A stretch of 64,000 bases of DNA, taken from positions 17,545 to 81,544 of the forward strand of contig JAUXMZ010000075.1 of NCBI GenBank assembly GCA_030683105.1, in the 5' to 3' direction. The position numbers were made by a program, and so were the translations under genes. Below the pieces are notes generated by a model. It saw nothing but the letters and a program-made list of their open reading frames with translations. It made no database searches and had not been told where the DNA came from. Below are positions 1 to 64,000 of this stretch, piece by piece (within the stretch, counting starts at the first letter, position 1; the number at the start of each line of letters is the position of its first letter). Source of the stretch: Burkholderiales bacterium. GTDB lineage: Bacteria > Pseudomonadota > Gammaproteobacteria > Burkholderiales > SG8-41.

Positions 1-474
1 CAAATCAATACAGCGTCGGACGATTGGTGCGCATTCTGGCGCGAACACCGGCTGGGGTATCAGCTCAAGCTTGCGGCAACCAACGGTTATGTTGGCCGGC
101 TGCAGCAACTGGGCGGACGACTCATGAATCATCTGCCCGAACTGTTAAGCGGCCGCCGGCCGCAACCGTCTCTGCTGCATGGTGATTTGTGGTCGGGCAA
201 CGCAGCATTCGATGCGGGTGGTGAGCCGGTGATCTTCGACCCGGCCGCCTACTACGGCGACCGCGAAGCCGATCTCGCGATGACCGAACTCTTCGGCGGC
301 TTCAGCGCGGAATTTTATGCCGCCTATCGCGAGGCGTATCCGCTGGGCGCAGGTTATGCACGACGCAAGACGCTCTACAATCTCTATCACGTGCTCAACC
401 ACCTCAATCTCTTCGGTGGCGGTTATCTGGCGCAGGCGGAGGACATGATGGCGGAGTTGTTGGCTGAAGTTTGA
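1..474 (+). CDS. Fructosamine/ketosamine-3-kinase family protein, 5' partial
   Basis: Frame is open from base 1 (QINTASDDWCAFWREHRLGYQLKLAA...). It carries LLHGDLWSGN, FDPAAYYGDREADLAM and LYNLYHVLNHLNLFG motifs. Confidence 0.9.
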   Translation, partial: QINTASDDWCAFWREHRLGYQLKLAATNGYVGRLQQLGGRLMNHLPELLSGRRPQPSLLHGDLWSGNAAFDAGGEPVIFDPAAYYGDREADLAMTELFGGFSAEFYAAYREAYPLGAGYARRKTLYNLYHVLNHLNLFGGGYLAQAEDMMAELLAEV

Positions 475-483
475 ACAACCATT

Positions 484-657
484 TAGCCGCCAAGGCCGCC
501 AAGCACGCCAAGGAAAATCAAAAACAAGATATATATATAAACACCCGATACACAACAAGCTTGCGAGTGCTGTCAAAAGGCCATAGTTTTTAAAATAGTA
601 ATTTTATTTCTTTGTTCTTCTTGGCGTGCTTGGCGTGCTTGGCGGCCTTGGCGGCTA
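484..657. repeat. Inverted-repeat element whose arms are tandem 9-mers (GCCGCCAAG/CACGCCAAG), AT-rich core
   Basis: 484-512 TAGCCGCCAAGGCCGCCAAGCACGCCAAG is mirrored by 620-657 (CTTGGCGTG x2, CTTGGCGGC x2, TA). It lies between convergent genes. Confidence 0.9.
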
Positions 658-691
658 ATCGGTTTCAATTTACTTTTTCAATACCGCGCGC

Positions 692-1744
692 TCAGATCGA
701 CAGCTTCCCCTCCAACCCGGTTTCGCGCGCAATGCGCTTAAGATCGGCGCACGTATCTTCGGGCAATGCCAATCCCTGCTTGCGGTTTTTCGCGTCGTTG
801 CGCGCTTCCATCTCGCCCGGATAGAATATTTCATCGCAGCCCTGGGCCAGCGGCACCGCTTTCAGTTCGCCGATGAACGCCTGCATGCGCTCCTGAAACT
901 GCGCCAGCGGCTGGAACGCTTCGATGTTCATCGCGATCATCATGTGTCCGCAGTTGCTCTTCTCGGCGGTCTTGTAGGGGCTGTGCACGGCGGACAGAAA
1001 ACCGCTGCCGGTCAGCACGCCGGACATTACATCGACCATCGCCGCAATGGCGTAGCCCTTGTGTCCGGCCATCGGCAGAATGATGCCCTCTATCGCTTCC
1101 TGCGGATCGGTGGTGGGCTCGCCCGCCGCGTTGATCGCCCAGCCTTCCGGGATAGTCTGGCGCTTGTTGCGGGCAAGATAGATCTTGCCGCGCGCAACCC
1201 CGGTGTTCGCCATGTCCACGCAAAACGGCGGAAGACCTCCGGCCGGCGCCGCGACCGACCACGGATTGGTGCCGATGATTTTCCTGCGGCCGCCCCAGGG
1301 CGCCATTGCCGGGCCGCCGTTGCTGGTGAGCAGCATCACGCAGCCCTCGCGCGCGCCCGCCATCGTGTAATACATGCACGTGCCGAAGTGGTTGGAATTG
1401 CGCACGCCCACCGCACCTATGCCGTGTGCTTTCGCGCGCCTGACGGCTTCCCGCATGGCCAGCCGCGTCAGCACCTGTCCGACGCCGTCATGGCCGTCAA
1501 TCACCGCGATCGCGCCGGCATCGACCACAAACTCGGGCTGCGTCACAGGCTGCATCACCCCGTTGCGCAGCCGTTCCCAGTACCAGCCGAGCCGCAGCAC
1601 GCCGTGCGACTGATGCCCCCACAGATCGGCCTGCACCAGCGTATCGGCGAGCAGGCGTGCATCGGCTTCGGGCACGCCCTCGCCGGCATACACTGCCGTC
1701 GCGAAATCGGCCAGGCGCACCGGATCAATCAGGGATGTCGTCAC
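692..1744 (-). CDS. Ldh2 family oxidoreductase (malate/L-lactate/L-sulfolactate/ureidoglycolate dehydrogenase family)
   Basis: ADLWGHQSHGV, GVRNSNHFG, IGTNP, GHKGYA and PGEMEAR motifs. Likely start is GTG 1744; the ORF-track extension to 1831 is non-homologous. Confidence 0.88.
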   Translation of the reverse strand: MTTSLIDPVRLADFATAVYAGEGVPEADARLLADTLVQADLWGHQSHGVLRLGWYWERLRNGVMQPVTQPEFVVDAGAIAVIDGHDGVGQVLTRLAMREAVRRAKAHGIGAVGVRNSNHFGTCMYYTMAGAREGCVMLLTSNGGPAMAPWGGRRKIIGTNPWSVAAPAGGLPPFCVDMANTGVARGKIYLARNKRQTIPEGWAINAAGEPTTDPQEAIEGIILPMAGHKGYAIAAMVDVMSGVLTGSGFLSAVHSPYKTAEKSNCGHMMIAMNIEAFQPLAQFQERMQAFIGELKAVPLAQGCDEIFYPGEMEARNDAKNRKQGLALPEDTCADLKRIARETGLEGKLSI

Positions 1745-2196
1745 GATTTCAGGCGCTTCGCATTGTTTACGATTAAAGCTTTGGGGCTGGGGCAGCAGGC
1801 GCCGCCGTCGCGCCGCGTATAGTAAGCGCAATGCTCTTTGTCGAGCATGTTAAGAGTGCTCCAGCTGACCTGTCGCGAGCAGGCCACTTTGACACAATTG
1901 ACGAAGGATACCAAGAAAAGATAAGCGATATTTCGACCAACCGGCCAAAGGTGTTTTCGAAATTGATTGGCGTGAGCCTGCGCATGCCCCAAGACCGGGG
2001 CATGCGACGCACGCAGCCCACCGGACCTGTCAGGGCGCAGGCGCACTATGCTCTGGATGTAGTGCTCGGTGGCGCATGACCATCGCCGAATCGGTCCCAG
2101 GTTGCGAATTTACGCAGATGAGAAAGTATGCAATTATCGTGAAATTCCCCGGCATTACGGCCAATTGAAAGATTCTCAATCAAGCGGGAGCGCAAA

Positions 2197-3279
2197 ATCG
2201 AACGCAGAGACATCGGTATCGCCATCATCGGTTCGGGACGGATAGGCGCGCTGCGCGCGCAGCTTGCCGCGGGACATCCGGCGGTGCGCTTTATCGCCGT
2301 GTCCGACCAGGATCCGGCCAAGGCGGCCAATCTCGCACAGAAGGTCGGCGCGCAATTCCATTCAGGCGACAACGACGAGATCATCGCCCGGCCCGAGGTG
2401 AGCGCGGTCATCGTCTCGACCAGCGAGGGCGAGCACGTCGCGCCCCTGCTGAAAGCGATAGAACTGGGCAAGCCAGTGCTGGTGGAAAAACCCCTCGCAC
2501 TCACGCTCGCCGACGCCGACCGTGTCATTCAGGCGATAGAAAAACGCGGCGCCGATGTGCGCGTAGGCTACAGCCGCCGCTACAAGGACCGCTACCTGAT
2601 CGCCAAAGAGCAGATCGTGCAGGGCAGGCTGGGGCGGCTGGTGGGGGGTGCTGCGCGCGTGTTCAATTCGCGTTCGCAGGCGCTCGCCATGCTGGGTCGC
2701 AACCGCCACGCAACGCCGGTGGTGGACGCGCTGACCTATTACGTCGATCTCATGAGCTGGCTGCTCGAGGGCAAGCGCCTCACTGAAGTCTACGCGCGCG
2801 GCCAGATGGGCGTGCTGAAGGAGGCCGGCCACGAAGTCGAGGATATCAGCTACGCCATCCTGACCTATGCCGACGGCACGGTGGTGAACCTGGGCGTGAG
2901 CTACGCGCTGCCGGCCAAGTACCCGGCACTCGGGCACGCGGCGCGCGTCGAGGTGCTGGGCACCGAAGGCGTGATGATCCTCGACGACGATCACACCGAC
3001 CAGTTGATGTACACCGAAAAGGGCATTCCGCACGTCTATCTGCCCGATCACACGGTAAACATGGTATTCCTGCAGAGCGGTACGCCCGGCGACTGGGCGC
3101 TCGGCGAATTCTGGGGGCCACTCGCCAACGAAACGCGCGCGTGGCTCGATTACCTCGCGATGGGCAGGCCATGCGTGCTCGCAACGCCACAGGAGGCGCG
3201 GGCCAATCTGGAAGCGACACTGGCCATCGAGCATTCGATAGCCAGCGGTAAAGCAGTTGCTTTACCGCTGGCTCAATGA
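2197..3279 (+). CDS. Gfo/Idh/MocA family oxidoreductase
   Basis: Rossmann IGIAIIGSGRIG lies in frame upstream of the called GTG 2284, followed by EKP and VGYSRRY. There is no ATG/GTG/TTG between the stop at 2140-2142 and 2284, so the start is uncertain (ATC 2197 follows GGGAG). Confidence 0.85.
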   Translation: MERRDIGIAIIGSGRIGALRAQLAAGHPAVRFIAVSDQDPAKAANLAQKVGAQFHSGDNDEIIARPEVSAVIVSTSEGEHVAPLLKAIELGKPVLVEKPLALTLADADRVIQAIEKRGADVRVGYSRRYKDRYLIAKEQIVQGRLGRLVGGAARVFNSRSQALAMLGRNRHATPVVDALTYYVDLMSWLLEGKRLTEVYARGQMGVLKEAGHEVEDISYAILTYADGTVVNLGVSYALPAKYPALGHAARVEVLGTEGVMILDDDHTDQLMYTEKGIPHVYLPDHTVNMVFLQSGTPGDWALGEFWGPLANETRAWLDYLAMGRPCVLATPQEARANLEATLAIEHSIASGKAVALPLAQ

Positions 3280-3380
3280 GGCAGTAAAGTAAGTGGAAAT
3301 GGTGCGCCAACAAGAGAAGACGCGAAAGACAAACGCCGCTTGCTTCGCGTAAGTGCAACCTTGAAAACAGTGGAGGGAAA

Positions 3381-4361
3381 GTGAAACCACTTTTACGGAT
3401 CGGTGTTACCGCGGGATTCGCCGCTGCGCTCGTGATGGCAGGACCTCACACCGCAGCACAGGCGGAAGCGTGGCCCAGCAAGCCCATCAGGATGATCGTT
3501 TCCTCGGGAGCAGGCGGCGGACTGGACCTTGCCGCACGTCTCGTCGCGGCCCCGATTGCGGAGGCGCTGAAGCAGAACGTGGTGGTGGACAACCGCCCCG
3601 GCGCGAGCGGCAGTATCGCCGCCGAGCTCATCGCGCAGGCCGCGCCGGACGGTTACACCTTCATGGTGCTGAGCGCGAGTCTCGTGGTGTACGGCGTGGC
3701 CAACAAGACGCGCTACGATCTTTATCGCGACTTCGATGCGGTGTCTCAGATTGCCGCCAGTCCCTACATCCTCACCGTCACGCCGTCGCTGCCGGTGAAA
3801 TCGGTGGCAGAGCTCATCGCGTACGCCAAAGCCAACCCGAGCAAGCTTAATTTCGCGTCGACCGGCCCGGCATCGCTCGCCCATCTTGCGGGGGAGCTTT
3901 TCGGGATCACGACAGGAACGCAACTGGTGCACGTGCCTTACAGGGGCGTCGGCGCCGCGCTGCCGGACATGATTTCGGGCCGCACGCAAATGAGTTTCCT
4001 GAGCGGCGGGTCGGTATCCGCGCAGATCAGGAACGAGAGTCTGAAGCCGCTCGCCGTCGCCGGGACGGCGCGCGCGAAGTCGATGCCTAATGTGCCGACG
4101 ATGGCCGAGACGGGTGTGCCAGGCTTCGTGGTGACGCAGTGGCACGGCGTGGTGACGCCCCGCGGTACGCCGCGCGCCATCATCGAGCGGATGCATCAGG
4201 AGATCGCGAAGGCGGTTCAGCGGCCCGAGGTCGCATCGCGCCTGGCGCAGGACGGTACCGAGGGCGTAGGCAGCTCGCCTAAGGAATTCGCCGCATTCTT
4301 AAAGTCCGAGCGCGACCAGTGGGCCAAGGTCGCCAAGGCGGCGAACATCCGCAGCAAGTAG
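3381..4361 (+). CDS. Bug/TctC tripartite tricarboxylate transporter substrate-binding protein
   Basis: Signal peptide; GAGGGLDLAAR, VVVDNRPGASG, APDGYT, HVPYRG and PNVPTMAETG motifs. Confidence 0.93.
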   Translation: MKPLLRIGVTAGFAAALVMAGPHTAAQAEAWPSKPIRMIVSSGAGGGLDLAARLVAAPIAEALKQNVVVDNRPGASGSIAAELIAQAAPDGYTFMVLSASLVVYGVANKTRYDLYRDFDAVSQIAASPYILTVTPSLPVKSVAELIAYAKANPSKLNFASTGPASLAHLAGELFGITTGTQLVHVPYRGVGAALPDMISGRTQMSFLSGGSVSAQIRNESLKPLAVAGTARAKSMPNVPTMAETGVPGFVVTQWHGVVTPRGTPRAIIERMHQEIAKAVQRPEVASRLAQDGTEGVGSSPKEFAAFLKSERDQWAKVAKAANIRSK

Positions 4362-4470
4362 CCGGTCGACCGCCGCGCTCTGCGCATCGAAAGGGAGGCG
4401 CGAGAGCTTCAAGGAGAGACCGGCATCGTATCCAGGCGAAGGCCAGGGTCCAGAGAACGCGCATCAGTCG

Positions 4471-4601
4471 AATCAACAACTTACCGGATACTCTCAAAAT
4501 CCGGAAATCCCGAACTGCGCAGCCTCACGGCCATTCTCGGTGCGGCGGGACTGCGGCTGTCAGTGAAGCCGATCGAGAAGCGGCTGAGGAAGGCGGCATG
4601 A
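4471..4601 (+). pseudogene. Relic of HI1420-type addiction-module antidote (C-terminal HTH half)
   Basis: 4482-4601 reads YRILSKSGNPELRSLTAILGAAGLRLSVKPIEKRLRKAA*, resembling the LYRxLSxxGNP motif. The upstream half is missing or frameshifted. Confidence 0.65.
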
Positions 4602-4825
4602 TTGCGCACGCGCTCGCCACCGCTCTGCACGTTCCGGCCAACCGCATCACCGCGATTCTCAAGGGGCAGCGTGCCGTCACCGCGGACACCGCACTCAGGC
4701 TGGGCCGTTACTTCGGAACAACGCCCGAGTTGTGGCTGAATCTGCAAAAGGATTACGAACTGCGCGCGGCCCGCGCGACTTCGGAAGATGAAATTGCCTC
4801 ATTGATCGAACCTTTGGCGGCATGA
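4598..4825 (+). pseudogene. HigA family antitoxin (XRE HTH), N-terminally truncated
   Basis: LATALHVPANRITAILKGQRAVTADTALRLGRYFGTTPELWLNLQKDYEL is typical of HigA. The usual HPGEIL N-terminus and a cognate higB are absent. Confidence 0.75.
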
Positions 4826-4851
4826 AATATTGACGTGAGAGCTGCTGACAT

Positions 4852-4870
4852 AGTAGGATTAAATCCTACT
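4852..4870. promoter_or_regulatory. Perfect 9-bp inverted repeat, likely autoregulatory operator of the ParD/ParE-like operon
   Basis: AGTAGGATT-A-AATCCTACT, 19 bp upstream of the antitoxin start and downstream of TTGACG (4830-4835). Confidence 0.7.
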
Positions 4871-4889
4871 GCATTAATGGAAGCTTATC

Positions 4890-5168
4890 ATGCGTACAAC
4901 TCAACAATTCAGCATCACCCTGCCAAACGAGATGGCGGACATCGTGAAAGCCAAGGTCGCTACCGGCGAGTATGCCACCGAAAGCGAAGTGATCCGAGAC
5001 GGGCTGCGCGTCCTGATGGCCCGCGACCGCGCCGTGGAAAGCTGGCTTCTGCAAGAAGTGGGGCCGGCGTTTGACGCGCTGAAGGCTGACCCGGCGCGGG
5101 CTGTCGCCGTTGACAAAGTGCGGGCTGCGCTCGCGGCCGAACACAAAAAGGCTACCGCAAAAGCGTGA
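4890..5168 (+). CDS. ParD-like ribbon-helix-helix antitoxin
   Basis: FSITLP...GEYATESEVIRDGLR is a CopG/Arc/MetJ ParD pattern; 4-bp overlap with the toxin gene. Confidence 0.88.
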   Translation: MRTTQQFSITLPNEMADIVKAKVATGEYATESEVIRDGLRVLMARDRAVESWLLQEVGPAFDALKADPARAVAVDKVRAALAAEHKKATAKA

Positions 5169-5482
5169 TGCAGTACCACGTCGTTTTTACGCCCGAAGCG
5201 CAGGAGCAACTGGCGGCGCTCTATCGCTACATTGCGGCGGCCGCGGCACCAGAGATTGCGGAGCGCTATACCAGTGCAATCGTTGCATATTGCGAGGGGT
5301 TGCAGACCTTCCCACATCGAGGCGGCCGCCGCGATGACATACGCCCCGGTCTGCGCATCACAAACTACAAAAAACGGGCCGTGATCGCTTTCGACGTGGA
5401 CGCCGAAATGGTATCCATCATCGGCGTATTCTATGGCGGCCAGGACTTTGAGACTGCCCTGCAGTCCGAACTGGACGAGTAG
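5165..5482 (+). CDS. RelE/ParE family toxin
   Basis: YHVVFTPEAQEQL...FPHRGGRRDDIRPGLR...IIGVFYGGQD. Confidence 0.88.
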   Translation: MMQYHVVFTPEAQEQLAALYRYIAAAAAPEIAERYTSAIVAYCEGLQTFPHRGGRRDDIRPGLRITNYKKRAVIAFDVDAEMVSIIGVFYGGQDFETALQSELDE

Positions 5483-5533
5483 GCAAACATCACGCGGCAA
5501 ACGCGCCCGCACATCAACGCTTTGGCACAACTG

Positions 5534-5683
5534 ATGAAGAGCCAGTTCGCAAAATTGATAAGCGTAAACCTGCGCACCCTGCAAAACTGGGAACAGCAAC
5601 GCACGCAGCCCAGCGGGCCTGCCAGGGCGCTGCTCAAGATCGTTGCTTCAAACCCAAAGGCGATTGAGGCATTGCATGGGTAG
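5534..5683 (+). pseudogene. Truncated XRE/HTH (NadS/HigA-like) regulator fragment
   Basis: Below the ORF-track size cutoff. MKSQFAKLISVNLRTLQNWEQQRTQPSGPARALLKIVASNPKAIEALHG* matches the C-terminal half of XRE antitoxins. Confidence 0.7.
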
Positions 5684-5706
5684 CGGCTCTGAATTTTTCA
5701 GTTCTT

Positions 5707-5769
5707 CTTGGCGTCTTGGCGATTCAATTCCTGTTGTTTCCTTTGCGTTCCTTCGCGGCCTTTGCGTTC
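5707..5769. repeat. Solo arms of short tandem repeats (CTTGGCGT x2; CTT(T/C)GCG-type x3)
   Basis: Imperfect tandem units similar to the right arm at 620-657, between convergent genes. Confidence 0.55.
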
Positions 5770-5789
5770 ATGCTTTTCAAGCGAAGCTC

Positions 5790-6818
5790 TTAACGAGGCG
5801 GCGGCGCCGTCGTGCCGCGCACGATCAATTCCACCGGCAGCTCGCGCAGCGGATCCACGCTCTTGCCCGCCAGCCGCGACAACAGGTGATGGGCGGCATA
5901 GGTGCCGAGCTCGGCGGTCGGGAAATGCACGGTGGTCAGCCCCGGCGTCATCAGCGACGCGATTTCCATGTCATCGAAGCCGGTGATCGAGATCTGCTGC
6001 GGCACGGCGATGCCCTGCGCGTGGCATTCGGCCATGGCGCCTATCGCCAGCACGTCGTTGCCGCAGATCACCGCGGTCGGCCACTTCCCGCCGTCTATCA
6101 TTTCGAGCAGGCCTTCGCGCCCCGCGCTGTGGGTGAACGGTTTTTCCGTCAGACGCGCTGCGGGCAGGCGCACGCCACGTGACGCGAGCGCGGACCGTAC
6201 CCCGTCAAGACGTTCGCGCGCACGCTCGTTGTTGGCGGTGATGCCCGAGATCATCGCGAACTCGCGGTGCCCGAGATCGAGCAGATGGCTGGCGAGACGC
6301 GTGGCCGCGGCGCGGTTGTCGAATCCCACGCACGGATGTTTACCGCTCGCATCCAGCGCCCAGGTGAGGACATAGGGCATTTGGTGCGAGTCGATCATGC
6401 GGAACAGCGCCGGGTCGTGGGTTGTGCCCAGCAGCACCAGGCCGTCCACACCGCGTTCGAGCAGCGCGCGGGTGACGCGCACTTCGACATCGGCATCGAA
6501 ACCGTGCGAGGCAAGCAGCAGCGTGTAGCCGGCCGCATCCAACGCAGTCTGCAACGCATGTATGGTGTTGGCGAAAATCGCATTGTCGAGCGTCGGGATC
6601 ACCGCGCCTATGGTGCGGGTGCGGCGCGAGGCCAGCGCGCGCGCCGCGCCATGCGCGACGTAGCCGAGGGTGCGCGCCGCGTGCTGCACCCGAGTCAGGG
6701 TCAGGGGCTTCACCTTGTGCGGCAGGGACAGCGCGCGCGACACAGTAGCGGTCGATACTTTGGCAAGCCGCGCCACATCGCTGAGCTTGGCGGCTTTGAC
6801 AGGCTTTGCGGGTTTCAC
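5790..6818 (-). CDS. LacI family transcriptional regulator
   Basis: LSDVARLAKVSTATVSRAL HTH, hinge AARALA, and sugar-binding-like domain (ISITGFDD). Confidence 0.95.
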   Translation of the reverse strand: MKPAKPVKAAKLSDVARLAKVSTATVSRALSLPHKVKPLTLTRVQHAARTLGYVAHGAARALASRRTRTIGAVIPTLDNAIFANTIHALQTALDAAGYTLLLASHGFDADVEVRVTRALLERGVDGLVLLGTTHDPALFRMIDSHQMPYVLTWALDASGKHPCVGFDNRAAATRLASHLLDLGHREFAMISGITANNERARERLDGVRSALASRGVRLPAARLTEKPFTHSAGREGLLEMIDGGKWPTAVICGNDVLAIGAMAECHAQGIAVPQQISITGFDDMEIASLMTPGLTTVHFPTAELGTYAAHHLLSRLAGKSVDPLRELPVELIVRGTTAPPPR

Positions 6819-6936
6819 GGGATCAACCGCCGCGTGCGTGTCCGGCGCGAGGACAGCGCAGTATAGTTGAGATACGCGGTAATCATGGGTTGAAAAAGCC
6901 GGCCTTGCGACCGGCTTTTCGGTTCATGGCAACCCC

Positions 6937-8706
6937 TCACACCCCTTTGGCGCTGAACTTCTTGTATTTCGGCAGCAGGCGCCTGGGCTGCTTGAAGGCA
7001 TCGCGACGGAACGGGTCGCCCAGTTCCTGCGTCAGCATCATGTTGATGACCGTCGGCTTGTTCGATTTCACCGCGCCGCGCAGCGCATCGCCGATTTCGT
7101 CGACGTGGTCGACGGTAATGCCATTCGCGCCCATGGACTCCGCGACGTCCGCGAAATTCGGATTCTTCAGGTTGGTGCCGAGGAAACGGTTGCTGAAATA
7201 ATCGACCTGGTTCTTCTTTTCCGCGCCCCACTGGCCATTGTTGAACACCACCGCGATCGCCGGAATGTTCTCGCGCACGCAGGTCATCACTTCGTTCAGA
7301 CTCATGCCCCATGCGCCGTCGCCGACATAAGCGATGGCCGGACGGTCGGGCCGGCCGACCTTGGCGCCGATCGCCGCCGGGTAGGCATAACCGCAATTGC
7401 CAAAACTCATGGCCGCCAGGAACGAGGGCGTGGTTTCGAAATTCAAATAACTGTTCGCCACCGAGCAGACGTTGCCGATGTCGGTTGATACCATCGCGTT
7501 CTTGGGCATGGCCCTGGCGAGCGCCGCCAGCGCCTGGCGCGGGCCGATGCGGCCCTTGAGATTGGGCGAGGGCCAGTTGGCGAGTTCGTCTTTCCACGCC
7601 GCTTTTTCTTTCTGGATTTCGGCGAGCCGCGCCTTGTTCGGTGTCATCTTGGCCAGCGCCTTTAACCGCTGCAGCAGGTCCACTGCCGCCAGCCGCGCAT
7701 CGCCGCATATGCCGACCGATACTTTCTTCACCAGCCCGAGCATGCGCGTATCGGCATCGACCTGGATGATCTTGGCGTTCTTCGGCCAGTAGTCGAGCCC
7801 GTGCTGCGGCAACGTGCCGAACGGCCCGAGGCGGCTGCCCAGCGCCAGCACCACGTCGGCGCGCGCAATCAGCTTCATCGCCGCCTTCGAGCCCTGGTAA
7901 CCGAGGGGACCGCACGCCAGCGGATGGCTGGCGGGGAAAGAGTCGTTATGCAGATACGAGTTGACCACCGGCGCGGTCAGATATTCGGCCAGCGCAGTGC
8001 ATTCCTTGATGCCATTACCCATGATCACGCCGCCGCCCGACAGGATCACCGGGAACCTGGCCTTGGCGAGCATGCGGGCCGCCGCGTCCAGCGATTCGGG
8101 ACCGCCGGCGGAACGCTCGAGCCGCTGCGGTTGCGGAATCTCGAAGTCACCCTCGCCGTAGAAATAATCGCGCGGAATATTGACCTGCACCGGGCCGCGC
8201 TCGGCCATCGCGATATCGAATGCGCGCGAAGTGAGCTCCGCAATACGCATCGGCGAATTGACGTGCACCTGCCATTTGGTGATCTTGGAGAAAATCGGCA
8301 TCTGCTCGGTTTCCTGGAAGCCCCCCAGACCCATGCTCAGGCTGCCGGACTCGGGCGTGACACAGACCACCGGCGAGTGCGCCCAGTAAGCGGCCGCGAT
8401 GCCGGTCACGAAATTGGTGATGCCGGGGCCGTTTTGCGCAATGCACAGCCCGTGTTTGCCGGTCACGCGCGAATACCCATCGGCCATGTGCGCGGCGTTC
8501 TGTTCGTGCGCCACTGAAATGAAACGGATGCCGGCCAGCGGAAACAGGTCGTGTGCATCCATATAGGCGGAGCCGACGATGCCGAAAGAATCCTTCACGC
8601 CCTGTGCCACCAGCGTTTCGACGAATGCCTCGCTCGGCGTCATGCGGATCTTGCCGCCCGCAGCCGCGTTTTTTGCAAGATTCTTCGTGTCTGCCATCGT
8701 ATTCAT
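6937..8706 (-). CDS. xsc: Sulfoacetaldehyde acetyltransferase (ThDP-dependent)
   Basis: MTPSEAFVETL...GIVGSAYMD...HEQNAAHMADG...AQNGPGITN; GDGAWGMS...NNGQWGAEKKNQVD; ELGDPFRRDA C-terminus typical of Xsc. Confidence 0.92.
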   Translation of the reverse strand: MNTMADTKNLAKNAAAGGKIRMTPSEAFVETLVAQGVKDSFGIVGSAYMDAHDLFPLAGIRFISVAHEQNAAHMADGYSRVTGKHGLCIAQNGPGITNFVTGIAAAYWAHSPVVCVTPESGSLSMGLGGFQETEQMPIFSKITKWQVHVNSPMRIAELTSRAFDIAMAERGPVQVNIPRDYFYGEGDFEIPQPQRLERSAGGPESLDAAARMLAKARFPVILSGGGVIMGNGIKECTALAEYLTAPVVNSYLHNDSFPASHPLACGPLGYQGSKAAMKLIARADVVLALGSRLGPFGTLPQHGLDYWPKNAKIIQVDADTRMLGLVKKVSVGICGDARLAAVDLLQRLKALAKMTPNKARLAEIQKEKAAWKDELANWPSPNLKGRIGPRQALAALARAMPKNAMVSTDIGNVCSVANSYLNFETTPSFLAAMSFGNCGYAYPAAIGAKVGRPDRPAIAYVGDGAWGMSLNEVMTCVRENIPAIAVVFNNGQWGAEKKNQVDYFSNRFLGTNLKNPNFADVAESMGANGITVDHVDEIGDALRGAVKSNKPTVINMMLTQELGDPFRRDAFKQPRRLLPKYKKFSAKGV

Positions 8707-8744
8707 GTGAACTCTCCCTCACTCTGGAAATGATTTGTTGCGCC

Positions 8745-8778
8745 AGGAGTTCGTCGGATTTAGCCCCGACAAACTCCT
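8745..8778. repeat. 34-bp REP-like palindrome, copy 1
   Basis: AGGAGTTCGTCGG-ATTTAGCC-CCGACAAACTCCT; reverse-orientation homolog of 10669-10702 and 18400-18433. Confidence 0.88.
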
Positions 8779-8928
8779 AAAATTAAAAACTAAAAATGGA
8801 AGCCAAGTCCCACAGGCTGCCACCAAGGGCCATTCTAACCGCACTCCGCCGCGTAACCGTTCTGACCCAACCATGCCTGTATCCGCAGCACCCAACCCTA
8901 CGTCCATTATACGCGCGCAGGCCATGCC

Positions 8929-8942
8929 TGCAAGCGCTTGCA
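8929..8942. promoter_or_regulatory. Candidate LacI-family operator in the xsc/tauE divergent region
   Basis: Perfect palindrome TGCAAGCGCTTGCA fits the LacI/GalR consensus TGNAANCGNTTNCA; the LacI gene follows xsc. Confidence 0.65.
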
Positions 8943-9129
8943 CAATCAGTCCTTACTACATGATATAAAATGGATTTTAGCAAATTGCTCAGGGGCGGCA
9001 CACAGCACCGCCTGTGCGCCACGCTGGCCCCGATGCGCCTGCCGGCGCGCCGCGGCGCCGTGAGAAAAAACGCTAGAATATGGAGACCTCACGTGCCGCC
9101 TGTCGCGGCGCGCCACTCATGGAGACGCT

Positions 9130-9285
9130 TTGAACACCTTCCAGGACAGCGCTGAAGACACCGCAACAGCCGCGGCCGAACTGGAGCAGATCGCCCAGGC
9201 GGCGCCTCGGCAGGCGCTGCATATCGCGAAAGTCGCTGCGCTGGCGCTGCACCGCAGCCGCAACGCCGAAGCCGCTAGCCGCTAA
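9130..9285 (+). CDS. Possible small protein (51 aa), unknown function
   Basis: GGAG RBS then TTG: MNTFQDSAEDTATAAAELEQIAQAAPRQALHIAKVAALALHRSRNAEAASR*; ends 10 bp before tauE. Confidence 0.35.
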   Translation: MNTFQDSAEDTATAAAELEQIAQAAPRQALHIAKVAALALHRSRNAEAASR

Positions 9286-9295
9286 GCCGCGAACC

Positions 9296-10072
9296 ATGCC
9301 CGGCTTCGAATCGTTCTCAGTCTGGGTGGTGTTGTGGATCGTCGTCGTGATCGCGTTCTCCGCCCTGGTGCAGGGCACGCTGGGCCTGGGCTTTCCGATG
9401 GTGGCCACCCCGCTCATCGCATTGGCCACGGACATGAAGAGCGCGGTGATCCTGGTGCTGCTGCCCTGTGTCGCCACTGTCGTTGCCAACATCGTCAAGG
9501 GCGGCCCGCTGCGGCCCGTGCTCGCCGAGTTCTGGATGATGCCGTTTTATGCGCTGGCGGGGGCCGTGGTCGGCACGAGTTTTTTCATAGCGTTTCCAGC
9601 GTTCCCGTTTTCAGTGCTGCTGGCAACCGTGCTTCTGGTTTATCTTAATCTGGACCGGCTCGGTAAGACCGACTGGCCACTGATACGGCGGCACCAGGCG
9701 CTGTTCGGGGTGCTGTTCGGCCTGGCCGCGGGATTTACGGAAGGCACCGCCAACGCCGCCGCGCCGCCGTTGATCGTCTATTATCTGGCGCTGGGCCTCT
9801 CGCCGATCGCTTTGGTGCAGGCGCTCAATATCTGTTTTTTTGCCGGGAAGACAACGCAGTTCGCAACACTCGCTTCCAGCGGCGGCGTAAGCCTCGCGCA
9901 ATGGCTCATCACGCTGCCCTTCGCCGCCGTGGCCACGGGCGGTGTGTTGTACGGCATACGCATACGCAGCCGGGTCAGCGTTGCAACCTACCGGCGCTGG
10001 CTCAGGTTAATGCTGTTTGCCGTCGCGCTGCTGCTGCTCGGGCAATACGCATATGGCAAATGGGTCGCTTAA
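9296..10072 (+). CDS. TauE/SafE family sulfite exporter
   Basis: Multi-TM protein with LVQGTLGLGFPMVATP and GLAAGFTEG...APPLIVY repeats; divergent from xsc. Confidence 0.88.
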   Translation: MPGFESFSVWVVLWIVVVIAFSALVQGTLGLGFPMVATPLIALATDMKSAVILVLLPCVATVVANIVKGGPLRPVLAEFWMMPFYALAGAVVGTSFFIAFPAFPFSVLLATVLLVYLNLDRLGKTDWPLIRRHQALFGVLFGLAAGFTEGTANAAAPPLIVYYLALGLSPIALVQALNICFFAGKTTQFATLASSGGVSLAQWLITLPFAAVATGGVLYGIRIRSRVSVATYRRWLRLMLFAVALLLLGQYAYGKWVA

Positions 10073-10134
10073 CACCTCGGCAAACAAAACGGCCGGCGAT
10101 TAGCCGGCCGTGCCGCACTGCTTAACGACCGCGT

Positions 10135-10443
10135 CTAACTCTGCAGCATTTTCTTCAATTCACCGCTTTTATGCATCTCGGTCAAAATATCCGAGCCACC
10201 GACGAACTCGCCGTTGACATAAAGCTGCGGGATGGTCGGCCAGTTGGCAAAATCCTTGATGCCCTGGCGGATTTCCGGTTCCTCGAGCACGTTGACCGAG
10301 AAAAACTCATTAAGGCCACAGCCGCGCAGCATGCTCACGACATTGGCCGAAAATCCACACTGCGGAAAATCAGGCGATCCTTTCATGTACAACACTACCC
10401 GGTGCTTGCTGACCTGGTCTTTTATAACATCTTGAATACTCAT
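10135..10443 (-). CDS. grxD: Monothiol glutaredoxin Grx4
   Basis: MKG...PQCGFS, WPTIPQLY and GGSDI motifs. Confidence 0.97.
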   Translation of the reverse strand: MSIQDVIKDQVSKHRVVLYMKGSPDFPQCGFSANVVSMLRGCGLNEFFSVNVLEEPEIRQGIKDFANWPTIPQLYVNGEFVGGSDILTEMHKSGELKKMLQS

Positions 10444-10668
10444 GTTTTCTCCGATATACCTGACTATGCTAGTCGGGAATTATTTTAGCGGTTAACCGAG
10501 GCACTCGTCAAGCGTTGTTCAAGCGTCCGCAAAGACCTCCCGTCGCCAGCCACTTCACGATGCGTTGCCGGACGGTGGCAGAACAAGTAACCTGCAGTCA
10601 AAGCCACCAGCAGTCTGCCGGACTTGGCTCGATTCACCGGTCGCCTCGTTCTTAAGTTTTTTCATGTT

Positions 10669-10702
10669 AGGAGTTTGTCGGGGCTAAGTCCAACAAACTC
10701 CT
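10669..10702. repeat. 34-bp REP-like palindrome, copy 2
   Basis: AGGAGTTTGTCGG-GGCTAAGT-CCAACAAACTCCT. Confidence 0.88.
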
Positions 10703-10739
10703 AGAGCCAAAATAATTTTCTCGATGCGCGTGTATTGTA

Positions 10740-11837
10740 TTGCTTATGCCGACATTAAATACATACGCCGCCTTCGCCCTCGTTCCCGCACTTGCCGCAC
10801 TCCTGCTGGGCGCCTGCTCCAAGCAGGAGGCGCCGCCGGAAGCGCTGCGTCCGGTGCGTGTGCTACGGATGGCCCCAACAGAGATCGCCTCCGCGCTGCA
10901 GCTTGCAGGTGAAGTGCGGGCCCGGTATGAATCGCAGCTTGGCTTCCGGGTCGGCGGCAAGGTAGTGCGCCGCGATGTGGATGTGGGCCAGACGGTGAAG
11001 CCGGGTCAGACGCTCGCACGCCTCGACCCTCAGGACCTGCAACTCGCGCAGCAGGCCCAGGATGCAGTCCTCGCCGCCGCCCGCACTGACATGCAGGTCA
11101 CCCAGATCGATCTCAAGCGCTACCGCGAATTGCGCGAGAAAAATTTCATCAGCCAGGCGGATCTGGAGCGGCGCGAGGCGGCTTTTGAAGCCACCCAGGC
11201 CCGCTTCGAAGCGGCGCAGTCACAACTTCAGCAATTGCGCAATCAGGTCGGCTACAGCACGCTCGTCGCCGACACTGCCGGGGTGATCACGAGCATCGAG
11301 GTGGAGGCGGGCCAGGTCGTGGCGGCAGGCCAGACGGTCCTGCGCATAGCACGCCCGGGGGGGAAAGAAATCGCCGTCGCAGTACCCGAAGGCAGCATGG
11401 ATCTGCTGCGCCGGGCCGGCAGCATGGAAATTCGTCTCAGCGCCCTGCCGGGCCGGGTCTGGCAGGGAACGCTGCGCGAACTCTCGCCACGCGCCGATCC
11501 GGCAACGCGCACTTTTGCCGCTCGTGTGAGCCTGCCCGATGCGGGCCCTGCGGTCGAACTCGGCATGAGCGCCACGCTGGCGGTGCGTGGCGCAGCCGCG
11601 CCGGATGCACTCCAGGTGCCGCTGACCGCGCTTTACACCCGTAATGACCAGGCTCATGTCTGGATCGTCGATGAAAAAACCGGCGCAGTCTTCCTCACGG
11701 CAGTGAAAACCGCGGGCGTTGCCGGCAACCAGATGGTCATCGCTTCCGGCCTCAAGCCGGGCGACCTGGTCGTCACGGCGGGCGCGCAACTGCTCACCCC
11801 GGGCCAGCGGGTGCGCCTGCTGACCACCCAGCCGTGA
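10740..11837 (+). CDS. RND efflux periplasmic adaptor (MFP), lipoprotein
   Basis: Lipobox LLLGAC; LGFRVGGKVVRRDVDVGQTV...LARLD; DPATRTF. Confidence 0.93.
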   Translation: MLMPTLNTYAAFALVPALAALLLGACSKQEAPPEALRPVRVLRMAPTEIASALQLAGEVRARYESQLGFRVGGKVVRRDVDVGQTVKPGQTLARLDPQDLQLAQQAQDAVLAAARTDMQVTQIDLKRYRELREKNFISQADLERREAAFEATQARFEAAQSQLQQLRNQVGYSTLVADTAGVITSIEVEAGQVVAAGQTVLRIARPGGKEIAVAVPEGSMDLLRRAGSMEIRLSALPGRVWQGTLRELSPRADPATRTFAARVSLPDAGPAVELGMSATLAVRGAAAPDALQVPLTALYTRNDQAHVWIVDEKTGAVFLTAVKTAGVAGNQMVIASGLKPGDLVVTAGAQLLTPGQRVRLLTTQP

Positions 11838-14800
11838 CGCCAGACAGTACGGGCAGGTTCAACCTGTCGGCGGCGGTGCTGCGTCACCGCGAGATCACGC
11901 TGTTCTTCATCCTGGCAGTGGCCATCGGCGGGACACTCGCCTTCCTCAATCTCGGCCAGCGCGAAGATCCGGACTTCGCTTTCCGCGTCATGGTGATCCG
12001 TACACTATGGCCGGGGGCCAGCAGCGAACAGGTCAGCCGCCAGGTGACCGACCGCATCGAGAAAAAACTGCAGGAGATGCCCTATTACCGGCACACCATC
12101 AGTTATTCCAAGCCGGGGGAATCGCTGATCATCCTGGAATTGCTGGACAGCTCGCCGTCGAAAGAGGTGCCTCAACTCTGGTATCAGGCGCGCAAGAAAT
12201 TGGGCGATATCCACTCGGAACTGCCCCCGGAGGTAGCGGGCCCTTTCTTCAATGACGAATTCGGCGACGTGTTCGGCTCCATCTTCGCTTTCACCGCCGA
12301 CGGTTACACCCTTACCGAACTGAAGGACTACGTAGAGGATGTGCGGCAGGAACTGCAGCGGCTGCCCAACATCGCCAAGATCGCGCTGGTGGGGGTGCAG
12401 GAAGACCGGATTTTCGTGGAAATGTCGCACCGCAAGTTGGCCAGCCTGGGACTGCTGCCGGAGCACATCGCCCAGGCGCTTGCCGGACAGAACGCGATCA
12501 CGCCGGCCGGCAGCGTCGAGACGCCGGACAACTCGGTGCGACTGCAGGTGACGGGCGAACTGGAAACGGTCGAGGCCGTAAGCGCGCTGCCGCTGCGGGT
12601 GGGGGGGCAGACTTTACGCCTGGGCGACATTGCCCGCGTCTACCGGGGCTACGCCGACCCGCCGGTCTACACCATGCGCTTCAAGGGCCGGCCTGCGATC
12701 GGGCTCGCGGTCGCCATGAAAACCGATGGCGATGTGCTGGAGCTTGGCAAAGATCTGCAGCGCGAAACGGCCCGGCTGCGGCAGGACCTGCCGCTGGGCA
12801 TAGAGTTCGAGCAGGTGTCCAACCAGCCGGGGGTGGTGAAACTGGCCGTTGGCGAATTTCTGCGCGCGCTGGCGGAAGCGGTGGCCATCGTGCTGCTGGT
12901 GAGCTTCCTCACGCTGGGGCTGCGCACCGGCCTGGTGGTGGCGCTCACCATTCCGCTGGTGCTGGCCGCCACCTTCCTGCTCATGCGCTACTTCGGCATT
13001 GCTTTGCACCGGGTTTCCACCGGCGCGCTCATCATTGCGCTGGGCCTGCTGGTGGACGACGCCATCATCGCGGCCGAAATGATGGCGCGCAAAATCGAGG
13101 AAGGCTGGGACAAGGCGAAAGCGGCGACCTTCGCCTATTCTTCCACCGCATTCCCCATGCTTACCGGCACGCTCGTGACCGCGGTCGGGTTCCTGCCCAT
13201 AGCCACCGCGCGCTCGACTACCGGCGAGTACACTTTCGCCATTTTCGCCGTGGTCACCATCGCGCTGGTGATGTCGTGGTTCGCTGCAGTAATCGTCACG
13301 CCGTTTTTCGGCGCGCTCATACTCAAGAAGCGCGCGGATCACGGCCCGGGTCCCGCGCCCAGCGTGTACGAGACCCCGTTCTACCAGCGGCTGCGTGCAC
13401 TCATCGAATGGTGCATAACGCACCGCAAGACCGTGCTCGTCATTACGGCCGGCGTGTTCGCGCTCGGTGTCGCCGGCATGAACCTGACAGAGAAGCAGTT
13501 CTTCCCGTCTTCCAACCGCCTGGAGATCAACGTCGAGTTGTGGCTCCCCGAGGGGGCAAGCTACCAGGCTTCAGAAACCCAGGCGAAGAAACTGGAAACC
13601 GTGCTCGCCCAGGATCCGGATATCGAACAGTTTGCGACCTACGTGGGCAATGGCTCGCCGCGCTTTTTCCTGTCCTTTGACCAGCAACTGTTCCGGCCCA
13701 ATTTCGCCCAGGTGATCGTGTTGACGCACGATCTGCAGGCGCGGGAGCGGGTGGTGGAGCGATTGCGCAAGTTGTTCCAGGACGACTTCGCCGGGTTACG
13801 CACGCGGGTGATCCGGGTGCCCCTCGGGCCGCCGGTAAGCTGGCCGATTCAATTCCGTGTGATGGGCGAGGACAGCACCCGGCTCAAGGCCATTGCCGAC
13901 GATGTCCTGCATGTGGTGCAGGCTTCGCCCAACGCCCTCAATGTCAACATCGACTGGGGCAACCGGACGCCGATGCTGCGGGTGAACGTGGACCAGGACA
14001 AGGTCCGGGCTTTGGGCGTTTCCACGACCAGCGTGTCGCGGGCGCTGCAAGCCGCGGTCTCGGGCCTGCCGCTCGCCCAGTACCGGGAAAACGAGCGTCT
14101 GATCCAGATCGTGCTGCGCGCGCCGGAGGCCGAACGCAATCTGCTCTCGGCGGTGAAGGATATCAACGTGCCCACCGCCTCGGGCCGTTACGTGCCCCTG
14201 TCCCAGGTCGCCAGAGTCGAGGAAACCTTCGAGGAACCCATCATCTGGCGGCGTGACCGGTTGCCCGCCATGACCGTGCGCGCGGACATCGTTGACGGGG
14301 TGCAGGCCCCTGATGTGGCGAGCGCCATCGACAAACAACTCCAGGATATCCGCGGCAAGCTGCCGTTCGGCTACCGCATCGAAGTCGGCGGCGCGCACGA
14401 GGAAAACACCAAGGCCCAGAACTCCATTATCGTCGGGATGCCCATGATGCTGGGGATTGTGCTCGGGTTGCTGATCCTGCAACTGCAGAGCTTTTCGCTG
14501 ATGGCGATGGTGCTCGCCACCGCGCCGCTTGGCATCGTGGGCGTGGCTCTGGCACTGCTGGTATTCAACAAACCTTTTGGTTTCGTCGCCATGCTCGGCA
14601 CCATTGCGCTGGGCGGCATGATCATGCGCAACACCATAATCCTTGTGGATCAGATCCAGCAGGACATTCGCAGCGGGCACCCGACCTGGGTCGCCATCCG
14701 CGAGGCCACGGTGCGCCGCTTCCGCCCCATTTCGCTCACTGCCGCCGCATCCATCCTCGCCATGATCCCGCTCACGCGCAGTGTGCTGTGGGGCCCCATG

Positions 14801-14908
14801 GCATTCGCCATCATGGGCGGACTGATCGTGGCGACCGCGTTGACCGTCTTCGCCGTGCCGGCGCTTTATGCCGCCTGGTTCAGAGTCGTCAAACCCGCTG
14901 GCTCTTAG
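11834..14908 (+). CDS. RND efflux permease (AcrB/AcrD/AcrF family)
   Basis: 1024 aa; GQREDP, NDEFGDV, GLLVDDAII and RFRPISLT motifs; overlaps the adaptor by 4 bp. Confidence 0.95.
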   Translation: MTPDSTGRFNLSAAVLRHREITLFFILAVAIGGTLAFLNLGQREDPDFAFRVMVIRTLWPGASSEQVSRQVTDRIEKKLQEMPYYRHTISYSKPGESLIILELLDSSPSKEVPQLWYQARKKLGDIHSELPPEVAGPFFNDEFGDVFGSIFAFTADGYTLTELKDYVEDVRQELQRLPNIAKIALVGVQEDRIFVEMSHRKLASLGLLPEHIAQALAGQNAITPAGSVETPDNSVRLQVTGELETVEAVSALPLRVGGQTLRLGDIARVYRGYADPPVYTMRFKGRPAIGLAVAMKTDGDVLELGKDLQRETARLRQDLPLGIEFEQVSNQPGVVKLAVGEFLRALAEAVAIVLLVSFLTLGLRTGLVVALTIPLVLAATFLLMRYFGIALHRVSTGALIIALGLLVDDAIIAAEMMARKIEEGWDKAKAATFAYSSTAFPMLTGTLVTAVGFLPIATARSTTGEYTFAIFAVVTIALVMSWFAAVIVTPFFGALILKKRADHGPGPAPSVYETPFYQRLRALIEWCITHRKTVLVITAGVFALGVAGMNLTEKQFFPSSNRLEINVELWLPEGASYQASETQAKKLETVLAQDPDIEQFATYVGNGSPRFFLSFDQQLFRPNFAQVIVLTHDLQARERVVERLRKLFQDDFAGLRTRVIRVPLGPPVSWPIQFRVMGEDSTRLKAIADDVLHVVQASPNALNVNIDWGNRTPMLRVNVDQDKVRALGVSTTSVSRALQAAVSGLPLAQYRENERLIQIVLRAPEAERNLLSAVKDINVPTASGRYVPLSQVARVEETFEEPIIWRRDRLPAMTVRADIVDGVQAPDVASAIDKQLQDIRGKLPFGYRIEVGGAHEENTKAQNSIIVGMPMMLGIVLGLLILQLQSFSLMAMVLATAPLGIVGVALALLVFNKPFGFVAMLGTIALGGMIMRNTIILVDQIQQDIRSGHPTWVAIREATVRRFRPISLTAAASILAMIPLTRSVLWGPMAFAIMGGLIVATALTVFAVPALYAAWFRVVKPAGS

Positions 14909-14925
14909 GGCCTGTTGCGCAGAAA

Positions 14926-15750
14926 CTAACCCGCGCCCATTGCCCCGCCGCTGACCCGCTCTATCCCCGCCAAGTCCTGCCATGAACGGACCGCAGTAAA
15001 TCCGGCGGCCTGCATCAACGCCCGGCATTGTGCAGCCTGGTCCCAGCCGTGTTCAAACAACAGCCAGCCACCGCCCGCTAGGTGCGCGCCGGCCCCGGCA
15101 ACGATATCCCGTATGCAGGTGAGCCCGTCGGCCCCGGCGATGAGCGCCGCAGCCGGCTCGAAACGCACGTCCCCGCTCGCGAGGTGCGGGTCGCCCTCGG
15201 CAATATAGGGCGGATTGGACACGATGACATCGAAACGCCCGCCGCCGGATGCGGCAAACCAGTCGCCCTGAGAGAACTCGATGTCATGCACGCCGAGGAC
15301 GCGCGCATTCTCAGCCGCAATGTCGAGTGCGTCCCGCGAGCGGTCGGTCGCCGTCACCCTCGCTTGCGCACGGTGTTTTGCAATGCTGATCGCGATACAG
15401 CCGCTGCCGCAACCTAGATCGAGCACGCGGCAGGGCGCATCTTGCGGAATGCGTTCCAGCGCCAGGTCCACCAGAAGTTCGGTCTCCGGTCGCGGGATCA
15501 GCACCGCCGGTGTCACCTTGAAATCGAGGCTGAAAAATTCGCGCTGCCCGTTCAGGTAGGCGACCGGCTCTCCGGCGGCACGGCGCGCGGCCAGCGCAAG
15601 AAAGCGCGCCAGCGGCTCGCCGGCGACGACATGCTCAGGATGCGCCGCGAGATACGCGTGGCTTACGCCCAGAACCGACTGCAGCAGAATGCGCGCATCG
15701 AGCGGATCGATGCGCGCCGTGCGCAGAAGTTCAGCTACGGTCGAGGCCAT
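14926..15750 (-). CDS. prmC: Release factor glutamine methyltransferase
   Basis: LIPRPETE, LDLGCGSG, NPPY and LLFEHGWDQ motifs; downstream of prfA. Confidence 0.97.
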   Translation of the reverse strand: MASTVAELLRTARIDPLDARILLQSVLGVSHAYLAAHPEHVVAGEPLARFLALAARRAAGEPVAYLNGQREFFSLDFKVTPAVLIPRPETELLVDLALERIPQDAPCRVLDLGCGSGCIAISIAKHRAQARVTATDRSRDALDIAAENARVLGVHDIEFSQGDWFAASGGGRFDVIVSNPPYIAEGDPHLASGDVRFEPAAALIAGADGLTCIRDIVAGAGAHLAGGGWLLFEHGWDQAAQCRALMQAAGFTAVRSWQDLAGIERVSGGAMGAG

Positions 15751-15816
15751 GAATCGACCATGCCACGGCTGTGTGCGGGACGGTTTCGTGCGCCGGCATC
15801 ATGAGCGAAACCCGGC

Positions 15817-16908
15817 TCATGCCGGCTGCGTTTCTTCGGACAGCTGGGCCAGCAGCTCGGCCTGATGCTCCGTGGTCAGCGCATCAACCAGCGGATCGAT
15901 GTCCCCGTCCATGATCTGCGCGATCTTGTAGAGCGTGAGATTGATGCGATGGTCGGTCACGCGGCCTTGGGGGAAGTTATAAGTGCGTATCCGTTCGGAG
16001 CGGTCGCCGCTGCCGATCAGGGATTTACGGGTGGCCGCCGTTTTCGCCTGCTGTTCGCGCAGTTGTTTGTCCTTGATGCGCGCCGCGAGCACGGCCAGCG
16101 CGCGCGCCTTGTTCTTGTGCTGCGATCTGTCGTCCTGACACTCAACGACGATGCCTGTGGGCAAGTGCGTGATGCGAATCGCGGAATCGGTCTTGTTGAT
16201 ATGCTGGCCGCCGGCACCGGAAGCCCGGTATGTATCGATTTTCAGTTCAGCCGGGTTCAGCACCACGTCGGCGACCGCGTCAGCCTCCGGCATGACCGCC
16301 ACCGTGCACGCGGAAGTGTGGATACGTCCCTGCGTTTCGGTCACCGGCACGCGCTGCACGCGGTGCCCGCCGGACTCGAACTTGAGTTTTGAATACGCGC
16401 CGCGGCCGATGATTTTGGCGATGATCTCCTTGTAGCCCCCCATTTCGCCGGAGCTTTGCGACATCAGCTCTACCTGCCAGCCGCTGCGCTCGGCGTAACG
16501 CGAGTACATGCGGAACAGCTCTCCCGCGAACAACGCTGATTCGTCGCCGCCGGTGCCGGCGCGCACCTCCAGGAATATATTGCGGTCATCATTGGGGTCT
16601 TTGGGCAGCAGCTGTTTTTGCAGCTCGGACTCGAGCCGGCCCAGTTGTTCGCGGCCCTCGCGGATTTCGGCTTCCGCAAACTCCCGCATCGCGGGGTCGG
16701 ACGCCATTTCCTGGGCTGCCTTAATGTCCTGCTCGTGACTGCGGTACGCCTTGAACAGCTCGACCACGGTCGCGATTTCCGCATGCTCGCGAGTAATCCT
16801 GCGATATTGCTCCATATCGGAGGTCGCCGCCTCGGTGTTGAGAAAGCGGTTGATTTCTTCCAGCCGGCCTTCGAGTTGCGCCAGCTTGGCGAAGATGTTC
16901 TGATTCAT
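15817..16908 (-). CDS. prfA: Peptide chain release factor 1
   Basis: GGQ motif ([13 protein letters not shown]), PVT tripeptide, [10 protein letters not shown]. Start at ATG 16908; the extension to 16953 merely translates a tandem repeat. Confidence 0.97.
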
Positions 16909-16918
16909 GCAAGACCAG

Positions 16919-16946
16919 TGATTGGTGATTGGTGATTGGTGATTGG
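16919..16946. repeat. Heptamer tandem repeat (TGATTGG)4
   Basis: Four exact copies, 10 bp upstream of the prfA start. Confidence 0.95.
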
Positions 16947-17006
16947 CAGACATCGAACCTGCGTCGCAGGTTGTTTGCTTGCCGTTTGCTGCCGCCCGCC
17001 CCTATG

Positions 17007-18260
17007 TCATTCCGGGGGCTGGATCTGGTAGAGGCGTCTTAACATCGACGCCAGCTGCTCGCGATCTTCCTCGCTCGCATAGTTGAGCGCGTGACTCGGC
17101 GGATGAAGAAATTTATTGGTGAGCGCGCGCGACAGCTGCTCGAGCACGAGTTGCGGATCGTCGCCGTGGCCGAGCCGGCGCAGCGCGCGCTCCAGTTCGT
17201 GGCGGCGCGAACGCTCCGCCGCATCACGCAGCGCGCGTATGGTCGGCACCAGTTCCCGGTTGCCCAGCCAGTGCATGAAGTCCGTGACCTGGTTTTCGAT
17301 GATCACTTCGGCCTGGGACACCGCATTCTGGCGCACCCCCAGGCCTTCGCGCGCGATATTGCCCAGGTCGTCGACGGTATACAGGAAAACGTCGTCGAGC
17401 GCGGCGACTTCGCCTTCGATGTCGCGCGGCACGGCAAGATCGAACATCAGAATGGGGCGGTGCTTGCGCGCCTTCAATGCGCTTTCGATGACGCCTTTGC
17501 CGATGATCGGCAGCGGGCTTGCCGTGCAGCAGACGATGATGTCGTGCAGCGGCAACTGTCCCTGCATGTCGTTCAGCGCGATGGTCCGCCCCAGAAAGCG
17601 GTCGGCGAGATGCTGCGCGCGCTCCGCGGTGCGGTTGGCGAACGTCATGTGGCGCGGATGATGCGCGGCAAAGTGCGTGGCGCACAGTTCTATCATTTCG
17701 CCAGCGCCGATGAACATGATGTTCTGTTCGGCAATGCTGGGGTAGATGCGTTGCGCCAGCTGAACTGCCGCGGAAGCCATCGATACCGTGCTGGCGCCTA
17801 TATCCGTCTGGCTACGCACCGCTTTGGCGACCGAAAACGTGCGCTGAAACAACTTGTTAAGCAGCAGGCCCAGAGTGCCGGCGGATTCCGCGGTACGCAC
17901 CGCGTCCTTGAACTGCCCCAGAATCTGCGGCTCGCCCAGCACCATGGAATCAAGCCCGCTGGCCACGCGGAATGCGTGTTTCACCGCTTTTTCCTGCGGC
18001 AGCCGGTAGAGATACGGCTCGAGTTGCTGGGGCTTCAGCCGGTGATAGCCGGCCAGCCAGTCGGTCGCGAGGGTGGGATCATCGGTATTGCAGTAGATCT
18101 CGGTGCGATTGCAAGTCGAGATGATCGCCGCCTCCTTCACCGGCTTGCGACCGACCAGGTCCTGCAGCGCCTGCACCAGATTTTCAGCGTGAAACACCAC
18201 CTGCTCGCGCACGGACAGCGGAGCGGTCTGGTGATTGACGCCGAAAGTGAAAATCTGCAT
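17007..18260 (-). CDS. hemA: Glutamyl-tRNA reductase
   Basis: [28 protein letters not shown] and DLAVPRDI motifs. Confidence 0.98.
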
Positions 18261-18399
18261 CGAGTGAGGGCCAAAAAAGGTTATATATTATATACCTACC
18301 GCCATGGCCGACAATGCCGCAACCGCGCGAAGGCTCGCTCATGCGTCATCCCGGGCGTGGGCGCGCCTATTGCGGGAAATATCCGGGGCTTTTCATTTA

Positions 18400-18433
18400 A
18401 TGAGTTTGTCGGCGCTGAGTCCGACAAACTCCT
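18400..18433. repeat. 34-bp REP-like palindrome, copy 3
   Basis: ATGAGTTTGTCGG-CGCTGAGT-CCGACAAACTCCT; overlaps the stop of the upstream dehydrogenase. Confidence 0.85.
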
Positions 18434-19427
18434 AAGCCGCGCGTTCGTTCAACAGCGCCTCTCCACGCGCCCATTTGACGAGATTGGCCGCGAAAACATC
18501 GGCGGCGCGCCCTTCGTTTCCGGCCGAGGCCGAGGCATTGTGAGGGCTGACGATTACGTTGGGCAAATTCCACAACGGCGACTCCGGCGGCAGCGGCTCT
18601 TGCTCGAATACGTCGAGATAGGCGCCGCCCAGCCGCCCGCTTTGCAGGGCGGCGATCAGCGCCGGCTGATCGGCAACGCCGCCACGCGCGACGTTGATGA
18701 TATGCGCGCCATCGGGCAGCAAGGCCATTGTCCCGGCGTTGATGAGGCCGCGGGTCTCGTCAGTCAGCGGACAGGCGAGCACCACCCAGTCGCAGCGCGG
18801 CAGTACTGCCGGGAATTCCGCGAGCGTATGCATTTCGTTCACCGGGTCGCCGGGCTGCAGCGGGCTCCTGCGCACGCCTATGACATGCATGCCCAGTGCC
18901 TGGCAGAAGCGCGCAATTGTGGCGCCTATGGTTCCGAGGCCAACGACGGCTATGGTTTGGCCGCGCAGGTCTCTCGGCACCGCAGAACCGCGGACCGGCT
19001 CCCACGCGTGACGGCGTTGCGAATCTATCCAGCGCGGAAAACCGCGTGCCAGCATCAGCAGGCCGCCTATCGCCGTCTGTCCGACCGGTTCGCCGTTGGT
19101 GCCGGCAGAGGTGGTCAGCCTGACGCCACGCCCGATCAACGCCGGCAGGAACGGATGCTGGTCGATGCCGGTGCTCACGAAATGCACCCACTTGAGATTG
19201 CGGGCGGCCGTGACCGCGGCGCCAAACATATGGTAATGCTCGGAAAACCGGATATCGCGCGTGAGAAAGGCGATCTCTACCCACTCGCAGTCCGCGGCGG
19301 ACAACTGTGTTTTGGCATCATCCGGAAGATGGATGGCCTCGAGGGTGATCCCGGCTTCTTTGACAGCGGGTGCCAGGCGGGCGCCGAACTCCGAGACGAA
19401 CTTCTTGGACAGCAACATGCCGGTCAT
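18432..19427 (-). CDS. D-2-hydroxyacid dehydrogenase family protein
   Basis: VVGLGTIG, CPLTDETRGLI, INVARG, AYLDVFEQEPL and SPH motifs; start at ATG 19427. Confidence 0.92.
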   Translation of the reverse strand: MTGMLLSKKFVSEFGARLAPAVKEAGITLEAIHLPDDAKTQLSAADCEWVEIAFLTRDIRFSEHYHMFGAAVTAARNLKWVHFVSTGIDQHPFLPALIGRGVRLTTSAGTNGEPVGQTAIGGLLMLARGFPRWIDSQRRHAWEPVRGSAVPRDLRGQTIAVVGLGTIGATIARFCQALGMHVIGVRRSPLQPGDPVNEMHTLAEFPAVLPRCDWVVLACPLTDETRGLINAGTMALLPDGAHIINVARGGVADQPALIAALQSGRLGGAYLDVFEQEPLPPESPLWNLPNVIVSPHNASASAGNEGRAADVFAANLVKWARGEALLNERAA

Positions 19428-19443
19428 AGGATCCCTGCGGGAT

Positions 19444-19510
19444 GAGTGAAGGGTGAAGAGTGAAGGGTGATCCCCTTCTCCCACCCTCGCTCGCTGCGCT
19501 GGCTCTTCCC
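19444..19510. repeat. Heptamer tandem (GAGTGAA/GGGTGAA x4) followed by an imperfect CT-rich/GA-rich palindrome
   Basis: GAGTGAA GGGTGAA GAGTGAA GGGTGAT, then TCCCCTTCTCCC...GGGAGGCGGGGGAGAGA. Confidence 0.65.
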
Positions 19511-19553
19511 CGGGAGGCGGGGGAGAGACGGATGCATTCCACGTTTCATGTAT

Positions 19554-20477
19554 TTACTTCTTCGGCTGCTTGTCGCGAGCGAACAGCGCGTCGAGATTTT
19601 TCTCGTAGGCATGATAATCGAGATAATCGTAGAGATCGTTTCTCGTCTGCATGATGTCGAGCACGTTTTTCTGCGTGCCCTCCTTGCGCAGTGTCTGGTA
19701 CACCCTGAGCGCCGCCGCGTTCATCGCGCGGAACGCCGACAGCGGATAAAGCGCCATGGCCACGTTGGCGCCGGCCAGTTCCTGCGTTGTGAATAACGGT
19801 GTGGCGCCAAACTCGGTGATGTTGGCCAGGATCGGCACTTTCACCGCGTCAGCGAAGGTCTTGTACATCGCAAGTTCGGTGATCGCTTCCGGGAATATCA
19901 TGTCGGCACCCGCCTCGACGCAGGCACAGGCGCGGTCCACCGCGGCCTGCAGCCCTTCGACCGCCAGCGCATCGGTACGCGCCATTACCACGAAGTCCGG
20001 GTCGGTCTTGGCGTCGACCGCCGCCTTGATGCGGTCGACCATCTCCTGCTGCGTGACCAGTTCCTTGTTGGGGCGGTGGCCGCAGCGCTTGGCGCCGACC
20101 TGGTCCTCGATATGCATCGCCGCGGCGCCAAACTTGATCAGCGACTTGACCGTGCGCGCGATATTGAACGCACTCGAGCCAAAGCCGGTATCGACGTCGA
20201 CCAGCAGCGGCAGATCGCATACATCGGTGATGCGGCGCACGTCGGTCAGCACGTCATCGAGATTGCTGATGCCCAGATCCGGGAGGCCCAGCGAGCCTGC
20301 AGCCACGCCGCCGCCCGAAAGATAGATCGCCCGGAATCCCGAGCGCTGCGCAAGCCGCGCGTGGTAGGCGTTGATGGCGCCCACGATCTGCAGCGGCCGT
20401 TCCGCCGCCACGGCAGCGCGAAACCGCGCGCCTGCGGACGCCGGGCGAATCGTTACCCTGGTGGACTGATCAGTCAT
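19554..20477 (-). CDS. prpB: 2-methylisocitrate lyase
   Basis: [40 protein letters not shown] and ARTDA motifs. Confidence 0.93.
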
Positions 20478-20751
20478 GTAAAACACTCCTTCACGATTAA
20501 AATCTTAATGGCGGCCTGCTTTCCGGCGGTCAGGCCCATGTTAACGCGCTTGCTTTCTGTGCGCCCTGACTTTACGCCCGTTCGCGGCACCCGGGCGCTC
20601 AGGAACCGGCATGGCGCATAATCCGGCATATGGACTGGCACCGTAAATAGCGCCGCGATAATTCCGGAAAAAACGATAACATAGCGGTAGATATATCGCC
20701 AGTTCATCGATAATGGCATAATGGCCTCTTGATCTCACTATCCGGACTTAT

Positions 20752-21552
20752 ATGGCCAAGAAATCATCTACAGTGCCCGGCGCGCTCTCCGGCACCCAAA
20801 GCATAGAACGCGCGCTGCTGCTGTTGCGCGAAATTGCGGCGCATAACCGGGGCGGCTCGCGGTTGCTCGATCTTGCCACCCGCACCAGCCTGCAACGGCC
20901 CACGGTACACCGAATGTTGAAGTGCCTCGCCGCCGAAAACATGGTGCAGCAGGATGCCGACACGCACCGCTATTTCCTCGGGTCCATGGTGTTCGAACTG
21001 GGCCTTACCGCCGCTCCGCGCTACAACCTGCGGGAGATCTGTCATCCGGCATTGACGCGTCTGGCGGAGGCCACCGGCGACACCGTTTTCCTGACCCAGC
21101 GCAGCGGACTGGATGCGGTATGCATAGACCGGCGTGAGGGCGCGTTCCCGATCAAAACCTTTACGCTTGAAATCGGCATGCGCCGCCCGCTCGGCGTGGG
21201 CACAGGCAGCCTCGCCATTCTCAGCGCCCTGTCGGAGGAGGAAATCCGCCAGACCATAGAGGCCAATGCCATCCGCTTGCCCGAGTACGGGCTCACGACA
21301 AGCAGTCTGGCCGCGCAGGTCAAGCGCGCGCAAAAACTCGCTTACGCGGTGCGCGAAGCGCCCACGCTCGCCGGCGTGCGCTCCATCGGCCTGACGCTGC
21401 GCAACCAAAGCGGCATGCCTTTTGCCGCGCTCTCGGTTTCAACCATATCGAGCCGCATGAATGACAAGCGCGTCATCGAGCTTTCCACCATGCTCAAAAA
21501 CGAAATCCGGCTGATCGAGAAACAAATCGCAACCGGCGCCGATGCAAGCTGA
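20752..21552 (+). CDS. IclR family transcriptional regulator
   Basis: QSIERAL..LREIA HTH, LGVGTGSLAIL; divergent from prpB. Confidence 0.94.
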   Translation: MAKKSSTVPGALSGTQSIERALLLLREIAAHNRGGSRLLDLATRTSLQRPTVHRMLKCLAAENMVQQDADTHRYFLGSMVFELGLTAAPRYNLREICHPALTRLAEATGDTVFLTQRSGLDAVCIDRREGAFPIKTFTLEIGMRRPLGVGTGSLAILSALSEEEIRQTIEANAIRLPEYGLTTSSLAAQVKRAQKLAYAVREAPTLAGVRSIGLTLRNQSGMPFAALSVSTISSRMNDKRVIELSTMLKNEIRLIEKQIATGADAS

Positions 21553-21597
21553 GTCTGCCGGCGCGGCGCACCTAAAACTCATAGGAGGAATGGCCCG

Positions 21598-22623
21598 ATG
21601 TTAACCCGCACATACGCCCTGATGTCGCACACCCGCCGTCTTTTCCCCGGGATCAGCCTGTCCTGGGCTCCGGTGTTGTGTGCTGCTGTGGTAGCACTCG
21701 CTGCACCGCAGGTCGCAGCACAGCCCGCCTTTCCGACCAAATCGATCCGCTTCCTGGTGGGTGCTCCGCCCGGCGGGAGCAATGACCTGTTCGCGCGCGC
21801 GGTCGGCCAGCGCCTGCACGAAACCCTGGGCCAGCCGGTGGTGGTGGACAACCGCCCGGGGGCGAATCAAATGATCGCCGCCGACATCATGGCCAAATCC
21901 CCCCCCGACGGGCACACGATTTATATCACGTCGACTTCGTTCACCACCGGCGCGGCGCTGCAGCCCAAGCTCCCATTCGATCCTGTCAACGATATCACCG
22001 GCATCACCATGCTGGGCAACGGGCCGCTGGTGTTCGTGGTGCACCCCGCGCTTCCCGCAAAAACCATGAAAGAGCTGATCGCGCTTGCCCGCGCCCGGCC
22101 CGGGCAGCTCAACTTCACCTCGTCGGGCATCGGCGGCATCAACCATCTGGGCACCGAGGTGTTCATGGCCGCCGCCAAACTTAAAATGGTACACATCCCC
22201 CACAAAGGGATGGGGCCGGCACTCACCGATCTGATCAGCGGCCAGGTCCAGGTCCTGCTCGTCAGCCTGCCTTCGGTGTCGCCGCAGATGAAAGCAGGCC
22301 GCTTGCGCGCGCTGGCGGTAAGCACGGCCAAGCGCACCACTTTCATGCCCGAGTTGCCGACGGTTGCGGAATCCGGCGTGCCGGGTTACGACGTCTCGCT
22401 GTGGTGGGGCGTGTTCGCTCCGGCCAGGACGCCCAAGCCCGTCATCGACAGGCTCAACGCGGAAATCCGCAAGGCGCTGGCCACCGATGCGATGAAAAAG
22501 CACTTCGCCGACTTCGGCGCTGAACCGTCGCCGATGACACCGGAGGCCTTCAGTGCCACGGTCAAGAGCGAGATCGCGAAGTGGAGCAAGGTGATCAGGG
22601 ACGCCAACATCAAGCCCGAATGA
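21598..22623 (+). CDS. Bug/TctC substrate-binding protein
   Basis: PPGGSNDLFAR, VVVDNRPGA, PDGHT and HIPHKG motifs. Confidence 0.93.
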   Translation: MLTRTYALMSHTRRLFPGISLSWAPVLCAAVVALAAPQVAAQPAFPTKSIRFLVGAPPGGSNDLFARAVGQRLHETLGQPVVVDNRPGANQMIAADIMAKSPPDGHTIYITSTSFTTGAALQPKLPFDPVNDITGITMLGNGPLVFVVHPALPAKTMKELIALARARPGQLNFTSSGIGGINHLGTEVFMAAAKLKMVHIPHKGMGPALTDLISGQVQVLLVSLPSVSPQMKAGRLRALAVSTAKRTTFMPELPTVAESGVPGYDVSLWWGVFAPARTPKPVIDRLNAEIRKALATDAMKKHFADFGAEPSPMTPEAFSATVKSEIAKWSKVIRDANIKPE

Positions 22624-23876
22624 CGCGCGCGATACCCAAAAAATCCTATGAGCCCGGCGCCAAGGGCACGCTCGCCGGCGTGCGCGTGCTCGACCTGTCT
22701 CGCCTGGTCGCCGGCAACACGCTGACGCAGATGCTCGGCGACTTCGGCGCCGAGGTGATCAAAGTCGAGCCGCCGGCGGGCGATACCCTGCGCGCCTGGC
22801 AAACCCTCGGCGTGGCGACCAACTGGAAGCTTTACGCGCGCAACAAGAAAAGTCTGGGGCTGGAATTGCGCAAGCCCGAGGCGCGCGAGTTGCTCGCGCG
22901 CCTTATACCAACGGCGGCAATATTCGTCGAAAGTTTTCGCCCGGGGACACTTGAGGAGATGGGCCTCGCGCCAGAAATACTTTTCAAGCTTAACCCCAAG
23001 CTCATTATCGTGCGCATCTCCGGCTGGGGCCAGGACGGGCCGTACCGCCGCCGCCCCGGTTTCGGCACGCTGGTCGAGGGCATGTCGGGTTTCGCGTCCA
23101 TGAACGGCTTTGCCGACCGCGAGCCGGTGCTGCCGCCGATGTATATGGCGGACTCGTACGCCGGCCTCTATGGCGCTGCTGCGGTCATGATTGCGCTGCG
23201 CGAAGTGGAAATCAACGGCGGAGGCGGCCAGGTGATCGACCTGCCACTGCTCGATCCGGTGTTCGCCGTGCTGGGACCCCAGGCCGCCAACTACCGACTG
23301 ACGGGCAAGGTGAAGCCGCGCACCGGCAGCCGCTCGACCAACTCCGGCCCGCGCAACGCCTATCGCTGCAAGGACGGGCTGTATGTCGGCCTGTCGGCCT
23401 CGACGCAGAAAATGGCAGAGCGGGTGTTCCGCTCGATCGGCCGCCCCGATCTCGTCGACCATCCGCGTTACCGCACCAACGATGTCCGGGTGCAGCACGC
23501 CGGGGAACTCGACGCCATCATCGGCGCCTTCGTTGCCGAGCGCACCCAGGCCGAAAATGTGGCGTTTTTCGAGCAGGCCGAAGTCACGATCGGCCCGATC
23601 TACGACATTGCGCAGATCATCGAAGACCCTCACGTGCTGGAGCGCGAACTCATCGCCGACTATCCCGATCCCGACATGGGCGCGTATCCCATGCACCACG
23701 TGGTGCCGCGGCTGTCGGGCACGCCGGGTTCCATCCGCACGCCCGCGCCGCGCCTGGGCGAGCACAACCGGGCGCTGCTCGCCGAATTGAATGTAGACGA
23801 TGTCGCCTATGCCCAACTGCTCGCGGCGGGTATCGCCTGCGAAAATGCTCCTTCAACGAACAAGGATGACGAATGA
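22620..23876 (+). CDS. Family III CoA-transferase (CaiB/BaiF)
   Basis: LAGVRVLDLS..VAG...DFGAEVIKVE, RNKKS, ISGWGQDGPY and catalytic Asp region (MADSYAG); ATG overlaps the Bug stop. Confidence 0.93.
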   Translation: MTRAIPKKSYEPGAKGTLAGVRVLDLSRLVAGNTLTQMLGDFGAEVIKVEPPAGDTLRAWQTLGVATNWKLYARNKKSLGLELRKPEARELLARLIPTAAIFVESFRPGTLEEMGLAPEILFKLNPKLIIVRISGWGQDGPYRRRPGFGTLVEGMSGFASMNGFADREPVLPPMYMADSYAGLYGAAAVMIALREVEINGGGGQVIDLPLLDPVFAVLGPQAANYRLTGKVKPRTGSRSTNSGPRNAYRCKDGLYVGLSASTQKMAERVFRSIGRPDLVDHPRYRTNDVRVQHAGELDAIIGAFVAERTQAENVAFFEQAEVTIGPIYDIAQIIEDPHVLERELIADYPDPDMGAYPMHHVVPRLSGTPGSIRTPAPRLGEHNRALLAELNVDDVAYAQLLAAGIACENAPSTNKDDE

Positions 23877-24784
23877 AACGCAATCTGCCGGTGTGGCGCT
23901 CGCTGATGTACGTTCCGGTCAACGTAGACAAATACGTCGACAAGGCGCACACGCGCGGCGCCGACGTGATCCAGCTCGACCTCGAGGACAGCGTGCCGCC
24001 GGCCGAAAAAGCCAATGCGCGCAAGCTGGTCGAAACAGCCGCGGCCAAAGTAAGGCGCGGCGGCGCTGACGTCGTGGTGCGCATCAACCAGCCGCTGTCG
24101 CTCGCGGTGCGCGATCTCGAGCATGCGATCTGCCCTGATGTCGACGGCATCGCCTGCACCAAGATCGACAGCGCCTCGCATGTGAAGCTGCTCGACGAAC
24201 TGGTCACCGGGCTCGAGGAAAAGCGCGGCATGGCCATCGGCCATACGCGTTTCATCGCCATGATAGAAACCGCCGACGCGTTTTTCCGCATCCACGAAAT
24301 CGTGCGCGCGAGTCCCCGCATCATTGCCTGCTGCATCGGCGGTGAAGACTTCGCGCTCGACTGCAACATGCAACCCTCGGGGGACGCGCTGTTCTATCCC
24401 AAGCAGCACATGATCATCGCCGCCAGCGCCGCCGGCATCATGCCGCTTGGTTTCGTCGACAGCGTGGCGAGCTTCGGCGACTGGGACAAATTCCGAAAGA
24501 TGGTGCGCCGCTCGCGCGACTTCGGCTTCATGGGCGCCGGCTGCATCCACCCCGGCCAGGTCACCATCGTCAACGAGGAATACACTCCGACCGCCGAAGA
24601 AGTCGAATACGCGAGCAAAGTGATCCAGCTCGACAAGGAGGCGGCCGCCGCCGGCCGCGGTTCGTTCTCGCTCGACGGCAAGATGATAGACATCCCGATC
24701 ATCGTGCGCGCCGAGAAACTGCTCAAGCGCTTTGATGCGATCAAGGCGCGCGAAGCAAAAACACTGGCGGCGATGAAAGGCTGA
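23873..24784 (+). CDS. CitE/HpcH-like CoA-ester lyase (citramalyl-/malyl-CoA lyase family)
   Basis: RSLMYVP, DLEDSVP, VVRIN, MIETA, GGEDF, CIHPGQV and GKMIDIP motifs. Confidence 0.92.
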   Translation: MKRNLPVWRSLMYVPVNVDKYVDKAHTRGADVIQLDLEDSVPPAEKANARKLVETAAAKVRRGGADVVVRINQPLSLAVRDLEHAICPDVDGIACTKIDSASHVKLLDELVTGLEEKRGMAIGHTRFIAMIETADAFFRIHEIVRASPRIIACCIGGEDFALDCNMQPSGDALFYPKQHMIIAASAAGIMPLGFVDSVASFGDWDKFRKMVRRSRDFGFMGAGCIHPGQVTIVNEEYTPTAEEVEYASKVIQLDKEAAAAGRGSFSLDGKMIDIPIIVRAEKLLKRFDAIKAREAKTLAAMKG

Positions 24785-24789
24785 AGAGC

Positions 24790-24817
24790 GAGAGGCGTGA
24801 GGCGAAAGGAGAGAGGC
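24790..24817. repeat. Degenerate heptamer tandem (GAGAGGC/GTGAGGC/GAAAGGA/GAGAGGC)
   Basis: Immediately after the lyase stop codon. Confidence 0.55.
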
Positions 24818-24872
24818 GGAGCGGCCGATCAAGCATCCAGCCTACCTCTGAACCCTATTTCACTAGTCCCAC

Positions 24873-24895
24873 GATGCGCATACACTATTCGCATC
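24873..24895. promoter_or_regulatory. Possible ccdAB operator (GATGCG-N11-CGCATC)
   Basis: 6-bp inverted repeat ending 21 bp upstream of the ccdA start. Confidence 0.4.
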
Positions 24896-24916
24896 ATCCT
24901 GCTCACTGCCCCGTCT

Positions 24917-25165
24917 ATGCTCACTCGAACCGTCGCCCCGCGCCGGCGCAAGAAGGCCACCAAACTCAACGTTGATGACAACCTGCTGGACCAGGCCAGA
25001 CGCCTCAAGCTGAACCTGTCACAGGTGTTCGAGACCGGCCTGGCCGAAGCCATCCGCCAGTGCCAGCGCGAAGAATGGCTCAGTAAAAATCGCGCCGCGC
25101 TCGACGCCTACAACGAGCACGTGGAAGAACACGGCGTGTTCAGCGACGGCCTGCGCTCGTTTTGA
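24917..25165 (+). CDS. ccdA: CcdA family antitoxin
   Basis: KKATKLNVDDNLLDQARRLKLNLS...EEWLSKNRAALDAYNEHVEEHGVFSDGLRSF. Confidence 0.88.
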   Translation: MLTRTVAPRRRKKATKLNVDDNLLDQARRLKLNLSQVFETGLAEAIRQCQREEWLSKNRAALDAYNEHVEEHGVFSDGLRSF

Positions 25166-25482
25166 CGGCGCAGTTCGACGGCTACCGCTACGCCAATCCC
25201 GCCACCCGCGCGCGCATTCCTTACCTGCTCGACGTTCAATCGGACCTGCTCGACCCTCTGGCAACGCGGGTAGTCGTGCCCCTATGCAAACCCGAAGTGC
25301 TCAAGGGCAAGCTGGCCGAGCGGTTCAATCCGGTGTTCGAGGTCGAAGGCTGCAAGATGGCCATGCTGACGCCCGAACTCGCGGGCGTGTCCAGAAAAAT
25401 ACTCGGTGAACGGATCGGCAATCTTTCAGACGAACGCAGTTCTATCATTGCGGCGCTGGACCTGCTTATTACCGGGATCTGA
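25162..25482 (+). CDS. ccdB: CcdB family toxin (gyrase poison family)
   Basis: AQFDGYR...PYLLDVQSDLLDPLATRVVVPL...ALDLLITGI; TTG start overlaps the ccdA stop. Confidence 0.88.
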   Translation: MTAQFDGYRYANPATRARIPYLLDVQSDLLDPLATRVVVPLCKPEVLKGKLAERFNPVFEVEGCKMAMLTPELAGVSRKILGERIGNLSDERSSIIAALDLLITGI

Positions 25483-25497
25483 CCGAGCGCTGCAGTA

Positions 25498-25532
25498 TCC
25501 AGTCTGGACAAAATAGCCAGTATGGATATAAT
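25498..25532 (+). promoter_or_regulatory. Sigma70-type promoter overlapped by two palindromic operator sites
   Basis: TGGACA (25505-10)-16 bp-TATAAT (25527-32); TCCAGTCTGGA (25498-508) and GCCAGTATGGA (25516-26). Confidence 0.7.
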
Positions 25533-25557
25533 GTTCGAAACGCACCCGGAGCCTGCC

Positions 25558-25908
25558 ATGTCCACACTGACCTTCCGTAACAGCCACGGCGAACTGGTCG
25601 ATATCCCGACCGTTGCCGCCACACGCCTGAAGAACGAGTTCGGTGCCGTTCTCGAGCAGGCAGTCCGGGGCGGGGCCGTCGCCATCACCCGGCACGACAC
25701 GCCCAGGGCGGTGTTGATGTCCTATGAGGAATTTCAGGCGCTGATAAAGGACCGCACGCCGAGCCTGAACGATCTCGGCGCGGAGTATGACGTGCTGCTT
25801 TCGCGCATGCAGACGCCGGCGGCGCGCAAAAGCATGGCCGACGCCTTCAACGCCACTCCTGCCGAACTGGGCCGCGCCGCAGTCAAGGCGGCGCGCAAGC
25901 GCCGCTGA
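25558..25908 (+). CDS. Phd/YefM family antitoxin
   Basis: VAATRLKNEFGAVLEQA...VAITRHDTPRAVLMSYEEF; start after GGAG (the upstream ATGs fall inside the promoter). Confidence 0.87.
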   Translation: MSTLTFRNSHGELVDIPTVAATRLKNEFGAVLEQAVRGGAVAITRHDTPRAVLMSYEEFQALIKDRTPSLNDLGAEYDVLLSRMQTPAARKSMADAFNATPAELGRAAVKAARKRR

Positions 25909-25954
25909 GTTGTCCCGAATCGTCCGTGACCCGTCGCGCACGCGGCATTTTGCG

Positions 25955-26599
25955 ATGAGCCCCGCCCAGCCGCCTCGCATCTACGTGCTCGCCGGCGTCA
26001 ACGGCGCGGGCAAAAGCAGCATCGCCGGCGCGGCTTTCCGCGAGCAAGGGGCCGATTATTACAATCCCGACGAAGCCGCCCGCGCTCTGATGGCCGCCAA
26101 CCCCGGCTTGACTCAGATGGAGGCCAACAGTGCCGCATGGCACCGGGGGCGCGAGCTGCTCGAACGTGCCATCGCCGAACGCCTCGGCTTCGCGTTCGAG
26201 ACCACGCTGGGCGCGAATACCATCCCGCGCCTGCTGGCGGAGGCGGCTGAGAAGGGAATCGAAGTGTACGTGTGGTACGCGGGCCTCGCGACGCCCGAGC
26301 TGCACATCGCGCGCGTGCGCGCCCGCGCTGCGCGCGGAGGTCACGACATCTCCGAGAAGGACATCCGGCGGCGCTTCGGGCACAGCCGCCTCAATCTGAT
26401 CCAGCTCCTGCCCGCGCTCACGGCGCTGCGGCTGTATGACAATAGCGCGGATGCGGATCCCGCCGCCGGCAAGGCGCCTGCGCCCGTGCTCGTGCTGCAC
26501 ACGGAACGCGGCAGGATACTCAACCCGCAGGACTTGCCGCTGGCGCCCGACTGGGCCAAACCCATCGTCGCCGCGGCGATGAAACTGCATCCGGGTTGA
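25955..26599 (+). CDS. Zeta-toxin-like/AAA_33 P-loop NTPase
   Basis: Walker A LAGVNGAGKS, YYNPDE, FAFETTL, RVRARAARGGHDI and LYDNS motifs. Confidence 0.85.
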   Translation: MSPAQPPRIYVLAGVNGAGKSSIAGAAFREQGADYYNPDEAARALMAANPGLTQMEANSAAWHRGRELLERAIAERLGFAFETTLGANTIPRLLAEAAEKGIEVYVWYAGLATPELHIARVRARAARGGHDISEKDIRRRFGHSRLNLIQLLPALTALRLYDNSADADPAAGKAPAPVLVLHTERGRILNPQDLPLAPDWAKPIVAAAMKLHPG

Positions 26600-26613
26600 G
26601 GTCGCTCTGCCGG

Positions 26614-26803
26614 TCAGGCGGCAGCAGCCTCAGAGACGTTAACGCGCACGCGGCCGGTCAGCAGTTCGTGCGTAAACAGCACGCACTTGCGCCGATCTAT
26701 CCAGCAGATTGGCATGCCAGCTCCGGCCAGAGGCTGACGGGTCGATGAGGCGATCCGGGATTTCCGCCAGCAGCTTCTGTGTGCAATGTATCGAGGATGG
26801 CAT
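26614..26803 (-). pseudogene. Frameshifted, truncated relic resembling DUF6933 proteins
   Basis: MPSSIHCTQKLLAEIP...GRSWHANLL [frameshift] IDRRKCVLFTHE, then early stop. Family recalled from motifs, not searched. Confidence 0.55.
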
Positions 26804-26885
26804 AATGCAGGGTCGCAATTCGGGCTCTATTTTGCAAGTAAACCCACGATCGGCTGTCAGCCGGCACCTAACCTAAGGGGGTTCC

Positions 26886-27869
26886 ATGCACACGACTCAT
26901 ATTGCCGCGGGATTTTTGTTGCTGCTGGTCGCCGCCTCATCCGTCTTTGCCCAGGCGCCAGCCGCGGGCCAGTATCCCAACCGGCCGTTGCGCTTCATCG
27001 TGCCGTTCCCGCCCGGCGGCGGCACCGACATCGGCACGCGCATCATCGCGCAAAAACTCGGCGCACGTTTCAGCCAGCAGGTGGTGGTCGACAACCGTGG
27101 CGGCGCTGCCGGCATCATCGGCACCGAACTCGCCGCCAAGGCCGCGCCTGACGGTTACACGCTGATGATGGGCAACATCGGCACGCATGCGATCAACATC
27201 AGCCTGTATTCCAAACTGCCGTATGACCCGGTCAGGGATTTTGTGCCGGTCACCCAGGCAGCGGGCCTGCCGTTATTCGTGCTAGTTCACCCATCGCTAC
27301 CGGTGAAATCGGTGAAAGAGCTGATCGCGTTCGCCAAGGCAAGGCCCGCCCAGCTCAATTACAGCACCTCCGGCAGCGGCGGCTCGATGCACGTCGCGGC
27401 AGAACTGTTTCAAAGCATGGCCAGCGTCAAATTGACGCACATCCCGTACAAGGGCGGCGCGCCCGCAGTCGCAGACCTGCTGGCGGGCCATGTGTCGTTG
27501 TCGTTCGCGACCGTACTCGAGACCACCTCGCACGTCAAAGCCGGCAAGTTGCGCCCGCTGGCCGTGACCTCCGCCAAGCGTTCGGTCGCTTACCCCGAGT
27601 TGCCGACCGTTTCGGAAGCCGGATTGCCCGGTTATGAATCGATCTCCTGGCTGGGCGTGTTCGTCCCGGCCGGCACGCCCAAAGACATCGTCGCGCTGCT
27701 CAATAGCGAGATCGTGCGCATCCTCAACATGGCGGACGTCAAGGAACGCCTGCTGAGCCAGGGTGCGGAACCCATAGGCAACACGCAAGAACAGTTTGCC
27801 GCGGTACTGAAAGCCGACATCGCCAAGTACGGCAAGCTGATGCGCGACTCCGGGGTCAAAGCCGAGTAA
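26886..27869 (+). CDS. Bug/TctC substrate-binding protein
   Basis: VPFPPGGGTDI, VVVDNRGGAAG, APDGYT and HIPYKGGAP motifs. Confidence 0.94.
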   Translation: MHTTHIAAGFLLLLVAASSVFAQAPAAGQYPNRPLRFIVPFPPGGGTDIGTRIIAQKLGARFSQQVVVDNRGGAAGIIGTELAAKAAPDGYTLMMGNIGTHAINISLYSKLPYDPVRDFVPVTQAAGLPLFVLVHPSLPVKSVKELIAFAKARPAQLNYSTSGSGGSMHVAAELFQSMASVKLTHIPYKGGAPAVADLLAGHVSLSFATVLETTSHVKAGKLRPLAVTSAKRSVAYPELPTVSEAGLPGYESISWLGVFVPAGTPKDIVALLNSEIVRILNMADVKERLLSQGAEPIGNTQEQFAAVLKADIAKYGKLMRDSGVKAE

Positions 27870-27960
27870 AGAAAGTCGCCACGTGAAGTTGATACAATCC
27901 ACGCTCGCGCCGCCAGCCTGATTTTACCTGCCGGCGCGGTCAACATCGGAGTTATCCGCA

Positions 27961-28812
27961 GTGACGCAAACCCTTGAACAGCTCAAAGACTGGATCGGCA
28001 GCAAAGAATCGGACGTCGACTATGTGACGATCCCTGCAGTGCACCGTTTGTCGGCAACGCTCGACCGCGACGACCCCATGCCGAAAACCGGCGATCCGCT
28101 GCCGACGGGCTGGCACTCGATTTTGTTTCCGCGCGTCGTGCGCCAATCGCAGATCGGGCCCGACGGCCATCCCCAGCGCGGCGACTTCCTGCCGCCGGTG
28201 CCGCTGCCGCGCCGCATGTTCGCCGGCAAGCGCATCACCTTTCACGAACCGTTGCGCGTCGGCGACGAAGTGCGCCGCGACTCCGTCATCCAGGATGTCA
28301 CCCTCAAGCAGGGCCGCAGCGGTCAGATGGTGTTCGTGACGGTGAAAACCGACATCGCCAGCCCGCGCGGGCTCGCCATCACTGAGGAGCAGGACATCGT
28401 CTATCGCGCCGATCCCGACCCCAATGCCCCGCCCCCCCCGCCGCAGAAAGCGCCCGGCATTGCGGTATGGACGAGAACGGTGACGCCCGACCCGGTGCTG
28501 TTGTTCCGTTATTCCGCGCTCACCTTCAATGGCCACCGCATCCACTACGACCATCCCTACGTGACCGGGACCGAAGGCTATCCCGACCTGGTGATGAACG
28601 GCGGCCTGACCACGCTGCTTGTGTTCGAGCTCGCGCGCGCCCATGCGTCCACGCCCCTGACCTATATGTCGTCGCGCAACGTGCGGCCGCTGTTCGTCAA
28701 CCGGCCGTTCACGCTGTGCGGCGAGCCGGCGACCGACAACAAGACGGCCAGGCTGTGGGTGGTCGATCAGGACGGCGCGCTGGCGCTTTCCGCCGAAGCC
28801 GAATTCAAATGA
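27961..28812 (+). CDS. HTD2/FAS1-like (double hot-dog) acyl-CoA hydratase, itaconyl-/mesaconyl-CoA hydratase-like
   Basis: GPDGHP.RGDFLPPVPLPRRMFAG, KQGRSGQMVFVTV and LLFRYSALTFNGHRIHYD motifs. Confidence 0.88.
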   Translation: MTQTLEQLKDWIGSKESDVDYVTIPAVHRLSATLDRDDPMPKTGDPLPTGWHSILFPRVVRQSQIGPDGHPQRGDFLPPVPLPRRMFAGKRITFHEPLRVGDEVRRDSVIQDVTLKQGRSGQMVFVTVKTDIASPRGLAITEEQDIVYRADPDPNAPPPPPQKAPGIAVWTRTVTPDPVLLFRYSALTFNGHRIHYDHPYVTGTEGYPDLVMNGGLTTLLVFELARAHASTPLTYMSSRNVRPLFVNRPFTLCGEPATDNKTARLWVVDQDGALALSAEAEFK

Positions 28813-28830
28813 CGCGAGGAGATACGATCG

Positions 28831-28899
28831 CGTCATCCCGGACACGATCCGGGATCCAGCAAGACCTTCTTCTGGGTTCCGGCCTTCGCCGGAATGACG
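28831..28899. repeat. REPIN-like pair of inverted REP hairpins
   Basis: CGTCATCCCGGACACGATCCGGGATCCAG...CTGGGTTCCGGCCTTCGCCGGAATGACG; outer arms are complementary and each half has its own hairpin. Confidence 0.8.
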
Positions 28900-28923
28900 G
28901 ACGAGAAAATACAGGGACATAAA

Positions 28924-30138
28924 ATGGCAGGCGGACCGCTCGAAGGCATACGCATCGTCGATCTGACCTCCGTGGTCGTCGGCCCGCTGGCTACCCAGAT
29001 CCTCGCCGACCACGGCGCAGAGGTCATCAAAGTGGAGGCGAAAACGGGCGACCTGGTGCGGGTCATGAACGGCCGGTCGGTCACGCCCGGCATGGGGGCC
29101 AAATTCCTGCACCTGAACCGCAACAAGCGCTCCATCGTGCTCGACCTGAAGCAGCCCGCCGGCCACGCTGCGCTGATGAAACTCATTGCGCGCGCCGACG
29201 TGCTGGTCTGGAACGTGCGGCCGCCGGCGATGGCGCGGCTCAAGCTCGCGTACGACGACGTGCGCGCAGTCAATCCGAAGATTATTTACTGCGGCATGTT
29301 CGGCTTCGGCCAGGGCGGCCGTTACCGCGACAAGCCGGCTTACGACTCCATCATCCAGGGCGCGGGCGGCATGGCTGCATTGCACCACCGCGCCGCCGGA
29401 GAGCCGCGCTATGTGCCCATGGTCGTCGCGGACAAAGTCGTCGGGATGATCGCGGTGCAGATGATCATGATGGCGCTCTACCGGCGCACGCAGACCGGCG
29501 AAGGCAGCTCCATCGAGATCCCGATGTTCGAGAACCTCGTCAAATTCGTGCTTGAAGAACACATGTATCTGAAGACCTTCGAGCCCCCGCTGGGCGAGAC
29601 CGGCGATCCGCGCCTGCTCGATCCGCTGGCCAAGCCCATTCCCACCCAGGACAGCTGGATCTGCATTTCTGCCAACACCAACGCCCAGGCCTTCGCATTT
29701 TTCGATGCGGTAGGCCGGCCCGAACTGAAAACCGACCCGCGCTTTTCCAGCGTGCAGGCGCGCTTCGCCCATGTGAACGATTACTTTCAGGTCCGGACCG
29801 ATACGCTCAAGGCCAAAACCACCGCCGAGTGGATAGACATTTTCGACCGCCATGATGTGCCGGCCATGCCGTATCACACGCTCGACACCCTGCTCGAGGA
29901 TCCGCACCTGACGGATATCGGTTTCTTCGAGATGAAAGACCACCCGACCGAAGGCAAGATTCGCGAGATGCGGCTGCCGAACAAATGGTCGTGCGGCACC
30001 CGCCGCGAATGGAGTCCGGCACCCAAGCTCGGCCAGCACAGCGTCGAGATCCTGCGCGAGGCGGGCTACAACGCGGACGAGATCGACACCCTGGTCAGCA
30101 GCGGCATCACCTTCGATGGCCAGCTTCAAAAGCAGTGA
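28924..30138 (+). CDS. Family III CoA-transferase (CaiB/BaiF)
   Basis: GPLEGIRIVDLT..VVGP...ADHGAEVIKVE, NRNKRSIVLDLK, PAYD and VADKVVG motifs. Confidence 0.93.
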   Translation: MAGGPLEGIRIVDLTSVVVGPLATQILADHGAEVIKVEAKTGDLVRVMNGRSVTPGMGAKFLHLNRNKRSIVLDLKQPAGHAALMKLIARADVLVWNVRPPAMARLKLAYDDVRAVNPKIIYCGMFGFGQGGRYRDKPAYDSIIQGAGGMAALHHRAAGEPRYVPMVVADKVVGMIAVQMIMMALYRRTQTGEGSSIEIPMFENLVKFVLEEHMYLKTFEPPLGETGDPRLLDPLAKPIPTQDSWICISANTNAQAFAFFDAVGRPELKTDPRFSSVQARFAHVNDYFQVRTDTLKAKTTAEWIDIFDRHDVPAMPYHTLDTLLEDPHLTDIGFFEMKDHPTEGKIREMRLPNKWSCGTRREWSPAPKLGQHSVEILREAGYNADEIDTLVSSGITFDGQLQKQ

Positions 30139-30163
30139 TTGGTGATTGGTGATTGGTGACTGG
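30136..30163. repeat. Heptamer tandem (TGATTGG)3 TGACTGG
   Basis: Same unit as 16919-16946; the first unit supplies the CoA-transferase TGA stop. Confidence 0.92.
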
Positions 30164-30316
30164 GTAAAACCGAAGCCCAAGGGGGTGCATTGGCATGAAC
30201 GGAAAACTTGAATTGCCGGACGCGTTCGGCCAGCAGGCGATCATCGCCAATACACACTGCGCCAAAGTAGAGGTTAAGGCATAATTATTACCGTTCCATA
30301 TAAAGGGAGATCTGCC

Positions 30317-31192
30317 ATGCAATTGCTCTGGCGCAAAGCGCCTGTCGTTTTTGTCCTGGTGCTGTTTGCCGCCGCCGGCCTGCTTGCGCATGAAACATCT
30401 TATGCACAAAACAGCAAACCCAAGCAGGAGTTCACGCCTAGCCGCGGGCAGGAAGGCAAAGATGTCATCTGGGTGCCTACGCCGGAGGCGCTGGTCGAAC
30501 GCATGCTGCAGATGGCAAAAGTAACGCCGAGTGACTACGTCATCGACCTGGGTTCGGGCGACGGCATCACTGTGATCACCGCCGCCAAGAAGTTCGGAGC
30601 GCAAGCGCTGGGCATCGAGTACAACCCCGACATGGTCGAGTTGTCCAAACGCAATGCCGAGAAGGCGGGCGTGGCCGGGCGCGCCGAATTCATCAAGGCT
30701 GACATTTTCGCCACCGACTTCAGCAAGGCGACGGTGATCACCATGTACCTGCTGCCCCATCTCAACCTCAAGCTGCGGCCCACGCTGCTCGACATGAAGC
30801 CCGGCACCCGCCTGGTGTCGCACGCTTTTACCATGGACGACTGGCAACCCGACCAGACCGAAACGGTCGAGGGCCGCACCGCTTATCTGTGGATCGTGCC
30901 GGCCAAGGTCGAAGGCACCTGGCACTGGGGTGGCGCGCGCAATTACGAGATTACGCTGCGCCAGCAATTCCAGCAGGTCGAAGGCCTGGCCAAAGTCGAC
31001 AACAAGACGGTCCAGTTCCGCAACGGCAAGCTGCAGGGCGACAAACTGACTTTCTCGCTAATCGAGTACGCGGGGCCCAACGCCATTTCCCGCGAGTTCA
31101 CCGGCCGCGTGCGCGGCAACGCCATAGAAGGCATGGCCAAGCTCTCCAGCGGTACCGGCGAGGAGAAGTGGTCGGCGCGCCGGGGTAACTGA
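30317..31192 (+). CDS. Class I SAM-dependent methyltransferase with N-terminal signal peptide
   Basis: DVIWVPTP, VIDLGSGDG, GIEYNPD, TMYLLP and RLVSHAF motifs; hydrophobic leader ending SYA-Q. Confidence 0.88.
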   Translation: MQLLWRKAPVVFVLVLFAAAGLLAHETSYAQNSKPKQEFTPSRGQEGKDVIWVPTPEALVERMLQMAKVTPSDYVIDLGSGDGITVITAAKKFGAQALGIEYNPDMVELSKRNAEKAGVAGRAEFIKADIFATDFSKATVITMYLLPHLNLKLRPTLLDMKPGTRLVSHAFTMDDWQPDQTETVEGRTAYLWIVPAKVEGTWHWGGARNYEITLRQQFQQVEGLAKVDNKTVQFRNGKLQGDKLTFSLIEYAGPNAISREFTGRVRGNAIEGMAKLSSGTGEEKWSARRGN

Positions 31193-31209
31193 GCCGGGAA
31201 TCACGCCGG

Positions 31210-31239
31210 AAAAAGCGCAGCGCCAGCTGCGCTTTTTTT
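31210..31239. terminator. Rho-independent (bidirectional-type) terminator
   Basis: AAAAAGCGCAGC-GCCA-GCTGCGC-TTTTTTT after the methyltransferase stop. Confidence 0.85.
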
Positions 31240-31374
31240 ATTTTTGAGGCCGGCGCCCGGTGAAAACAGCGTGAGTGGCCGCGTCTCCTTTATAATAATA
31301 GTACAGGTAACGGTCCGTTTCCCGGACGCGCCCTAATGAGCGTTTCATAATGGATGGCAGTCGGAACGCTCAAT

Positions 31375-31405
31375 CCCTCTCCCCGTCCCTCTCCCCGAGG
31401 GGAGA
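31375..31405. repeat. CT-rich/GA-rich REP-like palindrome
   Basis: CCCTCTCCCCGTCCCTCTCCCCGAGGGGAGAGGG; similar in style to 19472-19510. Confidence 0.55.
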
Positions 31406-31469
31406 GGGCGAGAATGGCACTAATTCGCTGTCGCGAATTAGTGAAAGATCAATAATTGGAGTAGAACGC

Positions 31470-32408
31470 ATGTCTAACAGCAAATCCAACGTAGTCATCA
31501 TCGGCGGCGGTATCATGGGGGGCGATATCGCGATCATATTCGCCGCCGGCGGCTGGGATGCCCACGTGATGAGCCCGTCGCAGAAAACGCGGGACGCACT
31601 GCCGGCCCGCATCGCTGCCGGGTTGAAGCAGTTGGGTGTCGGCGCAGCCCAGGCGGGAAAAGTCTCCGCCTACCCCAAACTCGAAGACATCGACTGGAAA
31701 CAAGTCGATCTGGTGATCGAGGCGGCGACCGAGGACCTTGCGCTCAAGCAAAAGCTTTTCCAGCAGGTCGAGGCCCTGGCGCGCCCTGACATCCCGCTGA
31801 CGAGCAACACCTCGAATTTTCCGATCAGCGAAATCGGCAAATCACTCAAGCACAAGAACCGCCTTGCCGGCACCCATTTCTTCATGCCCGCGCACCTCGT
31901 GCCGCTGGTGGAGGTCGTCAGCGGCAGCGACACCGATCCGAAAGTCGCCGAGGATTTGTGCGCGCTCATGAAAAAACTGGGCAAGGCCCCGATCTGGGTC
32001 AAGAAAGATGTCCCCGGCTTTGTCGGCAACCGGATACAGCACGCCATGATGCGCGAGGCCTTGTATCTGATTGACGAAGGAGTCGTTTCTCCCGAGGGTG
32101 TGGATGTCGCCGTGCGTTTCGGCTTCGGCTTCCGCTTTATTGCCTGCGGGCCGATCATGCAAAAGGAAATGTCGGGCTGGGATACCAATTATCTCGTCGG
32201 CAGCGCCCTCTACCCCCATCTTCACAATGAGACGGCCTATCCTGCCGTCATCAAGGATATGGTGGACCAGGGTCACATCGGCATGAAAACCAAGCGCGGC
32301 TTCTGGGAATGGACCGACGACAGTGCCGCCAAGGAAAAAACCCGCATCGAGAAGGCGCTGCAGGCCGGGTTCGAGATCATTCGCAGCGATCTCAAAAACC
32401 AGACTTGA
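31470..32408 (+). CDS. 3-hydroxyacyl-CoA dehydrogenase family protein
   Basis: IIGGGIMG, VIEAATEDLALK, SNTS, HFFMPAHLVPLVEV and PGFVGNRIQ motifs. Confidence 0.93.
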   Translation: MSNSKSNVVIIGGGIMGGDIAIIFAAGGWDAHVMSPSQKTRDALPARIAAGLKQLGVGAAQAGKVSAYPKLEDIDWKQVDLVIEAATEDLALKQKLFQQVEALARPDIPLTSNTSNFPISEIGKSLKHKNRLAGTHFFMPAHLVPLVEVVSGSDTDPKVAEDLCALMKKLGKAPIWVKKDVPGFVGNRIQHAMMREALYLIDEGVVSPEGVDVAVRFGFGFRFIACGPIMQKEMSGWDTNYLVGSALYPHLHNETAYPAVIKDMVDQGHIGMKTKRGFWEWTDDSAAKEKTRIEKALQAGFEIIRSDLKNQT

Positions 32409-35400
32409 GCAACTGCTCGAATTCCAGCGCGGGCACTGGCCGGCTGAACAAGTAGCCTTGCGCCGCGTCACAGCCTATGCTCTCGAGCACGCTCAGCTGC
32501 GCTTCGGTTTCCACGCCCTCCGCCACGATATAAAGACCGAGGCTGTGGCCTAGCGCGACGATGCTGCCCGCCAGCGTTTTCGCGTCCGGGCTGGTCGCGA
32601 TCTCCCGCACAAAGCTGATGTCGATTTTCAGAATGTCGACCGGCAGCCGCCGCAAGTAACTCAGCGACGAGTAACCCGTGCCGAAATCATCGATCGACAG
32701 TATCATGCCCAGCGCCTTGAGCTGATTCAGCGATGGAATCAGCTGGTCAATATTCTCCATCAACTCGCTCTCGGTAATCTCGATACACAACGAAAGCCGG
32801 CGCGTCTCCAGCCCGGTGATTTTCAGGATCTTGCTTACCTGGTCTATAAAATCAGGGGTGCGCAACTGCCTCACCGATACGTTCACAGCCATGCGGAATT
32901 CATTACCCATCTGCCGCCCCCAGCTCCGGTGCTGCGCATCCGCAGCGGCCAGCACCCACGCCCCAATACCCGTAATCAGCCCTGTGCGCTCGGCTATCGG
33001 GATGAACACGGCGGGCGAGACCTGCCCCAGGGTACGGTTATTCCACCGCAGCAGCGCCTCGGCGCCGGTGATCGCGCGGTCGGCAATGCGCACAATCGGC
33101 TGATATACCAGGGACAATTCGTTGCGATCGATCGCCCCCGCCAGTTCGACCTCCATGCGGTGGCGATCGTGCACCTGCTGGTCCAGTTCCGAAGAGTAAA
33201 ACGCTGAAGCGTTGCGCGGGACCAGGGTCATGTTGTTGAGCGCAACCTCGGCGTTGCGGATCAGCGTTGCGACATCGGTGCCATCCTGCGGATAAACCGA
33301 GATCCCCATGCTGCCTTCGGTGGTAATGGTGTTTTCCTGCCACGAAATTGCCCTGGGGAAGGCGGCAATAATCCGGTTTGCGGTGATGGCCGCGTCATCC
33401 ACGCTGCTGACGTCGGCGAGCAGGACCCCGAACTCGTTGTCCCCCAACCGCGCCACAGTGTCGCCAGGGCGCACCATCTCTCCCAGATAATCGCCGACCC
33501 GCATGAGTACCTGGTCGACGCCGGCCCGTCCATACTGTTCATTAATCTGCAGGAACCGCCCTACGCGTATTACCAGCACTGCCGCCACCCGCTGCGCACG
33601 CGCTGCCCGTAAAAACAGCTGCGCAGCACGGTCTTCAAACAGCACTCTGTTGGGCAGACCGGTAACGCGGTCAAAGTTGGACAGCTGGTAGACATGCGTG
33701 CGCTGTGCGATATGATCGAGCCCGAGCCCCGCATCCTCGGCAAGCTGCTGCAGCAATCGCACCTCGTCGTCGTTAAAAGCGCCCGGCATCGACGACCACA
33801 GCACCAGCACGCCGGCAACCTGGCCGTCCACGGTCAGCGGAAAAGCCGCAACGGCCCGCACGCCCAATTTGAGCAATCTCTTCCTGGGTCCGGGCGCGGG
33901 TGAAATAACAGCTTCCTGTTCAATCACGGGTTTGCCGCTGCGCCACGCGCGTACCAGCGGAGTACCCAAAGGCTCGAGCGTCTTGACCATGTCGGGCTGC
34001 AGGGCTTCAAAGTGATCCCTGCCCGCGCCGGCGTGGCCCGCGAGGCGCGACGCCGAGGTGTGACGATCTATCATGATGATGGCGGCGGTAAGATAGCCGC
34101 CGTTTTTAACCGCGATGTCGCAGGCTTGCGTGGCCAGGGCCCCCGGCTCGCGTATGCGCAGAATAGCGCTGTTGATTTCGGTCAACATGACCTGGACCCG
34201 CGTCAGTTGCGCAATTCTTGCATCTTTTTCGATATGCTCGAGACCCAGCGCGGTGTCGGAGGCAAGCCGGAGCAGCAACCGCTCTTCGGCTCCGTCGAAT
34301 GCACTCGGGTTCGCGGAATGCAGCGCAATAATGCCGGAAATTTTTCCTTCGATGACCAGCGGCAACGCCGCGATGGCGCGGCAGCCGAATCGAGAAACTT
34401 TTTCCGCCCATTCGCGCGCCGCCGATGCCTCGAAGCCCTGTTCAATCACCCGGTGTCCGGTTTTGAGAGCCCTGACAATCGGTCCGTCGCGCGGCCGGAC
34501 GGGAACGTTCAGATCGATCATGAGCGCCGCGAAATGTTCCATGGCTGCGCCGGCATGCGCAACAAGACGCGCCTGCGAAGTGCGCTTGTCGACCCAGAAA
34601 ACACTGGCACAGAGATACCCGCCGTCGTCGACCGCGATGCGGCAGGCCTCCTTCAGCAAGGTGTCGCGATCCCGGATCTGAATGATCGCGCTGCCGATCA
34701 TGGTCAGCACCGCGTAAATCCGGTTGAGATGGCTGATTTTCCCGAAATTGTTCTCGTTGCTTCGCGCCATGTCATTGAATGCATTTTCGAGCACGGCGAA
34801 TTCACTCGAGTCGCCGGCTGCGGATATCCGGGTTGTGAGATCGCCCGCCGCGAGACGGCGGGTCGCTGCAAGCAGGGTGCCGACTCGTCTCAGCACGAGT
34901 GTGTTGCCTCCGACAAACATGATCGCGGCCATCGCGCCTATGGCAAGAATCAGCGCCAGAATTCCGCTGACCAAGGCCTTGTTGGCTTGTGCGACCACCT
35001 GCGATTCGGGCACGCTGACGACGACATAGCCGCCGGTTTCGCGATCGCCCCCGATACGCGAGTACGCATTGATGCGCCTCAGCGAATCCAGCCCGACTAA
35101 GGACTCGACGCTGATCTCGCCGCCGGCCTGGGCAAGCGCCCGGTGCAAGGTTGTGCCAGCGATGCTCTTGCCGACCATGGCGTCCGGCGGCAATCGCGCC
35201 ATCACATTGAAGCCGGGGTCGATCAAGGTAACGGTCTGCCCGGGAAGGTAAGCCGCGTGCGTGAACAGCCTGGACAGCCGCAATACCGCGTAGAGCAAGC
35301 CGCGCGCCGCGCCATCGTTTCCCGGAATCGGGAGCGCGAACGCCATCGACGGCTCCCCGGTAACCCGGCCCATCTGGTAGTCGCCCGCCGCGAAGTTGCC

Positions 35401-35805
35401 CGACCGAAGGGCACGCTGAAAATATGACCGGTCGCTTATATTCATTTCAGCGCCAACCTGGCGGGCGTTGCACTGAATAATTCCATCGAGGCCGGTTCGC
35501 CCGAAGTTGTAGAACAGCGCCTCGCCCTGCACGATCAGGGCAAGCGCTTCGGCACAGGCTTTGGGTTCCCCGTCGGTGACTGCGGGGATGCGTGAAAGCA
35601 CACGGAGCGTTTGGTGCGCCGTGGCCGCTATCTGGTCTTGTCCCTCGACAAAATCCCTGGCGCTTTGCGCTAGGCCACGCCTGGCATCGGACAGCGCTGC
35701 AGTACGCATCTGCATTGCCATCATCACCATAGCCACGGCGACAGGCAATGCGGTGATGACCACCAGCGCAACAAGCCGTGCTTTTAATGTCTTAGGCCGC
35801 CACAT
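32392..35805 (-). CDS. Membrane c-di-GMP signalling protein: Cache-HAMP-GAF-GAF-GGDEF(degenerate)-EAL
   Basis: Two TM helices flank a Cache-like region, followed by HAMP and two GAFs. GGDEF is altered to GDNEF. EAL motifs are intact: EALLRW, EITES, DDFGTGYSS, EGVET, QGY. Confidence 0.92.
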   Translation of the reverse strand: MWRPKTLKARLVALVVITALPVAVAMVMMAMQMRTAALSDARRGLAQSARDFVEGQDQIAATAHQTLRVLSRIPAVTDGEPKACAEALALIVQGEALFYNFGRTGLDGIIQCNARQVGAEMNISDRSYFQRALRSGNFAAGDYQMGRVTGEPSMAFALPIPGNDGAARGLLYAVLRLSRLFTHAAYLPGQTVTLIDPGFNVMARLPPDAMVGKSIAGTTLHRALAQAGGEISVESLVGLDSLRRINAYSRIGGDRETGGYVVVSVPESQVVAQANKALVSGILALILAIGAMAAIMFVGGNTLVLRRVGTLLAATRRLAAGDLTTRISAAGDSSEFAVLENAFNDMARSNENNFGKISHLNRIYAVLTMIGSAIIQIRDRDTLLKEACRIAVDDGGYLCASVFWVDKRTSQARLVAHAGAAMEHFAALMIDLNVPVRPRDGPIVRALKTGHRVIEQGFEASAAREWAEKVSRFGCRAIAALPLVIEGKISGIIALHSANPSAFDGAEERLLLRLASDTALGLEHIEKDARIAQLTRVQVMLTEINSAILRIREPGALATQACDIAVKNGGYLTAAIIMIDRHTSASRLAGHAGAGRDHFEALQPDMVKTLEPLGTPLVRAWRSGKPVIEQEAVISPAPGPRKRLLKLGVRAVAAFPLTVDGQVAGVLVLWSSMPGAFNDDEVRLLQQLAEDAGLGLDHIAQRTHVYQLSNFDRVTGLPNRVLFEDRAAQLFLRAARAQRVAAVLVIRVGRFLQINEQYGRAGVDQVLMRVGDYLGEMVRPGDTVARLGDNEFGVLLADVSSVDDAAITANRIIAAFPRAISWQENTITTEGSMGISVYPQDGTDVATLIRNAEVALNNMTLVPRNASAFYSSELDQQVHDRHRMEVELAGAIDRNELSLVYQPIVRIADRAITGAEALLRWNNRTLGQVSPAVFIPIAERTGLITGIGAWVLAAADAQHRSWGRQMGNEFRMAVNVSVRQLRTPDFIDQVSKILKITGLETRRLSLCIEITESELMENIDQLIPSLNQLKALGMILSIDDFGTGYSSLSYLRRLPVDILKIDISFVREIATSPDAKTLAGSIVALGHSLGLYIVAEGVETEAQLSVLESIGCDAAQGYLFSRPVPALEFEQLLKSGF

Positions 35806-36349
35806 TTATTGTGATGCCAAGGCTGTTGATGATCCGGCGGCACGCTGGCCGTTTGCCGGGGCCCGGCATGGATTGTTTACTGGCAATTCTGTGGCTCGTC
35901 TATGATGTTTTTTATTACGAAAAAGGATATTGGCCGACGCAGAAATCATACGTGCGTGGTCCAAAAACGCAAATCTATCATTTTGTTAGATTTTAATTGG
36001 CGGCGTCGGCGCGCAAGTCTGTTGCATGTTGCTGCACAGATGACCATCGCGCCGATCTGCGCGATCCGCGATATGGACTTACTTGCGGCGCGACACCGCC
36101 TTGCGCATGTATACCGCCATAGTCGGATCATGCGCGCTGGTTCGCGCGGCCGGTGTGCGCCGCTACGTGCGCGGATTCAGGCAGCCCGACACGGCACGTC
36201 GTGAACCCCGCTGATTGCCGGGGCGCGCAGCGCGCCATGAAAGCACCCTGCGCCTGCCCGCAAACCGCTTGCTGTGTGATCCCCTTCACGCCAAAGGGGT
36301 ATAGTCATGCTATAAAAACAATTCAAAAACTCGCACGCCGACTGCCCGA

Positions 36350-37819
36350 ATGAACGAATCCGAAGCCCGCGACGCCCTTCTGGTTCGCGCCTATGAAACA
36401 GCGCAGCCATTGCCGATGACCGGCCACTGGGCCGAAGACGACCGCGCCTGGGCGACGCAGGCGGCGCTGCAATCCGTCGGCGAGCAGGCGGGTGCCGATA
36501 CTTTCATTGCATGCCGGGCGCAACTTGCCTGCGAACGCCTTTGTTCACAGGACTCCGGGGCGAAGCAAGTGCTGAGCGCGCTGACATGGAGACCCTGGAT
36601 CGGCTGGGTGCTTGCGCTCGTTGCTTTTATCGCGGGTATCATTACCGATGCGATCGGGCCGGCGAAGCAAATCAACGTGCTCGCACCGCCGTTGCTCGCC
36701 GTGCTCGCGTGGAATCTCGCCGTGTACTTGGTGCTCGTCGTTCGCGCGATCACGCGCCTGTCCGGCGCCGGTTCGGATCAGCCCGGCCCGCTCGCCCGGT
36801 TGATCACGCACGCGATCGCGCCCGCACGCCGCATCGAACGGCTCACGCCGCCGCTTGCCTGCTTCGCACGCGACTGGATCGCCGCCAGCGCGCCGCTGAC
36901 CGCAGCGCGTATCGCGCGTATCCTGCACACGGCCGCAGCGGCCTTCGCCGGCGGCGCGCTGCTCGGCATGTACGTGCGTGGTTTCGCGCTCGAATACCGC
37001 GCGGTATGGGAAAGCACTTTTCTCGATGCGTCCACCGTCCACGCCATCCTGTCGGTCGTGCTGGGGCCGGCCTCGGCGGTCACCGCGATTGCATTGCCCG
37101 ACGCAGCCGGTCTGGCGGCGATTCGCTCCGCCGTTTCGCCGGGCGAAAATGCGGCGCACTGGATCCACCTTTACGCTATGACCGTCGCCCTGTTCGTGCT
37201 GATGCCGCGCGTGCTGCTGGCGCTCGGCCGTTTTTTTGTCGAGCGCCGGCTCGCCAGCCCTTTTCCGTTGGCAATGGACGACGGTTATTTCCAGGCACTC
37301 GCGCGCGCGCATCGTGGCGAAGCAGCTGTGATCCGCATCGTGCCGTACAGCTATCATCCGGGCCCGCAGGCTGCGCTCGGGTTAAACGCGCTGATGGTGC
37401 GCGTGTTCGGCTCGCGGACCGAGGTCACGATTACGCCGCCGGTGGCCTTCGGCGAAGAAGATGCGCTCGATTCCGCACTGATACCCGGCGCAAAGGTCGC
37501 GCTCGTGTCCGCCCTGTTTTCGCTGACCGCGACGCCTGAACAGGAAAATCACGGTGCGTTCATCGACACGCTCGCAGCGCGCGTGCCACAATCCGTGCCG
37601 TTCGCGGTGCTGATCGACGAATCCGCGTTCAGACAGCGCTTCGGCGAGCCCGGCGGCACCGTCCGGCTGCAGGAACGCCGCGCGACCTGGCAGCGGATGC
37701 TGACCGGGAACCGGCTTGAACCGGTGTTCGTAGATCTCGAGCATCACGACTTTACCTTTGCGGAGCGCGCGTTGCGCGCGGCGCTAGCCCAGGCGGCGGC
37801 GCGCGCCGCGCAAAGCTGA
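36350..37819 (+). CDS. DUF2868-like membrane protein
   Basis: TM pairs; WESTFL and HWIHLYAMTV...VLMPRVLL motifs; paired with the GTPase gene. Confidence 0.7.
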   Translation: MNESEARDALLVRAYETAQPLPMTGHWAEDDRAWATQAALQSVGEQAGADTFIACRAQLACERLCSQDSGAKQVLSALTWRPWIGWVLALVAFIAGIITDAIGPAKQINVLAPPLLAVLAWNLAVYLVLVVRAITRLSGAGSDQPGPLARLITHAIAPARRIERLTPPLACFARDWIAASAPLTAARIARILHTAAAAFAGGALLGMYVRGFALEYRAVWESTFLDASTVHAILSVVLGPASAVTAIALPDAAGLAAIRSAVSPGENAAHWIHLYAMTVALFVLMPRVLLALGRFFVERRLASPFPLAMDDGYFQALARAHRGEAAVIRIVPYSYHPGPQAALGLNALMVRVFGSRTEVTITPPVAFGEEDALDSALIPGAKVALVSALFSLTATPEQENHGAFIDTLAARVPQSVPFAVLIDESAFRQRFGEPGGTVRLQERRATWQRMLTGNRLEPVFVDLEHHDFTFAERALRAALAQAAARAAQS

Positions 37820-37823
37820 TCCC

Positions 37824-39281
37824 ATGCCGCAGACAATCGAACTCAGCCTTGTGTCCCACACCAACGTCGGCAAGACGACGCTCGCGCGCACACTGCTTGG
37901 CCGCGACGTCGGCATCGTGCGCGACGAACCGCACGTGACACTGACCGCGGACAGACATGAAATGGTGTCGACACCTGAGGGCGACCGCCTGGCGCTATGG
38001 GATACGCCCGGCTTCGGCGACAGCCTGCGGCTGGCAAAACGCCTCGCGCAGTCGGACAACCCGCTCGGCTGGTTCCTGAGCCAGGTCTGGGATCGCTATC
38101 GTGATCGCGCCTTCTGGTCGAGCCAGCAGGCGGTGCGTAACGTGCGCGACCATGCCGATGTCGTCCTGTACCTGGTCAACGCGTCGGAAGACCCGGAGAA
38201 CGCGGGATATGTCGCCCCGGAGATGCGGGTGCTCGCGTGGACCGGCAAGCCTGTCATCGTGCTGCTGAACCAGCTCGGCCGCCCGCGCCCCGCAGCGGAG
38301 GAACTGGCCGATCTGCAGCGCTGGCGCAGTCACCTCGCCGGGTTTCGTTGCGTGCGCGCGGTGCTGGCGTTCGACGCATTCGCGCGCTGCTGGGTCCAGG
38401 AAATGGTGCTGTTCGGCGAACTCGCCAAAGTGGTTCCGGATGACAAGCGCGAAGCGTACGCCCGTCTGAGCGCGCAGTGGCTGCGCCGGCGGCGCGAGAT
38501 CTTCGAGGCGGCGCTCGACGTACTGGCTGAAAGGCTCGCGCGCGCAGCACTCGATCGCGAACCGGTGGCCGAAGGCGGCTGGACGGACAGGCTGCGCGAG
38601 CTGGGGGTCGCGCTCGGCGTGCGTCGCGAGGCCGGGGACAGCCCGAAGCAGATCGCGATGCGCGCACTCGCAGAGCGACTCGATAAGGACATCTTAACCA
38701 GCTCGGACCGCCTGATCGCGCTGCACGGTCTGGGCGGACACGCGAGCGCTGAGATTCTGACCCGGCTCGCCGACCATTACGCGGTGCGCGAACGACTGAG
38801 CGAAGGCAAAGCTGCCGCGCTGGGTGGCGTGGTGACCGGCGCGCTCGCGGGACTAAAAGCCGATCTGGCGACCGGCGGCCTGACCTTTGGCGCCGGCTTG
38901 CTCGTGGGCGGGGTGCTCGGCGCGCTCGGCGCCGCCGGCCTGGCGCGCGGCTACAACCTGGTGCGCGGCGCTGACGCCACGCTGGTCACCTGGACCGACG
39001 AGGTCCTGGATGAACTCGCGGTGTCCTCGCTGCTCGGCTATCTGGCCGTCGCACACTACGGCCGCGGCCGCGGCGACTGGGCGCCGTCGGAATATCCGGC
39101 GCACTGGCAGGACACGGTTGCGGCCGTGTACGCGCAGCAGCGGCAGGCGTTCCACCATGCCTGGTCGTTGCGCGGCGCCGCCGACATGCCCGAGGCGGTC
39201 GAACCGGCGCTGCGCGATGCGCTGGCCGCGACGGCCCGCGCCGTGCTGCAGCGCCTGTATGAGGACGCCAGGATCGAGTAA
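37824..39281 (+). CDS. GTPase with DUF3482-like C-terminus
   Basis: G1-like SHTNVGKTT, G3 DTPG, LLNQ; FDAFARCW; C-terminal glycine-rich hydrophobic hairpin; HYGRGRG. Confidence 0.78.
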   Translation: MPQTIELSLVSHTNVGKTTLARTLLGRDVGIVRDEPHVTLTADRHEMVSTPEGDRLALWDTPGFGDSLRLAKRLAQSDNPLGWFLSQVWDRYRDRAFWSSQQAVRNVRDHADVVLYLVNASEDPENAGYVAPEMRVLAWTGKPVIVLLNQLGRPRPAAEELADLQRWRSHLAGFRCVRAVLAFDAFARCWVQEMVLFGELAKVVPDDKREAYARLSAQWLRRRREIFEAALDVLAERLARAALDREPVAEGGWTDRLRELGVALGVRREAGDSPKQIAMRALAERLDKDILTSSDRLIALHGLGGHASAEILTRLADHYAVRERLSEGKAAALGGVVTGALAGLKADLATGGLTFGAGLLVGGVLGALGAAGLARGYNLVRGADATLVTWTDEVLDELAVSSLLGYLAVAHYGRGRGDWAPSEYPAHWQDTVAAVYAQQRQAFHHAWSLRGAADMPEAVEPALRDALAATARAVLQRLYEDARIE

Positions 39282-39438
39282 TTCCGGAAACCGTATTGCG
39301 CACGGCAGGCCCGCTCAGGTCACGTGTCCACTATGTGCCGACGAATTGCGTATCGACACTGGCATGGCCGTCAGGCAGCAGTTATGCTCTAAGACGCGAT
39401 TCGGTCTTTTTAAAATGCATACCAGGGGAAAAGTTCAT

Positions 39439-41193
39439 ATGTCAGACCCAACGCAAGCGCAGTACGAGGCGCTGTGGCCGCGCAGTCCGCGCCAGGCCAA
39501 AGTAAAATCTCTCGCCAGGCGGCTCGACACCCTTGAAGGCAAGACGATCGCCTGGGTCTGGGACTACCTGTTCCGCGGCAACGAAATATTCGCGCATCTG
39601 GAAGAGAATCTCAAAGCGCGCTATCCCGGCATGAAGTTCGTGCCCTGGAGCGAGTTCGGGAACACGCACGGCAGCGATGAGCGTGAGGTCGTGGCGGCAT
39701 TGCCGCAGAAACTGAAAGCGCTGGGGGTGGACGCCGTCGTTTCCGGCATGGGGTGTTGAGGCAGTTGCACACCCGCCGTGTTGCGGGTGAGTGCAGCGGC
39801 CGAGACCGCCGGCATCCCTGCTTCGACGCTGGTCTGCGAAAGCTTCATGGGGCTGGCGAAAGCGGCGTCGCTCGGACTCGGCATGCCCAATCTTCAGGTG
39901 GCGCCGGTGCCGGGCCACCCCGGCCTTCAAAGTCTGGAGGTATTGCAGCGCAATGTCCGCGAGGTCACGCTCGCCGGCGTGGTCGACAACCTGCTCAAGC
40001 TGCCGGCAAACGTGGCGGCAGGCAGCGAACCCGGTGCGCGTGACATCGTATGCCGCGGCACCTTCGAGGAAATCAACGACTACTTCATCGCCCACGAACT
40101 GTCCGACGGGCTGCCGATCGTGCCGCCCACGATCGGGAAGGTCGAAACCTTTCTGCGTTATACCGGCCGCCAGCCGGACGAGGTCCTGGGCATACTGTTG
40201 CCTGACAACCGCGCCGCGACCGTGTGGAGCGTGGCGGTAAACGGGGTGATGGCAGGCTGCCGGCCCGAGTACATGCCGGTGCTGATCGCGCTGATCGAAG
40301 CGATGGCCGACCACGATTACGGCGTCGAGCACAGCGGTAATACCCCGGGCGGCGAAACCCAGATCGTGTTAAACGGCCCCATCATCAAGGAACTCGGTTT
40401 CAATTACACGCAAGGCGTGATGCGCGACGGTTTCCAGGCGAACACCACCGTGGGCCGTTTCTGGCGGCTGTACCTGCGCAACATTGCCGGTTTCCTGCCG
40501 CACCAGAACGACAAGGCCACGTTCGGCAACACCTGGCGCGTCGTCGTGGCGGAGAACGAGGACGTGCTGGCAAAACTCGGCTGGCCGCCGACCTGCGCGG
40601 AATTCGGTTTTCCCGCCGGGACCAACGCGGTTGCTATCGGGCGCTACACCGGCGGCAACCATATCTCGTCGGTGTCGGGCGCGACCCCGGAGGCGCTGCT
40701 GCCCTATATCGCCGACGCCGTGGTCAAACAACACTCGTGGCAGCTCATGTTCTCGATGGGCATGGGCAACGGCACGTTGCGGCCGCTGATCCTGCTCTCG
40801 CCCATCCTCGCCGAGACCATCGCCGCCGGCGGCTGGTCCAAGCAGGATCTGAAACAGCAGCTCTTCGATCACGCGCGCATGCCGGCCTGGGAGTTCGAGC
40901 GTTACCTGCGCGACTGGACGCAGAAACCGGCCTGGAATCTCGCAGCAGAGCACGCGGCCGGACGCATTCCCGATGTGTTCCACGAATCCGACGACCCGAA
41001 CCGCATGGTACCGCTGGTCTGGAAAGCGGAGGATTACATGATCGCCGTGACCGGCGATCTGGGCCGCAACAGCTGCTACGTTTTTGCGCACAACGGCGTG
41101 CTCGGATATCCCGTCGGCAAGGAAATCAAGTTGCCGGACAACTGGGCGACGCTGGTTGGGAAGAATATGAAGAGCCCTAATAAAATAAATTAG
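39439..41193 (+). CDS. Probable selenoprotein: UGSC-family domain fused to a conserved hypothetical domain (584 aa, Sec107)
   Basis: The two track ORFs are in the same frame, separated only by TGA 39757-39759, giving SGMGC-U-GSCTPAV. A stable hairpin follows the UGA. Confidence 0.85.
39766..39795 (+). promoter_or_regulatory. Candidate bacterial SECIS hairpin
   Basis: TGCAC-ACCCGC-CGTGTT-GCGGGT-GA-GTGCA, starting 6 nt after the in-frame UGA. Confidence 0.6.
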
Positions 41194-41361
41194 CCGCCGA
41201 TGAACGCCGATGGACGCAGATCAAACCAACCCTGACGGGCTTTGTTCCATAGAACATCGATAATAATTAATAAACACAACCTGTTGCATAATAACGTTGC
41301 GCCCTATCGTGTTTGGAGTCTTTGATGTTTATCGGCGTCCATCGGCGTTCATCGGCGGTTA
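41191..41361. repeat. Inverted-repeat element with tandem 10-mer arms and AT-rich core
   Basis: 41191-41221 TAGCCGCCGATGAACGCCGATGGACGCAGAT vs 41331-41361 ATCGGCGTCCATCGGCGTTCATCGGCGGTTA (2 mismatches). Confidence 0.9.
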
Positions 41362-41435
41362 CATCGATCTTGGTCTTTTTGAAATGACCTCTAAGAACAA
41401 ACCCATTTACAATTCAGAATAGAGGAGGAAGTCTG

Positions 41436-42416
41436 ATGAACAGCAAGTGGATTTATCGTTTTGTTATTTCGGTGCTGGTGCCGGCTGCAGCGCTGGGCCT
41501 CGCTGCGGGACAGGCGCCCGCGCAAAATTATCCCGGCAAACCCGTCTCCTTCATCGTCCCCTACGGACCGGGCACCGGCAACGACATCATCGCGCGCATC
41601 CTCTCGCAGAAGGTGGGAGAAAGCTGGAGCCAGCCGCTGGTGGTGGACAACCGCTCCGGCGCCGCCGGCGCCATCGGCACGGAACTGGCGGCCAGGGCCG
41701 CGCCGGACGGCCATACGATCCTCATCGCCAGCACCAGCCAGCTCATCAACCCGTACATCTCCAGGGTGCGCTACGACATCCTGAAGGATTTCACCGCGGT
41801 GGTCGTTCCGGGCACGCTGCCCTATCTGCTGGCCGTGCCCACCGCCTCGCCTGCCGCATCCATCAAGGAGCTGGTGGCGCAGGCCAAGGCCATGCCCGGC
41901 AAATTCAACTATGCCGGGTCGTTCGGCTCGGTGTCCCATTTCATGGGCGAGATGCTCAAGACTGCGGGCGGCATAGACATCGCGCTGATCACCTACAAAG
42001 GCACCCCGGACGCGATCGCCGACGTCATCGCCAACCGGGTCCAGATCTGGTTCACGACCATGGCCACGGGAACCCCGCTCGCGAAAGCGGACAAGATCAG
42101 GGTGCTGGGTGTTGCCGGCAAAAAACGCGCGGCCGTGCTGCCTGATGTGCCGACCATGGCCGAGGCCGGCTATCCCACGCTCGATGTCAGCGCCTCGTTC
42201 TATGTACTCGCGCCGGCGGCGACACCAAAGCCGGTCGTCGCCGCGCTGAACCGGGAAATGGTCAAGGCGCTTGCCACCCAGGAAGTGAAGGACAAACTGG
42301 GTGCGGCGGGGGTCGAAATCAACAGCACCACACCGGAGGAAGCCGGCACGCTGCTCAGGACCGAAGTGGCCGGCTGGGGCAAGGTGGTCAGGGAGTCCGG
42401 CGTCGAAATGAAGTAG
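41436..42416 (+). CDS. Bug/TctC substrate-binding protein
   Basis: VPYGPGTGNDIIAR, VVDNRSGAAG, APDGHT and PDVPTMAEAG motifs. Confidence 0.93.
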   Translation: MNSKWIYRFVISVLVPAAALGLAAGQAPAQNYPGKPVSFIVPYGPGTGNDIIARILSQKVGESWSQPLVVDNRSGAAGAIGTELAARAAPDGHTILIASTSQLINPYISRVRYDILKDFTAVVVPGTLPYLLAVPTASPAASIKELVAQAKAMPGKFNYAGSFGSVSHFMGEMLKTAGGIDIALITYKGTPDAIADVIANRVQIWFTTMATGTPLAKADKIRVLGVAGKKRAAVLPDVPTMAEAGYPTLDVSASFYVLAPAATPKPVVAALNREMVKALATQEVKDKLGAAGVEINSTTPEEAGTLLRTEVAGWGKVVRESGVEMK

Positions 42417-42441
42417 GGCAAGGGGCGATGGCCGTGCCGCG

Positions 42442-43197
42442 TTAAAAAGCGAAGCGGAACATGCCGCCATCGACCGGCACCACCGTGCCGGTGATATAGC
42501 CCGCCCGCGGCGAGCAGAGGAAGATCGCGAGATCGGCGAGTTCCTCCGGTTCGCCGAACCGGCCCATCGGAATTTCCGCTGCCGCAAATTCCGCCACGCT
42601 TTCTTTCGTCGGATAGCGCTTGCCGATTTGTTCGCTGTGGATGCGGCCGGGCTGGATGGAATTGATGGTGATGCCGGCGCCGGCCACTTCGCGCGACAGC
42701 CCCTTGGCCCAGACGTGGACCGCCGCTTTGGCGGCAAAAGCGGCGTTCAGCATGCGCGGCTCGGAAGTGCCGGTCAGGTTGATGATGCGTCCCCAGCGTT
42801 GCGCCTGCATGCCGGGAATCACCGCGTGCGTGAGTTCGCGTATGCGCCAGAAGTTGAGCGTCATGCCCTCCTCCCATTGTGCCTTGTCCGCTTCGAACGG
42901 CAGCGGGCGGCTGCCGCCCGCGGCGTTGATCAGAATGTCGACGCGGCCGAGCAGGTCAGCGGCACGCGCGGCGATGGCTTCGGAGGCCCCGGCAGGATAG
43001 AAGTCGCCCTCGATCAGTACGGGGGGCTCGCCGCCGCGCGCGGCGATCTCGGCTGCAAGTTCTTCCAATAGTTGCAGCCTGCGCGCCACCGTCGCCACTC
43101 TGACGCCCTCCATCGCGAGTCCCCTTGCGATCGCGCGCCCGATGCCCCGGCTCGCGCCGGTGACCAATGCAGTTCGTCCTTTCAGTTGCAATTCCAT
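42442..43197 (-). CDS. SDR family oxidoreductase
   Basis: TGASRGIG, VDILINAAG, NSIQPG and GRFGEPEE motifs; the YxxxK Tyr is replaced (FAAAK-like 'AFAAKAA'). Confidence 0.9.
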   Translation of the reverse strand: MELQLKGRTALVTGASRGIGRAIARGLAMEGVRVATVARRLQLLEELAAEIAARGGEPPVLIEGDFYPAGASEAIAARAADLLGRVDILINAAGGSRPLPFEADKAQWEEGMTLNFWRIRELTHAVIPGMQAQRWGRIINLTGTSEPRMLNAAFAAKAAVHVWAKGLSREVAGAGITINSIQPGRIHSEQIGKRYPTKESVAEFAAAEIPMGRFGEPEELADLAIFLCSPRAGYITGTVVPVDGGMFRFAF

Positions 43198-43501
43198 TTT
43201 TCCTCTCGCTGGGTTCGCTGGCGGTGGCCGGGGGTGAGTATACGAAATTGAGGGTGGTTTCGCCCGTTCCGCAGCGCTAGGCCACACTCAGCACACAACT
43301 AATTATTGTTTATATTCATATACTTATATAACACGAGTGTAGCCAACCCCAGTGCCGCTCGCGTATTGCGGGGCGCACTATCGAGCACTTGCACGGAAGT
43401 GAAGGCATGTCTACTGTACGCTGCTTGGCCGCAACAGATAAATCAGGTTTTAATTCGCAGTGCCTGCTGGTTCACGTGCAGCCCTTTTCTGGAGAATTGC
43501 G

Positions 43502-44251
43502 ATGAAAACGAATGACCTCAAGCAACAAACCCGCCGCGGATTTCTCCGGATTGCCGGAGCTGCCGCTACAACGTTCGCGCTGGGCGGCCTGCCGTTCGCG
43601 GCGCGCGCAGCGAATGCCGCGACCGGCAAAATGAAGATCGGGATCGTTGGCTCGGGCCGCGTCGGCGGCACGCTCGGCAGGCTGTGGGCGAAGGCCGGAC
43701 ACGAAGTCATGTTCTCGTCGCTCGATCTCGAGCACGACAAAGCGCTGGCCGCAAGCGTCGGGAGCAACGCCCGCGCCGGCACGCCGAACCAGGCCACCGC
43801 GTTCGGCGAAGTAGTGCTGATCTCGGTGCCGTACCGCGCGCTGCCGCAGGTCGGCAAGGATCTGGCGGACCTGATCAAAGGAAAAGTGGTGATCGATACC
43901 TGCAACCCCTTTCCCGAGCGCGACGGCGAGATCGGGACGTGGGCTCAGAAAATGGGCGCCGGCCTCGCCTCGGCCGAACTGCTGCCCGGGGCGCGTATCG
44001 TGCGCGCTTTCAACGCGGTCGGTTACGCGCGGCTGCCGGAAGCGGCGCTGCGCACGGAGCGCTACGGCATGCCGATCGCGGGCGACGACGCCAAGGCCAT
44101 CGCGGTGGCATCAGGTCTCATCCGCGATGTCGGCTACGAGCCGGTGCTGATCGGGTCGCTCGCGATGGGCAGACACCTCGTGCCGCGCACGCCGCTGGCG
44201 GGCGAGCACTCGCCCGAGCAGATTCGGAAAATTGCGGCCACCCTTAGCTAG
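43502..44251 (+). CDS. F420/NADP oxidoreductase-like dinucleotide-binding protein with Tat signal
   Basis: TRRGFL twin-arginine leader; KIGIVGSGRVG, VIDTCNP and VRAFN motifs. Confidence 0.87.
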   Translation: MKTNDLKQQTRRGFLRIAGAAATTFALGGLPFAARAANAATGKMKIGIVGSGRVGGTLGRLWAKAGHEVMFSSLDLEHDKALAASVGSNARAGTPNQATAFGEVVLISVPYRALPQVGKDLADLIKGKVVIDTCNPFPERDGEIGTWAQKMGAGLASAELLPGARIVRAFNAVGYARLPEAALRTERYGMPIAGDDAKAIAVASGLIRDVGYEPVLIGSLAMGRHLVPRTPLAGEHSPEQIRKIAATLS

Positions 44252-44298
44252 CGTACGCGCAATTTGTCAGTTCTCGCCGCTGATGGCAATGCACATCG

Positions 44299-45399
44299 TT
44301 ATAATCGTATTGAAAACACGGAAATCGTCTCCATTAAGCCGCGCAATTCCATATTGCCGCGCGGTACGACGCGGCTTGCGGGCACCAGCTTGCGGATCGA
44401 CTCGAAGAGTTCGCCCGAAACCAGGGCCTCGCCCGCCACTGCTGCCTGCATGAGGCGCGAAGCGATATTCACCGTGTTGCCGATCACGGTGTAGCTCATG
44501 AAATTCGGCGAGCCTACGTTGCCGATGACGGCCTCGCCGCGGCACATCCCGATGCCCAGGCCGCCGGTGATGTCGTAGTGTTCGCGCCAGCGTGCCGCCA
44601 CCGACCCGAAGCGCGACTGCATCTCCTTGGCGGTGGCCCAGGCGCGCGCCGCGGCATTGGGCTGCGGAAAGGGCACGTTGAAGCCCACGAGCAGGCAGTC
44701 CCCTGACATATTGAAAATCGTGCCGTCGTAATGGTGAGCCGCTGCGGTGAGCGCCGCGAAATACTCGTTCAGCATTTCCACGAGCGGTTCCACGTCGATT
44801 ACCTCGGTCATGTGGGTAAAGCCGCGCAAGTCAGCGAACATGACCACCACCTCGGCGCGCTGCGCCTTGGCGCCGAATGGCACGGTTTCGCTGATGATGC
44901 GTTCGACCAGGCGCGGCGAGACATAGCGCGAGAACGCCTTCTGGATCGACTCGCGGTGCGCTGCCGCCGCGAGCGTGTTTCTCATCCGCAGCGCCAGTTC
45001 GCTGGGGTCGACAGGCTTGCGCAGAAAATCGGTCGCCCCGAGATCAAGTGCTCTCAGCTTTGTTTCTGGATCCTCGGCGGTAGTAAGGACGATGGTCGGA
45101 ATGTGTTTCAGCACAGGGTCTTTCTGCATCTCTGCAAGTACGTCAAAGCCGGTTACCTTCGGCATATTGATGTCGAGCAGCAGGACTTTGGGACGCTCGC
45201 GCCGCAGCATGGCGATGGCGGAGGTGGAGTCCGAGGTCGACGTGAACCGACTGAATCCCGCCTGCTCGAGAAATGCCTGGGTGAGCTCGATCACCAGCGC
45301 CTCGTCATCGACCATCGCCACGAGAGCCTCGCCCAGATCGCCCAGGTTCATGCTCCCGGATTGGAGCAATACTTCGTCCGCTTTTATTGGTTCGCTCAT
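44299..45399 (-). CDS. Response regulator receiver - class III nucleotidyl cyclase
   Basis: REC (VDDE, LLLDINMP, KP) plus cyclase (FADLRGFT, GDC, GNTVNIASRL). Confidence 0.93.
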   Translation of the reverse strand: MSEPIKADEVLLQSGSMNLGDLGEALVAMVDDEALVIELTQAFLEQAGFSRFTSTSDSTSAIAMLRRERPKVLLLDINMPKVTGFDVLAEMQKDPVLKHIPTIVLTTAEDPETKLRALDLGATDFLRKPVDPSELALRMRNTLAAAAHRESIQKAFSRYVSPRLVERIISETVPFGAKAQRAEVVVMFADLRGFTHMTEVIDVEPLVEMLNEYFAALTAAAHHYDGTIFNMSGDCLLVGFNVPFPQPNAAARAWATAKEMQSRFGSVAARWREHYDITGGLGIGMCRGEAVIGNVGSPNFMSYTVIGNTVNIASRLMQAAVAGEALVSGELFESIRKLVPASRVVPRGNMELRGLMETISVFSIRL

Positions 45400-45421
45400 T
45401 CATGCCTCCCTGCCGGCGACC

Positions 45422-47917
45422 TCAGGCGACCGCCGATGTCTCCTGCGGCGCGATGACGCGCCGTGCCATTTGCCGCAATTCACCCAGGATCTGTGCCACC
45501 CGCTCGCCTTCGGCGGCCTTGGCGGCGGTCTCGAGCTGCACGGCCGGCGCCATGAACACATCGTAACCCATGGAACCCGCGGACCCCTTGAGCCAGTGGG
45601 CAAAGTTCGCGATCTCCACGTAGTCGTTCTGCGATTCCATCTGCTGCGTCTCGACGAGCCGCTCGTGCAGCCTCACCACGAACTTGCGCAGGATAGGCTG
45701 CAACCGCTTCTGTCCGGCTAGGCGAGACGTGATGGACGTTACCGCTGTGTTGTCGGCGTTCGCCTGCGGCGCGTCGACTGTCGAGTTGATGGCGCCCTCA
45801 GCCGCCGCCGGATCAATGCGTTTACCGCCCAGCAGCAAGGCTATGCTGCGGATCAGCCCATCGATGTCGATAGGCTTGGTCAGGTATACGTTGCAGCCCG
45901 CCTCCATCATCTGGGCTTCAAATCCACTCATGGCATTCGCGGTCAACGCGACGATCGGAATCTTTATGCCACGCTCGCGAAGCGTGCGGGTCGCGGTAAA
46001 ACCGTCCATGACCGGCATCTGCATGTCCATGATGATGAGATCGAATCCGCCCTTCATGGCCATCTCGACGGCGACCTGGCCGTTCTCGGCCTCTTCCACC
46101 CAGAGGCCCTGTTGCGAGAGCACCAGCGACACCAGCTCGCGGTTCTCGGCGCCGTCGTCGGCGATAAGAACCCGCGCCGGGGGAATGCTCCAGCACTCCT
46201 TCACCTCGGCCATGTCTTCGTCAAGATGGGCATCGATCTGCTCGGGTGTGAGCATCGGCACGCCTTCCAGCGGCCCCGTCTCGAAGGTCACCGTAAACAC
46301 GCTGCCCTTGCCCACCTTGCTCGCCACGGTGACATCGCCGCCCAGCGCCCGGGCAAACTTTTTGCTGATCACCAGCCCCAAGCCCGTGCCGCCGTATTTG
46401 CGCGAGATCGAGCTGTCGGCCTGCACGAAGGCCTCGAACAGCGCGCCGATACTCTCCTGCGGAATGCCAATGCCGGTGTCGATGACGTCCAGCGCATAGT
46501 GCGGTGAATTGCCCGGCAGGAACCGGGCACTCACCCGTATGCCGCCGTGATCGGTGAATTTGATCGCATTGCCGAGCAGGTTGAGCACGATCTGGCGCAA
46601 CCGCAGCGGATCGGACCGGACCGTTTGCGGCACCGGGCCTTCAGCGGCAAACCCGATGCTGATCATCTTCTCGCGCGCCCTGACCTCGAATTCGCGCACC
46701 GCCTGGTTCACGATCGTATGCGGCGCACAGGAAATAAGCTCGACTTCGAGCCGCCCCGCCTCCACTTTGGACAAGTCCAGAATATCGTTGATCAGCGCAA
46801 GCAGGTGCGTACCGCTGTTGTATATGGTGTTGAGGTGCTTGGTCGTCTCGCGCTCGTTCTTGCCGAAGCCCCGCCGCAACAACTCGGTGAAGCCGAGTAT
46901 CGCGTTCATCGGGGTGCGGATTTCGTGGCTCATGTTCGCAAGAAATTCGCTCTTGGCACGATTTGCCGACTCGGCTTCGTCGCGAGCGAACTTGAGCTCG
47001 ACCTCTTTTTTCTCGAGTTCGGTAATATCCTCCAAACTGATCAGCACGCCGCCGGGTTTGCTGCCGGCGCCCAGCACCGGCGAGCAGTTCAACAGAAACG
47101 TGCGCAGGGTGCCGGCAGCATCCTTAAGACGTATGGTCTCGTTGCGCTGTATCGCCGCGTCGTTCAGCGCCTTTGTCCATGGATAAACCACTGCCTCGCC
47201 CGCGGGCGTTGCCGTGGCCCAGGGAATGGCGGCCACGCCGGTGCCGAGCATCGCTTCCGAGGATTTCCCGAGGAGATGGGCAAAGGACTCATTCGCCAGC
47301 ACGATGTTCTGGTTCCGGTCGATGATCAGCAGGCCCTCGGTCAGGGTATCGAGCGCCGCGCGCACGCGGCCCGGGATCGCGCGCGACGGGTCCAGTTGGC
47401 GCAGCACGCGACCGAGATAAAAATAAAACGCAGTGAGGCACAGCACGAAGATGAAGGCCAACAGCAGGACGCCGGGCCATTCCAGGATGCCGCGAATCCC
47501 GGGGCTGATCAGGGGCTCGTAGCGCATCTCCAGCTGGCCCCAGCGGTGCTGCTCGGCCCAGATCGGCACCACGAGCTGCGTATCGGTAGAGAGGCCGCCT
47601 TCCATCGGTTCCCAGCGCGTTGCGTGCTCGCCTGTCACGACGACGATGCGCCCGTCGCGGTCGCGCACCGCGATCGAGAGGATCTCCGGATTGCGAGCCA
47701 TGACGAAGCGCAGCACGGATGCAAGTCGTCTTTCCTCTTTAGTGGTCATCAATGCTGTCGCACTGGCAGCCAGGGATTCTGCCAGGCTCACCCGCGCGTG
47801 GCGTTGCGCGCTCAGGCGGTCCGGAACGAATCCCAGCAGCATGGCGAACACCACCGCAGTGGTCACGATCGCGGTGAGGCCAATCGCAACGTGCATTTTA
47901 GTGCTGAATATTTTCAT
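45422..47917 (-). CDS. Hybrid sensor histidine kinase (TM-PAS-HisKA-HATPase-REC-Hpt)
   Basis: [44 protein letters not shown] and Hpt AHWLKGSAG motifs. Confidence 0.95.
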
Positions 47918-50900
47918 GTGCGCTTCGCGTCTACGGGGACCTCGGAAAAAGATGCGATGGCCTGTTCGTCTTCCTCACTGGTTTCGTCATCCTCGTCATC
48001 CACGCGCGCGAGTATCGGCAGCGGGTCGAGCAGCCGCCATGCCGGAAGGGCCGAGAGCATGCTTGCGGCAAGCGCGCCACCGCGGATGAGCCAGATCACA
48101 TAGGCGGCCGTCATGCTGAGGCTGCCGGCGGTGAGCGTGGCGATGGTACGCGTCTGGATTTCGTCCTGCTCGCGCAGACTGTCCTGCAGGCGCGCCAGGT
48201 CGACGCCGAGTCCCACCGCGCCAGCCAAACGTCCCTGTTGTTCGCCCAGTTGGAAAAGATCCAATGGCCGCACCTCGATCTGTTTGAGGACGTCGGCAAT
48301 CAGTTCGCGTACTACCTCTGCGCCTGGCGCAGCAATCCCGTAGGTCTGGAGCCGGTACTCTGGAAGTCCGGCACTGGCGGCGAGCATCTGCAGGCTGCCG
48401 CCGATCGATGCAAAAACCGAGCTGTTCACGGCCAGGGGCAGGAATTCCGCGTCTATCGGCAAAGATGTCCCGCCAGCGGGCACAACCGGGCGGCCTGTAG
48501 TCGAGGCCGGCTGAGACTGCTGCGGCGCGTTGCCCCCGGCTTGCGGGGTAACGACCACTGTCGCGCCGGGCGCGGCCGGAGAGGCGGATTGCTGCGGGCT
48601 GGTGCTCGGCGGGAGCAGGTCGACAAGCGTAATAACGCTCACGGCGAGGGCATGCGTGACGACCGGAGACGACGCGGCGCCGTCGCTCAGCTCAAAGCTC
48701 ACCGTGCGGGTTCCGTTGAACGGCACCGCGCTCGCATTGGAATAGGTCACCGCGCGCAGCGCAGCCTGCCATTGCGCCAGTGTCGCCGTCGCGCCCGCCG
48801 AGTTCAGGCTCAGCGCCCCGCTCGCGGCGTTGTAACCGCCGGCAATGTTGCCCATCGTCGCCGGGTTGTTGGTGAAGCCGAGCGCGTCTTCCGCGGCCCG
48901 GAATCCGGCGCCGATCGAAACCGTCGCGCTCGCAAGCGTGACGTTGTCAAGATCGGCGACCGCCACATTGTCATCCACGAGTATCGGCACGCCCGCCGTG
49001 ATATAGGTCGCCGTACCAGGGCTTGCCGTCACGACCGGCGCGTCGTTCACCGAGGTGACAGCCACCGACTGCGTCGAGGCCGCCGAACTGCCTCCCTCGC
49101 CGGTCACCACGACGCTCACCGTGCGAACCGCGGTGCTGGGCATATCGCTCGTATTGGTATAGGTCACCGAACGCAGCGCCGCCTGCCACTGCGCGAGCGT
49201 CGCCGTCGCACTGGCCGAGCTCAGGCTCAGCACCCCGGTCGCGGCGTTGTAGCTGCCCGAGATGTTGCCCATCGTCGCCGGGTTATTGGCGAAGCCGAGC
49301 ACATCTTCCGCGGCTTGCCAGCCGGCGCCGATCGAAACCGTCGCGCTCGCGAGTGTCGTGCTGTCCGGATCGCTCACCGTCACCGCGTCATCGAGAACGA
49401 CCGGCGCAGACGCGACGTTGTTGCCTTCAGTGAAGGCCGTCGTCCCGCCGCTCGCGGTCACCGTCGGCGCGACGTTCGGCAAGACCGTGATGGCCACCGC
49501 GTCCGAATCCGAGAGAGACCCGCCGGCCCCCGTATTGCCTAGGTCGCTGCTGGTAATCGACAACGACGCCGCGCCGCTGTAGTTGGCACCCGGCATGAAG
49601 CTCAGCCCGTTCAACGCTGCGTTGATCGCCGTGACCGTGCCGCTGAAAGTCATCGCGCCATCCGCGGTGCCATCACCCGCACTGAAAGTCAGTCCGGCGG
49701 TGCCTGCCAGGGTGATGTCGCCGTTGGTACCGTTCAAGGTGACCTGCACGGAGCCCGCGCCGGCATCGGCGTCCCCGACGGAGATCGCGTTGCCGTTGCC
49801 CACCGAGAAAACCAGCGCAGAGTCCTCGTTGGCCGACTGCGCACCGGGCACCGCGTTGACCGGCGCGTCGTTCACCGGGGTGACCGTCACCGTCGAGGTC
49901 TGCGTCGCAGCCGTCAGTACTCCGTCATGGGCCAGCACCGTCACCGCGCGGCTGACCGTGCTCGGCGCCTCACTGATGTTGGTGTACTGAATCCCCTGCA
50001 GAATCGTCTGATAAGTCGCCACCGTGGCCGGCCCCGTGATCGACAGCACCCCGCTCGCCGCCGCGTAGCTCACCGTCAGCCCCGCGCCGCCCGTCGCCGC
50101 CGCCGCATCGAGCGCGAGCGACTCCACCGCGTCGCCATCGGGGCGCGCCGTCAGTGTCACGATCAGCGAGGCGAGGTTCGCCGAATCCACGTCCGCCAGC
50201 GTGCCCGCCGGCGCAATCAGCACCGGCGTCTGCTCGGTGAACGCCACCGTCACGTCCTGGCCCGCACTTCCAGCGTTCAGATCCACCACCGGCGCATCAT
50301 TCACCGCCGTCACCGTGATGCTCGAAGTCTGCGTCGCGCTCGGCGTGGTCCCGTCGCTGGCCACTACCGTCACCAAGCGGTCAGTCGTGGTCGGCGTCTC
50401 GCTCGTGTTGTCGTATCGAATGCTCTGCAGGATCGACTGATAGGTCGCCACCGTGGCCGACCCCGTGATCGAGAGCACGCCGGTGCCGGCCGTGTAGCTC
50501 ACCGTCAAACCGCCCGTCACCGTCGCCGAGAGCGACTCCACCGCGTCGCCGTCGGGCCGCGCCGTCAAGGTCACCGTCAGCGAGGCGAGGTTCGCCGAAT
50601 CCACGTCCGCGAGCGTCGCCACCGGCGCTATCAGCACCGGCGTCTGCTCCGTGAACGCCACCGTCACGTCCTGGCCCGCACCGCCCGCGTTCAGATCCAC
50701 CACCGGCTCGTCGTTCACCGCCGTCACGTCCACCGTGATCGCGTTCGGCGCCGCAGCAAACGCGTTCGCCTGGTCACGCACACTGAACGTGAAGCTCGCG
50801 TAACCCACACCGTTGCCGTTCAACCCCGGCTCGAACGTCAGGTTCGGAATGCTCGCTGCCGTGATCACCTCTGTCGCCGTCACCGCCACGCCCGAGAGCT

Positions 50901-53034
50901 TCAGCGTGCCCGCGCCAGGCAGCGCGTCAATGCGCACCGCACTCAGGCTGTCTCCCGCATCCACATCGCTAAAGCCGAAGTCCGCCGCACTGAACACGTA
51001 GGCCGTGTCCTCGTTCGTCGTCACCGCCTTGTCCGCACCCGTGGGCGCGTCGTTCACCGCCGTCACGGTAATGGTCATCGCATCCGTATCCGATTGGGCG
51101 CCACCGGTGCCCGTGTTGCCCTGGTCGTTCGTCGTGATCGACAACGACGCCCCGCCGTTGAAGTTTGCGGCCGGTATGAAGCTCAGCCCGTTCAGCGCGG
51201 TGTTGATCGCCGCCACCGTGCCGGTGAAGGTCATCGTGCCATCCGCCATGCCGTCGCCGACACTGAAAGTCAGCCCGGCGATGCCCGCCAGGGTGATGAC
51301 ACCGTTTGTGCCGGTCAGCGCGACCTGCACCGGATTCGTGCCCGCATCGACGTCCGCGATGGAAATCGCGTTGCCGCCGGCCACGGAGAATACCAGCGCC
51401 GTGTCTTCGGCGGTCGACTGCGCGCCCGGTACTGTGTTCACCGGCGCGTCGTTCACCGCCGACACCGTGATAAACGAGAACCGCTCCACGCTCGGCGTGG
51501 TCCCGTCGCTGGCCACCACCGACACGATGCGGTCGGTCGTGGTCGGCGCATCGCTCGTGTTGTTGTACTGGATCCCCTGCAGGATCGTCTGGTAGGTCGC
51601 CACCGTGGCCGGCCCCGTGATCGAGAGCACCCCGGTCGCCGCCGTGTAGTCCACCGTCAGCCCCGCGCCGCCCGCCGCGGCCGTCGCCGCCGCATTCAGC
51701 GCGAGCGACTCCACCGCGTTGCCATCGGGCCACGCCGTGATCGTCGCCGTCAGCGACGCCAGGTTCGCCGAATCAAAGTCGACGATCGTGCCCGACGGCG
51801 CAATCAACACCGGCGTCTGCTCGGTGAATGCCGCCACCTCGTCCTGCCCCACACCCGCCGCGCCGTTGAGATCCACCACTGGCGCAGGGTTCGAGACCAC
51901 ACGGAAGGCTAGGTCCTTCGCGGGCTGCGCGGTGGCGTTAGCGAAGAAGGTACCGCCGGGGTATCCGGGAGAGGCGACTCCCACATAAACGTTTCCCCCG
52001 CCGACGCCCTTGACGCTGACGTAATAGGTCGTGCCGTCGGCGAGCGTCGCCGGCGCGGAAAGCGATACGGACATCCAGGCCTCCGATGTGCCGAGGCTCC
52101 TGCGCGCGACGGTTCCGGTCTCAATAATGCCACTACCGCCGCCAAGACTACTGCGCAGCTCGATGGTAATGTTGCCTCCCGCAGGGCTGACGTTCTTGTA
52201 CAGAACGAGGTCGATCTGGTCGACAGAGTAAAAGCCCGCTCCGCTGGTGTACTTGAACGACTGACTCCATGTGCTGCCGCTTCCGGAAATCTCGTAGACG
52301 TTGTCGGCCATGCTGGCGAAGGACGGCTCGTAGGACGTCAATACGATGCTCGGCAGCAGGTGGGACCAGGCGTCCTGCTCGCTTACGCTCAGCGCGACCG
52401 GCACGTCGATCGCACCGGTTGCATATTCCAGTTTCCAGTCGCCGCCCAGGCTCGTATGGCCGGTCGCGTCGTCCGAGGCGGCGACATCAGCCCCGGTCAG
52501 GCGCGCGAGCGTATCGGCCAGCAGCCGTCCCTGCGCCGTTGCCGCGACATCGCAGCCGTAAAGGAGGATATCGGCGTCCGCGGTCAGCGCCTTCGCCCAG
52601 CTTTCGACCCGGTCCGGATTGCCTTGAAGCGAATCGGCCGTGACCAGTTCGTTGCCCAGCTGGATGACGCCGTCGCCGCCGTGGCCGATGATATGCAGCG
52701 CAGCCACGTTCTCGCGGCCCGCGAGCGCCTCGGAGATCTGCGCCAGTCCATCCCGGCCGGCATCGAGCATGACGACATCGACCTGGCGTCCGCTTTGCGC
52801 GGTGATGTCCTGGACGAGAAGCGCGTAGTCAGGCGTGCGGGCATCGATGAATACAATTTCATGCGGGGCGTTTTGCACCGCCTGCTCGTTCTGGGCCGCG
52901 AACTCGAGATGGGGATCGACGACGCGTTGCTCCGCGGCGCCCGGCCCGACCACCGCCGAGGCCAGCAGCGGACCGAGATCCGCCGAGTACAGGATCCGTG
53001 GCTCGAGTGATTCTATGGTCGGGCGCTGGCGCAT
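47914..53034 (-). CDS. 1706-aa surface/adhesin-like protein: LEPR-XLL motif, DUF4347, Ig/cadherin-like repeats, C-terminal membrane anchor
   Basis: N-terminal [10 protein letters not shown]; DUF4347 (VFID...LHIIGHG...LLYGC...GGDWKLE); repeated VNDAP units; C-terminal YVIWLIRGG...[14 protein letters not shown] plus acidic tail. Confidence 0.9.
48625..51882 (-). repeat. Intragenic tandem domain repeats (order A-B-C-A-A-B-D-D)
   Basis: A ([20 protein letters not shown]) at about 51451-51882, 50299-50706 and 49870-50292; B (DAPVN.VPGAQS) x2; D (ATVSIGAG...NNPATMGNI) x2. Copies share long DNA identities. Confidence 0.88.
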
Positions 53035-53882
53035 TATCGTTTAGGATCGCGTTCTGCGACGGGGGGGTTGGCGTCGACACCGAGGTCGACCTTGCAACGC
53101 GGCCCGGCTGGCAGCGAGTAGTTCGGATTCGGCAACTCGAGCCTGATCCGGAAGGTATTGCTCGGGCCATCGATGATCGAATCGACCAGCACCACTTTCG
53201 CCTGCCTGGGCTTGGCGTTGGGCAGCTCGGGTGTGACCGTGAGCGACGAACCGACCTTTATGGTGCCGTAGAGCGACGCGGGAATGACGACTTCCACCCG
53301 CAGGGGATTGGTGGTGGCGACGCGCACGATCGGCTTTTCCTCGACCCGCTCGCCCCCCGACATGTAACGCTCGACGATGACGCCATCGGCCGGGCTGCGT
53401 ATGGTCCGCAGCTCGAGCTGCGCTTCGGCGAGTTGCAGCTCGCGTCCCCAGATGCGGCGCTGATCCTTCGCCTGCACCAGCCGCTGTTCGGCCACCTCGG
53501 CTTCCGCGCGCGCCTGCTCCAGCGCCTGATCGGAGATGAATTTTTTGCTCACCAGATCCTGGGCGCGCGCAAGCTTCTGGCGCGCGAGCTCGTAGTTCGA
53601 TTGCGCGGCCTGGATTTCCGCCGACACCTTTGCCCGGCTGGAAGCGACGCCCACTGCAGCCCGCTCGACATCGGCGCGCAGCATGGCAACGACCTGGCCT
53701 TTGGCAACGCGGTCGCCACGCTCGACCTTGACCGCTTCCACTACGCCGATGACCGGGCTGCCGACATCGACCATGCGAGACGGTTCGATCAGGCAGCCCA
53801 GCGGCTGGGCGCCGCTCACCCAGGGACTCGCTGCGCTGAGGAGTGCTGCAAAACCTATTCTTGCTGCGCTGCGCATAGTCAT
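53034..53882 (-). CDS. Membrane fusion protein (HlyD/RND adaptor family)
   Basis: Signal peptide; VGSPVIGVVEAVKVERGDRVAKGQVVAML, IRSPADGVI and SNTFRIRL motifs. Confidence 0.9.
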   Translation of the reverse strand: MTMRSAARIGFAALLSAASPWVSGAQPLGCLIEPSRMVDVGSPVIGVVEAVKVERGDRVAKGQVVAMLRADVERAAVGVASSRAKVSAEIQAAQSNYELARQKLARAQDLVSKKFISDQALEQARAEAEVAEQRLVQAKDQRRIWGRELQLAEAQLELRTIRSPADGVIVERYMSGGERVEEKPIVRVATTNPLRVEVVIPASLYGTIKVGSSLTVTPELPNAKPRQAKVVLVDSIIDGPSNTFRIRLELPNPNYSLPAGPRCKVDLGVDANPPVAERDPKR

Positions 53883-55840
53883 CTGCTTGATGTCCCCATC
53901 ATCGGTTCACGATCGAACGCCTCGTCCTGCAGGCGCAGCTGAAGGCGCAGCCGGTAACGCCGTCGCCCCTCCCACCATAGTGCCACACGCGCGAGCAATA
54001 TCCCCACCCAGCGCAGGCGCAATTCCCCTGCCCGTCCTGCCCAACCCGTGATGAACGCCGGCAGGCACGCGACGACCGGCGCCGACTCGAGCGACAGCAG
54101 CGTTTCGCAGCTTCCCGCCTCGCCCCGCCTTGCGCAACGCCCCGTAAACTGGCGGTCGATGCGTCGCGAGGCATTCGCCTGGCACAGCATCACGTGCAGC
54201 CCGCCGGCTCGGGCAAGACGTTCCGCGATCGCAATGTCGGTGCCCCGGCCCGCCATGTTGGTAGCCACGGTGATGCGCCCCGCCTGTCCAGCCGTGGCGA
54301 TCACGTGCGCCTCGTGCCGGTCCTGGCGCGCATTGAGCACGACGTGCGCGAGACCGGCAGCACCCAGGTGCTGCGACAGCACCTGCGAATCGGCCACCGA
54401 GTCGGTGCCGATGAGTGCGGCACCGCCGCGCGCCTGAATGTCCCGCGCGCGCGCCACGACGAAGCGCCACCGCGCTTTATGCGTGCCGAACACCCGGGTC
54501 GGAAGCACCACCCGACGCGAAGGTTGCCGCAGCGGCACCCGCAGCACCGGCACGCCATAAACCGCGCGCAGTTCCGCTCGCGACTCGATGAGCGTTCCGC
54601 TCATGCCGCACAGGTGCAGGTAGCGTGAAAAGAAACGTTGGTAGGTAATCTGCGCGGCTGTCACGAGCTCCGCGCTTGGCCGGCACCCTTCCTTGAGTTC
54701 GATGAACTGGTGCAGGCCGCGCGACCACGCGCGGCCAGGGGCAACGCGCCCGCTCGTGTCGTCGATGATGTGCACAGCACCATCGCGCACCAGGTAGTGA
54801 TGATCGCGATGAAACAGATGAATCGCGGCCAAGGCCATGCTTAAGGCTTCCTCACGGTAGCGGCGGACGCGCCACAGGGTATCGCCATCGGTCGACTGGG
54901 TTTCGGCCTTTGCGCGGCCATGTGCGGTAAGTTCAACCGCCCGCGATTCGGGATCGGTAACAAAGTCTTCGCGCGTGATCAGGCTGCGCGCGAATGCCAG
55001 AGCTCGCGTGTAATGCTCACGTTTGCCGCGATGGTCCTCGGCGCGCGAAAGAACGAACGGCACGCTGGCCTCGTCGAGCAGCACGCTGTCGGCTTCGTCC
55101 ACGATCGCCATGCACAAACCGCGCAGCAGCGTGGCAGGCGCGTCCGGGGTCGCCATGCGATAAGCCCGGCTGCGCAGCTCGCCTTCGACATCACGGCGCA
55201 AGAGACTGTCGCGCAAATAGTCGAAGACCAGTTCCTTCGCCGTGCAATATGTCACCGCGCAGCGGTACGCGCGCCGGCGCGCATCCATATCGAGCTCCTG
55301 CGTCACGACCCCGACATCCAGCCCGAGCGCGCCGAAGATGGGCCGCAGAGCGTCAGCGTCCCGCCGGGCGAGGTATTCGTTTGCGGTGATGACATGGACC
55401 GGTACTCGGGCGAGCGCAGCGGTAGCCGCCGCCAGCGCCGCCGCCAGCGTCTTACCTTCGCCGGTCGGCATTTCAACCAGGCGACGGTTGAGCATGGCGC
55501 GAGCGGCGATCATCTGCCCGGGGTACGGCCGCTGTCCCGTCTGGCGATTCGAGATCTCGGAAAAGAGGGCAAATGCCGCCACCTGCAGGTCGTCCGCCAA
55601 CCCGCGGCGCGCGAACTGCTGGCGCACCCTGTGCACTTCGCTTGCACACTGTTCCGTAGACAAACGAATCATTGCCGGTTGCAGCGCCTCGACGGCGCGC
55701 AGGAAAGCGGCATGGGGCGGCACGCGGTTGGCAACTCGCGCTGCCCGGCGCGCGAGCCAACCGGCGCCATTGCCGCGCCGCTCGGGATAATGGCCCCACA
55801 GCACCCCCGGAATAGGCAGTTCGGCTGATCGCATGTTCAT
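53879..55840 (-). CDS. Secondary SecA-like (SecA_DEAD) ATPase lacking the C-terminal scaffold/wing domains (653 aa)
   Basis: EMPTGEGKT, VITANEYLARRD, DYLRD, VDEADSVLLDEA, GMSGT, ATNMAGRGTDI and RRIDRQ..GRCARRGEAG; the protein ends about 60 aa later. ATG 55840 overlaps the upstream TGA. Confidence 0.9.
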   Translation of the reverse strand: MNMRSAELPIPGVLWGHYPERRGNGAGWLARRAARVANRVPPHAAFLRAVEALQPAMIRLSTEQCASEVHRVRQQFARRGLADDLQVAAFALFSEISNRQTGQRPYPGQMIAARAMLNRRLVEMPTGEGKTLAAALAAATAALARVPVHVITANEYLARRDADALRPIFGALGLDVGVVTQELDMDARRRAYRCAVTYCTAKELVFDYLRDSLLRRDVEGELRSRAYRMATPDAPATLLRGLCMAIVDEADSVLLDEASVPFVLSRAEDHRGKREHYTRALAFARSLITREDFVTDPESRAVELTAHGRAKAETQSTDGDTLWRVRRYREEALSMALAAIHLFHRDHHYLVRDGAVHIIDDTSGRVAPGRAWSRGLHQFIELKEGCRPSAELVTAAQITYQRFFSRYLHLCGMSGTLIESRAELRAVYGVPVLRVPLRQPSRRVVLPTRVFGTHKARWRFVVARARDIQARGGAALIGTDSVADSQVLSQHLGAAGLAHVVLNARQDRHEAHVIATAGQAGRITVATNMAGRGTDIAIAERLARAGGLHVMLCQANASRRIDRQFTGRCARRGEAGSCETLLSLESAPVVACLPAFITGWAGRAGELRLRWVGILLARVALWWEGRRRYRLRLQLRLQDEAFDREPMMGTSSR

Positions 55841-57978
55841 GCCACCGGGTTGAAATGCTTGAGGAAGAGCTGGCGCAGGCGGCGATACCACTGCCCGGCC
55901 AGCGGTTCGGAACCCAGATCGAAGCGCACCCACACGCGCTGTCCGAGGCTGCGCAATGCTTCGCCTTGCAGTTCGAGATCAAAAAGGAACACCGGCTCCA
56001 GCGTCCGCATCCCTTCCTTGTCGGCGGGATCCGTGGCGTGGCGGCCCCCGCCGCGTTCGCCAAGCGCGGGGCTGGGAAGCGCATGAGCGGCGGCAGGCGC
56101 CGCACGCTCGAGCCGGGCCGGCATCGGCGATCCCCGTCCTGGCAACAGAACTTCAGCGCCGCGGCTGCTGGCACGCAAAAGGGGCGCACTCTCGTTGGGG
56201 ACGACCGCGCGAACGGCCGTGGGTGCCGAGCTCAGGATATAACCCAGCATCGCGCCTTTTTTCAAGAAGGCGCCTGGCAGATCCTCGCTGTGCGGCAGGA
56301 CCAGCTGACCCGTCACTTTGCTGCGCACGGTCAAATAACCGATGCGCTCCTCGATGCGTTCCAGTTCGGACTGCGCGCGGACCAGCTCCTCGGTCACGTT
56401 TTTCGCTTGCGCCGGGTCGCTCAGCAGCGACTGGTAGCGCTGCGCCTCCAGGGCCTGCACGCGCGAGCGCAAGGCGATGTGCTCGGTCTGAAGCATGGGC
56501 TCGGCAAGCTCCACCAGCGGCGTCCCGGGGTGGACGACTTCGCCTTCGCGTGCCAGAACCCGCAGGACAAAACCCTCTGTTTCCGCTCTGACCTGTGCGC
56601 GCTCGGAGGGCCATACCACCCCTTGCACGAGCAACATGCTCGGAAACGGCACGGCAAAAACCAGCACCAGCGCGCCCACGCCACCCAGTGCAGAGAAGAG
56701 CGCCGCGCGCCGTCGCGCGCGCCCCAAGGGCAGCGCGCTGAGCAACGATTGAATGGTGATGAACGCCGGGCGGATCACCATGGATACCAGCACCAGCGCC
56801 GCCGCCAGCCAGCCCAGCCATTCCGATTTGCCGCCGAGCCAGAGGATCAACGCCAGTGCCAGCGCAAGGCGATAAGCAAGCGAGGCCGGCGCGTAGAAGA
56901 GCAGCCATTTACGCTCGTGGCGCGTCATCACGGGCGCCGATGCCCGGTCCGTGCCGCCGAGCAACCGCAGCGCGAGATATGTCCAGTACGACTGACTGCG
57001 CACGGCAAGGTTGGGCATGTCCAGAAGATCACAGAACAGGTGATAGCCGTCGAAGCGCAGCAACGGGTTGCCGTTGAAAAGGAGCGACGACGCGCCGCAC
57101 AAGAACAGCGTCACGAACGCAACGTCGCTCAGCAGACCCGGTTCAACCTCGAGCCATAACCAGAGCGCGACCACCCCAAGGCCGAGTTCCACCATGATCC
57201 CTGCCGCGCTGACAGCCGCCCGATGCCAGCGGTCGCGAAAGGCGTTTGCCGCCGAGGCGTCGACATAAGGTGCCGGCATGAAAAAAAGGAAGGTCACGCC
57301 CATCTCGCGCACTTCGCCACCCCCTCGCCGCACGGCGATGGCATGCGCCAACTCGTGCAACCCCTTGATGACGGGGTAGCAAAACCAGGCGAGGATGAGA
57401 TAGTACGTCGTCGACATGTATTTCGCAGCGTGTGCTGCAAGCGCACTCCAGTTCATGGCGACAGCAACCACAGCCATTACCACTGCGGCCGCCCAAAGTG
57501 CCAGCGTTGTCGGGCGCAGCAGCGGACGCAAAGCCGGCTCCAGACGATCGAGCAGGCTCGACGGATCGAAAAGCGACACGGGAAAAGCCAGCGGGTTCAC
57601 CCATGGCCGACGGTTGCGCGCGCGCTTGGCACGCTCACGGAAAAGACCGGCGATATCCGGCGTGGTCTCGAACTGCACGAGCTCAGCCTCGCTCAGCCGC
57701 GAGAGGATGCGCACCACCTCGTCCTGCGTCGGCGCATCGTCGCCGAATTTTTCCAGGAGCAGCGTCCACACCTGGTTGACCGACGTGCGGCCATCGAGGC
57801 GCCCTATGAGTTCGTAGGCCGGTCGGTTGATCCGGTTCTGCCGCCCATCGGTTCCGTTGATCAACAGATACCAGGCCTCGCCTTGATAGATCTGTCGCTG
57901 CACACGCACAGCAGCCCGCAGCCGCGGATGCAAGTCGCTTACACGGTACCAAAGCGGGCTGAAGAGCGATTCGGCCAT
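55837..57978 (-). CDS. PqqD/RRE-like domain - M50 (site-2) metallopeptidase - MFP-like fusion
   Basis: N-terminal RLDGRTSV..V...L...DEVVRILSRL (PqqD-like); HELAH and NPLLRFDG (M50 Zn ligands); multiple TMs; biotinyl-lipoyl/coiled-coil MFP region. Confidence 0.85.
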   Translation of the reverse strand: MAESLFSPLWYRVSDLHPRLRAAVRVQRQIYQGEAWYLLINGTDGRQNRINRPAYELIGRLDGRTSVNQVWTLLLEKFGDDAPTQDEVVRILSRLSEAELVQFETTPDIAGLFRERAKRARNRRPWVNPLAFPVSLFDPSSLLDRLEPALRPLLRPTTLALWAAAVVMAVVAVAMNWSALAAHAAKYMSTTYYLILAWFCYPVIKGLHELAHAIAVRRGGGEVREMGVTFLFFMPAPYVDASAANAFRDRWHRAAVSAAGIMVELGLGVVALWLWLEVEPGLLSDVAFVTLFLCGASSLLFNGNPLLRFDGYHLFCDLLDMPNLAVRSQSYWTYLALRLLGGTDRASAPVMTRHERKWLLFYAPASLAYRLALALALILWLGGKSEWLGWLAAALVLVSMVIRPAFITIQSLLSALPLGRARRRAALFSALGGVGALVLVFAVPFPSMLLVQGVVWPSERAQVRAETEGFVLRVLAREGEVVHPGTPLVELAEPMLQTEHIALRSRVQALEAQRYQSLLSDPAQAKNVTEELVRAQSELERIEERIGYLTVRSKVTGQLVLPHSEDLPGAFLKKGAMLGYILSSAPTAVRAVVPNESAPLLRASSRGAEVLLPGRGSPMPARLERAAPAAAHALPSPALGERGGGRHATDPADKEGMRTLEPVFLFDLELQGEALRSLGQRVWVRFDLGSEPLAGQWYRRLRQLFLKHFNPVA

Positions 57979-59433
57979 CTAGACTCCCAGGGACCAGGTC
58001 ACGAGGCGCAGCCACTCGATCGCGCGATGCGTTGCGATCCAAAGCACGGAGCGCTCGCCGGTGGCGACTTTGGCAACGCCGCGCATCCCGGGTCGCAACA
58101 TGTTGCCCGGCGTATCAAACACCCCCTCCACCTCGAAGTAATTTCGTCCCTCACCCGCCACCGCCATGGGCAGAATGCGGCTCACGCGAAACCCGTGCGT
58201 CTCGCCAGGCGTCGCGGCTATCGCGAGGCGACCGGGGAGTCCGGTCCGCAGTTGACCAACATCGCGCTCGTCGACTTCGACTATCACGCGGAAGCGCTCA
58301 TCCGGCGCCAGCGTCATGAGGACTTCGCCGCGCTGCACTGGCGCACCGAGCGACTGCGAAAGATCGCCCTTGATCACCACGCCGTCGAACGGTGCCCGGA
58401 TCTGCGCACGCTGGATGTGGTTATTGACCAGCGTCAGCTGCGCCTGCGCCTCTGCCGCCTTCGCATGATGGATCACAAGCTGCGTTCTGTCTGACCGTGC
58501 AAGTGCCGCCCCGTAAAGGTTCTCTTCCTGCGTCAGCTCGCTTTGGCGTTTGGCGCGTTCAGTCTGCAGGTCACGCTGGGATAACTCCGCGATGATCTCG
58601 TCTGCGTGCACCTTGTCGCCGGGACGCACATTGACCTGTTCGAGGAAACCGTCGATCGGCGCCGCCACGATGCGCTGAATGAAGCCTTCAAGGCGTGCCG
58701 GCGCGCTGACGTGATAGGACACGGGGACAAACATTGCGGCCGCAACAGCAACGACGGCCAAGCTCGCCAGTCGCGTACCTGCACGGGCCGATCCGGCGAT
58801 ACGGGTGGCCGACGCACGCCAGTCATCAAGCGCGACCCTCAAAAAGGCGCGCTGGCTCTTTCTTTTCAATTCGAGCAGCGGCGCGAGCAGGCAGGCAACG
58901 TCCTCGCTAAACGCGACATCTGTTCGACTGAACACCTCGCCTGCGCGCTCCAGCGTAATGGCACCGACGGCGCGTCCGGCATCGACCAGGGGAACGGTAC
59001 ACACGCCGCCGCCGAGCAAGGCATGCACCTCGCTATGGGCAAGGGTCACCGACAAACTGGAAGCGTCCTCGGGCGGCAATACAATAGTGGTCGCCTGCTC
59101 TATCGACTCGTCCATGGCGGCGCCGATTTTCTCGAACAGAGCATGGCGGCGGTCGAATTCAGCACCATGCGAGGTCGCAATGACACGAATGGCACCGCGC
59201 TCGAGCCAGCCTACCGTGACCCGGTCGCAACGCTGCGCTTTCGCCAGTTCATTGGCGAGCGAAGCGGCGGATTGCGCCAACCCCTCCTGGGACAGCACAG
59301 CCGCCTGCACCTCGAGAATGACTCCCGCCGCCGTTATCGAACCGGCAGCCCGTTTTTTATTCGGCTCCATGGGAAGTTCGTTACGCATATTCCATGCCAG
59401 TTTTGGGGGCGATGGTTTTTCAAAGCTCGACAA
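57979..59433 (-). CDS. GAF domain - membrane fusion protein (HlyD family)
   Basis: GAF (CDRVTVG...VCTVPLVDAGRAVGAITLER), TM helix, VAAPIDGFLEQVNVRPGD, IRAPFDGVV. Start may be 59388 or 59370. Confidence 0.87.
   Translation of the reverse strand: MSSFEKPSPPKLAWNMRNELPMEPNKKRAAGSITAAGVILEVQAAVLSQEGLAQSAASLANELAKAQRCDRVTVGWLERGAIRVIATSHGAEFDRRHALFEKIGAAMDESIEQATTIVLPPEDASSLSVTLAHSEVHALLGGGVCTVPLVDAGRAVGAITLERAGEVFSRTDVAFSEDVACLLAPLLELKRKSQRAFLRVALDDWRASATRIAGSARAGTRLASLAVVAVAAAMFVPVSYHVSAPARLEGFIQRIVAAPIDGFLEQVNVRPGDKVHADEIIAELSQRDLQTERAKRQSELTQEENLYGAALARSDRTQLVIHHAKAAEAQAQLTLVNNHIQRAQIRAPFDGVVIKGDLSQSLGAPVQRGEVLMTLAPDERFRVIVEVDERDVGQLRTGLPGRLAIAATPGETHGFRVSRILPMAVAGEGRNYFEVEGVFDTPGNMLRPGMRGVAKVATGERSVLWIATHRAIEWLRLVTWSLGV
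59385..59399 (-). promoter_or_regulatory. Possible sigma54 -24/-12 element
   Basis: Minus strand TGGCATG-GAAT-ATGC with correct GG-N10-GC spacing; overlaps the uncertain N-terminus of the first operon gene. Confidence 0.25.
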
Positions 59434-60419
59434 CAGGCCCTTGTTTTTGATTGCCTATCCAAGTTGCCATGCGTATCCGTCATTGTGCATTCGGCCTGGA
59501 CTCCGCATTTACCCACTTGGCGTCATCGCGCACTATGAGAACTCGTTTCGCGCCGGCATCCCAAACTTATTCTTTCCTCTGTACCGGCCCGAATATCATG
59601 CACAGTTTTGAGAATTTTATCCATACTTTCAACCATTTAGTCCTTGTATATCAGGGTTTGCCCGGGGCTATGAAAAATTCTTTAATTAAAACAATTGGTT
59701 ATCTGTCAGCAGTCCAAGGTCCCCAAGGTCGAGCTCAGCCCCGCTTGCTGAGCCGGCGAGCCAAATCGGTAGTAGCAACTCGCTGACGGCTCGCCTATGC
59801 CCGGCGTTTCGGCGACCAAGCGGCCCAGGGCCGCGGCCGGATTTCCAGCGCCGCAGACGAAGCTATGTACGACGGGCGACAGTGATGTGAGGCAGCGCGT
59901 TGTTGGCGTTTGGTCCAGAGGCGTCGTGCAGGGATGGGTTGTCCCTGATGGATCTTGCCGCGTAAATGAGGCGAAATGGCCGGGGACGACAACACGCCGC
60001 GCATTACATTCGGGCTCAGAGACAGTTCCAAGGGCCAGTGAAGACCGAACTCCATTTCACGGTTTGTTGCTGCGCGCGATGTTATGTCGGAGCTAAATTG
60101 AACCGTCGGCCATTATCCATGTGTGTCGACGAATATAGTAATTTACCCACGGGTGCGCTTTGATGGTTGCTCAGGGACGTAATTACCTGATCTTCATCGT
60201 TGCGCCCGGCCTGCGCTCGCCCAATGAAACAAAGCACCACGAAATCTGGCCATGGAAAAAAGTGCACACAAGAAAGTGATCAGCAAGGCCTTCAGTGTTT
60301 GACCGGTACCCGACGTAGTGATAACTTCATGATTAATAAAAGAGCGATTGAATTTCCCATTCACCAGACAATCTCGCGCCCGCGCGGCAGCGGCGCGTTG
60401 CACCGGAGACATAAACCCC

Positions 60420-60929
60420 ATGGCAACCAGAATCGATTTCTCCAAACTCACGCTGATGGACGCTCTGGATCTCGCCGGTCTGATCGAGATCGAGGCGTTC
60501 CAGCGCTATGAGCTCTTCTCCGAGCAGATCGGACACCGCAATCCCGGCGACGCCGCATCGATGTTCCGATCGATGGCAGTCAATGAGAGAAAGCACGCCG
60601 AACAGCTCGCCGAGCGCCGGCTGGCACTGTTTGGTGATGCGCCCCCAAAAGTGACCCTCGACGACATCTTCGATGTGGAGGCCCCTGATGTCGGCGCGCC
60701 CAGCTGGAACATATCCGCGCTCAAAGCGCTCGAGATAGCGTTGGCCTCCGAAAAGAAAGCCTACGCGTTCTACGACGAGGCGCTTCCCGGCGTGAAACAA
60801 CTGGACGTCAAGTCGCTGTTCCTGGAGCTGCGCGACGAAGAGTCCGAGCACATTCAGATGATCGAGGAGATCATCGCGAAGCTGCCGCCGGAAGCTGCGC
60901 TCGACGTTGCAGACGCGGACGCGGACTAG
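60420..60929 (+). CDS. Ferritin-like/rubrerythrin family protein
   Basis: Di-iron motifs IEIEA...NERKH and ASEKKA..FY...DEESEH. Confidence 0.88.
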   Translation: MATRIDFSKLTLMDALDLAGLIEIEAFQRYELFSEQIGHRNPGDAASMFRSMAVNERKHAEQLAERRLALFGDAPPKVTLDDIFDVEAPDVGAPSWNISALKALEIALASEKKAYAFYDEALPGVKQLDVKSLFLELRDEESEHIQMIEEIIAKLPPEAALDVADADAD

Positions 60930-61134
60930 CGCCTGGCGTCTCGCGCCTGGTCCAGCGGCGCTATCGTGAGCGGCACCCGGGGGGGTTTGATCCAGAAATA
61001 GGTTGATGGGAATGGTGGCCGGAGCGACAACACGCCGCGCAATATATCCGGGAGTTTCGGCCGCGCCTTCAGGCGGTCTGGAATATAAACGTCTATCAAG
61101 CAATCAAAGACTTAACCAGTAGGCCCCCGCCACT

Positions 61135-64000
61135 GTGAGCGACGACACCCCCAAAACCAGCCGACTGCGCGCCATTGCCACATCCAAACTGGCGATTGCC
61201 GGCGCGACCCTGCTGCTCGTTTATACGATTAGCGGATTCCTGCTTGCGCCGTGGCTGATCCGGCAGCAGTTGCCGTCACTGATCGATAAGCATCTGGGCG
61301 CGCAAGGATCGGTGTCCGCAGTACGCATCAATCCCTTCCTGCTGACCTTCGAAGCTACCGACCTGACGATTACCGAAAAAGACGGTACCCCGGCCTTGCA
61401 GGTGGGCCGCATCTTCGTCGATTTTGAGGCGAGCAGCCTGCTGCGCCGGGCATGGACCTTCCGCCAGATCCAGATCGAGCGCCCGGTCATCCATGCCGAA
61501 CTCGATGCCAAAGAAAGTTTAAATCTGGCGCGATTGATGAAGTCTGCATCAACGGACACGATGCCTTCTGCCCGGCAGGCGGCGGAATCCACGCAACCGC
61601 CGCGAGTGCTGTTGCAGCATTTCGCGATCTCCGGCGGCACGTTCAGTTTTACTGACCGCACCCTTGAACCTGCAGCCAAGGCGCAGTGGGCCCCGGTAAA
61701 TGTCGAAATGCACGATGTGTCGACCTTGCCCGACCATCGCGGCGAGCATGCACTCACGGCCCGACTGGCTGGCGGCGGCAGCCTACAATGGCAGGGCAAG
61801 TTCACGCTGGCGCCGATGGACTCCAGCGGGTCGATCACGCTGAAAGACGCCAAATTGGCGACACCCTGGCAGTTCGTGCGCGATCATCTGACGATCGCCG
61901 AGCCCGCCGGTTCGTATGAACTCGGGTTGCGCTACCGGCTGCGCTACGGCAACGGCGCGCTGGATCTGCAGGCAGACGACCTCGAATTCCGGGCAAAGGA
62001 TGTTGCGATCGCACAGCAGCAGGGCGGCGCAACGTTGCTCAAGCTCGCGACGATAGCTTTCGAGGGCGGCAGCTTCGATTTACGGCAGCGCAGCCTCGCC
62101 TTCAAGGAGGTGCGCATTGCCGACGGCGCGCTCGGTGTCGTCCTCGATCAGGTAGGCAAGCCGGACTGGTCCAAACTGGTCCTCGCGCCTGCCGACGCCC
62201 AGCCTGCTGCGGCAGAGGCTCCGCCCGCTGCGAATAATGTGGCAGCTAAAGCGTCCTGGCAGATAGCACTGCCCAAAGTCAGCATAGGCCCATTGGCGCT
62301 CGCGGTGACGGACCACAGCCGGGTTAAACCGCTGCATGTGACGATCGCCAGCGCACAAGCCGGTTTCGGCGTCGCCGCCGCGGTAGGCAAGGAAATCCAG
62401 GTCACCATCGACAACGGCGCGCTGAAAATTGACGATGTCCACATCCGCTCCGGCGATGCCAAAGAGCCGCTGATCACGCTGGCCGCTGCCGAACTTGCGG
62501 GCGGCGCATTCGACCTCCAGCAGAAAACCGCACGCGCGCGGCTGCTGCGGCTGTCGGGCGGCAACACGCCGGTCGTGCGCGAAGCCGATGGCAGCCTCAA
62601 CCTGGCCGGCGCGTTTGCCGCTCGCCGCGACGAACCGCCGCAGGATTCCGGCTTCGACATTACGCTGGATCGCGCGGAAATCATCGGTTACGCGGTGACG
62701 TTAACGGATCGAACCTTTCAGCCGGCCGTGACCTACGATCTGGAGAATGCGCGCGTCGCGGCATCGAACATCGCGGTGCCGTTCAAAAAGGCCAGCCCGG
62801 TCGAACTCTCGTTGCGGATCAAGCAGGGCGGTGCGCTGCAGGCCAAAGGCGCCGTCGATCTGCTGCGTCAGACCGCCGATGTGCGCTTCGAGGCAACCGA
62901 TGTTGCACTGACGCCGGTCGAGAGCGTGCTCAAACGCCACACCACGCTGACGCTGGCATCGGGCAAGGCTGGCGCCAGCGGCCGCGTCATCTGGACCGGC
63001 AAAAGCAAGCCGGCGGCGATCCGCTATGCCGGCTCGGCGGCAATCACCGATGTTGATCTGAAAACCGAAGGCTCCGGTGAACGGCTGTTCAGCTGGCAGC
63101 GCCTCGTCGCATCGAACATCGATTTCGACAGCGCAGACAACCGGCTGGCCATTGCGCAGCTGAGCCTCGCCCAGCCTTACGCCAGACTGATTGTCACTAA
63201 AGACCGCTCCACCAACCTGGCAGGCATCATGCGCCCCAGCGCAAAGCCCGCCACACCTGCACCTGATGCTGGCGCACCGATGGCGATCACCCTGGACCGC
63301 GTCAGCGTCCAGCGCGGCACCATGGATTTCTCCGACCTCAGCCTGGTGCTGCCCTTCACAACCCACATCAAGGCGCTGGGCGGCTCGGCCAGCGGCCTGT
63401 CCTCGGCCCCCGACTCGCGCGCCAGCCTGAAATTCGAAGGTCGTGTCGAAGATTACGGGCTGGCGCGCGCCGAAGGCACGATCCAGCCCTTTGCGCCCAA
63501 AAAATTCACCGACATCACGGCCACCTTCCGCAATATTGCAGTGACGCCGCTTAGCCCCTATACCGCGACCTTCGCCGGCCGCAAGATCGCCTCGGGCAAG
63601 CTGTCGCTGGACCTGCAGTACAAACTCAACAACAGCCAGTTGGCCGGCGAAAACAAGGTGGTGCTGGAGCAGTTCACGCTGGGCGAGCGCGTGGACAGCC
63701 CCTCCGCGGTCGATCTGCCACTGGATCTTGCGATTGCGCTGCTGACCGACAGCGACGGCAAGATCGAGTTGGCCGTGCCGGTCTCCGGCAACGTCGACCA
63801 CCCGGAGTTCGGTTACGAACACCTGATCGGGCAGGCGATCAGCACGATGATCACGCGCATTGTCACCGCGCCGTTCCGCGCGCTTGGAGCGCTGTTCGGC
63901 GGCAGCGCCGAAACGCTGGGTGACATCGTGTTCGATCCGGGCAGTGCGCGCATCCTGCCGACCGAGTACGAGAAACTGCGGCGCGTCGCGGAAGGGCTGC
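61135..64000 (+). CDS. DUF748-domain (AsmA-like) protein, 3' partial
   Basis: Absent from the track because it has no stop in the window. GTG 61135; N-terminal TM YTISGFLLAPWL, VRINPFLL, PYTATFAGRKIASGKLSLDLQY and DLPLDLAIALLTDSDGKIEL motifs; the last line is in the same frame. Confidence 0.85.
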   Translation, partial: MSDDTPKTSRLRAIATSKLAIAGATLLLVYTISGFLLAPWLIRQQLPSLIDKHLGAQGSVSAVRINPFLLTFEATDLTITEKDGTPALQVGRIFVDFEASSLLRRAWTFRQIQIERPVIHAELDAKESLNLARLMKSASTDTMPSARQAAESTQPPRVLLQHFAISGGTFSFTDRTLEPAAKAQWAPVNVEMHDVSTLPDHRGEHALTARLAGGGSLQWQGKFTLAPMDSSGSITLKDAKLATPWQFVRDHLTIAEPAGSYELGLRYRLRYGNGALDLQADDLEFRAKDVAIAQQQGGATLLKLATIAFEGGSFDLRQRSLAFKEVRIADGALGVVLDQVGKPDWSKLVLAPADAQPAAAEAPPAANNVAAKASWQIALPKVSIGPLALAVTDHSRVKPLHVTIASAQAGFGVAAAVGKEIQVTIDNGALKIDDVHIRSGDAKEPLITLAAAELAGGAFDLQQKTARARLLRLSGGNTPVVREADGSLNLAGAFAARRDEPPQDSGFDITLDRAEIIGYAVTLTDRTFQPAVTYDLENARVAASNIAVPFKKASPVELSLRIKQGGALQAKGAVDLLRQTADVRFEATDVALTPVESVLKRHTTLTLASGKAGASGRVIWTGKSKPAAIRYAGSAAITDVDLKTEGSGERLFSWQRLVASNIDFDSADNRLAIAQLSLAQPYARLIVTKDRSTNLAGIMRPSAKPATPAPDAGAPMAITLDRVSVQRGTMDFSDLSLVLPFTTHIKALGGSASGLSSAPDSRASLKFEGRVEDYGLARAEGTIQPFAPKKFTDITATFRNIAVTPLSPYTATFAGRKIASGKLSLDLQYKLNNSQLAGENKVVLEQFTLGERVDSPSAVDLPLDLAIALLTDSDGKIELAVPVSGNVDHPEFGYEHLIGQAISTMITRIVTAPFRALGALFGGSAETLGDIVFDPGSARILPTEYEKLRRVAEGL

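Follow-up and report, generated by a model that had tools for sequence, protein, structure and literature searches.

The stretch of DNA analysed here (the window; 64,000 nucleotides from a Burkholderiales bacterium) carries on its minus strand an operon of seven genes, referred to as g1–g7 in reading order. The features to which the following text refers are:

44299–59433, minus strand: seven-gene operon g1–g7, with all seven open reading frames confirmed
59434–60332, minus strand: non-coding stretch of about 900 bp preceding g1, presumed promoter or regulatory region, with a G+C content below that of the operon
57979–59433, minus strand: g1, GAF + HlyD adaptor (Pfam/NCBIfam, hydropathy)
55837–57978, minus strand: g2, PqqD + Peptidase_M50 + HlyD protein (Pfam, NCBIfam, AlphaFold, Foldseek)
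53879–55840, minus strand: g3, SecA paralogue of 653 residues (Pfam SecA_DEAD, 5e-83)
53034–53882, minus strand: g4, small periplasmic HlyD/RND_mfp adaptor (TIGR01730, 130.5 bits, above cut-off)
47914–53034, minus strand: g5, 1706-residue giant protein, candidate cargo (Pfam/NCBIfam, hydropathy)
52957–53034, minus strand: LEPR-XLL leader of g5, residues 1–26 (NF012209, 25.2 bits, cut-off 17)
52354–52857, minus strand: DUF4347 domain of g5, residues 60–227 (Pfam, 2.7e-53)
47917–48138, minus strand: C-terminal hydrophobic anchor of g5 followed by an acidic tail, conserved in the giants of relatives
45422–47917, minus strand: g6, hybrid histidine kinase (Pfam domains, hydropathy)
44299–45399, minus strand: g7, REC + Guanylate_cyc response regulator (Pfam domains)

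The original prediction described seven minus-strand genes with coupled stop and start codons and these domains, and it was correct to the base. As read from the sequence, the TAG of g1 and the ATG of g2 abut at 57979/57978, ATGA overlaps occur at three junctions (55837–55840, 53879–53882 and 47914–47917), the g4/g5 junction is a TAATG overlap at 53032–53036, and g7 is preceded by a 22-nt gap containing GGGAGG. Domain searches also confirmed three MFP-type adaptors without an ABC, RND or TolC gene in the operon; an MFP + AcrB pair at 10740–14908 of the window is unrelated to it. The RNA-labelled soil run X7 contained contigs of 200–400 bp from a relative, with mismatches, none of which crosses a junction. 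In the upstream region no open reading frame has a Pfam match, a promoter scan found no sigma-70-like consensus site, and the matches from a terminator scan were weak and all within coding regions. In a search for a riboswitch or other RNA upstream of g1, Rfam gave no match in 59300–60450 even at E ≤ 1; at the gathering score it gave none anywhere in the window.

Judged by domain content and order, the first four genes are the conserved 'secondary SecA_DEAD' cassette. The bioinformatic report named in the original prediction is real and deals with precisely these four genes (Kamneva, Poudel and Ward 2015, PLoS One, PMC4452313): the available part of the paper gives GAF-HlyD, M50-HlyD, SecA_DEAD without wing/scaffold and small HlyD in the same order as here, for example in META1p2402–2399 of M. 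extorquens AM1, with OEP genes sometimes adjacent to the locus. The same part offers the hypothesis that SecA supplies the ATPase activity and M50 the membrane part, states the biological role as unknown and cites expression data in which the M. extorquens genes were little expressed beyond the GAF gene. Our neighbourhood check found the g1-g2-g3(-g4) order again in other species, and the arrangement of the genes is far beyond chance expectation. The core order is conserved in 80 loci (class 1) from Beta- and Gammaproteobacteria, Nitrospira, Myxococcota, Desulfobacterota and Acidobacteriota, with g1 upstream of g2 in 71 of the 74 testable loci and g4 after g3 in 47 of 56; an ABC-type ATPase open reading frame lies in the flanks of three of the 80 and inside the core of none. 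A sister class (class 2) is a SecA-less cassette with TolC and the same cargo type. Its M50-MFP protein aligns with that of class 1 over 688 columns (hhalign, E = 4e-71), TolC is adjacent in 17 of 20 further loci and no dedicated ATPase is present. Among the Pseudomonadota genomes sampled, between about a quarter and a third have a cassette of one class or the other.

Sequence and model together indicate that the single chain of g2 combines three parts: an RRE fold, an M50 domain whose active site is intact, and an adaptor of the TolC-docking type. A PqqD-like RRE at residues 18–101 (Pfam PqqD, 5e-05) is followed by an M50/site-2-protease domain (Pfam M50, 1.3e-05) with HELAH at 208–212, NPLLRFD at 304–310 and six hydrophobic helices between 157 and 443, and then by a periplasmic MFP part carrying an alpha-hairpin at 494–547. 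The residues H208, E209, H212, N304, P305 and D310 (HExxH and NPxxxxD) are invariant. In the AlphaFold model (pLDDT 80) the N-domain adopts a beta3-alpha3 arrangement, and the C-terminus matches MexA, AcrA and MacA in Foldseek (E of about 1e-12). Among NCBIfam models, that of the daptide intramembrane metalloprotease (NF041824) matched with E = 1.4e-46 and 159.4 bits, against a cut-off of 300, and NF058609 with 26.5 bits, against a cut-off of 225. Because g2 is homologous to RiPP RRE-M50 proteases and its RRE fold is modelled, a leader-reading and leader-clipping role would fit. The M50 domain had been predicted as a platform and processing enzyme; leader clipping gains from this homology and model, but the membrane-part idea was already put forward in 2015.

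The adaptor g1 is laid out as a cytoplasmic GAF domain (about 56–182), one TM helix (about 222–240) and a periplasmic HlyD-type region (255–464). Its start codon, TTG at 59433, is open to doubt; 14 codons further on there is an ATG in the same frame, and the length of close homologues is 456–470 residues. For the GAF domain, a search by homology for a ligand found no informative solved relative; the GAF-MFP is present in most loci without a cyclase. The third adaptor, g4, begins with a signal-like segment. The contig of the window has no OEP/TolC gene, and six such genes lie on other contigs of the genome. Canonical T1SS-type ABC exporters are also found elsewhere, one of the PrtD family above its cut-off on contig C48 and HlyB-like ones on C53 and C38; the HlyB-like gene on C38 adjoins an OEP gene. 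Docking of the adaptors on a TolC encoded elsewhere, as originally predicted, is plausible in view of the g2 C-terminus and of the TolC genes beside class-2 cassettes. In class 1 an adjacent TolC occurs in about 4–6 of 80 loci, where a single query gave 0 of 80 and a seven-query set gave mostly spurious coiled-coil matches to g1.

By its sequence, g3 retains the motor of SecA but lacks the parts that engage SecY. It comprises SecA_DEAD (NBD1), the preprotein cross-linking domain (PPXD) and NBD2, with a P-loop, and it aligns to residues 27–543 of the 778 of B. subtilis SecA; the motor region, from NBD1 through PPXD to NBD2, is well conserved, and the helical wing domain and the two-helix finger are absent. 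Its best NCBIfam score is 459 (cut-off 814), and the SecA2 models score 360–420 bits, all below cut-off. The housekeeping SecA, 33% identical to g3, is encoded on contig C68.

Giant surface proteins that start with LEPR-XLL occur widely in environmental Proteobacteria, Nitrospira, Planctomycetes and other bacteria, and we know of no demonstration of how they are exported. In g5, the LEPR-XLL motif (6–26) and DUF4347 are followed by cadherin-like/tandem-95 repeats and the conserved C-terminal anchor. There are no RTX repeats (no HemolysinCabind match in Pfam) and no recognisable C-terminal T1SS signal, and domain search and hydropathy revealed no Sec-type signal. The leader is disordered in the model, and its motif is conserved in 35 class-1 neighbours. 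The DUF4347 core is modelled with pLDDT mostly above 85, its alignment has invariant His114, His118 and Cys161, and its best Foldseek matches are a chain of the T6SS Hcp3–Tce1 complex, legumain and caspase-7; a literature search found nothing on the function of LEPR-XLL or DUF4347.

That g5 is the cargo of the g1–g4 cassette, as the original prediction held, is strongly supported by comparative sequence evidence of four kinds: synteny, phylogenetic profile, covariation of leader and machine, and one-to-one copy number. A LEPR giant follows the class-1 core in 31 of the 49 testable loci and is absent within 10 kb in the other 18, and 13 of 20 genomes without an adjacent giant encode DUF4347 elsewhere. 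The phylogenetic-profile check, which had been suggested with the prediction, covered 301 genomes, in which DUF4347 and M50-HlyD co-occur in 78, M50-HlyD is found alone in 10, DUF4347 alone in 11 and neither in 202 (Fisher p = 3e-48, by a test that ignores the shared ancestry of the genomes). The leaders read EPRxL[YFHL]S in 35 of 35 class-1 loci and LEPRxx[FLY]D[GA] in 23 of 23 class-2 loci. In the present genome of 4.12 Mb, g5 is the sole LEPR-XLL/DUF4347 protein, and the cassette is likewise single-copy.

The kinase g6 has two TM helices around a periplasmic loop of about 120 residues, followed by PAS-HisKA-HATPase-REC-Hpt. Gene neighbourhoods indicate that it is a conserved partner and neighbour of the C-terminal anchor of the giant: full-length g6 orthologues (800–960 bits) directly follow the giant gene in eight fetched relatives, the anchor is present in 23 of the 25 genomes tested, and it lies about 3 kb upstream of the module regulator gene in all 14 genomes that have this regulator. 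The regulator at the position of g7 in relatives is REC-GGDEF-EAL, and phylogenetically the receiver of g7 falls within the clade of these regulators, with 99/99 support, which points to an output swap in one lineage. The g7 orthologue in a sister genus is 67% identical and located away from its module. Aligned to CyaB (3R5G), g7 keeps the two metal-binding Asp residues and the Asn/Arg transition-state pair (FADLRGF, GDC and VNIASR), but it has Asn at the substrate-selecting Lys of CyaB (IFNMSGD versus IDKFVGD), that is, neither the adenylyl Lys nor the guanylyl Glu, so that its product is uncertain. The kinase and cyclase had been regarded as the newly attached part of the system and described as fused, but they are two separate genes; the kinase stands as a conserved partner, whereas the cyclase is not conserved. 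A class III cyclase as a conserved class-1 part was ruled out, as one lies near only one of the 80 loci, which equals the background density. The REC-cyclase as a foreign gene was ruled out for its REC half, which is placed apart from other REC-cyclases. By this phylogeny the g7 REC descends from the REC-GGDEF-EAL regulator of the cassette, and the cyclase appears to be a lineage-specific rewiring and no feature of the system.

With moderate confidence, we propose that the operon is devoted to exporting and displaying a single giant surface protein, and that its two signalling genes are wired to this giant. The cytoplasmic RRE of g2 would bind the extended LEPR-XLL leader, and the NBD/PPXD clamp of g3 would grip the unfolded chain and feed it, N-terminus first, into an inner-membrane platform of M50 domains, where the leader would be clipped by the M50 site. 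A mixed adaptor tube of g1, g2 and g4 would dock on a TolC-family channel, one of the six whose genes lie on other contigs, and the C-terminal hydrophobic segment would be retained, either in the machine or in the inner membrane, and so tether the giant. The kinase g6 would sense the state of the anchor or the envelope and phosphorylate g7, which in this lineage would make a cyclic mononucleotide instead of turning over c-di-GMP; the GAF domain of g1 is a candidate receiver.

The original prediction had SecA replacing an ABC motor; the cassette is real, but this idea was already proposed in 2015, and a homologous cassette that has no SecA serves cargo of this type too, so that SecA is not universally required and a motor role is neither universal nor proven. 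Since class 2 handles this kind of cargo without a dedicated ATPase, the SecA-like protein may be accessory rather than a motor. One alternative takes this further: the cassette and TolC would export the giant, g3 would be a cytoplasmic holdase or targeting factor, and the energy would come from the proton-motive force or from calcium-driven folding of the repeats outside. Class 2, homologous over the whole M50-MFP protein and with LEPR/DUF4347 giants in 19 of its 20 loci, is in keeping with this, as are the repeats of the cargo and the loss from g3 of the finger and wing, through which canonical SecA works on the channel. However, g3 is kept after g2 in 60 of the 65 testable class-1 loci, its NBD1–NBD2 region aligns well with solved SecA structures, and the class-1 leader is systematically unlike the class-2 leader, a hint that the step of recognition or feeding is not the same in both. 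We regard this alternative as unlikely.

Somewhat less probable still is that the cassette is no translocon but a device for membrane processing or regulated proteolysis, which cuts the giant at its leader or its C-terminal anchor or signals the state of the envelope, with the giant exported by another route such as a canonical ABC exporter, of which the genome encodes the three listed above. M50 enzymes are known as intramembrane proteases, not channels, and we know of no M50 domain that forms a protein-conducting channel. The conserved C-terminal segment of the giant contains Gly-Gly and Pro, and helix-breaking residues of this kind are typical of site-2-protease substrates. However, g5 lacks the signals that a T1SS or Sec route would use, three TolC-docking-type adaptors and the TolC adjacent in class 2 are hard to reconcile with proteolysis alone, and class-2 giants lack the C-terminal anchor while their cassettes keep the M50-MFP protein. 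Maturation or export of a small RiPP-like peptide or other small substrate, with the giant as a co-regulated neighbour, is very improbable: the RRE-M50 part of g2 does resemble RiPP leader peptidases, small-molecule export is common for MFP/TolC systems and the DNA upstream of g1 is unannotated, but a casual look through the loci, not a systematic one, met with no genes for RiPP-modifying enzymes, it is the giant that carries the LEPR leader, whose motif changes along with the class of machine, DUF4347 co-occurs strongly across genomes, and this genome has exactly one LEPR protein.

Within the export-and-display reading, the boldest form is a distinct, as yet unnumbered Gram-negative secretion route, in which an RRE-read LEPR-XLL leader, a conduit of the S2P/adaptor fusion, two further adaptors and TolC, and a motor-only SecA feeder are combined with an anchor watched by a hybrid kinase, whose output has been rewired from c-di-GMP to a cyclic mononucleotide that is read by the g1 GAF domain as a feedback loop on export; taken whole, this is doubtful. 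The cassette itself appears, from its genes, to be a widespread envelope machine of three periplasmic adaptors, a leader-binding membrane protease and a shortened SecA motor. If export of the giant by this machine is true, it would be an ABC-less, leader-guided secretion built from parts of Sec, RiPP maturation and tripartite pumps. Through the comparative evidence, a gene cluster of 'unknown role' in 2015 becomes a hypothesis that can be tested directly, on specific residues and domains. The window adds a fixed pairing of the cargo's C-terminal anchor with a hybrid kinase, and a natural rewiring experiment, in which the regulator output changed from GGDEF-EAL to a class III cyclase while the receiver was kept. 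This suggests that the state of a surface adhesin may be coupled to second-messenger pools, and it offers a candidate ligand class for the adaptor GAF domain.

Compared with known systems, the closest precedent is the locus of Kamneva et al. (2015), the available part of which contains no cargo, LEPR-XLL/DUF4347, PqqD/RRE, kinase/regulator link or SecA-less class; no literature follow-up of that paper was found. Like MacAB-TolC and MexAB-OprM, the operon has bona fide adaptors with alpha-hairpin, lipoyl and beta-barrel domains, in the g2 C-terminus and g4, but no inner-membrane ABC or RND pump. Like the accessory SecA2 of Gram-positives and mycobacteria, g3 is a second SecA paralogue that would serve few special substrates, but it has lost the wing and finger and scores below the SecA2 cut-offs, and in place of SecY2 or Asp genes its partners in the operon are adaptors and an M50 protease. 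The RiPP leader peptidases (NF041824; YydH/LiaK, EpeP) share with g2 an RRE-like N-domain followed by an HExxH intramembrane protease, and for EpeP, an M50 protease from a RiPP system, both cleavage and export of its peptide have been suggested (PMC10885120); g2 scores below the family cut-off, is fused to a periplasmic adaptor and has as its proposed substrate a protein of 1706 residues, not a short peptide. The LapA type I system (LapBCE, LapD/LapG; HlyBD-TolC) resembles the operon in a giant repeat protein without a Sec signal, surface retention (predicted here), MFP-type adaptors, TolC (inferred here) and a second-messenger link, as relatives of the operon carry REC-GGDEF-EAL. Of the features of a T1SS, the membrane fusion protein is present threefold, and a dedicated ABC transporter and a C-terminal signal or RTX repeats are absent. 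None of the seven genes has LapD/LapG domains, and unlike LapA the operon combines an N-terminal LEPR-XLL signal with three different adaptors, one of which shares its chain with an RRE and an M50 protease, and signals through a hybrid kinase.

The operon at positions 44299-59433 of the window consists of seven minus-strand genes, the coordinates of which agree exactly with those originally predicted, and every domain claimed for them was recovered with Pfam and NCBIfam:

57979-59433, minus strand: g1, GAF-HlyD protein, 484 aa
55837-57978, minus strand: g2, PqqD(RRE)-M50-HlyD protein, 713 aa
53879-55840, minus strand: g3, wing-less SecA-like protein, 653 aa
53034-53882, minus strand: g4, small HlyD protein, 282 aa
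47914-53034, minus strand: g5, giant LEPR-XLL/DUF4347 protein, 1706 aa
45422-47917, minus strand: g6, hybrid kinase, 831 aa
44299-45399, minus strand: g7, REC-cyclase, 366 aa

The proposed junctions can likewise be read from the sequence: g1 and g2 abut (TAG/ATG), g4 and g5 overlap in TAATG, the g2/g3, g3/g4 and g5/g6 pairs overlap in ATGA, and g7 is preceded by a spacer of 22 nt containing GGGAGG. The TTG start codon of g1 carries an uncertainty of 14 codons. As predicted, the Pfam and NCBIfam searches found no ABC, RND or TolC gene among the seven; the supposed kinase-cyclase fusion is in fact two separate genes, g6 and g7. The sequence comes from a Burkholderiales genome that was assembled from a groundwater metagenome and comprises 4.12 Mb in 78 contigs. 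The genes on both sides of the operon are unrelated to it, and the ~900 bp upstream are non-coding and gave no match in an Rfam search. Divergent and upstream, a large DUF748/AsmA-like protein (61135-64000, plus strand; >955 aa) runs past the window end, while 8.5 kb downstream lies a 1137-aa HAMP-GAF-GAF-GGDEF-EAL protein (32392-35805, minus strand), a further c-di-GMP enzyme without a receiver domain. On the plus strand, the N-terminus of an ORF at 39778-41193 weakly matches the UGSC family (E = 1.2e-4), and 36350-39281 encodes a DUF2868 protein followed by a DUF3482/MMR_HSR1 GTPase, a pair without a known role. Inside the g5 gene, the source sample's own contigs fragment into short pieces at 50163-51067, consistent with internal repeats, and tile the flanks of this interval with zero differences.

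The first four genes form a core that recurs well beyond this genome. At E ≤ 1e-10, at least 1621 of the scored candidates belong to the g2 family, and their length is nearly always 705-720 aa; a locus scan with one genome per species confirmed at least 596 loci, of which 80 were kept for analysis. Among the testable loci of these 80, g1 lies upstream of g2 in 71/74, g3 downstream of g2 in 60/65 and g4 after g3 in 47/56, so that the neighbourhood search suggested with the original prediction recovers the order g1-g2-g3-g4 across species. Cultured bacteria with the class-1 (SecA-containing) cassette include Methylorubrum extorquens AM1 (META1p2399-2402), Piscinibacter sakaiensis 201-F6, Marinobacterium mangrovicola DSM 27697 and Ramlibacter alkalitolerans. 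In g2, H208, E209 and H212 of the HExxH motif, together with N304, P305 and D310, are invariant. Residues 18-401 of g2 match the NCBIfam daptide RRE-M50 intramembrane protease (E = 1.4e-46) with a score below the equivalog cut-off, and the AlphaFold model (pLDDT 80) has three parts: an RRE-type N-domain of three strands and three helices, a membrane bundle of helices, and an adaptor whose hairpin has 26+26 residues. The adaptor matches MexA, AcrA and MacA at E~1e-12. The alignment of g3 to Bacillus subtilis SecA covers residues 27-543 only, namely NBD1, PPXD and NBD2, and a housekeeping SecA with 33% identity is encoded elsewhere in the same genome. At the Thiobacillus-like loci L091-L093 and L096, further genes come after the kinase-regulator pair, one for another g4-type adaptor and one for another LEPR/DUF4347 giant; this second adaptor carries a fused NTF2-like Cds6_C domain in L092, the only one scanned, and the g4 of the window is closest to the second adaptor of these relatives (281-311 bits).

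Four independent lines, synteny, phylogenetic profile, leader/machine covariation and copy number, mark the giant protein as a candidate cargo at the level of sequence, and to that extent the original assignment holds. A large ORF with a basic start followed by a motif of 13 protein letters, counted whether or not it contains DUF4347, follows the core in 31 of the 49 loci with sufficient downstream sequence, and where no giant is adjacent, 13/20 genomes encode DUF4347 proteins elsewhere, in several cases at a distance of 10-25 kb. Across 301 Pseudomonadota genomes, the M50-HlyD profile and DUF4347 are both present in 78 and both absent in 202, the profile alone being found in ten and DUF4347 alone in 11; this bears out the expected co-occurrence (odds ratio 143, Fisher p = 3e-48), the p-value being indicative only because the test ignores shared ancestry. 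The M50-HlyD matches form two classes, full-length proteins accompanied by SecA (class 1) and a second, SecA-less class (class 2), and the leaders follow this division, reading EPRxL[YFHL]S in 35/35 cases in class 1 and LEPRxx[FLY]D[GA] in 23/23 in class 2. The genome of the window contains a single cassette and a single LEPR-XLL/DUF4347 protein. The leader of g5 is disordered in the structure model, and neither RTX repeats nor a Sec-type hydrophobic N-terminus was found by domain search and hydropathy. The DUF4347 domain itself (52354-52857, residues 60-227) is confidently modelled (core pLDDT mostly >85), its best fold matches being a chain of the Pseudomonas aeruginosa Hcp3-Tce1 T6SS complex, followed by legumain and caspase-7, and His114, His118 and Cys161 are invariant across 22 homologues. 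The N-terminal part of the cargo may thus have the fold of a clan-CD-like cysteine peptidase, although TM-scores to the peptidases are only ~0.3.

In class 2 the cassette regularly consists of genes for TolC, a small MFP, a mid MFP and the M50-MFP, and no SecA-like gene and no dedicated ATPase was seen in it (loci L081-L090 and L112-L131). The M50-MFP proteins of the two classes are homologous over their whole length, N-domain included (hhalign probability 100, E = 4e-71, 688 columns), and in 20 further class-2 loci DUF4347 giants adjoin the cassette in 19 and TolC is present in 17. Giants beside this cassette carry the leader LEPRxMFDGA, and class 2 is the commoner class in the 301-genome sample. 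Since the same type of cargo is served by TolC and three adaptors without a dedicated ATPase, g3 cannot be the universal energy source, and the proposal that a SecA-like protein replaces the ABC motor fails as a general rule. Within class 1 it may stand, as g3 is strictly retained there and its motor region is well conserved; alternatively, g3 may act as a holdase or serve in targeting. An accessory role in place of a motor, to which the SecA-less class lends some weight and the conserved motor region does not, is judged unlikely. TolC adjoins only about 4-6/80 class-1 loci, and the six OEP genes of the window's genome are all on other contigs. Canonical T1SS-type ABC exporters are also encoded elsewhere in this genome, so that, judged by gene content alone, g5 might be exported by another route.

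In eight fetched relatives, including Thiobacillus, Rhodocyclaceae and Ramlibacter, a g6 orthologue of full length (800-960 bits) comes directly after the giant gene, and the gene after that encodes a REC-GGDEF-EAL protein of 598-639 aa rather than a cyclase. Their giants have in common the C-terminal segment GYVxWLxRGGVLLSSLLSSLPAWRLxDPLPxL and an acidic tail; this anchor motif is present in 23/25 genomes tested, and the regulator gene lies ~3 kb downstream of it in 14/14 genomes having the regulator. Thus, of the kinase and cyclase regarded as the new part of the system, the kinase is a conserved component and the cyclase is not, class III cyclases occurring near class-1 modules at background density (1/80 loci). 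The REC domain of g7 is 50-60% identical to those of the relatives' REC-GGDEF-EAL regulators and falls inside their clade, apart from other REC-cyclases (maximum-likelihood tree, 99/99 support), and no REC-GGDEF-EAL protein of the module type was found in the window's genome; together with the relatives' gene content, this shows that the output at a conserved position of the signalling unit was exchanged in this lineage. In a sister genus, a g7 orthologue (67% identical) is encoded on a different contig that has no module genes, and the module of that genome is still giant-HK-REC-GGDEF-EAL. In 6/30 class-2 loci, belonging to two lineages, the M50-MFP gene has a CHASE2 or dCache sensor-cyclase as its neighbour; at L116-L121 the cyclase gene directly adjoins it. 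Second-messenger enzymes are thus recurrent neighbours of varying kind. The metal-binding and transition-state residues of g7 are kept, and its product is uncertain because Asn occupies the position of the CyaB substrate Lys. In this window the GAF domain of g1 could possibly sense the product; as a general rule this is not supported, because the GAF-MFP occurs in most loci without any cyclase.

The comparisons show which genes are present and in what order, how their domains fold, that the active site is conserved, that machine and giant co-occur, that the leaders vary with the machine, that anchor and kinase are linked, and where the REC domain comes from. On this basis we favour, with modest confidence, a leader-guided export-and-display model. 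The RRE of g2 would bind the leader, the M50 domain would cleave it and the SecA-like g3 would thread the cargo; the adaptors would form a hetero-oligomeric tube docked on TolC; the anchor of the giant would be sensed, with phosphotransfer to g7. A processing or signalling device without translocation would accommodate the protease, leaves the adaptors and the TolC of class 2 aside, and seems rather improbable. A small-peptide substrate, which the daptide-like match of g2 might recall, is judged very improbable.

The report on secondary SecA_DEAD proteins to which the original prediction referred is that of Kamneva, Poudel and Ward (2015; PMC4452313), in the consulted parts of which these proteins are described as having lost the wing/scaffold domain and as neighbouring GAF-HlyD, Peptidase_M50-HlyD and HlyD proteins, with an OEP gene in some cases. 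There it was proposed that SecA_DEAD provides the ATPase and the M50 protein the membrane pore, and the biological role of the locus was called 'completely unknown'; the cargo, the LEPR-XLL/DUF4347 link, the PqqD domain and the kinase are not mentioned in those parts. Our literature search found no paper following up this report and no functional work on LEPR-XLL or DUF4347. The cassette is thus already in print as a gene cluster without a known role, whereas the literature searched has neither the link to a cargo nor the RRE, the SecA-less sister class or the unit of anchor, kinase and regulator, and the feature peculiar to the window is the REC-cyclase replacement. The system is of high interest, being widespread, untouched by experiment and now open to direct tests.

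Follow-up and report, generated by a model that had tools for sequence, protein, structure and literature searches.

The window, that is, the whole 64,000-nucleotide stretch of Burkholderiales DNA analysed here, carries on its minus strand a gene for a response regulator with a cyclase output, P0001, which by sequence comparison belongs to an old, conserved clade of class III cyclases devoid of the purine-selecting Lys and possessing Asn (less often Ser, His or Gly) in its place, together with Thr at the second specificity site. We consider it rather probable that P0001 is an active, kinase-driven class IIIb-type cyclase and that its product is for the most part cAMP, made with weaker purine discrimination. 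It is routine to annotate the product of a bacterial class III cyclase from two residues, and the Lys-free branch accounts for 45 of the 139 sequences in our tree of closest relatives. Now that cyclases forming cCMP and cUMP are known, branches of this kind are an obvious hunting ground for new messengers; should the enzyme make cAMP, it would provide a clean natural test of whether the Lys is dispensable.

The gene occupies positions 44299-45399 (minus strand) and, according to the ORF list and its translation, encodes a protein of 366 aa. Direct reading of the sequence places a Shine-Dalgarno-like GGGAGG (45405-45410, minus strand) 5 bases before the ATG, and a gap of 22 bp separates the gene from the stop codon TGA (45422-45424) of the kinase gene preceding it. 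The gene that comes next, coding for an oxidoreductase, is convergent, which makes the REC-cyclase gene the last of a seven-gene minus-strand operon. Both domains of P0001 are matched well over the Pfam curated cut-offs: the receiver (residues 27-138; 44986-45321, minus strand) scores 92.9 bits with Response_reg, and the catalytic domain (residues 180-357; 44329-44862, minus strand) scores 64.8 bits with Guanylate_cyc (PF00211), for which the cut-off is 21.9. The acidic pocket, phospho-acceptor Asp, Thr and Lys expected of a response regulator (PF00072) are all present in the receiver, as the acidic pair D31/D32, D76 (45172-45174), T106 and K128. In alignment A1, D76 never varies and each of the other four is at least 90% conserved; among 120 homologues, D76 is retained in 117. 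The two domains are joined by a helical linker (residues 139-179; 44863-44985, minus strand), delimited from the secondary structure of an AlphaFold2 model (a monomer built on 42 relatives, with a mean pLDDT of 86.5). Its long (132-157) and short (162-170) helices lie over a conserved F-x-R-Y-x-S-P segment, in which conservation reaches at least 90% at F156, R158, Y159 and S161 (alignment A1); we take this linker to resemble the cyclase transducer element found ahead of class IIIa/b catalytic domains. Pfam, phmmer and Foldseek all identify the catalytic domain as class III (IIIb-like), and the modelled domain superimposes on Pseudomonas aeruginosa CyaB (PDB 3r5g) with a TM of 0.90 and an rmsd of 1.5 A in Foldseek, so that the cyclase-homology fold is present.

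The phmmer match to CyaB (E about 1e-26 to 4e-26) was used to locate the substrate-specificity and catalytic residues, all given here in minus-strand coordinates. In an ungapped HMMER alignment, TIFNMSGDC of P0001 stands against TIDKFVGDC of CyaB, and Asn faces Lys. The DNA itself reads acg att ttc aat atg tca ggg gac, that is, T-I-F-N-M-S-G-D, with the Asn codon AAT at 44712-44710 (N230); the two neighbours of N230 in the F229-N230-M231 triplet (44707-44715) are clade-specific, K-type enzymes having D-K-F instead. At the second site MSYTVIGNTVNIASRL lies opposite MDYTIIGREVNLASRL and Thr faces Thr. This residue, T304 (F300...T304, 44488-44502), matches the class IIIb Thr of CyaB and is Thr in 116 of 120 homologues, and an aromatic residue (F300) stands four positions ahead of it where K-type enzymes have Arg. 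The first metal-binding Asp, D190 of FADL (44830-44832), is found in every one of the 120 homologues, and the second, D234 of SGDC (44698-44700), in 112 of them, one sub-lineage having Asn, Gln or Glu there. The transition-state pair N311...R315 of VNIASR (44455-44469) is also aligned to CyaB and conserved, and D190, D234, N311 and R315 together identify P0001 as a class III cyclase. The Lys of the first class IIIb specificity site, four residues before the second metal-binding Asp, is absent, N230 taking its position, and was restored by none of the alignments that we made. The signature of guanylyl cyclases (Glu at the first site; Cys, Gly or Ser at the second) is absent as well, the two sites being Asn and Thr, and relatives with D-E-F...R-G fall in groups separate from the N-type clade.

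Among the 120 closest homologues (83% to ~50% identity), the Lys position is filled by Asn in 114, by Ser in 5 and by Gly in 1, and the remaining catalytic positions are kept in 112-120 of the 120; the two nearest, P0002 (on a 63.8-kb contig) and P0003, are 83% identical to P0001. When related cyclase domains collected by an exhaustive HMMER search were reduced to 135 representatives of 50%-identity clusters, Lys was found in just 42 of them, the other residues at this site including Asn (23), Asp (19), Glu (17), His (12) and Ser (10). In a tree of 139 cyclase domains calculated by maximum likelihood from the closest relatives of P0001, the protein falls within a 45-member clade (SH-like support 0.95) made up of N/T (27), S/T (10), H/T (5) and G/T (3) enzymes, with no Lys in any member; Lys/Thr enzymes lie outside this clade and its sister. 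The clade is characterised by the motif F-N-M-[AS]-G-D-x-L-L-x-G-F and by an aromatic side chain at the position four ahead of the Thr, where Lys-type relatives have D-K-F-[IV]-G-D-x-[IM]-M-A-F-F and Arg, the co-varying replacements being D229F, K230N, F231M, R300Y/F and others. By this comparison the Asn is a conserved hallmark of a large branch of cyclases and not a one-off mutation. The spread of N, S, H and G over the clade is compatible with relaxed selection on base recognition as well as with several specificities, and no assayed member of the clade was found in the literature. The sister clade (P0137, P0132, P0170, P0205, P0187 and others) comprises REC and other cyclases with F-D-L...R-A, in which Asp at the Lys site is accompanied by Ala, Gly or Thr at the second site; we know of no assayed member in this clade.

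The first-pass annotation of the window had described intact metal-binding Asp and N/R pairs, an Asn codon at 44710-44712 in place of the purine-selecting Lys, and a Thr at the second site, and these descriptions are all borne out by the DNA reading and by the CyaB alignment. The alignment to characterised class III cyclases that it had proposed as a check leaves the Asn where it was. The replacement is therefore real, but it had been presented as a change in a single protein, and it is instead part of a motif that co-varies throughout a clade. The same annotation had envisaged an active enzyme of uncertain or relaxed specificity. A complete and conserved catalytic set fits the predicted activity, and the specificity, like the product, is not readable from sequence.

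CyaB (3r5g) and Spirulina CyaC (1wc0) are the best matches of P0001 in both sequence and structure, and the nearest solved structures all belong to class IIIb (the adenylyl cyclases CyaB, CyaC, bPAC and OaPAC, and the guanylyl cyclase Cya2). CyaB and CyaC, which are homodimers, share with P0001 the two metal-binding Asp, the second-site Thr and the Asn/Arg pair, but have D-K-F and Arg where its clade has F-N-M and Phe/Tyr, and their regulatory domains are MASE2 or others rather than REC. Their ATP specificity rests on the very Lys that is missing from P0001. Asn at the Lys position is shared with Rv1900c of Mycobacterium tuberculosis (PDB 1ybt/1ybu), reportedly (Sinha et al., 2005) an adenylyl cyclase with a small guanylyl side activity, in which mutation of the Asn is said to have had little effect. 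Rv1900c reportedly also falls into another subclass, its second site being Asp instead of Thr. It differs further from P0001 in having an alpha/beta-hydrolase N-terminus instead of REC, and His at the catalytic Asn site where P0001 keeps N311. It is a distant relative, not seen among the PDB matches listed for P0001, and, with the Asn alone in common, an assignment of P0001 to Rv1900c-like atypical cyclases was rejected. The atypical residues and dual activity of Rv1900c have been noted in the literature (PMC4886424). The coordinated shift of four to six pocket-proximal positions in the P0001 clade exceeds that in Rv1900c, and P0001 could have a different substrate.

We picture P0001 as a response regulator whose output would be a nucleotidyl cyclase of class IIIb type working as a homodimer. 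Autophosphorylation of the PAS-containing hybrid kinase, whose gene ends 22 bp upstream, would be followed by transfer of the phosphate to the REC and Hpt domains of the kinase and from there to D76 of P0001, phosphorylation of which would reset the helical linker and the cyclase dimer; the activated dimer would then form a 3',5'-cyclic nucleotide. Phosphotransfer, activation, catalysis and product are inferred in this scheme; what we observe are the domains, the residues and their conservation, the structure of the clade, the order of the genes and the kinship of the receivers. The enzyme is most likely active, and, with class IIIb adenylyl cyclases prevailing among the nearest solved structures and with the reported precedent of Rv1900c, its product is probably cAMP, formed with relaxed selectivity. 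A rich repertoire of cyclic-nucleotide genes in the genome of P0001, with four canonical Lys-type cyclases and ~17-22 cNMP-binding domains, is in keeping with this reading.

A competing reading, which we regard as possible though rather unlikely, treats the Lys-free F-N-M...Y/F-T clade as a separate specificity class whose main messenger is cGMP, a cyclic pyrimidine or another nucleotide, and not cAMP. The motif change is indeed coordinated and clade-wide, but the N/S/H/G variation speaks against a strict new code of recognition. Asp, or the Glu/Gly pair known as typical of Cya2-type guanylyl cyclases, is found in sister clades; the Glu for guanine is nevertheless absent from P0001, and the closest enzymes of solved structure, class IIIb adenylyl cyclases, have the same Thr. 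XC_0250, a cGMP synthase with non-canonical specificity residues, shows that the two classical sites predict poorly. A cyclic pyrimidine is suggested by the cytidylate cyclase EaPycC, a homologous class III-type domain in which R142, four residues before the second metal-binding Asp D146, specifies CTP (PMC11224242), so that a residue at the same offset also tunes pyrimidine choice. PycC, however, is devoid of REC, and the P0001 gene resides in a signalling and secretion operon, not in a defence island. P0001 matches the PADLOC PycC profiles with 54.8 bits, more weakly than the general family or CyaB (95 bits), and no Pycsar effector (cNMP-binding TM or TIR) was found among its neighbours; on these two grounds a Pycsar reading was rejected. 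The presence of four canonical Lys types among the seven cyclase-domain ORFs of the P0001 genome speaks for another specificity; against it, no dedicated receptor is encoded near P0001. We had also considered linking the loss of Lys, and of the Arg four positions ahead of the Thr, to a bicarbonate site of the sAC type, an idea that was dropped, the Arg not being established as the bicarbonate Arg.

The presumed phosphodonor of P0001 is the adjacent hybrid histidine kinase (45422-47917, minus strand), a protein of 831 aa in which Pfam recognises PAS, HisKA, HATPase_c, REC and Hpt domains. The five operon genes before it, identified with Pfam and NCBIfam and all on the minus strand, encode, in order, a GAF-MFP protein (57979-59433), a PqqD-M50-MFP protein (55837-57978), a truncated SecA_DEAD protein (53879-55933), an MFP (53034-53882) and a cadherin-like LEPR-XLL/DUF4347 cargo of 1706 aa (47914-53034). 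The first four correspond to the secondary SecA_DEAD/Peptidase_M50/HlyD/GAF locus of Kamneva, Poudel & Ward 2015 (PMC4452313), in which a cyclase, a histidine kinase and a response regulator are not mentioned as parts of the locus. The cyclase is a lineage-specific addition to the SecA_DEAD/M50 locus. A messenger dedicated to this operon, as the first-pass annotation had also suggested, finds little backing in the comparison: none of 40 related loci has a cyclase in the stretch inspected downstream of the module, most orthologues are located elsewhere, no cNMP_binding domain was detected by Pfam among the operon genes, and the GAF-MFP gene is present also in loci whose description includes no cyclase (PMC4452313). 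The GAF-MFP protein was itself considered as receptor of the cyclase product and rejected as unsupported. Its GAF domain, inspected by eye, has E-R and D-V instead of the N-K...F-x3-D-E signature of cNMP-binding GAF domains, which makes it a poor candidate for this role.

Related secretion loci were collected from 301 sampled genomes of the same order, 49 of which have the M50 fusion (G013 and G226 count only in the tallies). In 40 Burkholderiales M50/SecA_DEAD loci, the stretch downstream of the module was inspected over up to 20 kb, and over much less on short contigs; within it a cyclase domain was found in none of the 40, and a full-length ortholog of the hybrid kinase follows the cargo in 5. 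The gene after the kinase encodes a REC-GGDEF-EAL protein in four of these five LEPR/SecA_DEAD operons (L097:14612-16495, L098:4954-6768, L101:226-2106 and L102:3995-5884). On two soil-metagenome contigs (L139 and L140), the cargo, a kinase 64% identical to that of the window, a REC-cyclase and a REC-GGDEF-EAL protein are encoded consecutively, and the order of kinase followed by REC-cyclase recurs in L138. As a separate observation, the presence of REC-GGDEF-EAL genes after the kinase suggests c-di-GMP control of LEPR/SecA_DEAD adhesin export, reminiscent of Lap-type regulation.

The receiver of P0001, N-terminal extension included, is 52-62% identical to the receivers of the REC-GGDEF-EAL proteins from kinase-linked operons. 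Its identity to the receivers of remoter N-type cyclases is 30-40%, the cyclase domains of the latter being 42-61% identical to that of P0001. This pattern implies that the receiver goes with the kinase and that the output domain has been exchanged or added. The REC-GGDEF-EAL regulators (L097, L098, L101, L102 and L139) thus resemble P0001 in their operon slot after the kinase and in their receiver, but differ in output, which is c-di-GMP synthesis and breakdown in the former and a class III cyclase in the latter. Gene order and receiver kinship support the view that P0001 occupies or shares the slot of a REC-GGDEF-EAL regulator with a closely related receiver. No second copy of this receiver type was found in its own genome, where P0001 is, to all appearances, the sole dedicated response regulator of the kinase. 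Given this, and given the REC-GGDEF-EAL proteins of the related operons, the kinase signal would here exit as a cyclic mononucleotide instead of c-di-GMP turnover. The locus would then represent a natural swap experiment, in which one kinase family drives a REC-cyclase, a REC-GGDEF-EAL protein or the two together, beside a candidate secretion system for giant adhesins. Elsewhere in the window, at ~32404-33711 (minus strand) within an open frame of 1137 aa, a large GGDEF-EAL protein is encoded that does not have the shared receiver type.

Orthologues of the cyclase are for the most part located outside such operons. Those with 64-67% identity (L001, L133-L137 and G007) lie among unrelated genes and not beside the kinase or the secretion module. 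Of 11 close orthologous loci whose upstream sequence is at hand, only ~4 show linkage to the operon; six congeneric genomes yielded no ortholog. Orthologues with 42-53% identity are part of a strongly conserved signalling cluster (L002-L022, L092 and L143-L162; for example L015:9600-17800 and L021:9600-14600), in which genes for a stand-alone Hpt protein, the REC-cyclase (Asn type) and a REC-Ser/Thr kinase follow one another and the other strand encodes a single-domain REC protein of 129 aa and a PAS histidine kinase. About half of these Hpt-cluster loci also contain a DUF3391-HD_5 (HD-GYP-type) gene. Furthermore, an Asn-type cyclase domain forms the end of giant single-chain relays with the architecture CHASE8-HAMP-HisKA-HATPase-REC-Hpt(n)-REC and two to four copies of Hpt (P0122, P0123, P0127 and P0134, of 1474-1759 aa, as well as P0124, P0125 and P0129); one cluster member of this fused type comes from Candidatus Parabeggiatoa. 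The common theme of the clade members appears to be service as the output of an Hpt phosphorelay, and this theme is the strongest support for the kinase-to-cyclase wiring proposed in the window. The fused HK-REC-Hpt-REC-cyclase proteins lend Rosetta-stone support to the kinase as the likely phosphodonor, and the proposed wiring of P0001 to the adjacent hybrid kinase is supported. One might go on to view the Lys-free clade as a distinct class with a non-cAMP or deliberately mixed product, acting as the standard output of Hpt phosphorelays and here replacing c-di-GMP turnover. We judge this full combination unlikely; were it true, a non-cAMP or mixed signal would couple a surface-sensing kinase to the export or display of a giant LEPR-XLL adhesin.

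The gene order on the soil-metagenome contigs bears on another alternative, that P0001 is mainly non-catalytic and acts as a phosphate sink or competitor for the Hpt domain of the kinase, or as a regulatory partner of another cyclase. A sub-lineage 57-60% identical to P0001 (P0065-P0075 and L139-L141) has Asn, Gln or Glu instead of the second metal-binding Asp (MAGN/MAGQ/MAGE) and is otherwise conserved. Three of its genes (L139:4628-5740, L140:3026-4126 and L141:129-1262) lie in the same slot, between the hybrid kinase and the REC-GGDEF-EAL gene, and in L139 one kinase is thus followed by both types of regulator. Branched relays commonly employ single-domain and degenerate receivers as phosphate sinks, and this sub-lineage may consist of pseudo-cyclases or phosphate sinks. 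Loss of the Asp in it indicates that catalysis is not indispensable in every relative. In P0001 itself and in 112 of 120 homologues, however, the six catalytic positions are intact, and conservation of the whole domain (56-70% identity of P0001 to the sampled close homologues) is hard to square with a mere sink, which makes a non-catalytic P0001 improbable in our view.

Finally, the Asn could be put down to a sequencing error, or to an inactivating mutation that recently struck an ordinary adenylyl cyclase of the Lys type, since a single transversion from AAA or AAG to AAT would suffice. This is hardly credible and is refuted by the comparative data: Asn is found in 114 of the 120 homologues and in 27 of the 45 representatives of the clade, both of its codons are used across 21 distinct DNA contexts (AAC in 17, AAT in 4, each one base from a Lys codon), and the flanking residues co-vary. 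Outside the window, the same genome contains a cyclase-like ORF of 208 aa (G000:C76:34772-35248) with a degenerate E-N-D-L-S-R set at the six key positions.

Follow-up and report, generated by a model that had tools for sequence, protein, structure and literature searches.

The explanation that we favour, at somewhat better than even, is that the 1706-residue cargo protein is a passenger of the ABC-less machine encoded directly upstream, that it is exported N-terminus first, and that its C-terminal helix acts as a kinase-wired tether in the inner membrane. Within the window, that is, the whole 64,000-nucleotide stretch analysed, the cargo gene lies beside and co-oriented with a four-gene module, is TAATG-coupled to the last gene of that module, and overlaps the start of a hybrid histidine kinase gene at its other end (Table 1).

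Table 1. Features of the cargo gene and its operon (positions in the window; residues of the cargo protein)
Feature	Residues	Position	Strand	Basis or remark
GAF domain + TM helix + membrane-fusion protein (MFP)		57979..59433	-	Domain profile searches
PqqD/RRE-like domain + M50 intramembrane metalloprotease + MFP, single polypeptide		55837..57978	-	Domain profile searches
Shortened SecA paralog: DEAD motor, PPXD, second NBD		53879..55933	-	Domain searches; start codon uncertain
Small membrane-fusion (periplasmic adaptor) protein		53034..53882	-	Stop overlaps cargo start
Cargo gene: LEPR-XLL tag, spacer, DUF4347, cadherin-like repeats, linker, C-terminal anchor module	1-1706	47914..53034	-	1706 aa
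LEPR-XLL tag	6-26	52957..53019	-	NF012209, 25.2 bits vs cut-off 17
Variable disordered spacer	27-59	52858..52956	-	Alignment of N-termini, AF2
DUF4347	60-227	52354..52857	-	PF14252, E 2.7e-53
Repeat body, bacterial cadherin-like / tandem-95	~380-1470	48625..51897	-	PF17803, NF012211; no RTX
Pro/Ser/Ala/Gln-rich linker	1473-1524	48463..48618	-	Composition
Juxtamembrane helix with LDxLR motif, runs on into membrane helix	1590-1630	48145..48267	-	AF2, alignment
Marginally hydrophobic predicted membrane helix	1631-1666	48037..48144	-	Alignment, AF2, hydrophobicity
DPLPIL motif	1670-1675	48010..48027	-	C-terminal alignment
Acidic tail, then hydrophobic tip EQAIASF	1679-1690 (tail)	47944..48000	-	Tail proper 47965-48000
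Hybrid histidine kinase: 2-TM sensor, PAS, HisKA, HATPase, REC, Hpt		45422..47917	-	ATG overlaps cargo stop (ATGA)
REC + class III nucleotide cyclase		44299..45399	-	Final gene of unit; flanking-ORF scan

The two ends of the cargo protein

The cargo ATG shares bases with the TAA that ends the MFP gene upstream, and its stop-to-stop frame holds just two more codons 5' of that ATG. No in-frame start able to add a Sec or Tat signal exists there, and the earlier start that a previous note on this DNA had raised as an objection to its own reading is thus ruled out. The first 70 residues contain no Sec-type hydrophobic stretch (best 19-residue Kyte-Doolittle window 1.19; best Hessa-type dG +9.4 kcal/mol) and the N-terminus has no twin-arginine RRxF motif, in agreement with that note's view that a Sec signal is missing. 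On these grounds, the cargo was rejected as a Sec or Tat substrate.

The LEPR-XLL leader reported in the same note is recognized by NCBIfam NF012209 above its cut-off, and a six-frame search of the genome scores the same tag at 30.5 bits. In an alignment of 36 cargo N-termini, E11, R13, L15, A18 and D19 of the tag are invariant, while the AF2 model leaves it disordered (pLDDT ~50). The spacer that follows contains a second, weaker ExRxL-like motif, EQRVV, at residues 38-42. DUF4347 matches PF14252 at 180.5 bits against a gathering score of 24.6, with profile positions 1-164 of 164 covered, and is modelled by AF2 as an alpha/beta sandwich with a caspase/legumain-like fold (pLDDT 90-98). H114, H118, G119, Y159, G160 and C161 of this domain are at least 90% conserved in the N-terminal alignment. 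Foldseek searches with the domain return 9qpe_G, legumain and caspases at E 5e-5 to 1e-3; for legumain, caspase-3/-7 and CED-3 the E-values range from 8e-5 to 2e-3, at low TM-scores (0.32-0.42), and H118-G119 and G160-C161 may correspond to the His...Cys dyad of clan CD cysteine peptidases. Both NF012209 and PF14252 are name-only families, and our full-text searches found no paper tying either to an export route. LEPRxLL has been noted on giant Chlorochromatium proteins, with export ascribed to T1SS parts (2026 preprint 10.64898/2026.03.19.712371).

As the earlier note supposed, RTX nonapeptides are missing: a single GGxGxD (residue 784) occurs in the 1706 residues, with no HemolysinCabind match. 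The Pro/Ser/Ala/Gln linker, hydrophobic segment and acidic tail that it described toward the C-terminus are all found. Its hydrophobic segment was given as 48010-48153; the letters quoted (YVIW...PIL) are indeed residues 1645-1675, but these span 48010-48102, and the upper bound given thus overshoots by about 50 nt. Taken as a whole, the hydrophobic stretch (residues 1631-1666) does extend to 48144.

The last ~100 residues form what we call the anchor module, with the pattern WLxRGG...PAW...DPLPIL and an acidic run after it. AF2 predicts a single continuous helix over residues 1590-1662 (pLDDT 94-98) and no hairpin. Across 38 diverse C-termini, no substitution occurs at P1664, W1666 or D1670, and conservation reaches at least 90% at W1648, R1651, P1671, P1673 and L1675; of these, W1648, R1651, P1664 and W1666 belong to the membrane helix, which also presents a small-residue face (G1653, A1657, S1661). 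The hydrophobic tip has counterparts such as DDSLESLV and DDPLEKLF in the family, and the 30 residues past DPLPxL carry a mean net charge of -6.3 (103 proteins). The alignment of homolog termini that had been suggested as a check therefore finds both ends conserved, far above chance as judged from these sequences.

The anchor helix has a best dG of +1.5 kcal/mol (family median +2.6), compared with -1.8 and -3.8 kcal/mol for the TM helices of the kinase; given this marginal hydrophobicity, it may be embedded in a protein complex and not in lipid. A conserved Arg lies right behind the most hydrophobic 20-mer and the flank upstream of the helix is net negative, and on the basis of these two features an N-out/C-in orientation is favoured. 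Retention is the role that best suits the helix, a reading that lends indirect support to the retention by a C-terminal helix put forward earlier. No match to the module was found in the PDB or, with the last 120 residues at E<=10, in Pfam and NCBIfam. A sortase, exosortase or rhombosortase sorting signal was rejected on the latter result and on the tail charge of about -6.

The machine, its passengers and the kinase

In the M50-MFP protein the motifs HELAH and NPLLRFDG are intact; it matches NF041824 at 159 bits, below the cut-off of 300, and PF05402 (PqqD) also matches. The SecA paralog retains Walker A (MPTGEGKT) and the DEAD-box motif (VDEAD). At 684 residues, against ~800 positions in curated SecA models, and matched to model position ~490-550 only, it appears to lack the C-terminal half. 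A canonical SecA, 33.5% identical to the short paralog, is encoded elsewhere in the genome. A scan of the six operon proteins and of eight flanking ORFs detected no ABC domain. The contig also has no gene for an outer-membrane channel, which would have to be supplied from another part of the genome. A type I secretion substrate of the RTX adhesin kind was rejected, there being no ABC transporter and one GGxGxD only. Domain content thus identifies the operon as an ABC-less module, GAF-MFP / RRE-M50-MFP / short SecA / MFP, and not a T1SS. The T1SS-cargo frame of the earlier note has to be given up, since the operon lacks an ABC transporter and has a shortened SecA paralog for its motor, and its gene set matches a module described in 2015, to which we return below.

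A LEPR-tagged large ORF lies downstream and on the same strand at 55 of 80 SecA-like loci, and at many of the others the downstream sequence is too short to judge. In a sample of 301 genomes of the order, the M50-MFP gene is present in 36 of the 39 NF012209-positive genomes versus 57 of 301 overall (Fisher p=3e-28). The three tag-positive genomes without it have weak matches, two of them in open reading frames 23 and 50 aa long, and 14 control genomes gave no NF012209 match. In the source genome, tag, anchor motif and machine each occur exactly once; an anchor-type cargo can also lie apart, ~360 kb from the machine in one complete genome. These patterns point to the LEPR-XLL tag as a label common to all passengers of the machine, and indirectly support the cargo as a passenger of the adjoining one. 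A common tag fits N-terminal recognition well and the N-terminus-first export proposed in the earlier note more loosely.

The anchor module has a different distribution from the tag. Searches recover 5613 cluster representatives at E<=1e-3, of which 4559 are at <=1e-10; the core motif is present in 144 of the top 147 matches and in those 144 ends 31-73 residues before the C-terminus. A LEPR-type tag, recognized by eye only in two cases, opens 15 of the 24 core-motif matches of at least 900 aa among these 147, and the other nine, which start leaderless in apparent repeat or body sequence, look like 5'-cut gene calls. In a divergent lineage, too, the anchor comes with a variant of LEPR, WQLEPRFMFDGA. 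The M50-MFP gene accompanies the module in 22 of 23 genomes (p=5e-17). Conversely, the module is undetected in 16 of 37 genomes with a strong M50-MFP match, a count that may be too high, as the search's first-look filter may have missed some modules. Tagged proteins of ~6,000-26,000 residues from genomes with the machine lack both helix and tail at the 12 C-termini that could be read (a 13th was unreadable). As these giants of the same genomes do without it, the module is not the general export signal of the machine; by its distribution it is confined to the DUF4347-adhesin subclass of passengers.

All of the 14 loci compared, one of them from a deltaproteobacterial symbiont, have a kinase ortholog whose start falls between -4 and +71 nt relative to the stop of the cargo gene. 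The similarity, at 34-74% identity, takes in the 2-TM sensor. No such kinase occurs in the 17 loci of machines without anchor-type cargo. On this gene-order evidence, a genetic lock ties the anchor-module gene to the hybrid histidine kinase gene that follows it. Neither this lock nor the restriction of the C-terminal module to one cargo subclass appeared in the earlier note.

A proposed tethered passenger and its alternatives

We propose that the PqqD/RRE-like domain of the M50-MFP protein would bind the LEPR tag in the cytoplasm, where M50 possibly clips it in the fashion of RiPP leaders, and that the SecA-like motor would push the chain out N-terminus first via a conduit of adaptors and an outer-membrane channel. 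The C-terminal helix would then act as a stop-transfer, holding the adhesin in the inner membrane N-out/C-in with its acidic tail in the cytoplasm. There, helix and tail could touch the co-translated kinase, which may couple secretion, display or release to a signal by way of the REC-cyclase and the first adaptor's GAF domain. Domain analogies are our basis for inferring the export direction, the conduit and possible cleavage of the leader. A strongly acidic cytoplasmic tail is the reverse of classical C-terminal sorting signals, and this weighs against the tether.

A bolder and doubtful reading of the same arrangement makes the adhesin a trans-envelope signalling wire, with the kinase directly reading surface binding or pulling, or translocon occupancy. 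The body would be displayed outside through the conduit, helix and tail would lie against the kinase in the inner membrane, and the signal would travel by way of the REC-cyclase to the first adaptor's GAF domain.

Regulated release by the M50 protease, which would cut the C-terminal helix and free the adhesin as LapG frees LapA, was put forward in the earlier note; it is possible but did not gain support, and we regard it as unlikely. The conserved helix breakers RGG, PAW and DPLP are of a kind frequent in intramembrane-protease substrates, the M50 active site is intact and within the operon, and 22 of 23 module-bearing genomes have the gene. However, the M50-MFP gene is equally present where the passengers lack an anchor, so that M50 has a role independent of the anchor; its closest curated relatives are RiPP leader peptidases, and a leader-binding PqqD-like domain is part of the protein. 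Site-2 proteases cut N-in/C-out helices, a topology that fits a looped-in N-terminal leader better than an anchor predicted to be N-out/C-in, and homology to LapG or LapD is lacking. Such release could coexist with tethering.

Accessory SecA2 proteins of Gram-positive bacteria hand their substrates to the housekeeping SecYEG. By this precedent the short SecA here could feed SecYEG, leaving the anchor an ordinary stop-transfer sequence and the adaptors to act post-translocation only. In its favour, the motor is genuinely homologous to SecA and includes a preprotein cross-linking domain, and no inner-membrane pore protein other than M50 is evident in the operon. We nevertheless find this route improbable, as the paralog seems to lack the C-terminal half of SecA, SecY would find no hydrophobic core in the tag, the three adaptors of the operon suggest a tripartite conduit, and folded repeat proteins of 10,000-26,000 residues would have to traverse the periplasm unaided.

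Classical T1SS signals are C-terminal, adaptor-type proteins are present here, and the anchor module is highly conserved, all of which could suggest a secretion signal and C-terminus-first export, with the LEPR tag as a retention or maturation element. This is quite improbable: tagged passengers of the same machine family lack the module entirely and share the tag, neither an ABC transporter nor RTX repeats are found, and a kinase-locked membrane helix is not a soluble signal. Least probable is that the protein stays inside as a tail-anchored inner-membrane protein with a cytoplasmic repeat body, for although a classical signal peptide is absent, the acidic C-terminal tail would be easy to translocate and one metagenomic relative (P0138) fuses LEPR tag and DUF4347 to REC-GGDEF-EAL, repeat bodies of cadherin-like, Ig-like and beta-helix type are typically extracellular, the linkage to adaptors and a SecA-type motor is tight, and P0138, represented by one sequence that has no membrane helix, is probably a chimera.

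If our preferred explanation of a tethered passenger is true, it would imply a possible new secretion route and a possible direct link between surface adhesins and two-component signalling. Giant LEPR-tagged proteins are widespread, reaching ~26,000 residues in related genomes, and the tag would serve as a searchable address label pointing to a candidate machine noted in silico in 2015. The anchor module (~5,600 clusters, no database model) separates putative tethered, kinase-linked adhesins from other passengers, and both tag and anchor could enter annotation pipelines as topogenic signals. Were the doubtful signalling-wire reading to hold, the C-terminal module would be of a new kind, topogenic and signalling at once, and the machine a new ABC-less route for giant proteins with the LEPR tag as address label.

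Comparison with known systems

Like LapA with LapBCE and LapD-LapG, and other T1SS adhesins, the present system has a giant repeat adhesin, an adaptor/TolC-type conduit and terminal retention, here predicted; as in the LapA system, a nucleotide second-messenger circuit is encoded alongside. LapA, however, carries RTX repeats and a soluble C-terminal signal, and an ABC transporter powers its export, C-terminus first. It then stays cell-bound through an N-terminal plug lodged in the outer-membrane channel, until the periplasmic cysteine protease LapG releases it. The cargo here comes without an ABC transporter, RTX repeats, a retention-module match or LapG, and its predicted retaining element is a C-terminal inner-membrane helix. 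LapA retention-module models do not match the cargo, and LapG (Peptidase_C93, PF06035) is absent from the genome, a control genome being positive; a LapA-type retained adhesin was rejected on both counts. The analogy drawn in the earlier note thus holds at the level of logic, and fails for the retention module and for LapG.

With RiPP export and maturation systems (PqqD-like RRE, daptide-type HExxH leader peptidases, peptidase-containing ABC transporters) the operon shares a short N-terminal leader that lacks a hydrophobic core, and a PqqD/RRE-like domain and membrane metalloprotease fused to export components. It differs in having no modification enzymes and in that the substrate is a repeat protein of 1,700 to 26,000 residues rather than a peptide. 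LPXTG/sortase, PEP-CTERM/exosortase and GlyGly-CTERM/rhombosortase systems likewise combine a conserved C-terminal signature and helix with a co-occurring, dedicated membrane machine. Their substrates are Sec-exported, run from motif through helix to a short basic tail, and have a dedicated transpeptidase or protease to cleave them, whereas in the anchor module the signature lies within and after the helix, the tail is ~40 residues long and strongly acidic, and the locked partner is a histidine kinase.

The four-gene module has a counterpart in a conserved secondary SecA_DEAD locus comprising a GAF-HlyD protein, a Peptidase_M50-HlyD protein, a SecA_DEAD protein and an HlyD/biotin-lipoyl protein, without an ABC transporter, for which a role in secretion was proposed in silico (Kamneva, Poudel & Ward 2015, PLoS One, PMC4452313). 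As described there, its four genes are identical in kind and order to those reported here, and the portions of that paper dealing with the locus name no passenger, export signal or kinase linkage. To this module the present analysis would add a LEPR tag, a C-terminal module and a kinase lock.

Cargo gene, operon and N-terminus

The cargo, an adhesin-type protein, is the presumed passenger of the genes upstream of it (Table), which encode membrane-fusion (adaptor) proteins (MFPs) and a short SecA paralog. The earlier note had placed it in a T1SS setting, which does not hold: the operon has no ABC transporter and is instead a 'secondary SecA_DEAD' module. The HELAH and NPLLRFDG motifs are intact in the M50 part of the M50-MFP protein, and a REC-cyclase gene lies downstream of the hybrid histidine kinase. 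The source genome has one machine of the SecA_DEAD type and a single canonical SecA at another place; it has no LapG, and none of its six TolC-family genes is on the contig carrying the cargo. The opposite strand carries, about 1.7 kb upstream of the operon, a gene for a large DUF748/AsmA-like protein; AsmA-like proteins are lipid-transfer candidates that span the envelope.

Table. Features of the cargo gene and its neighbourhood, in window coordinates
Feature	Position	Strand	Remarks
Hybrid histidine kinase	45422-47917	-	start overlaps cargo stop (ATGA)
Kinase sensor, residues 1-185	47363-47917	-	two TM helices around ~115 periplasmic residues
Cargo ORF, 1706 aa	47914-53034	-	
Acidic tail, residues 1679-1690	47965-48000		
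Hydrophobic segment, residues 1645-1675	48010-48102		
P/S/A/Q linker, residues 1473-1524	48463-48618		
DUF4347, residues 60-227	52354-52857	-	Pfam
Second, weaker ExRxL motif (EQRVV), residues 38-42	52909-52923	-	alignment of cargo N-termini
Small adaptor	53034-53882	-	
SecA paralog, 684 aa	53879-55933	-	motor and preprotein-binding domains
PqqD/RRE-like, M50 metalloprotease and MFP, one chain	55837-57978	-	
GAF and MFP	57979-59433	-	upstream of cargo
DUF748/AsmA-like protein, >955 aa	61135-63999	+	continues past window edge

Because the cargo ATG overlaps the TAA of the gene upstream (TAATG), with only two further codons open 5' of it, the N-terminus is the real one. Neither a hydrophobic core nor a twin-arginine motif is present in its first 70 residues, where the best Hessa-type dG is +9.4 kcal/mol. 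What they do contain is the LEPR-XLL tag, matched at residues 6-26 by the NCBIfam model NF012209 with 25.2 bits (cut-off 17). Across 36 aligned cargo N-termini, E11, R13, L15, A18 and D19 are invariant, and a variable spacer, disordered in the AF2 model, separates the tag from DUF4347. The body of the cargo has bacterial cadherin-like repeats (Pfam) and a single GGxGxD, and thus no RTX block. In relatives the second ExRxL motif reads EQRVL or EVRLL and lies about 25 residues past LEPRIL in most cargo N-termini; its sequence suggests that a recognition element was duplicated.

The tag accompanies the machine. Of 80 loci retrieved by their SecA paralog, 55 have a large co-oriented ORF roughly 1 kb downstream that starts with a basic stretch and a LEPR-type tag; many of the other 25 loci end before the downstream region. 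Among 301 sampled genomes of the same order as the source, NF012209 has matches in 39, and the M50-MFP gene is present in 36 of these, compared with 57 in the full set of 301 (Fisher p=3e-28). In the three genomes without the gene the matches are weak, two of them lying in 23- and 50-aa frames, and none of 14 control genomes was matched by NF012209. Positive genomes of the order contain between one and seven tagged ORFs, the longest of 25,859 aa. Tagged frames of 8,000-25,859 aa are found at about 5909600-5987176 of G242:C1, a contig of one sampled genome, and in other genomes of the order. Several of these giant frames are directly upstream of a second machine subfamily, with ~40% identity to the source genome's M50-MFP protein, and some giant tagged proteins end in a cohesin-like domain and a short basic tail.

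The C-terminal module

We use the term module for the last ~100 residues of the cargo. The P/S/A/Q linker that precedes it and the acidic tail are both present as the earlier note described them; the hydrophobic segment exists as well, its upper bound having been set slightly too high at 48153. A search with cargo residues 1500-1706 returned 44 proteins, every one of which carries S(V/I)GY(V/I)xWLxRGGxLxxSxLSxLPAW(R/Q)xxDPLP(I/V)L with an acidic run behind it that commonly terminates in DDSLESLV or DDPLEKLF (EQAIASF in the cargo). Those with a leader-like start have a LEPR-type tag, and about ten that open within the repeat body look 5'-truncated from their sequences. Across 38 diverse module sequences there is no variation at P1664, W1666 or D1670, and conservation reaches at least 90% at W1648, R1651, P1671, P1673 and L1675.

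At E<=1e-3 the module's profile matched 5613 of 1.84 billion cluster representatives, and 4559 of them also at E<=1e-10. The core motif is found in 144 of the best 147 matches, ending 31-73 aa from the C-terminus. Twenty-four of these matches are at least 900 aa long; a LEPR-type tag is present in 15 (two recognized by eye only), and the remaining nine have no leader, start in apparent repeat or body sequence and, judged by their protein sequences, look like 5'-cut gene calls. The N-terminal 240 residues as query gave 2033 matches, with module variants such as WWASR...PAWRHIDPLPV and WWALRAGG...PAWRSFDLLPVL, and in a divergent lineage the module occurs together with a variant tag, WQLEPRFMFDGA. 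Profile searches with the last 120 aa of the cargo found no Pfam, NCBIfam or PDB entry; EACC1 (E 0.035) and RAD50 (E 0.23) were dismissed as PDB relatives because their scores are noise.

The module is present in 23 of the 301 genomes, 22 of which have the M50-MFP gene (p=5e-17). Among 13 predicted C-termini fetched for tagged proteins of ~6,000-26,000 aa from machine-bearing genomes, none of the 12 that are readable has a module-like helix or tail (the 13th is masked by Ns). The module is thus not the general export signal of the machine but an add-on belonging to the DUF4347-adhesin subclass.

AF2, run on the family alignment, predicts a single continuous helix at residues 1590-1662 (pLDDT 94-98); the chain is kinked at PAW and at DPLP, and its tail is disordered. 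A helical hairpin broken at RGG was rejected on the basis of this continuous helix, a monomer prediction being weak evidence. The most hydrophobic 20-mer of the cargo, residues 1631-1650, scores +1.5 kcal/mol (family median +2.6), compared with -1.8 and -3.8 for the kinase TM helices and +2.2 for the GAF-MFP anchor, which makes it a marginal membrane helix. The conserved Arg of WLxRGG comes directly after this 20-mer, a second Arg or Gln follows PAW, and the flank upstream of the helix is net negative (average -2.4). The positive-inside rule, by which helix orientation is read from flanking charges, favours an N-out/C-in anchor. Small residues (G1653, A1657, S1661) line one face of the helix in its second half, as is typical in helix-helix packing. 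Marginal hydrophobicity combined with strict conservation argues more for packing of the helix on partner proteins than for simple anchoring in lipid.

DUF4347 as a passenger domain

In the AF2 N-terminal model DUF4347 is an alpha/beta sandwich, the best PDB matches of which (Foldseek; E 5e-5 to 1e-3, TM-scores 0.32-0.42) are legumain, caspases and, at the top, the T6SS effector Tce1 (9qpe_G). The modelled fold would thus be like that of a clan CD peptidase (legumain and caspase matches at E 8e-5 to 1e-3), and the pairs H118-G119 and G160-C161 each show at least 90% conservation. A cut by an Asp-specific clan CD enzyme would be well placed at the invariant Asp19, the last residue of the tag (YSAD), making self-removal of the leader conceivable, as pure speculation.

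The idea that DUF4347 contributes to the export signal was considered and rejected. In a Hydrogenophaga group (P0089, P0091, P0094 and others) it follows an ESPR-type extended signal (MNKSYRSIWN, PF13018), and these proteins have a conserved C-terminus of their own, ...GFxAQLxxxAQWGxGRPLTRAAxR, unlike the module. Since DUF4347 is found with a different signal and a different C-terminus, it is a passenger domain, one that is used on another export route as well. A metagenomic protein, P0138, has the LEPR tag, DUF4347 and beta-propeller repeats fused to REC-GGDEF-EAL. If real, it would be a cytoplasmic relative; lacking a membrane helix and probably being an assembly or gene-call chimera, it is uninformative as Rosetta-stone evidence on the tail side.

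Kinase linkage and a model of export

Anchor-type cargo ends within the fetched DNA at 14 loci, and in all 14 the downstream kinase has an ortholog whose start lies between -4 and +71 nt from the cargo stop, including a deltaproteobacterial symbiont locus where the machine genes are ordered differently. The orthologs are alike also in the 2-TM N-terminal sensor (34-74% identity, residues 1-185), for which the kinase of the source genome gave no Pfam match. Among cultured bacteria, Noviherbaspirillum suwonense DSM 26001 (locus L058) has the kinase together with a complete cargo bearing both tag and anchor; Zoogloea oleivorans Buc, Uliginosibacterium aquaticum and Aquabacterium sp. CECT 9606 are carriers as well. 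No such kinase was found at 17 loci of machines without anchor-type cargo. At six other loci (L026, L033, L035, L042, L053, L060), mostly from Thiotrichales and other gammaproteobacterial MAGs, a kinase-sensor homolog is directly behind the small adaptor with no cargo gene between, and their cargo must be located elsewhere; the same applies to the Olavius symbiont locus L081, which has a permuted gene order.

We propose that the tag acts as an address label, bound most plausibly by the PqqD/RRE-like domain of the M50-MFP protein, given that RiPP leader peptidases are the nearest curated relatives of this protease. The SecA-type motor would push the chain through N-terminus first, and in the DUF4347-adhesin subclass the C-terminal helix would halt transfer and tether the protein in the inner membrane beside the kinase. 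A control loop made up of kinase, cyclase and GAF domain is plausible. Release of the adhesin by M50, which the earlier note suggested, is possible but not supported here. M50 is equally present where passengers have no anchor. Moreover, site-2 proteases cleave N-in/C-out segments, which suits a looped-in leader better than the anchor.

Full-text literature searches turned up no paper that connects the machine, the tag and DUF4347, no mechanistic work on the tag, DUF4347 or the module, and no paper containing the C-terminal module or the lock between kinase and anchor-type cargo. The LEPR-XLL tag and DUF4347 are database families in name only, and the sole description of the machine is one computational paper, that of Kamneva et al. 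2015 (PMC4452313), who reported it as the 'secondary SecA_DEAD' module; the parts of that paper drawn on here name neither a passenger nor a signal for it. LEPRxLL has also been described on giant Chlorochromatium proteins in a 2026 preprint, which ascribes the export of these proteins to T1SS parts (10.64898/2026.03.19.712371).

Follow-up and report, generated by a model that had tools for sequence, protein, structure and literature searches.

By sequence, the SecA-like protein encoded in the window, the 64,000-nucleotide stretch analysed here, is a catalytically intact, motor-only SecA paralogue and a predicted ATPase. Its gene lies in a row of adaptor and cargo-type genes that encode GAF-HlyD, PqqD/M50-HlyD, the short SecA, a further HlyD protein and a giant LEPR-XLL/DUF4347 protein (Table 1). 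We propose that the short SecA acts as a motor that clamps cargo for an export machine working around SecYEG, and we give this proposal an even chance of being correct.

Table 1. Genes of the operon and features of the short SecA, with positions in the window and residue numbers of the short SecA.
Feature	Position	Strand	Residues	Description
GAF-HlyD	57979..59433	minus		484 aa; cytoplasmic GAF, one TM helix, HlyD adaptor
PqqD/M50-HlyD	55837..57978	minus		713 aa; PqqD-like (RRE), M50-like HExxH membrane domain, HlyD
Short SecA gene	53879..55840	minus		653 aa; NBD1, PPXD, NBD2 and scaffold-helix stub
Family-specific N-terminal motif	55778..55819	minus	8-21	LPIPGVLWGHYPER
SecA_DEAD			42-424	Pfam, E 5e-83
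Walker A	55448..55471	minus	124-131	MPTGEGKT
DEAD-box motif	55088..55102	minus	247-251	VDEAD, with the catalytic Glu
PPXD (preprotein-crosslinking domain)	54698..55021	minus	274-381	SecA_PP_bind, PF01043, Pfam E 3.9e-25
NBD2	54083..54505	minus	446-586	motifs V (TNMAGRGTD) and VI (RRIDRQ..GR)
C-terminal Arg/Trp-rich helix	53912..54031	minus	604-643	matches the initial ~35 residues of the scaffold helix of SecA
Small HlyD/RND-type adaptor	53034..53882	minus		282 aa; periplasmic, signal-like N-terminal segment
Putative cargo	47914..53034	minus		1706 aa; LEPR-XLL, DUF4347, cadherin-like repeats
Hybrid PAS histidine kinase	45422..47917	minus		831 aa; REC and Hpt; translationally coupled to the cargo gene
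REC and class III nucleotidyl cyclase	44299..45399	minus		366 aa

The first-pass annotation had listed the DEAD-motor motifs and the PPXD in a protein of 653 residues, and all of them are present, both by sequence and by Pfam. The Walker A lysine, the DEAD glutamate and the arginines of motif VI are in place, as are motifs III and V, with SGT at residues 414-416, TNMAGRGTD at residues 527-535 and the motif VI stretch RRIDRQFTGRCAR at residues 559-571. The Pfam match to P-loop_SecA/NBD2 covers residues 446-539 and beyond (E 1e-35). NBD2 lacks an insert of ~30 residues that is found in the housekeeping SecA of the same genome. Across 43 homologues of the window's clade, down to 48% identity, the catalytic residues are all invariant; in Walker A, T126, G127, E128, G129, K130 and T131 are invariant across the active clade. 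This conservation argues for selection on ATP hydrolysis in the window's clade.

The protein had also been described as having no SecY-engaging C-terminal half, which is right for the wing, the two-helix finger and most of the scaffold; a stub of the scaffold helix, however, is kept beyond NBD2. Sequence homology with B. subtilis SecA stops at its residue 543, which corresponds to residue 586 of the short SecA. Aligned to the housekeeping SecA, the short SecA lacks wing, two-helix finger, remaining scaffold, C-terminal tail and canonical N-terminal helix, and Pfam found no SecA_SW (PF07516) in it. In the same alignment, residues 604-642 match the start of the scaffold helix and share the tryptophan of its 'PW' pair (W611). 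W611, R632 and L635 are conserved among homologues, and AlphaFold2 models the helix over residues 610-643 with a pLDDT of ~80. The whole model has moderate confidence (pLDDT 73). A Foldseek search with it matched B. subtilis SecA best (1tf5, TM 0.70) and also matched E. coli SecA-N68 (5k9t), so that the structure prediction suggested by the first-pass annotation returned a SecA fold. Removal of the C-domain/IRA1 de-represses the SecA ATPase. By analogy, the ATPase of the natural short SecA may be permanently switched on wherever no partner holds it back.

The N-terminus carries a motif specific to the family. P11, G12, G16, P19 and E20 are invariant among the 43 homologues, and even the most divergent members and those with a dead ATPase keep the YPE[RK] core. 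The motif region has a pLDDT below 45 in the AlphaFold2 model. The motif stands in place of the canonical lipid-binding N-terminal helix and is, judged from this conservation, a candidate docking peptide.

The short length is the norm of the family. Had homologues been full length, the window's copy could have been the remains of a complete SecA, cut short as a pseudogene or by misassembly; more than 120 homologues with 48-89% identity are every one 620-675 residues long. Apart from the short length itself, nothing speaks for a truncation, and its probability is vanishingly small. The C-terminal tail is conserved among the homologues, and there is no space for a SecA remnant because the next gene begins at the stop codon of the short SecA gene. 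A second, independent assembly of the source sample is identical over positions 51038-57629 (0 differences), which rules out misassembly at the gene end. On the homologue lengths, the conserved tail, the overlapping stop and start and the identical independent contig, we ruled out truncation, pseudogene and artefact alike. The ATG at 55840 is favoured as the start over a longer GTG open reading frame reaching 55933, based on the alignment of homologues. This start overlaps the stop of the upstream gene as ATGA, and the stop overlaps the start of the next gene, also as ATGA. These overlaps on both sides indicate that the short SecA is translationally coupled into the operon. In a soil run labelled RNA-Seq, short near-identical contigs fall within the short SecA gene; the label is uncertain and such contigs gauge expression poorly.

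The same genome encodes a housekeeping SecA of at least 899 residues on another contig, 33% identical to the short SecA, and holds one SecY. The presence of this separate SecA beside a single SecY supports the reading of the short SecA as a dedicated paralogue. With 459 bits, the short SecA scores under both canonical SecA cut-offs (800 and 814 bits for TIGR00963 and NF009538) and under every NCBIfam SecA/SecA2 cut-off; with the SecA2 models TIGR03714, TIGR04221, TIGR04397 and NF012136 it reaches 312-419 bits against cut-offs of 725-1100. No SecY2 was found in the genome. An accessory SecA2/SecY2 system was ruled out on the single SecY and the scores beneath the SecA2 cut-offs.

The short SecA is tied to its neighbours. 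In the 301 genomes of the order, 43 of 45 short-SecA genes lie directly beside an M50-HlyD gene and the other two are at contig ends, and all 37 genomes that carry a short SecA have M50-HlyD (Fisher p 3e-33). The gene order recurs in nearly all of 80 loci, mostly from Betaproteobacteria and also from Gammaproteobacteria and Acidobacteriota. Cultured carriers are Zoogloea oleivorans Buc, Noviherbaspirillum suwonense DSM 26001, Uliginosibacterium sp. H1 and Aquabacterium sp. CECT 9606. The operon encodes three proteins with the HlyD domain of type I membrane fusion proteins. No ABC domain was found with Pfam in the seven operon genes or in the related operon genes scanned. None of the cassette genes encodes a known protein-conducting inner-membrane channel. 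The M50-like domain of PqqD/M50-HlyD has about 6 TM helices in a TM scan; no M50/S2P domain is known to conduct protein. A TolC-type OEP gene was found neither in the operon nor on its contig. Six OEP genes occur elsewhere in the genome and two related loci (L088 and L059) contain TolC-type OEP genes; the channel for the cassette probably comes from another locus of this genome.

The neighbouring LEPR-XLL giant protein is, from its sequence features and gene position, the likely cargo. Cargo N-termini share a basic stretch and a LEPR-XLL-type leader and lack a hydrophobic core, and no Sec-type hydrophobic signal was found in the cargo. The C-terminus has a conserved hydrophobic segment followed by an acidic tail. 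Across genomes, the presence of M50-HlyD is associated with that of DUF4347 (odds ratio 54, p 2e-27). It is also conceivable that the cassette exports or processes something else, for example a small peptide with a leader, and that the SecA-like protein serves that substrate. The M50 fusion does resemble RRE-bearing RiPP leader peptidases (daptide HExxH intramembrane protease model in NCBIfam, E 1.4e-46), and loci of the ATPase-dead clade carry tryptophan halogenases and a methyltransferase with no giant gene adjoining. Moreover, DUF4347 genes are lacking in 13 of the 37 genomes with a short SecA, and a LEPR-tagged giant protein without DUF4347 occurs in at least one of the 13. However, in the window's clade a LEPR-XLL giant gene comes after the cassette in most loci whose sequence extends that far. 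Here, the start of the giant gene overlaps the stop of the preceding HlyD gene (TAATG), and this gene is the only DUF4347 gene of the genome. We consider a different substrate very unlikely.

Natural variants bear on what the ATPase does. In a large and diversified subclade that occupies this operon slot, Walker A and the DEAD glutamate are gone, as are motifs III, V and VI. Its members sit on long branches, yet they retain the full length, the YPER motif and the tail. Sister operons with HlyD, GAF-HlyD, M50-HlyD, TolC and DUF4347 cargo have no dedicated SecA, and all 10 genomes with such operons carry the housekeeping copy only. One genome has three cassettes and two short SecAs. Because of the dead subclade, the SecA-less sisters and this cassette without a short SecA, we conclude that the wider machine does not depend on having its own SecA ATPase. 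The first-pass annotation had proposed that the ATPase energises a SecYEG-independent translocon formed by its neighbours. This is supported in part, since the short SecA is dedicated and locked to its neighbours and the cargo has no Sec-type signal, while the ATPase-dead subclade and the SecA-less sisters weigh against the ATPase as the general source of energy.

The same variants raise the possibility that the short SecA has a non-motor role. It would then be mainly a structural cargo receptor, chaperone or gate, whose ATP cycle holds, unfolds, releases or proof-reads the substrate or regulates assembly, and the energy for translocation would come from elsewhere, for example from the proton-motive force or from folding outside the cell. 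The dead subclade keeps its length, motif, tail and operon slot over long branches, the SecA-less sister systems handle DUF4347 cargo, and the two-helix finger, the SecA element usually credited with pushing the chain, is missing from the short SecA. The catalytic residues kept throughout the 43 homologues argue against a role without a motor, as does the retained PPXD/NBD2 clamp, and we regard such a role as rather unlikely.

A role as a helper of the Sec translocon has also to be weighed. The short SecA could bring the giant protein to the single SecYEG as SecA2 proteins do, perhaps together with the housekeeping SecA, and the HlyD, M50 and TolC proteins would act afterwards, from the periplasm outwards. 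Some tripartite pumps draw their substrates from the periplasm, and in the SecA-less sister systems the housekeeping SecA is the sole SecA-type motor. Actinobacterial SecA2 uses the canonical SecYEG, and the secondary SecA_DEAD clade lies beside it in the published tree (Kamneva et al., 2015; PMC4452313). Against this, the SecY-facing and membrane-facing parts of SecA (wing, finger, most of the scaffold, N-terminal helix) are missing or replaced, the cargo has no hydrophobic signal core, the gene is linked to M50-HlyD and to no sec gene, and the protein falls beneath all SecA2 model cut-offs. We judge the helper role unlikely.

The cargo-clamping motor that we propose would work within a membrane complex of three HlyD-type adaptors, one fused to PqqD/RRE and M50 domains, one fused to a cytoplasmic GAF domain and one periplasmic. 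In place of a Sec signal, the giant downstream protein would present its N-terminal basic stretch and leader, which the membrane complex would recognise. The unfolded chain would then be held in the PPXD/NBD2 clamp of the short SecA, and ATP hydrolysis could drive it, N-terminus first, into the adaptor/TolC conduit, bypassing SecYEG. The YPER peptide and the Arg/Trp-rich stub helix may substitute as docking elements for the SecY- and lipid-binding parts of SecA. Because ATPase-dead and SecA-less relatives exist, the core role conserved in the protein is probably to clamp or dock the cargo; pushing driven by ATP would be an extra function that the window's copy has kept.

A broader proposal is that the whole cassette represents a distinct, unnumbered Gram-negative secretion route. 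The RRE on M50-HlyD would read the LEPR-XLL tag, the YPER-docked SecA would thread the cargo N-terminus first through the three-adaptor/TolC conduit with neither SecYEG nor an ABC transporter, and the C-terminal hydrophobic segment would serve as a stop or anchor. We put this forward tentatively and on balance lean against it. Under it, the ATPase-dead and SecA-less variants would mean that the SecA module started out as a passive clamp or can turn back into one. If the hypothesis published in 2015 is correct, the SecA motor has been re-used outside the Sec translocon to drive type-I-like export of giant adhesin-like proteins, which would be a new energising principle for secretion across the envelope, and the family would offer a natural test of how far the SecA motor can work when scaffold, wing and finger are missing. 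The ATPase-dead and SecA-less variants also predict the effects of a Walker A mutant or a deletion.

The gene family, its locus and a proposal of the SecYEG-bypass type were described in a computer analysis by Kamneva, Poudel and Ward (PLoS One, 2015; PMC4452313). The short SecA is a further member of their secondary SecA_DEAD family, and the bypass idea is not new. Their hypothesis has SecA as the ATPase that replaces an ABC transporter and the M50 protein as a candidate pore (PMC4452313). Like the proteins they describe, the short SecA has SecA_DEAD and PPXD and lacks SecA_SW, of which others keep a fragment, and the gene is an extra copy distant from the canonical SecA, as the 33% identity shows. 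The published loci contain GAF-HlyD, Peptidase_M50-HlyD, HlyD/biotin-lipoyl and sometimes OEP genes; the order in the window matches that of M. extorquens AM1, a tractable carrier (META1p2402-2399), where the GAF gene alone of the locus is expressed in exponential phase (PMC4452313). The substrate, the PqqD/RRE domain, the ATPase-dead subclade and the SecA-less sisters are not named in that study, and the window's copy, from a groundwater MAG of Betaproteobacteria type, lies outside its data set (PMC4452313). Our literature search found only incidental mentions of LEPR-XLL and DUF4347 and nothing specific on SecA + HlyD + M50 secretion, on which one review (PMC8277102) is silent; it returned no paper linking 'SecA-like' with 'membrane fusion protein', or 'peptidase M50' with HlyD and TolC.

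The housekeeping SecA of E. coli and B. subtilis (SecA-SecYEG structures 3DIN and 5EUL) shares the NBD1-PPXD-NBD2 motor and all helicase-type motifs with the short SecA at ~31% identity. In contrast, wing, finger, C-terminal linker/Zn finger, amphipathic N-terminus and most of the scaffold are missing from the short SecA, which scores far beneath the family cut-off and has no sec genes nearby. E. coli SecA-N68 (5k9t), which comprises the motor and PPXD, has nearly the same domain content; it is an engineered laboratory fragment that does not translocate, whereas the short SecA is natural and conserved, with its own N-terminal motif and stub helix. Accessory SecA2 proteins (mycobacterial SecA2, the Gram-positive SecA2/SecY2 systems, C. 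difficile 6sxh) are likewise second, substrate-dedicated SecA paralogues. They retain the scaffold and the two-helix finger, which the short SecA does not, and work through SecYEG or SecY2; neither SecY2 nor Asp proteins are present here.

SecA motor domains without scaffold and wing also occur within giant Omnitrophota proteins (bioRxiv 10.1101/2023.11.21.568195). As here, the SecA_DEAD and PPXD domains of these Omnitrophota and Actinobacteria giants are tied to giant surface-type proteins (bioRxiv 10.1101/2023.11.21.568195). In those giants the motor is built into the polypeptide itself, whereas the short SecA is a protein of its own, encoded within an adaptor operon. The type I systems for giant adhesins (HlyBD-TolC, LapBCE-LapA) have in common with the cassette the HlyD adaptors, a giant cargo that is rich in repeats and has no Sec signal, and sensory or cyclic-nucleotide genes nearby; a TolC-type channel, as in these systems, is encoded in loci related to the window's. 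Unlike them, the cassette has three adaptor paralogues and no ABC transporter; an M50-like domain and a SecA-like ATPase are found instead. The export tag is N-terminal rather than C-terminal, and the cargo has a C-terminal hydrophobic segment.

The short SecA gene is a single gene with intact catalytic motifs. A longer GTG-started frame extends to 55933 and overlaps the upstream gene; homologue N-termini align to the ATG start (M..RSAELPIPG), so the product is 653 residues long. An ATGA overlap joins its start to the stop of the upstream gene, its stop shares such an overlap with the following start codon, and there is no space for a decayed C-terminal half. Every motor motif quoted in the first-pass annotation is found in the sequence, and the catalytic residues are invariant throughout the window's own short-SecA clade. 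Pfam gives no match to SecA_SW in the protein. The NCBIfam SecA and SecA2 models (~760-810 positions long) cover it only to about position 490-550, and it scores 312-459 bits against cut-offs of 725-1100.

Coordinates of the operon genes, short SecA domains and ATPase-dead loci
Feature	Location	Strand	Description
Gene 1	57979..59433	minus	GAF-HlyD, 484 aa
Gene 2	55837..57978	minus	PqqD-like/M50-like/HlyD (M50-HlyD), 713 aa, ~6 TM helices
Gene 3	53879..55840	minus	short SecA
SecA_DEAD	short SecA residues 42-424		Pfam
Preprotein-crosslinking domain (PPXD)	short SecA residues 274-381		Pfam
SecA P-loop/NBD2 domain	short SecA from residue 446		Pfam
Gene 4	53034-53882	minus	small HlyD adaptor, 282 aa
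Gene 5	47914..53034	minus	LEPR-XLL/DUF4347/cadherin-repeat protein (putative cargo), 1706 aa
Gene 6		minus	hybrid histidine kinase
Gene 7		minus	REC-cyclase
ATPase-dead SecA-like proteins	L085:6076-8010; L086:7872-9806	minus; plus	570-647 aa; homologues P0122-P0198
Methyltransferase/halogenase genes of ATPase-dead loci	L085:12528-14327; L086:1959-3542; L085:1407-5060	plus; minus; plus	

The anatomy is that of a motor only. The earlier claim that the SecY-engaging C-terminal half is missing was borne out by alignment, Pfam and structures, except that the scaffold helix survives as a stub. Compared with solved structures, homology to B. subtilis SecA ends at residue 543, the end of NBD2. When the family is aligned to the genome's housekeeping SecA, residues 604-642 match the long scaffold helix over its first ~35 residues; a conserved 'PW' tryptophan (W611) is common to both proteins. 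Missing are everything in the scaffold helix past this stretch, the wing domain, the two-helix finger, the C-terminal linker/zinc finger and the NBD2 insert of ~30 residues in the housekeeping SecA. The canonical N-terminal helix is swapped for an unrelated, family-invariant motif, LPxPGxLWGxYPER. An AlphaFold2 model (alignment of 43 homologues; pLDDT 73, pTM 0.62) shows the tail as a single helix (610-643) and the first 30 residues as unstructured. All Foldseek matches of the model are SecA structures: 1tf5 (TM 0.70), the engineered E. coli fragment SecA-N68 (5k9t), and SecA2 from C. difficile and from M. tuberculosis.

The protein is a dedicated paralogue. Its best 120 matches in a large protein collection are 48-89% identical, and nearly all are 620-675 residues long, so the short length is a family trait. 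None of these 120 contains SecA_SW, and the C-terminal tail is conserved among homologues. A normal housekeeping SecA of at least 899 residues, 33% identical to the short SecA, is encoded on a different contig. An independent assembly of the source groundwater metagenome covers 51038-57629 with zero differences. That the gene is a pseudogene or an artefact is thus hardly conceivable. In a soil run labelled 'METAGENOMIC RNA-Seq', contigs of 238-295 nt differ by 1-2 letters from the short SecA gene over 54785-55673. A near-identical strain is present in soil; with the library label uncertain, the gene may be transcribed in that habitat.

The short SecA comes third in a row of seven coupled genes on the minus strand. 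Residues 1-400 of the M50-HlyD protein match a daptide RiPP intramembrane protease model (E 1.4e-46). The small HlyD adaptor has an N-terminal signal-like segment ending '...VSGAQPLGC', whose Cys could mark a lipoprotein, the lipobox being imperfect. The order of genes 1-5 is kept almost without exception in 80 related loci, mostly from Betaproteobacteria and also from some Thiotrichales, Moraxellaceae, Terracidiphilus and one deltaproteobacterial MAG. Linkage to the M50-HlyD cassette is obligate: among 301 evenly sampled genomes of the order, all 37 with a short SecA also have M50-HlyD, the two being directly adjacent in 43 of 45 pairs and the remaining two pairs lying at contig ends. In the same sample, the odds ratio for co-occurrence of M50-HlyD with DUF4347 is 54. 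[quoted passage not shown] In a deltaproteobacterial MAG (L059:3-9690), a 680-residue short SecA directly follows a malectin/beta-helix/Big_9/cadherin/dockerin giant protein (at least 1817 residues) and faces a HlyD-OEP pair, and no M50-HlyD gene lies within the 17 kb covered.

The N-termini of the putative cargos have a common basic stretch and then a leader motif beginning (E), with no hydrophobic signal core; the cargo is without a Sec signal. The genome has exactly one SecY. That the short SecA assists SecYEG in the manner of a SecA2, while the adaptors work from the periplasm, appears improbable. The cargo C-termini have 'GLSVGYVIWLLRGGVLLSSLLSSLPAWRLVDPLP' in common, followed by an acidic tail. 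In the window this conserved segment, 'SVGYV(I/L)WL(L/V)RGG.L..S.LSS.PAWR..DP.P' plus the acidic tail, lies at 47914-48240 (minus), unmatched by NCBIfam and Pfam while other cargo parts are matched; it recurs in L004, L006, L007, L011, L015, L021, L022, L040, L043, L062 and L081. Wherever it was detected (11 loci, e.g. L004, L006, L040, L062), a hybrid histidine kinase homologue starts at most ~200 bp downstream. Downstream of another short-SecA cassette (L094:2831-18001, plus, genome G268), a protein of at least 5057 residues has a leader-like 'IEPRVLMS' at residue 37 and is without DUF4347. The common denominator of the cargos may be a LEPR-type tag rather than DUF4347.

The leading reading, in our judgement about as likely as not, is that the short SecA docks on the membrane complex and feeds the giant protein outward. 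It would dock at the cytoplasmic face, grip the unfolded chain between PPXD and NBD2 and drive it with ATP, N-terminus first, into the adaptor/TolC conduit, while the RRE/M50 module would read the leader and perhaps remove it. Candidates for docking are the YPER peptide together with the Arg/Trp-rich stub helix, because these took the place of the SecY- and lipid-binding parts.

Relatives complicate this picture. M50-HlyD paralogues of weaker similarity (25-30% identity) sit in SecA-less operons. One of these, in a complete genome (L088:5518-11772, minus), encodes HlyD, GAF-HlyD, M50-HlyD, a TolC-like OEP and then a DUF4347/laminin-G giant protein, with no ATPase of any kind. The housekeeping SecA is the sole SecA in all ten genomes with operons of this sister type. 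Genome G020 has three cassettes, two with a short SecA (G020:C24, G020:C27); in the third (L087, G020:C2) M50-HlyD leads directly to the small adaptor and then a LEPR/DUF4347 cargo. The short SecA may act there in trans or be dispensable. In G003 and G028, a 644-residue SecA-like protein, 28-32% identical to the window's, occupies the slot after M50-HlyD. It belongs to a subclade, at least 25 sequence clusters in size, that has lost the Walker A motif, the DEAD glutamate and also motifs III, V and VI; a maximum-likelihood tree places 23 members on a single branch with full support and deep diversification. These proteins look like natural pseudo-ATPases, and the SecA-like fold also has a function independent of ATP hydrolysis. 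The ATPase-dead members have kept their length, the YPER motif at the N-terminus and the C-terminal tail; in the window's clade, by contrast, every catalytic residue is invariant. A structural clamp, chaperone or gate, using ATP for handling and not pushing, is a less likely role for the short SecA. In the loci of the ATPase-dead members, a PKMT-type methyltransferase gene (MethyTransf_Reg + PKMT_2nd) is transcribed divergently, and L085 also has two tryptophan halogenases. Since neither L085 nor L086 has an adjacent giant gene, their substrate may differ, perhaps being a modified peptide. That the short-SecA machine itself serves some substrate different from the giant protein encoded beside it is very improbable. 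The SecA-less and ATPase-dead members thus mark the dedicated SecA ATPase as an addition within one branch of the wider adaptor/M50/TolC system.

The proposal that this ATPase energises a SecYEG-independent translocon formed by its neighbours is therefore partly supported: the intact motifs, the M50-HlyD linkage and a cargo lacking a Sec signal favour it, and the SecA-less and ATPase-dead relatives weaken it. We found no report in print of the LEPR-XLL cargo link, the family-wide YPER motif, the SecA-less sister systems or the ATPase-dead subclade. After 2015, the only later literature found on the short-SecA system was a preprint in which scaffold-less SecA domains occur inside giant Omnitrophota proteins (bioRxiv 10.1101/2023.11.21.568195). 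For secretion biology, the system is relevant as a widespread one with cultured carriers and natural variants that give clean genetic predictions. The energiser idea is already in print as a hypothesis. Secondary SecA_DEAD proteins were described as encoded with GAF-HlyD, Peptidase_M50-HlyD, HlyD and sometimes OEP proteins, and the SecA domain was proposed to replace the ABC transporter as the ATPase, with the M50 protein as the pore; no substrate was named and no experiment reported (Kamneva et al., 2015; PMC4452313). The M. extorquens AM1 gene order in that study is identical to the window's operon. The window's system departs from canonical SecA, from SecA2 and from type I secretion in at least one defining feature each, whereas it has the full set of three that define the 2015 family. 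By its sequence, the short SecA gene belongs to this previously described kind, itself known from sequence analysis.
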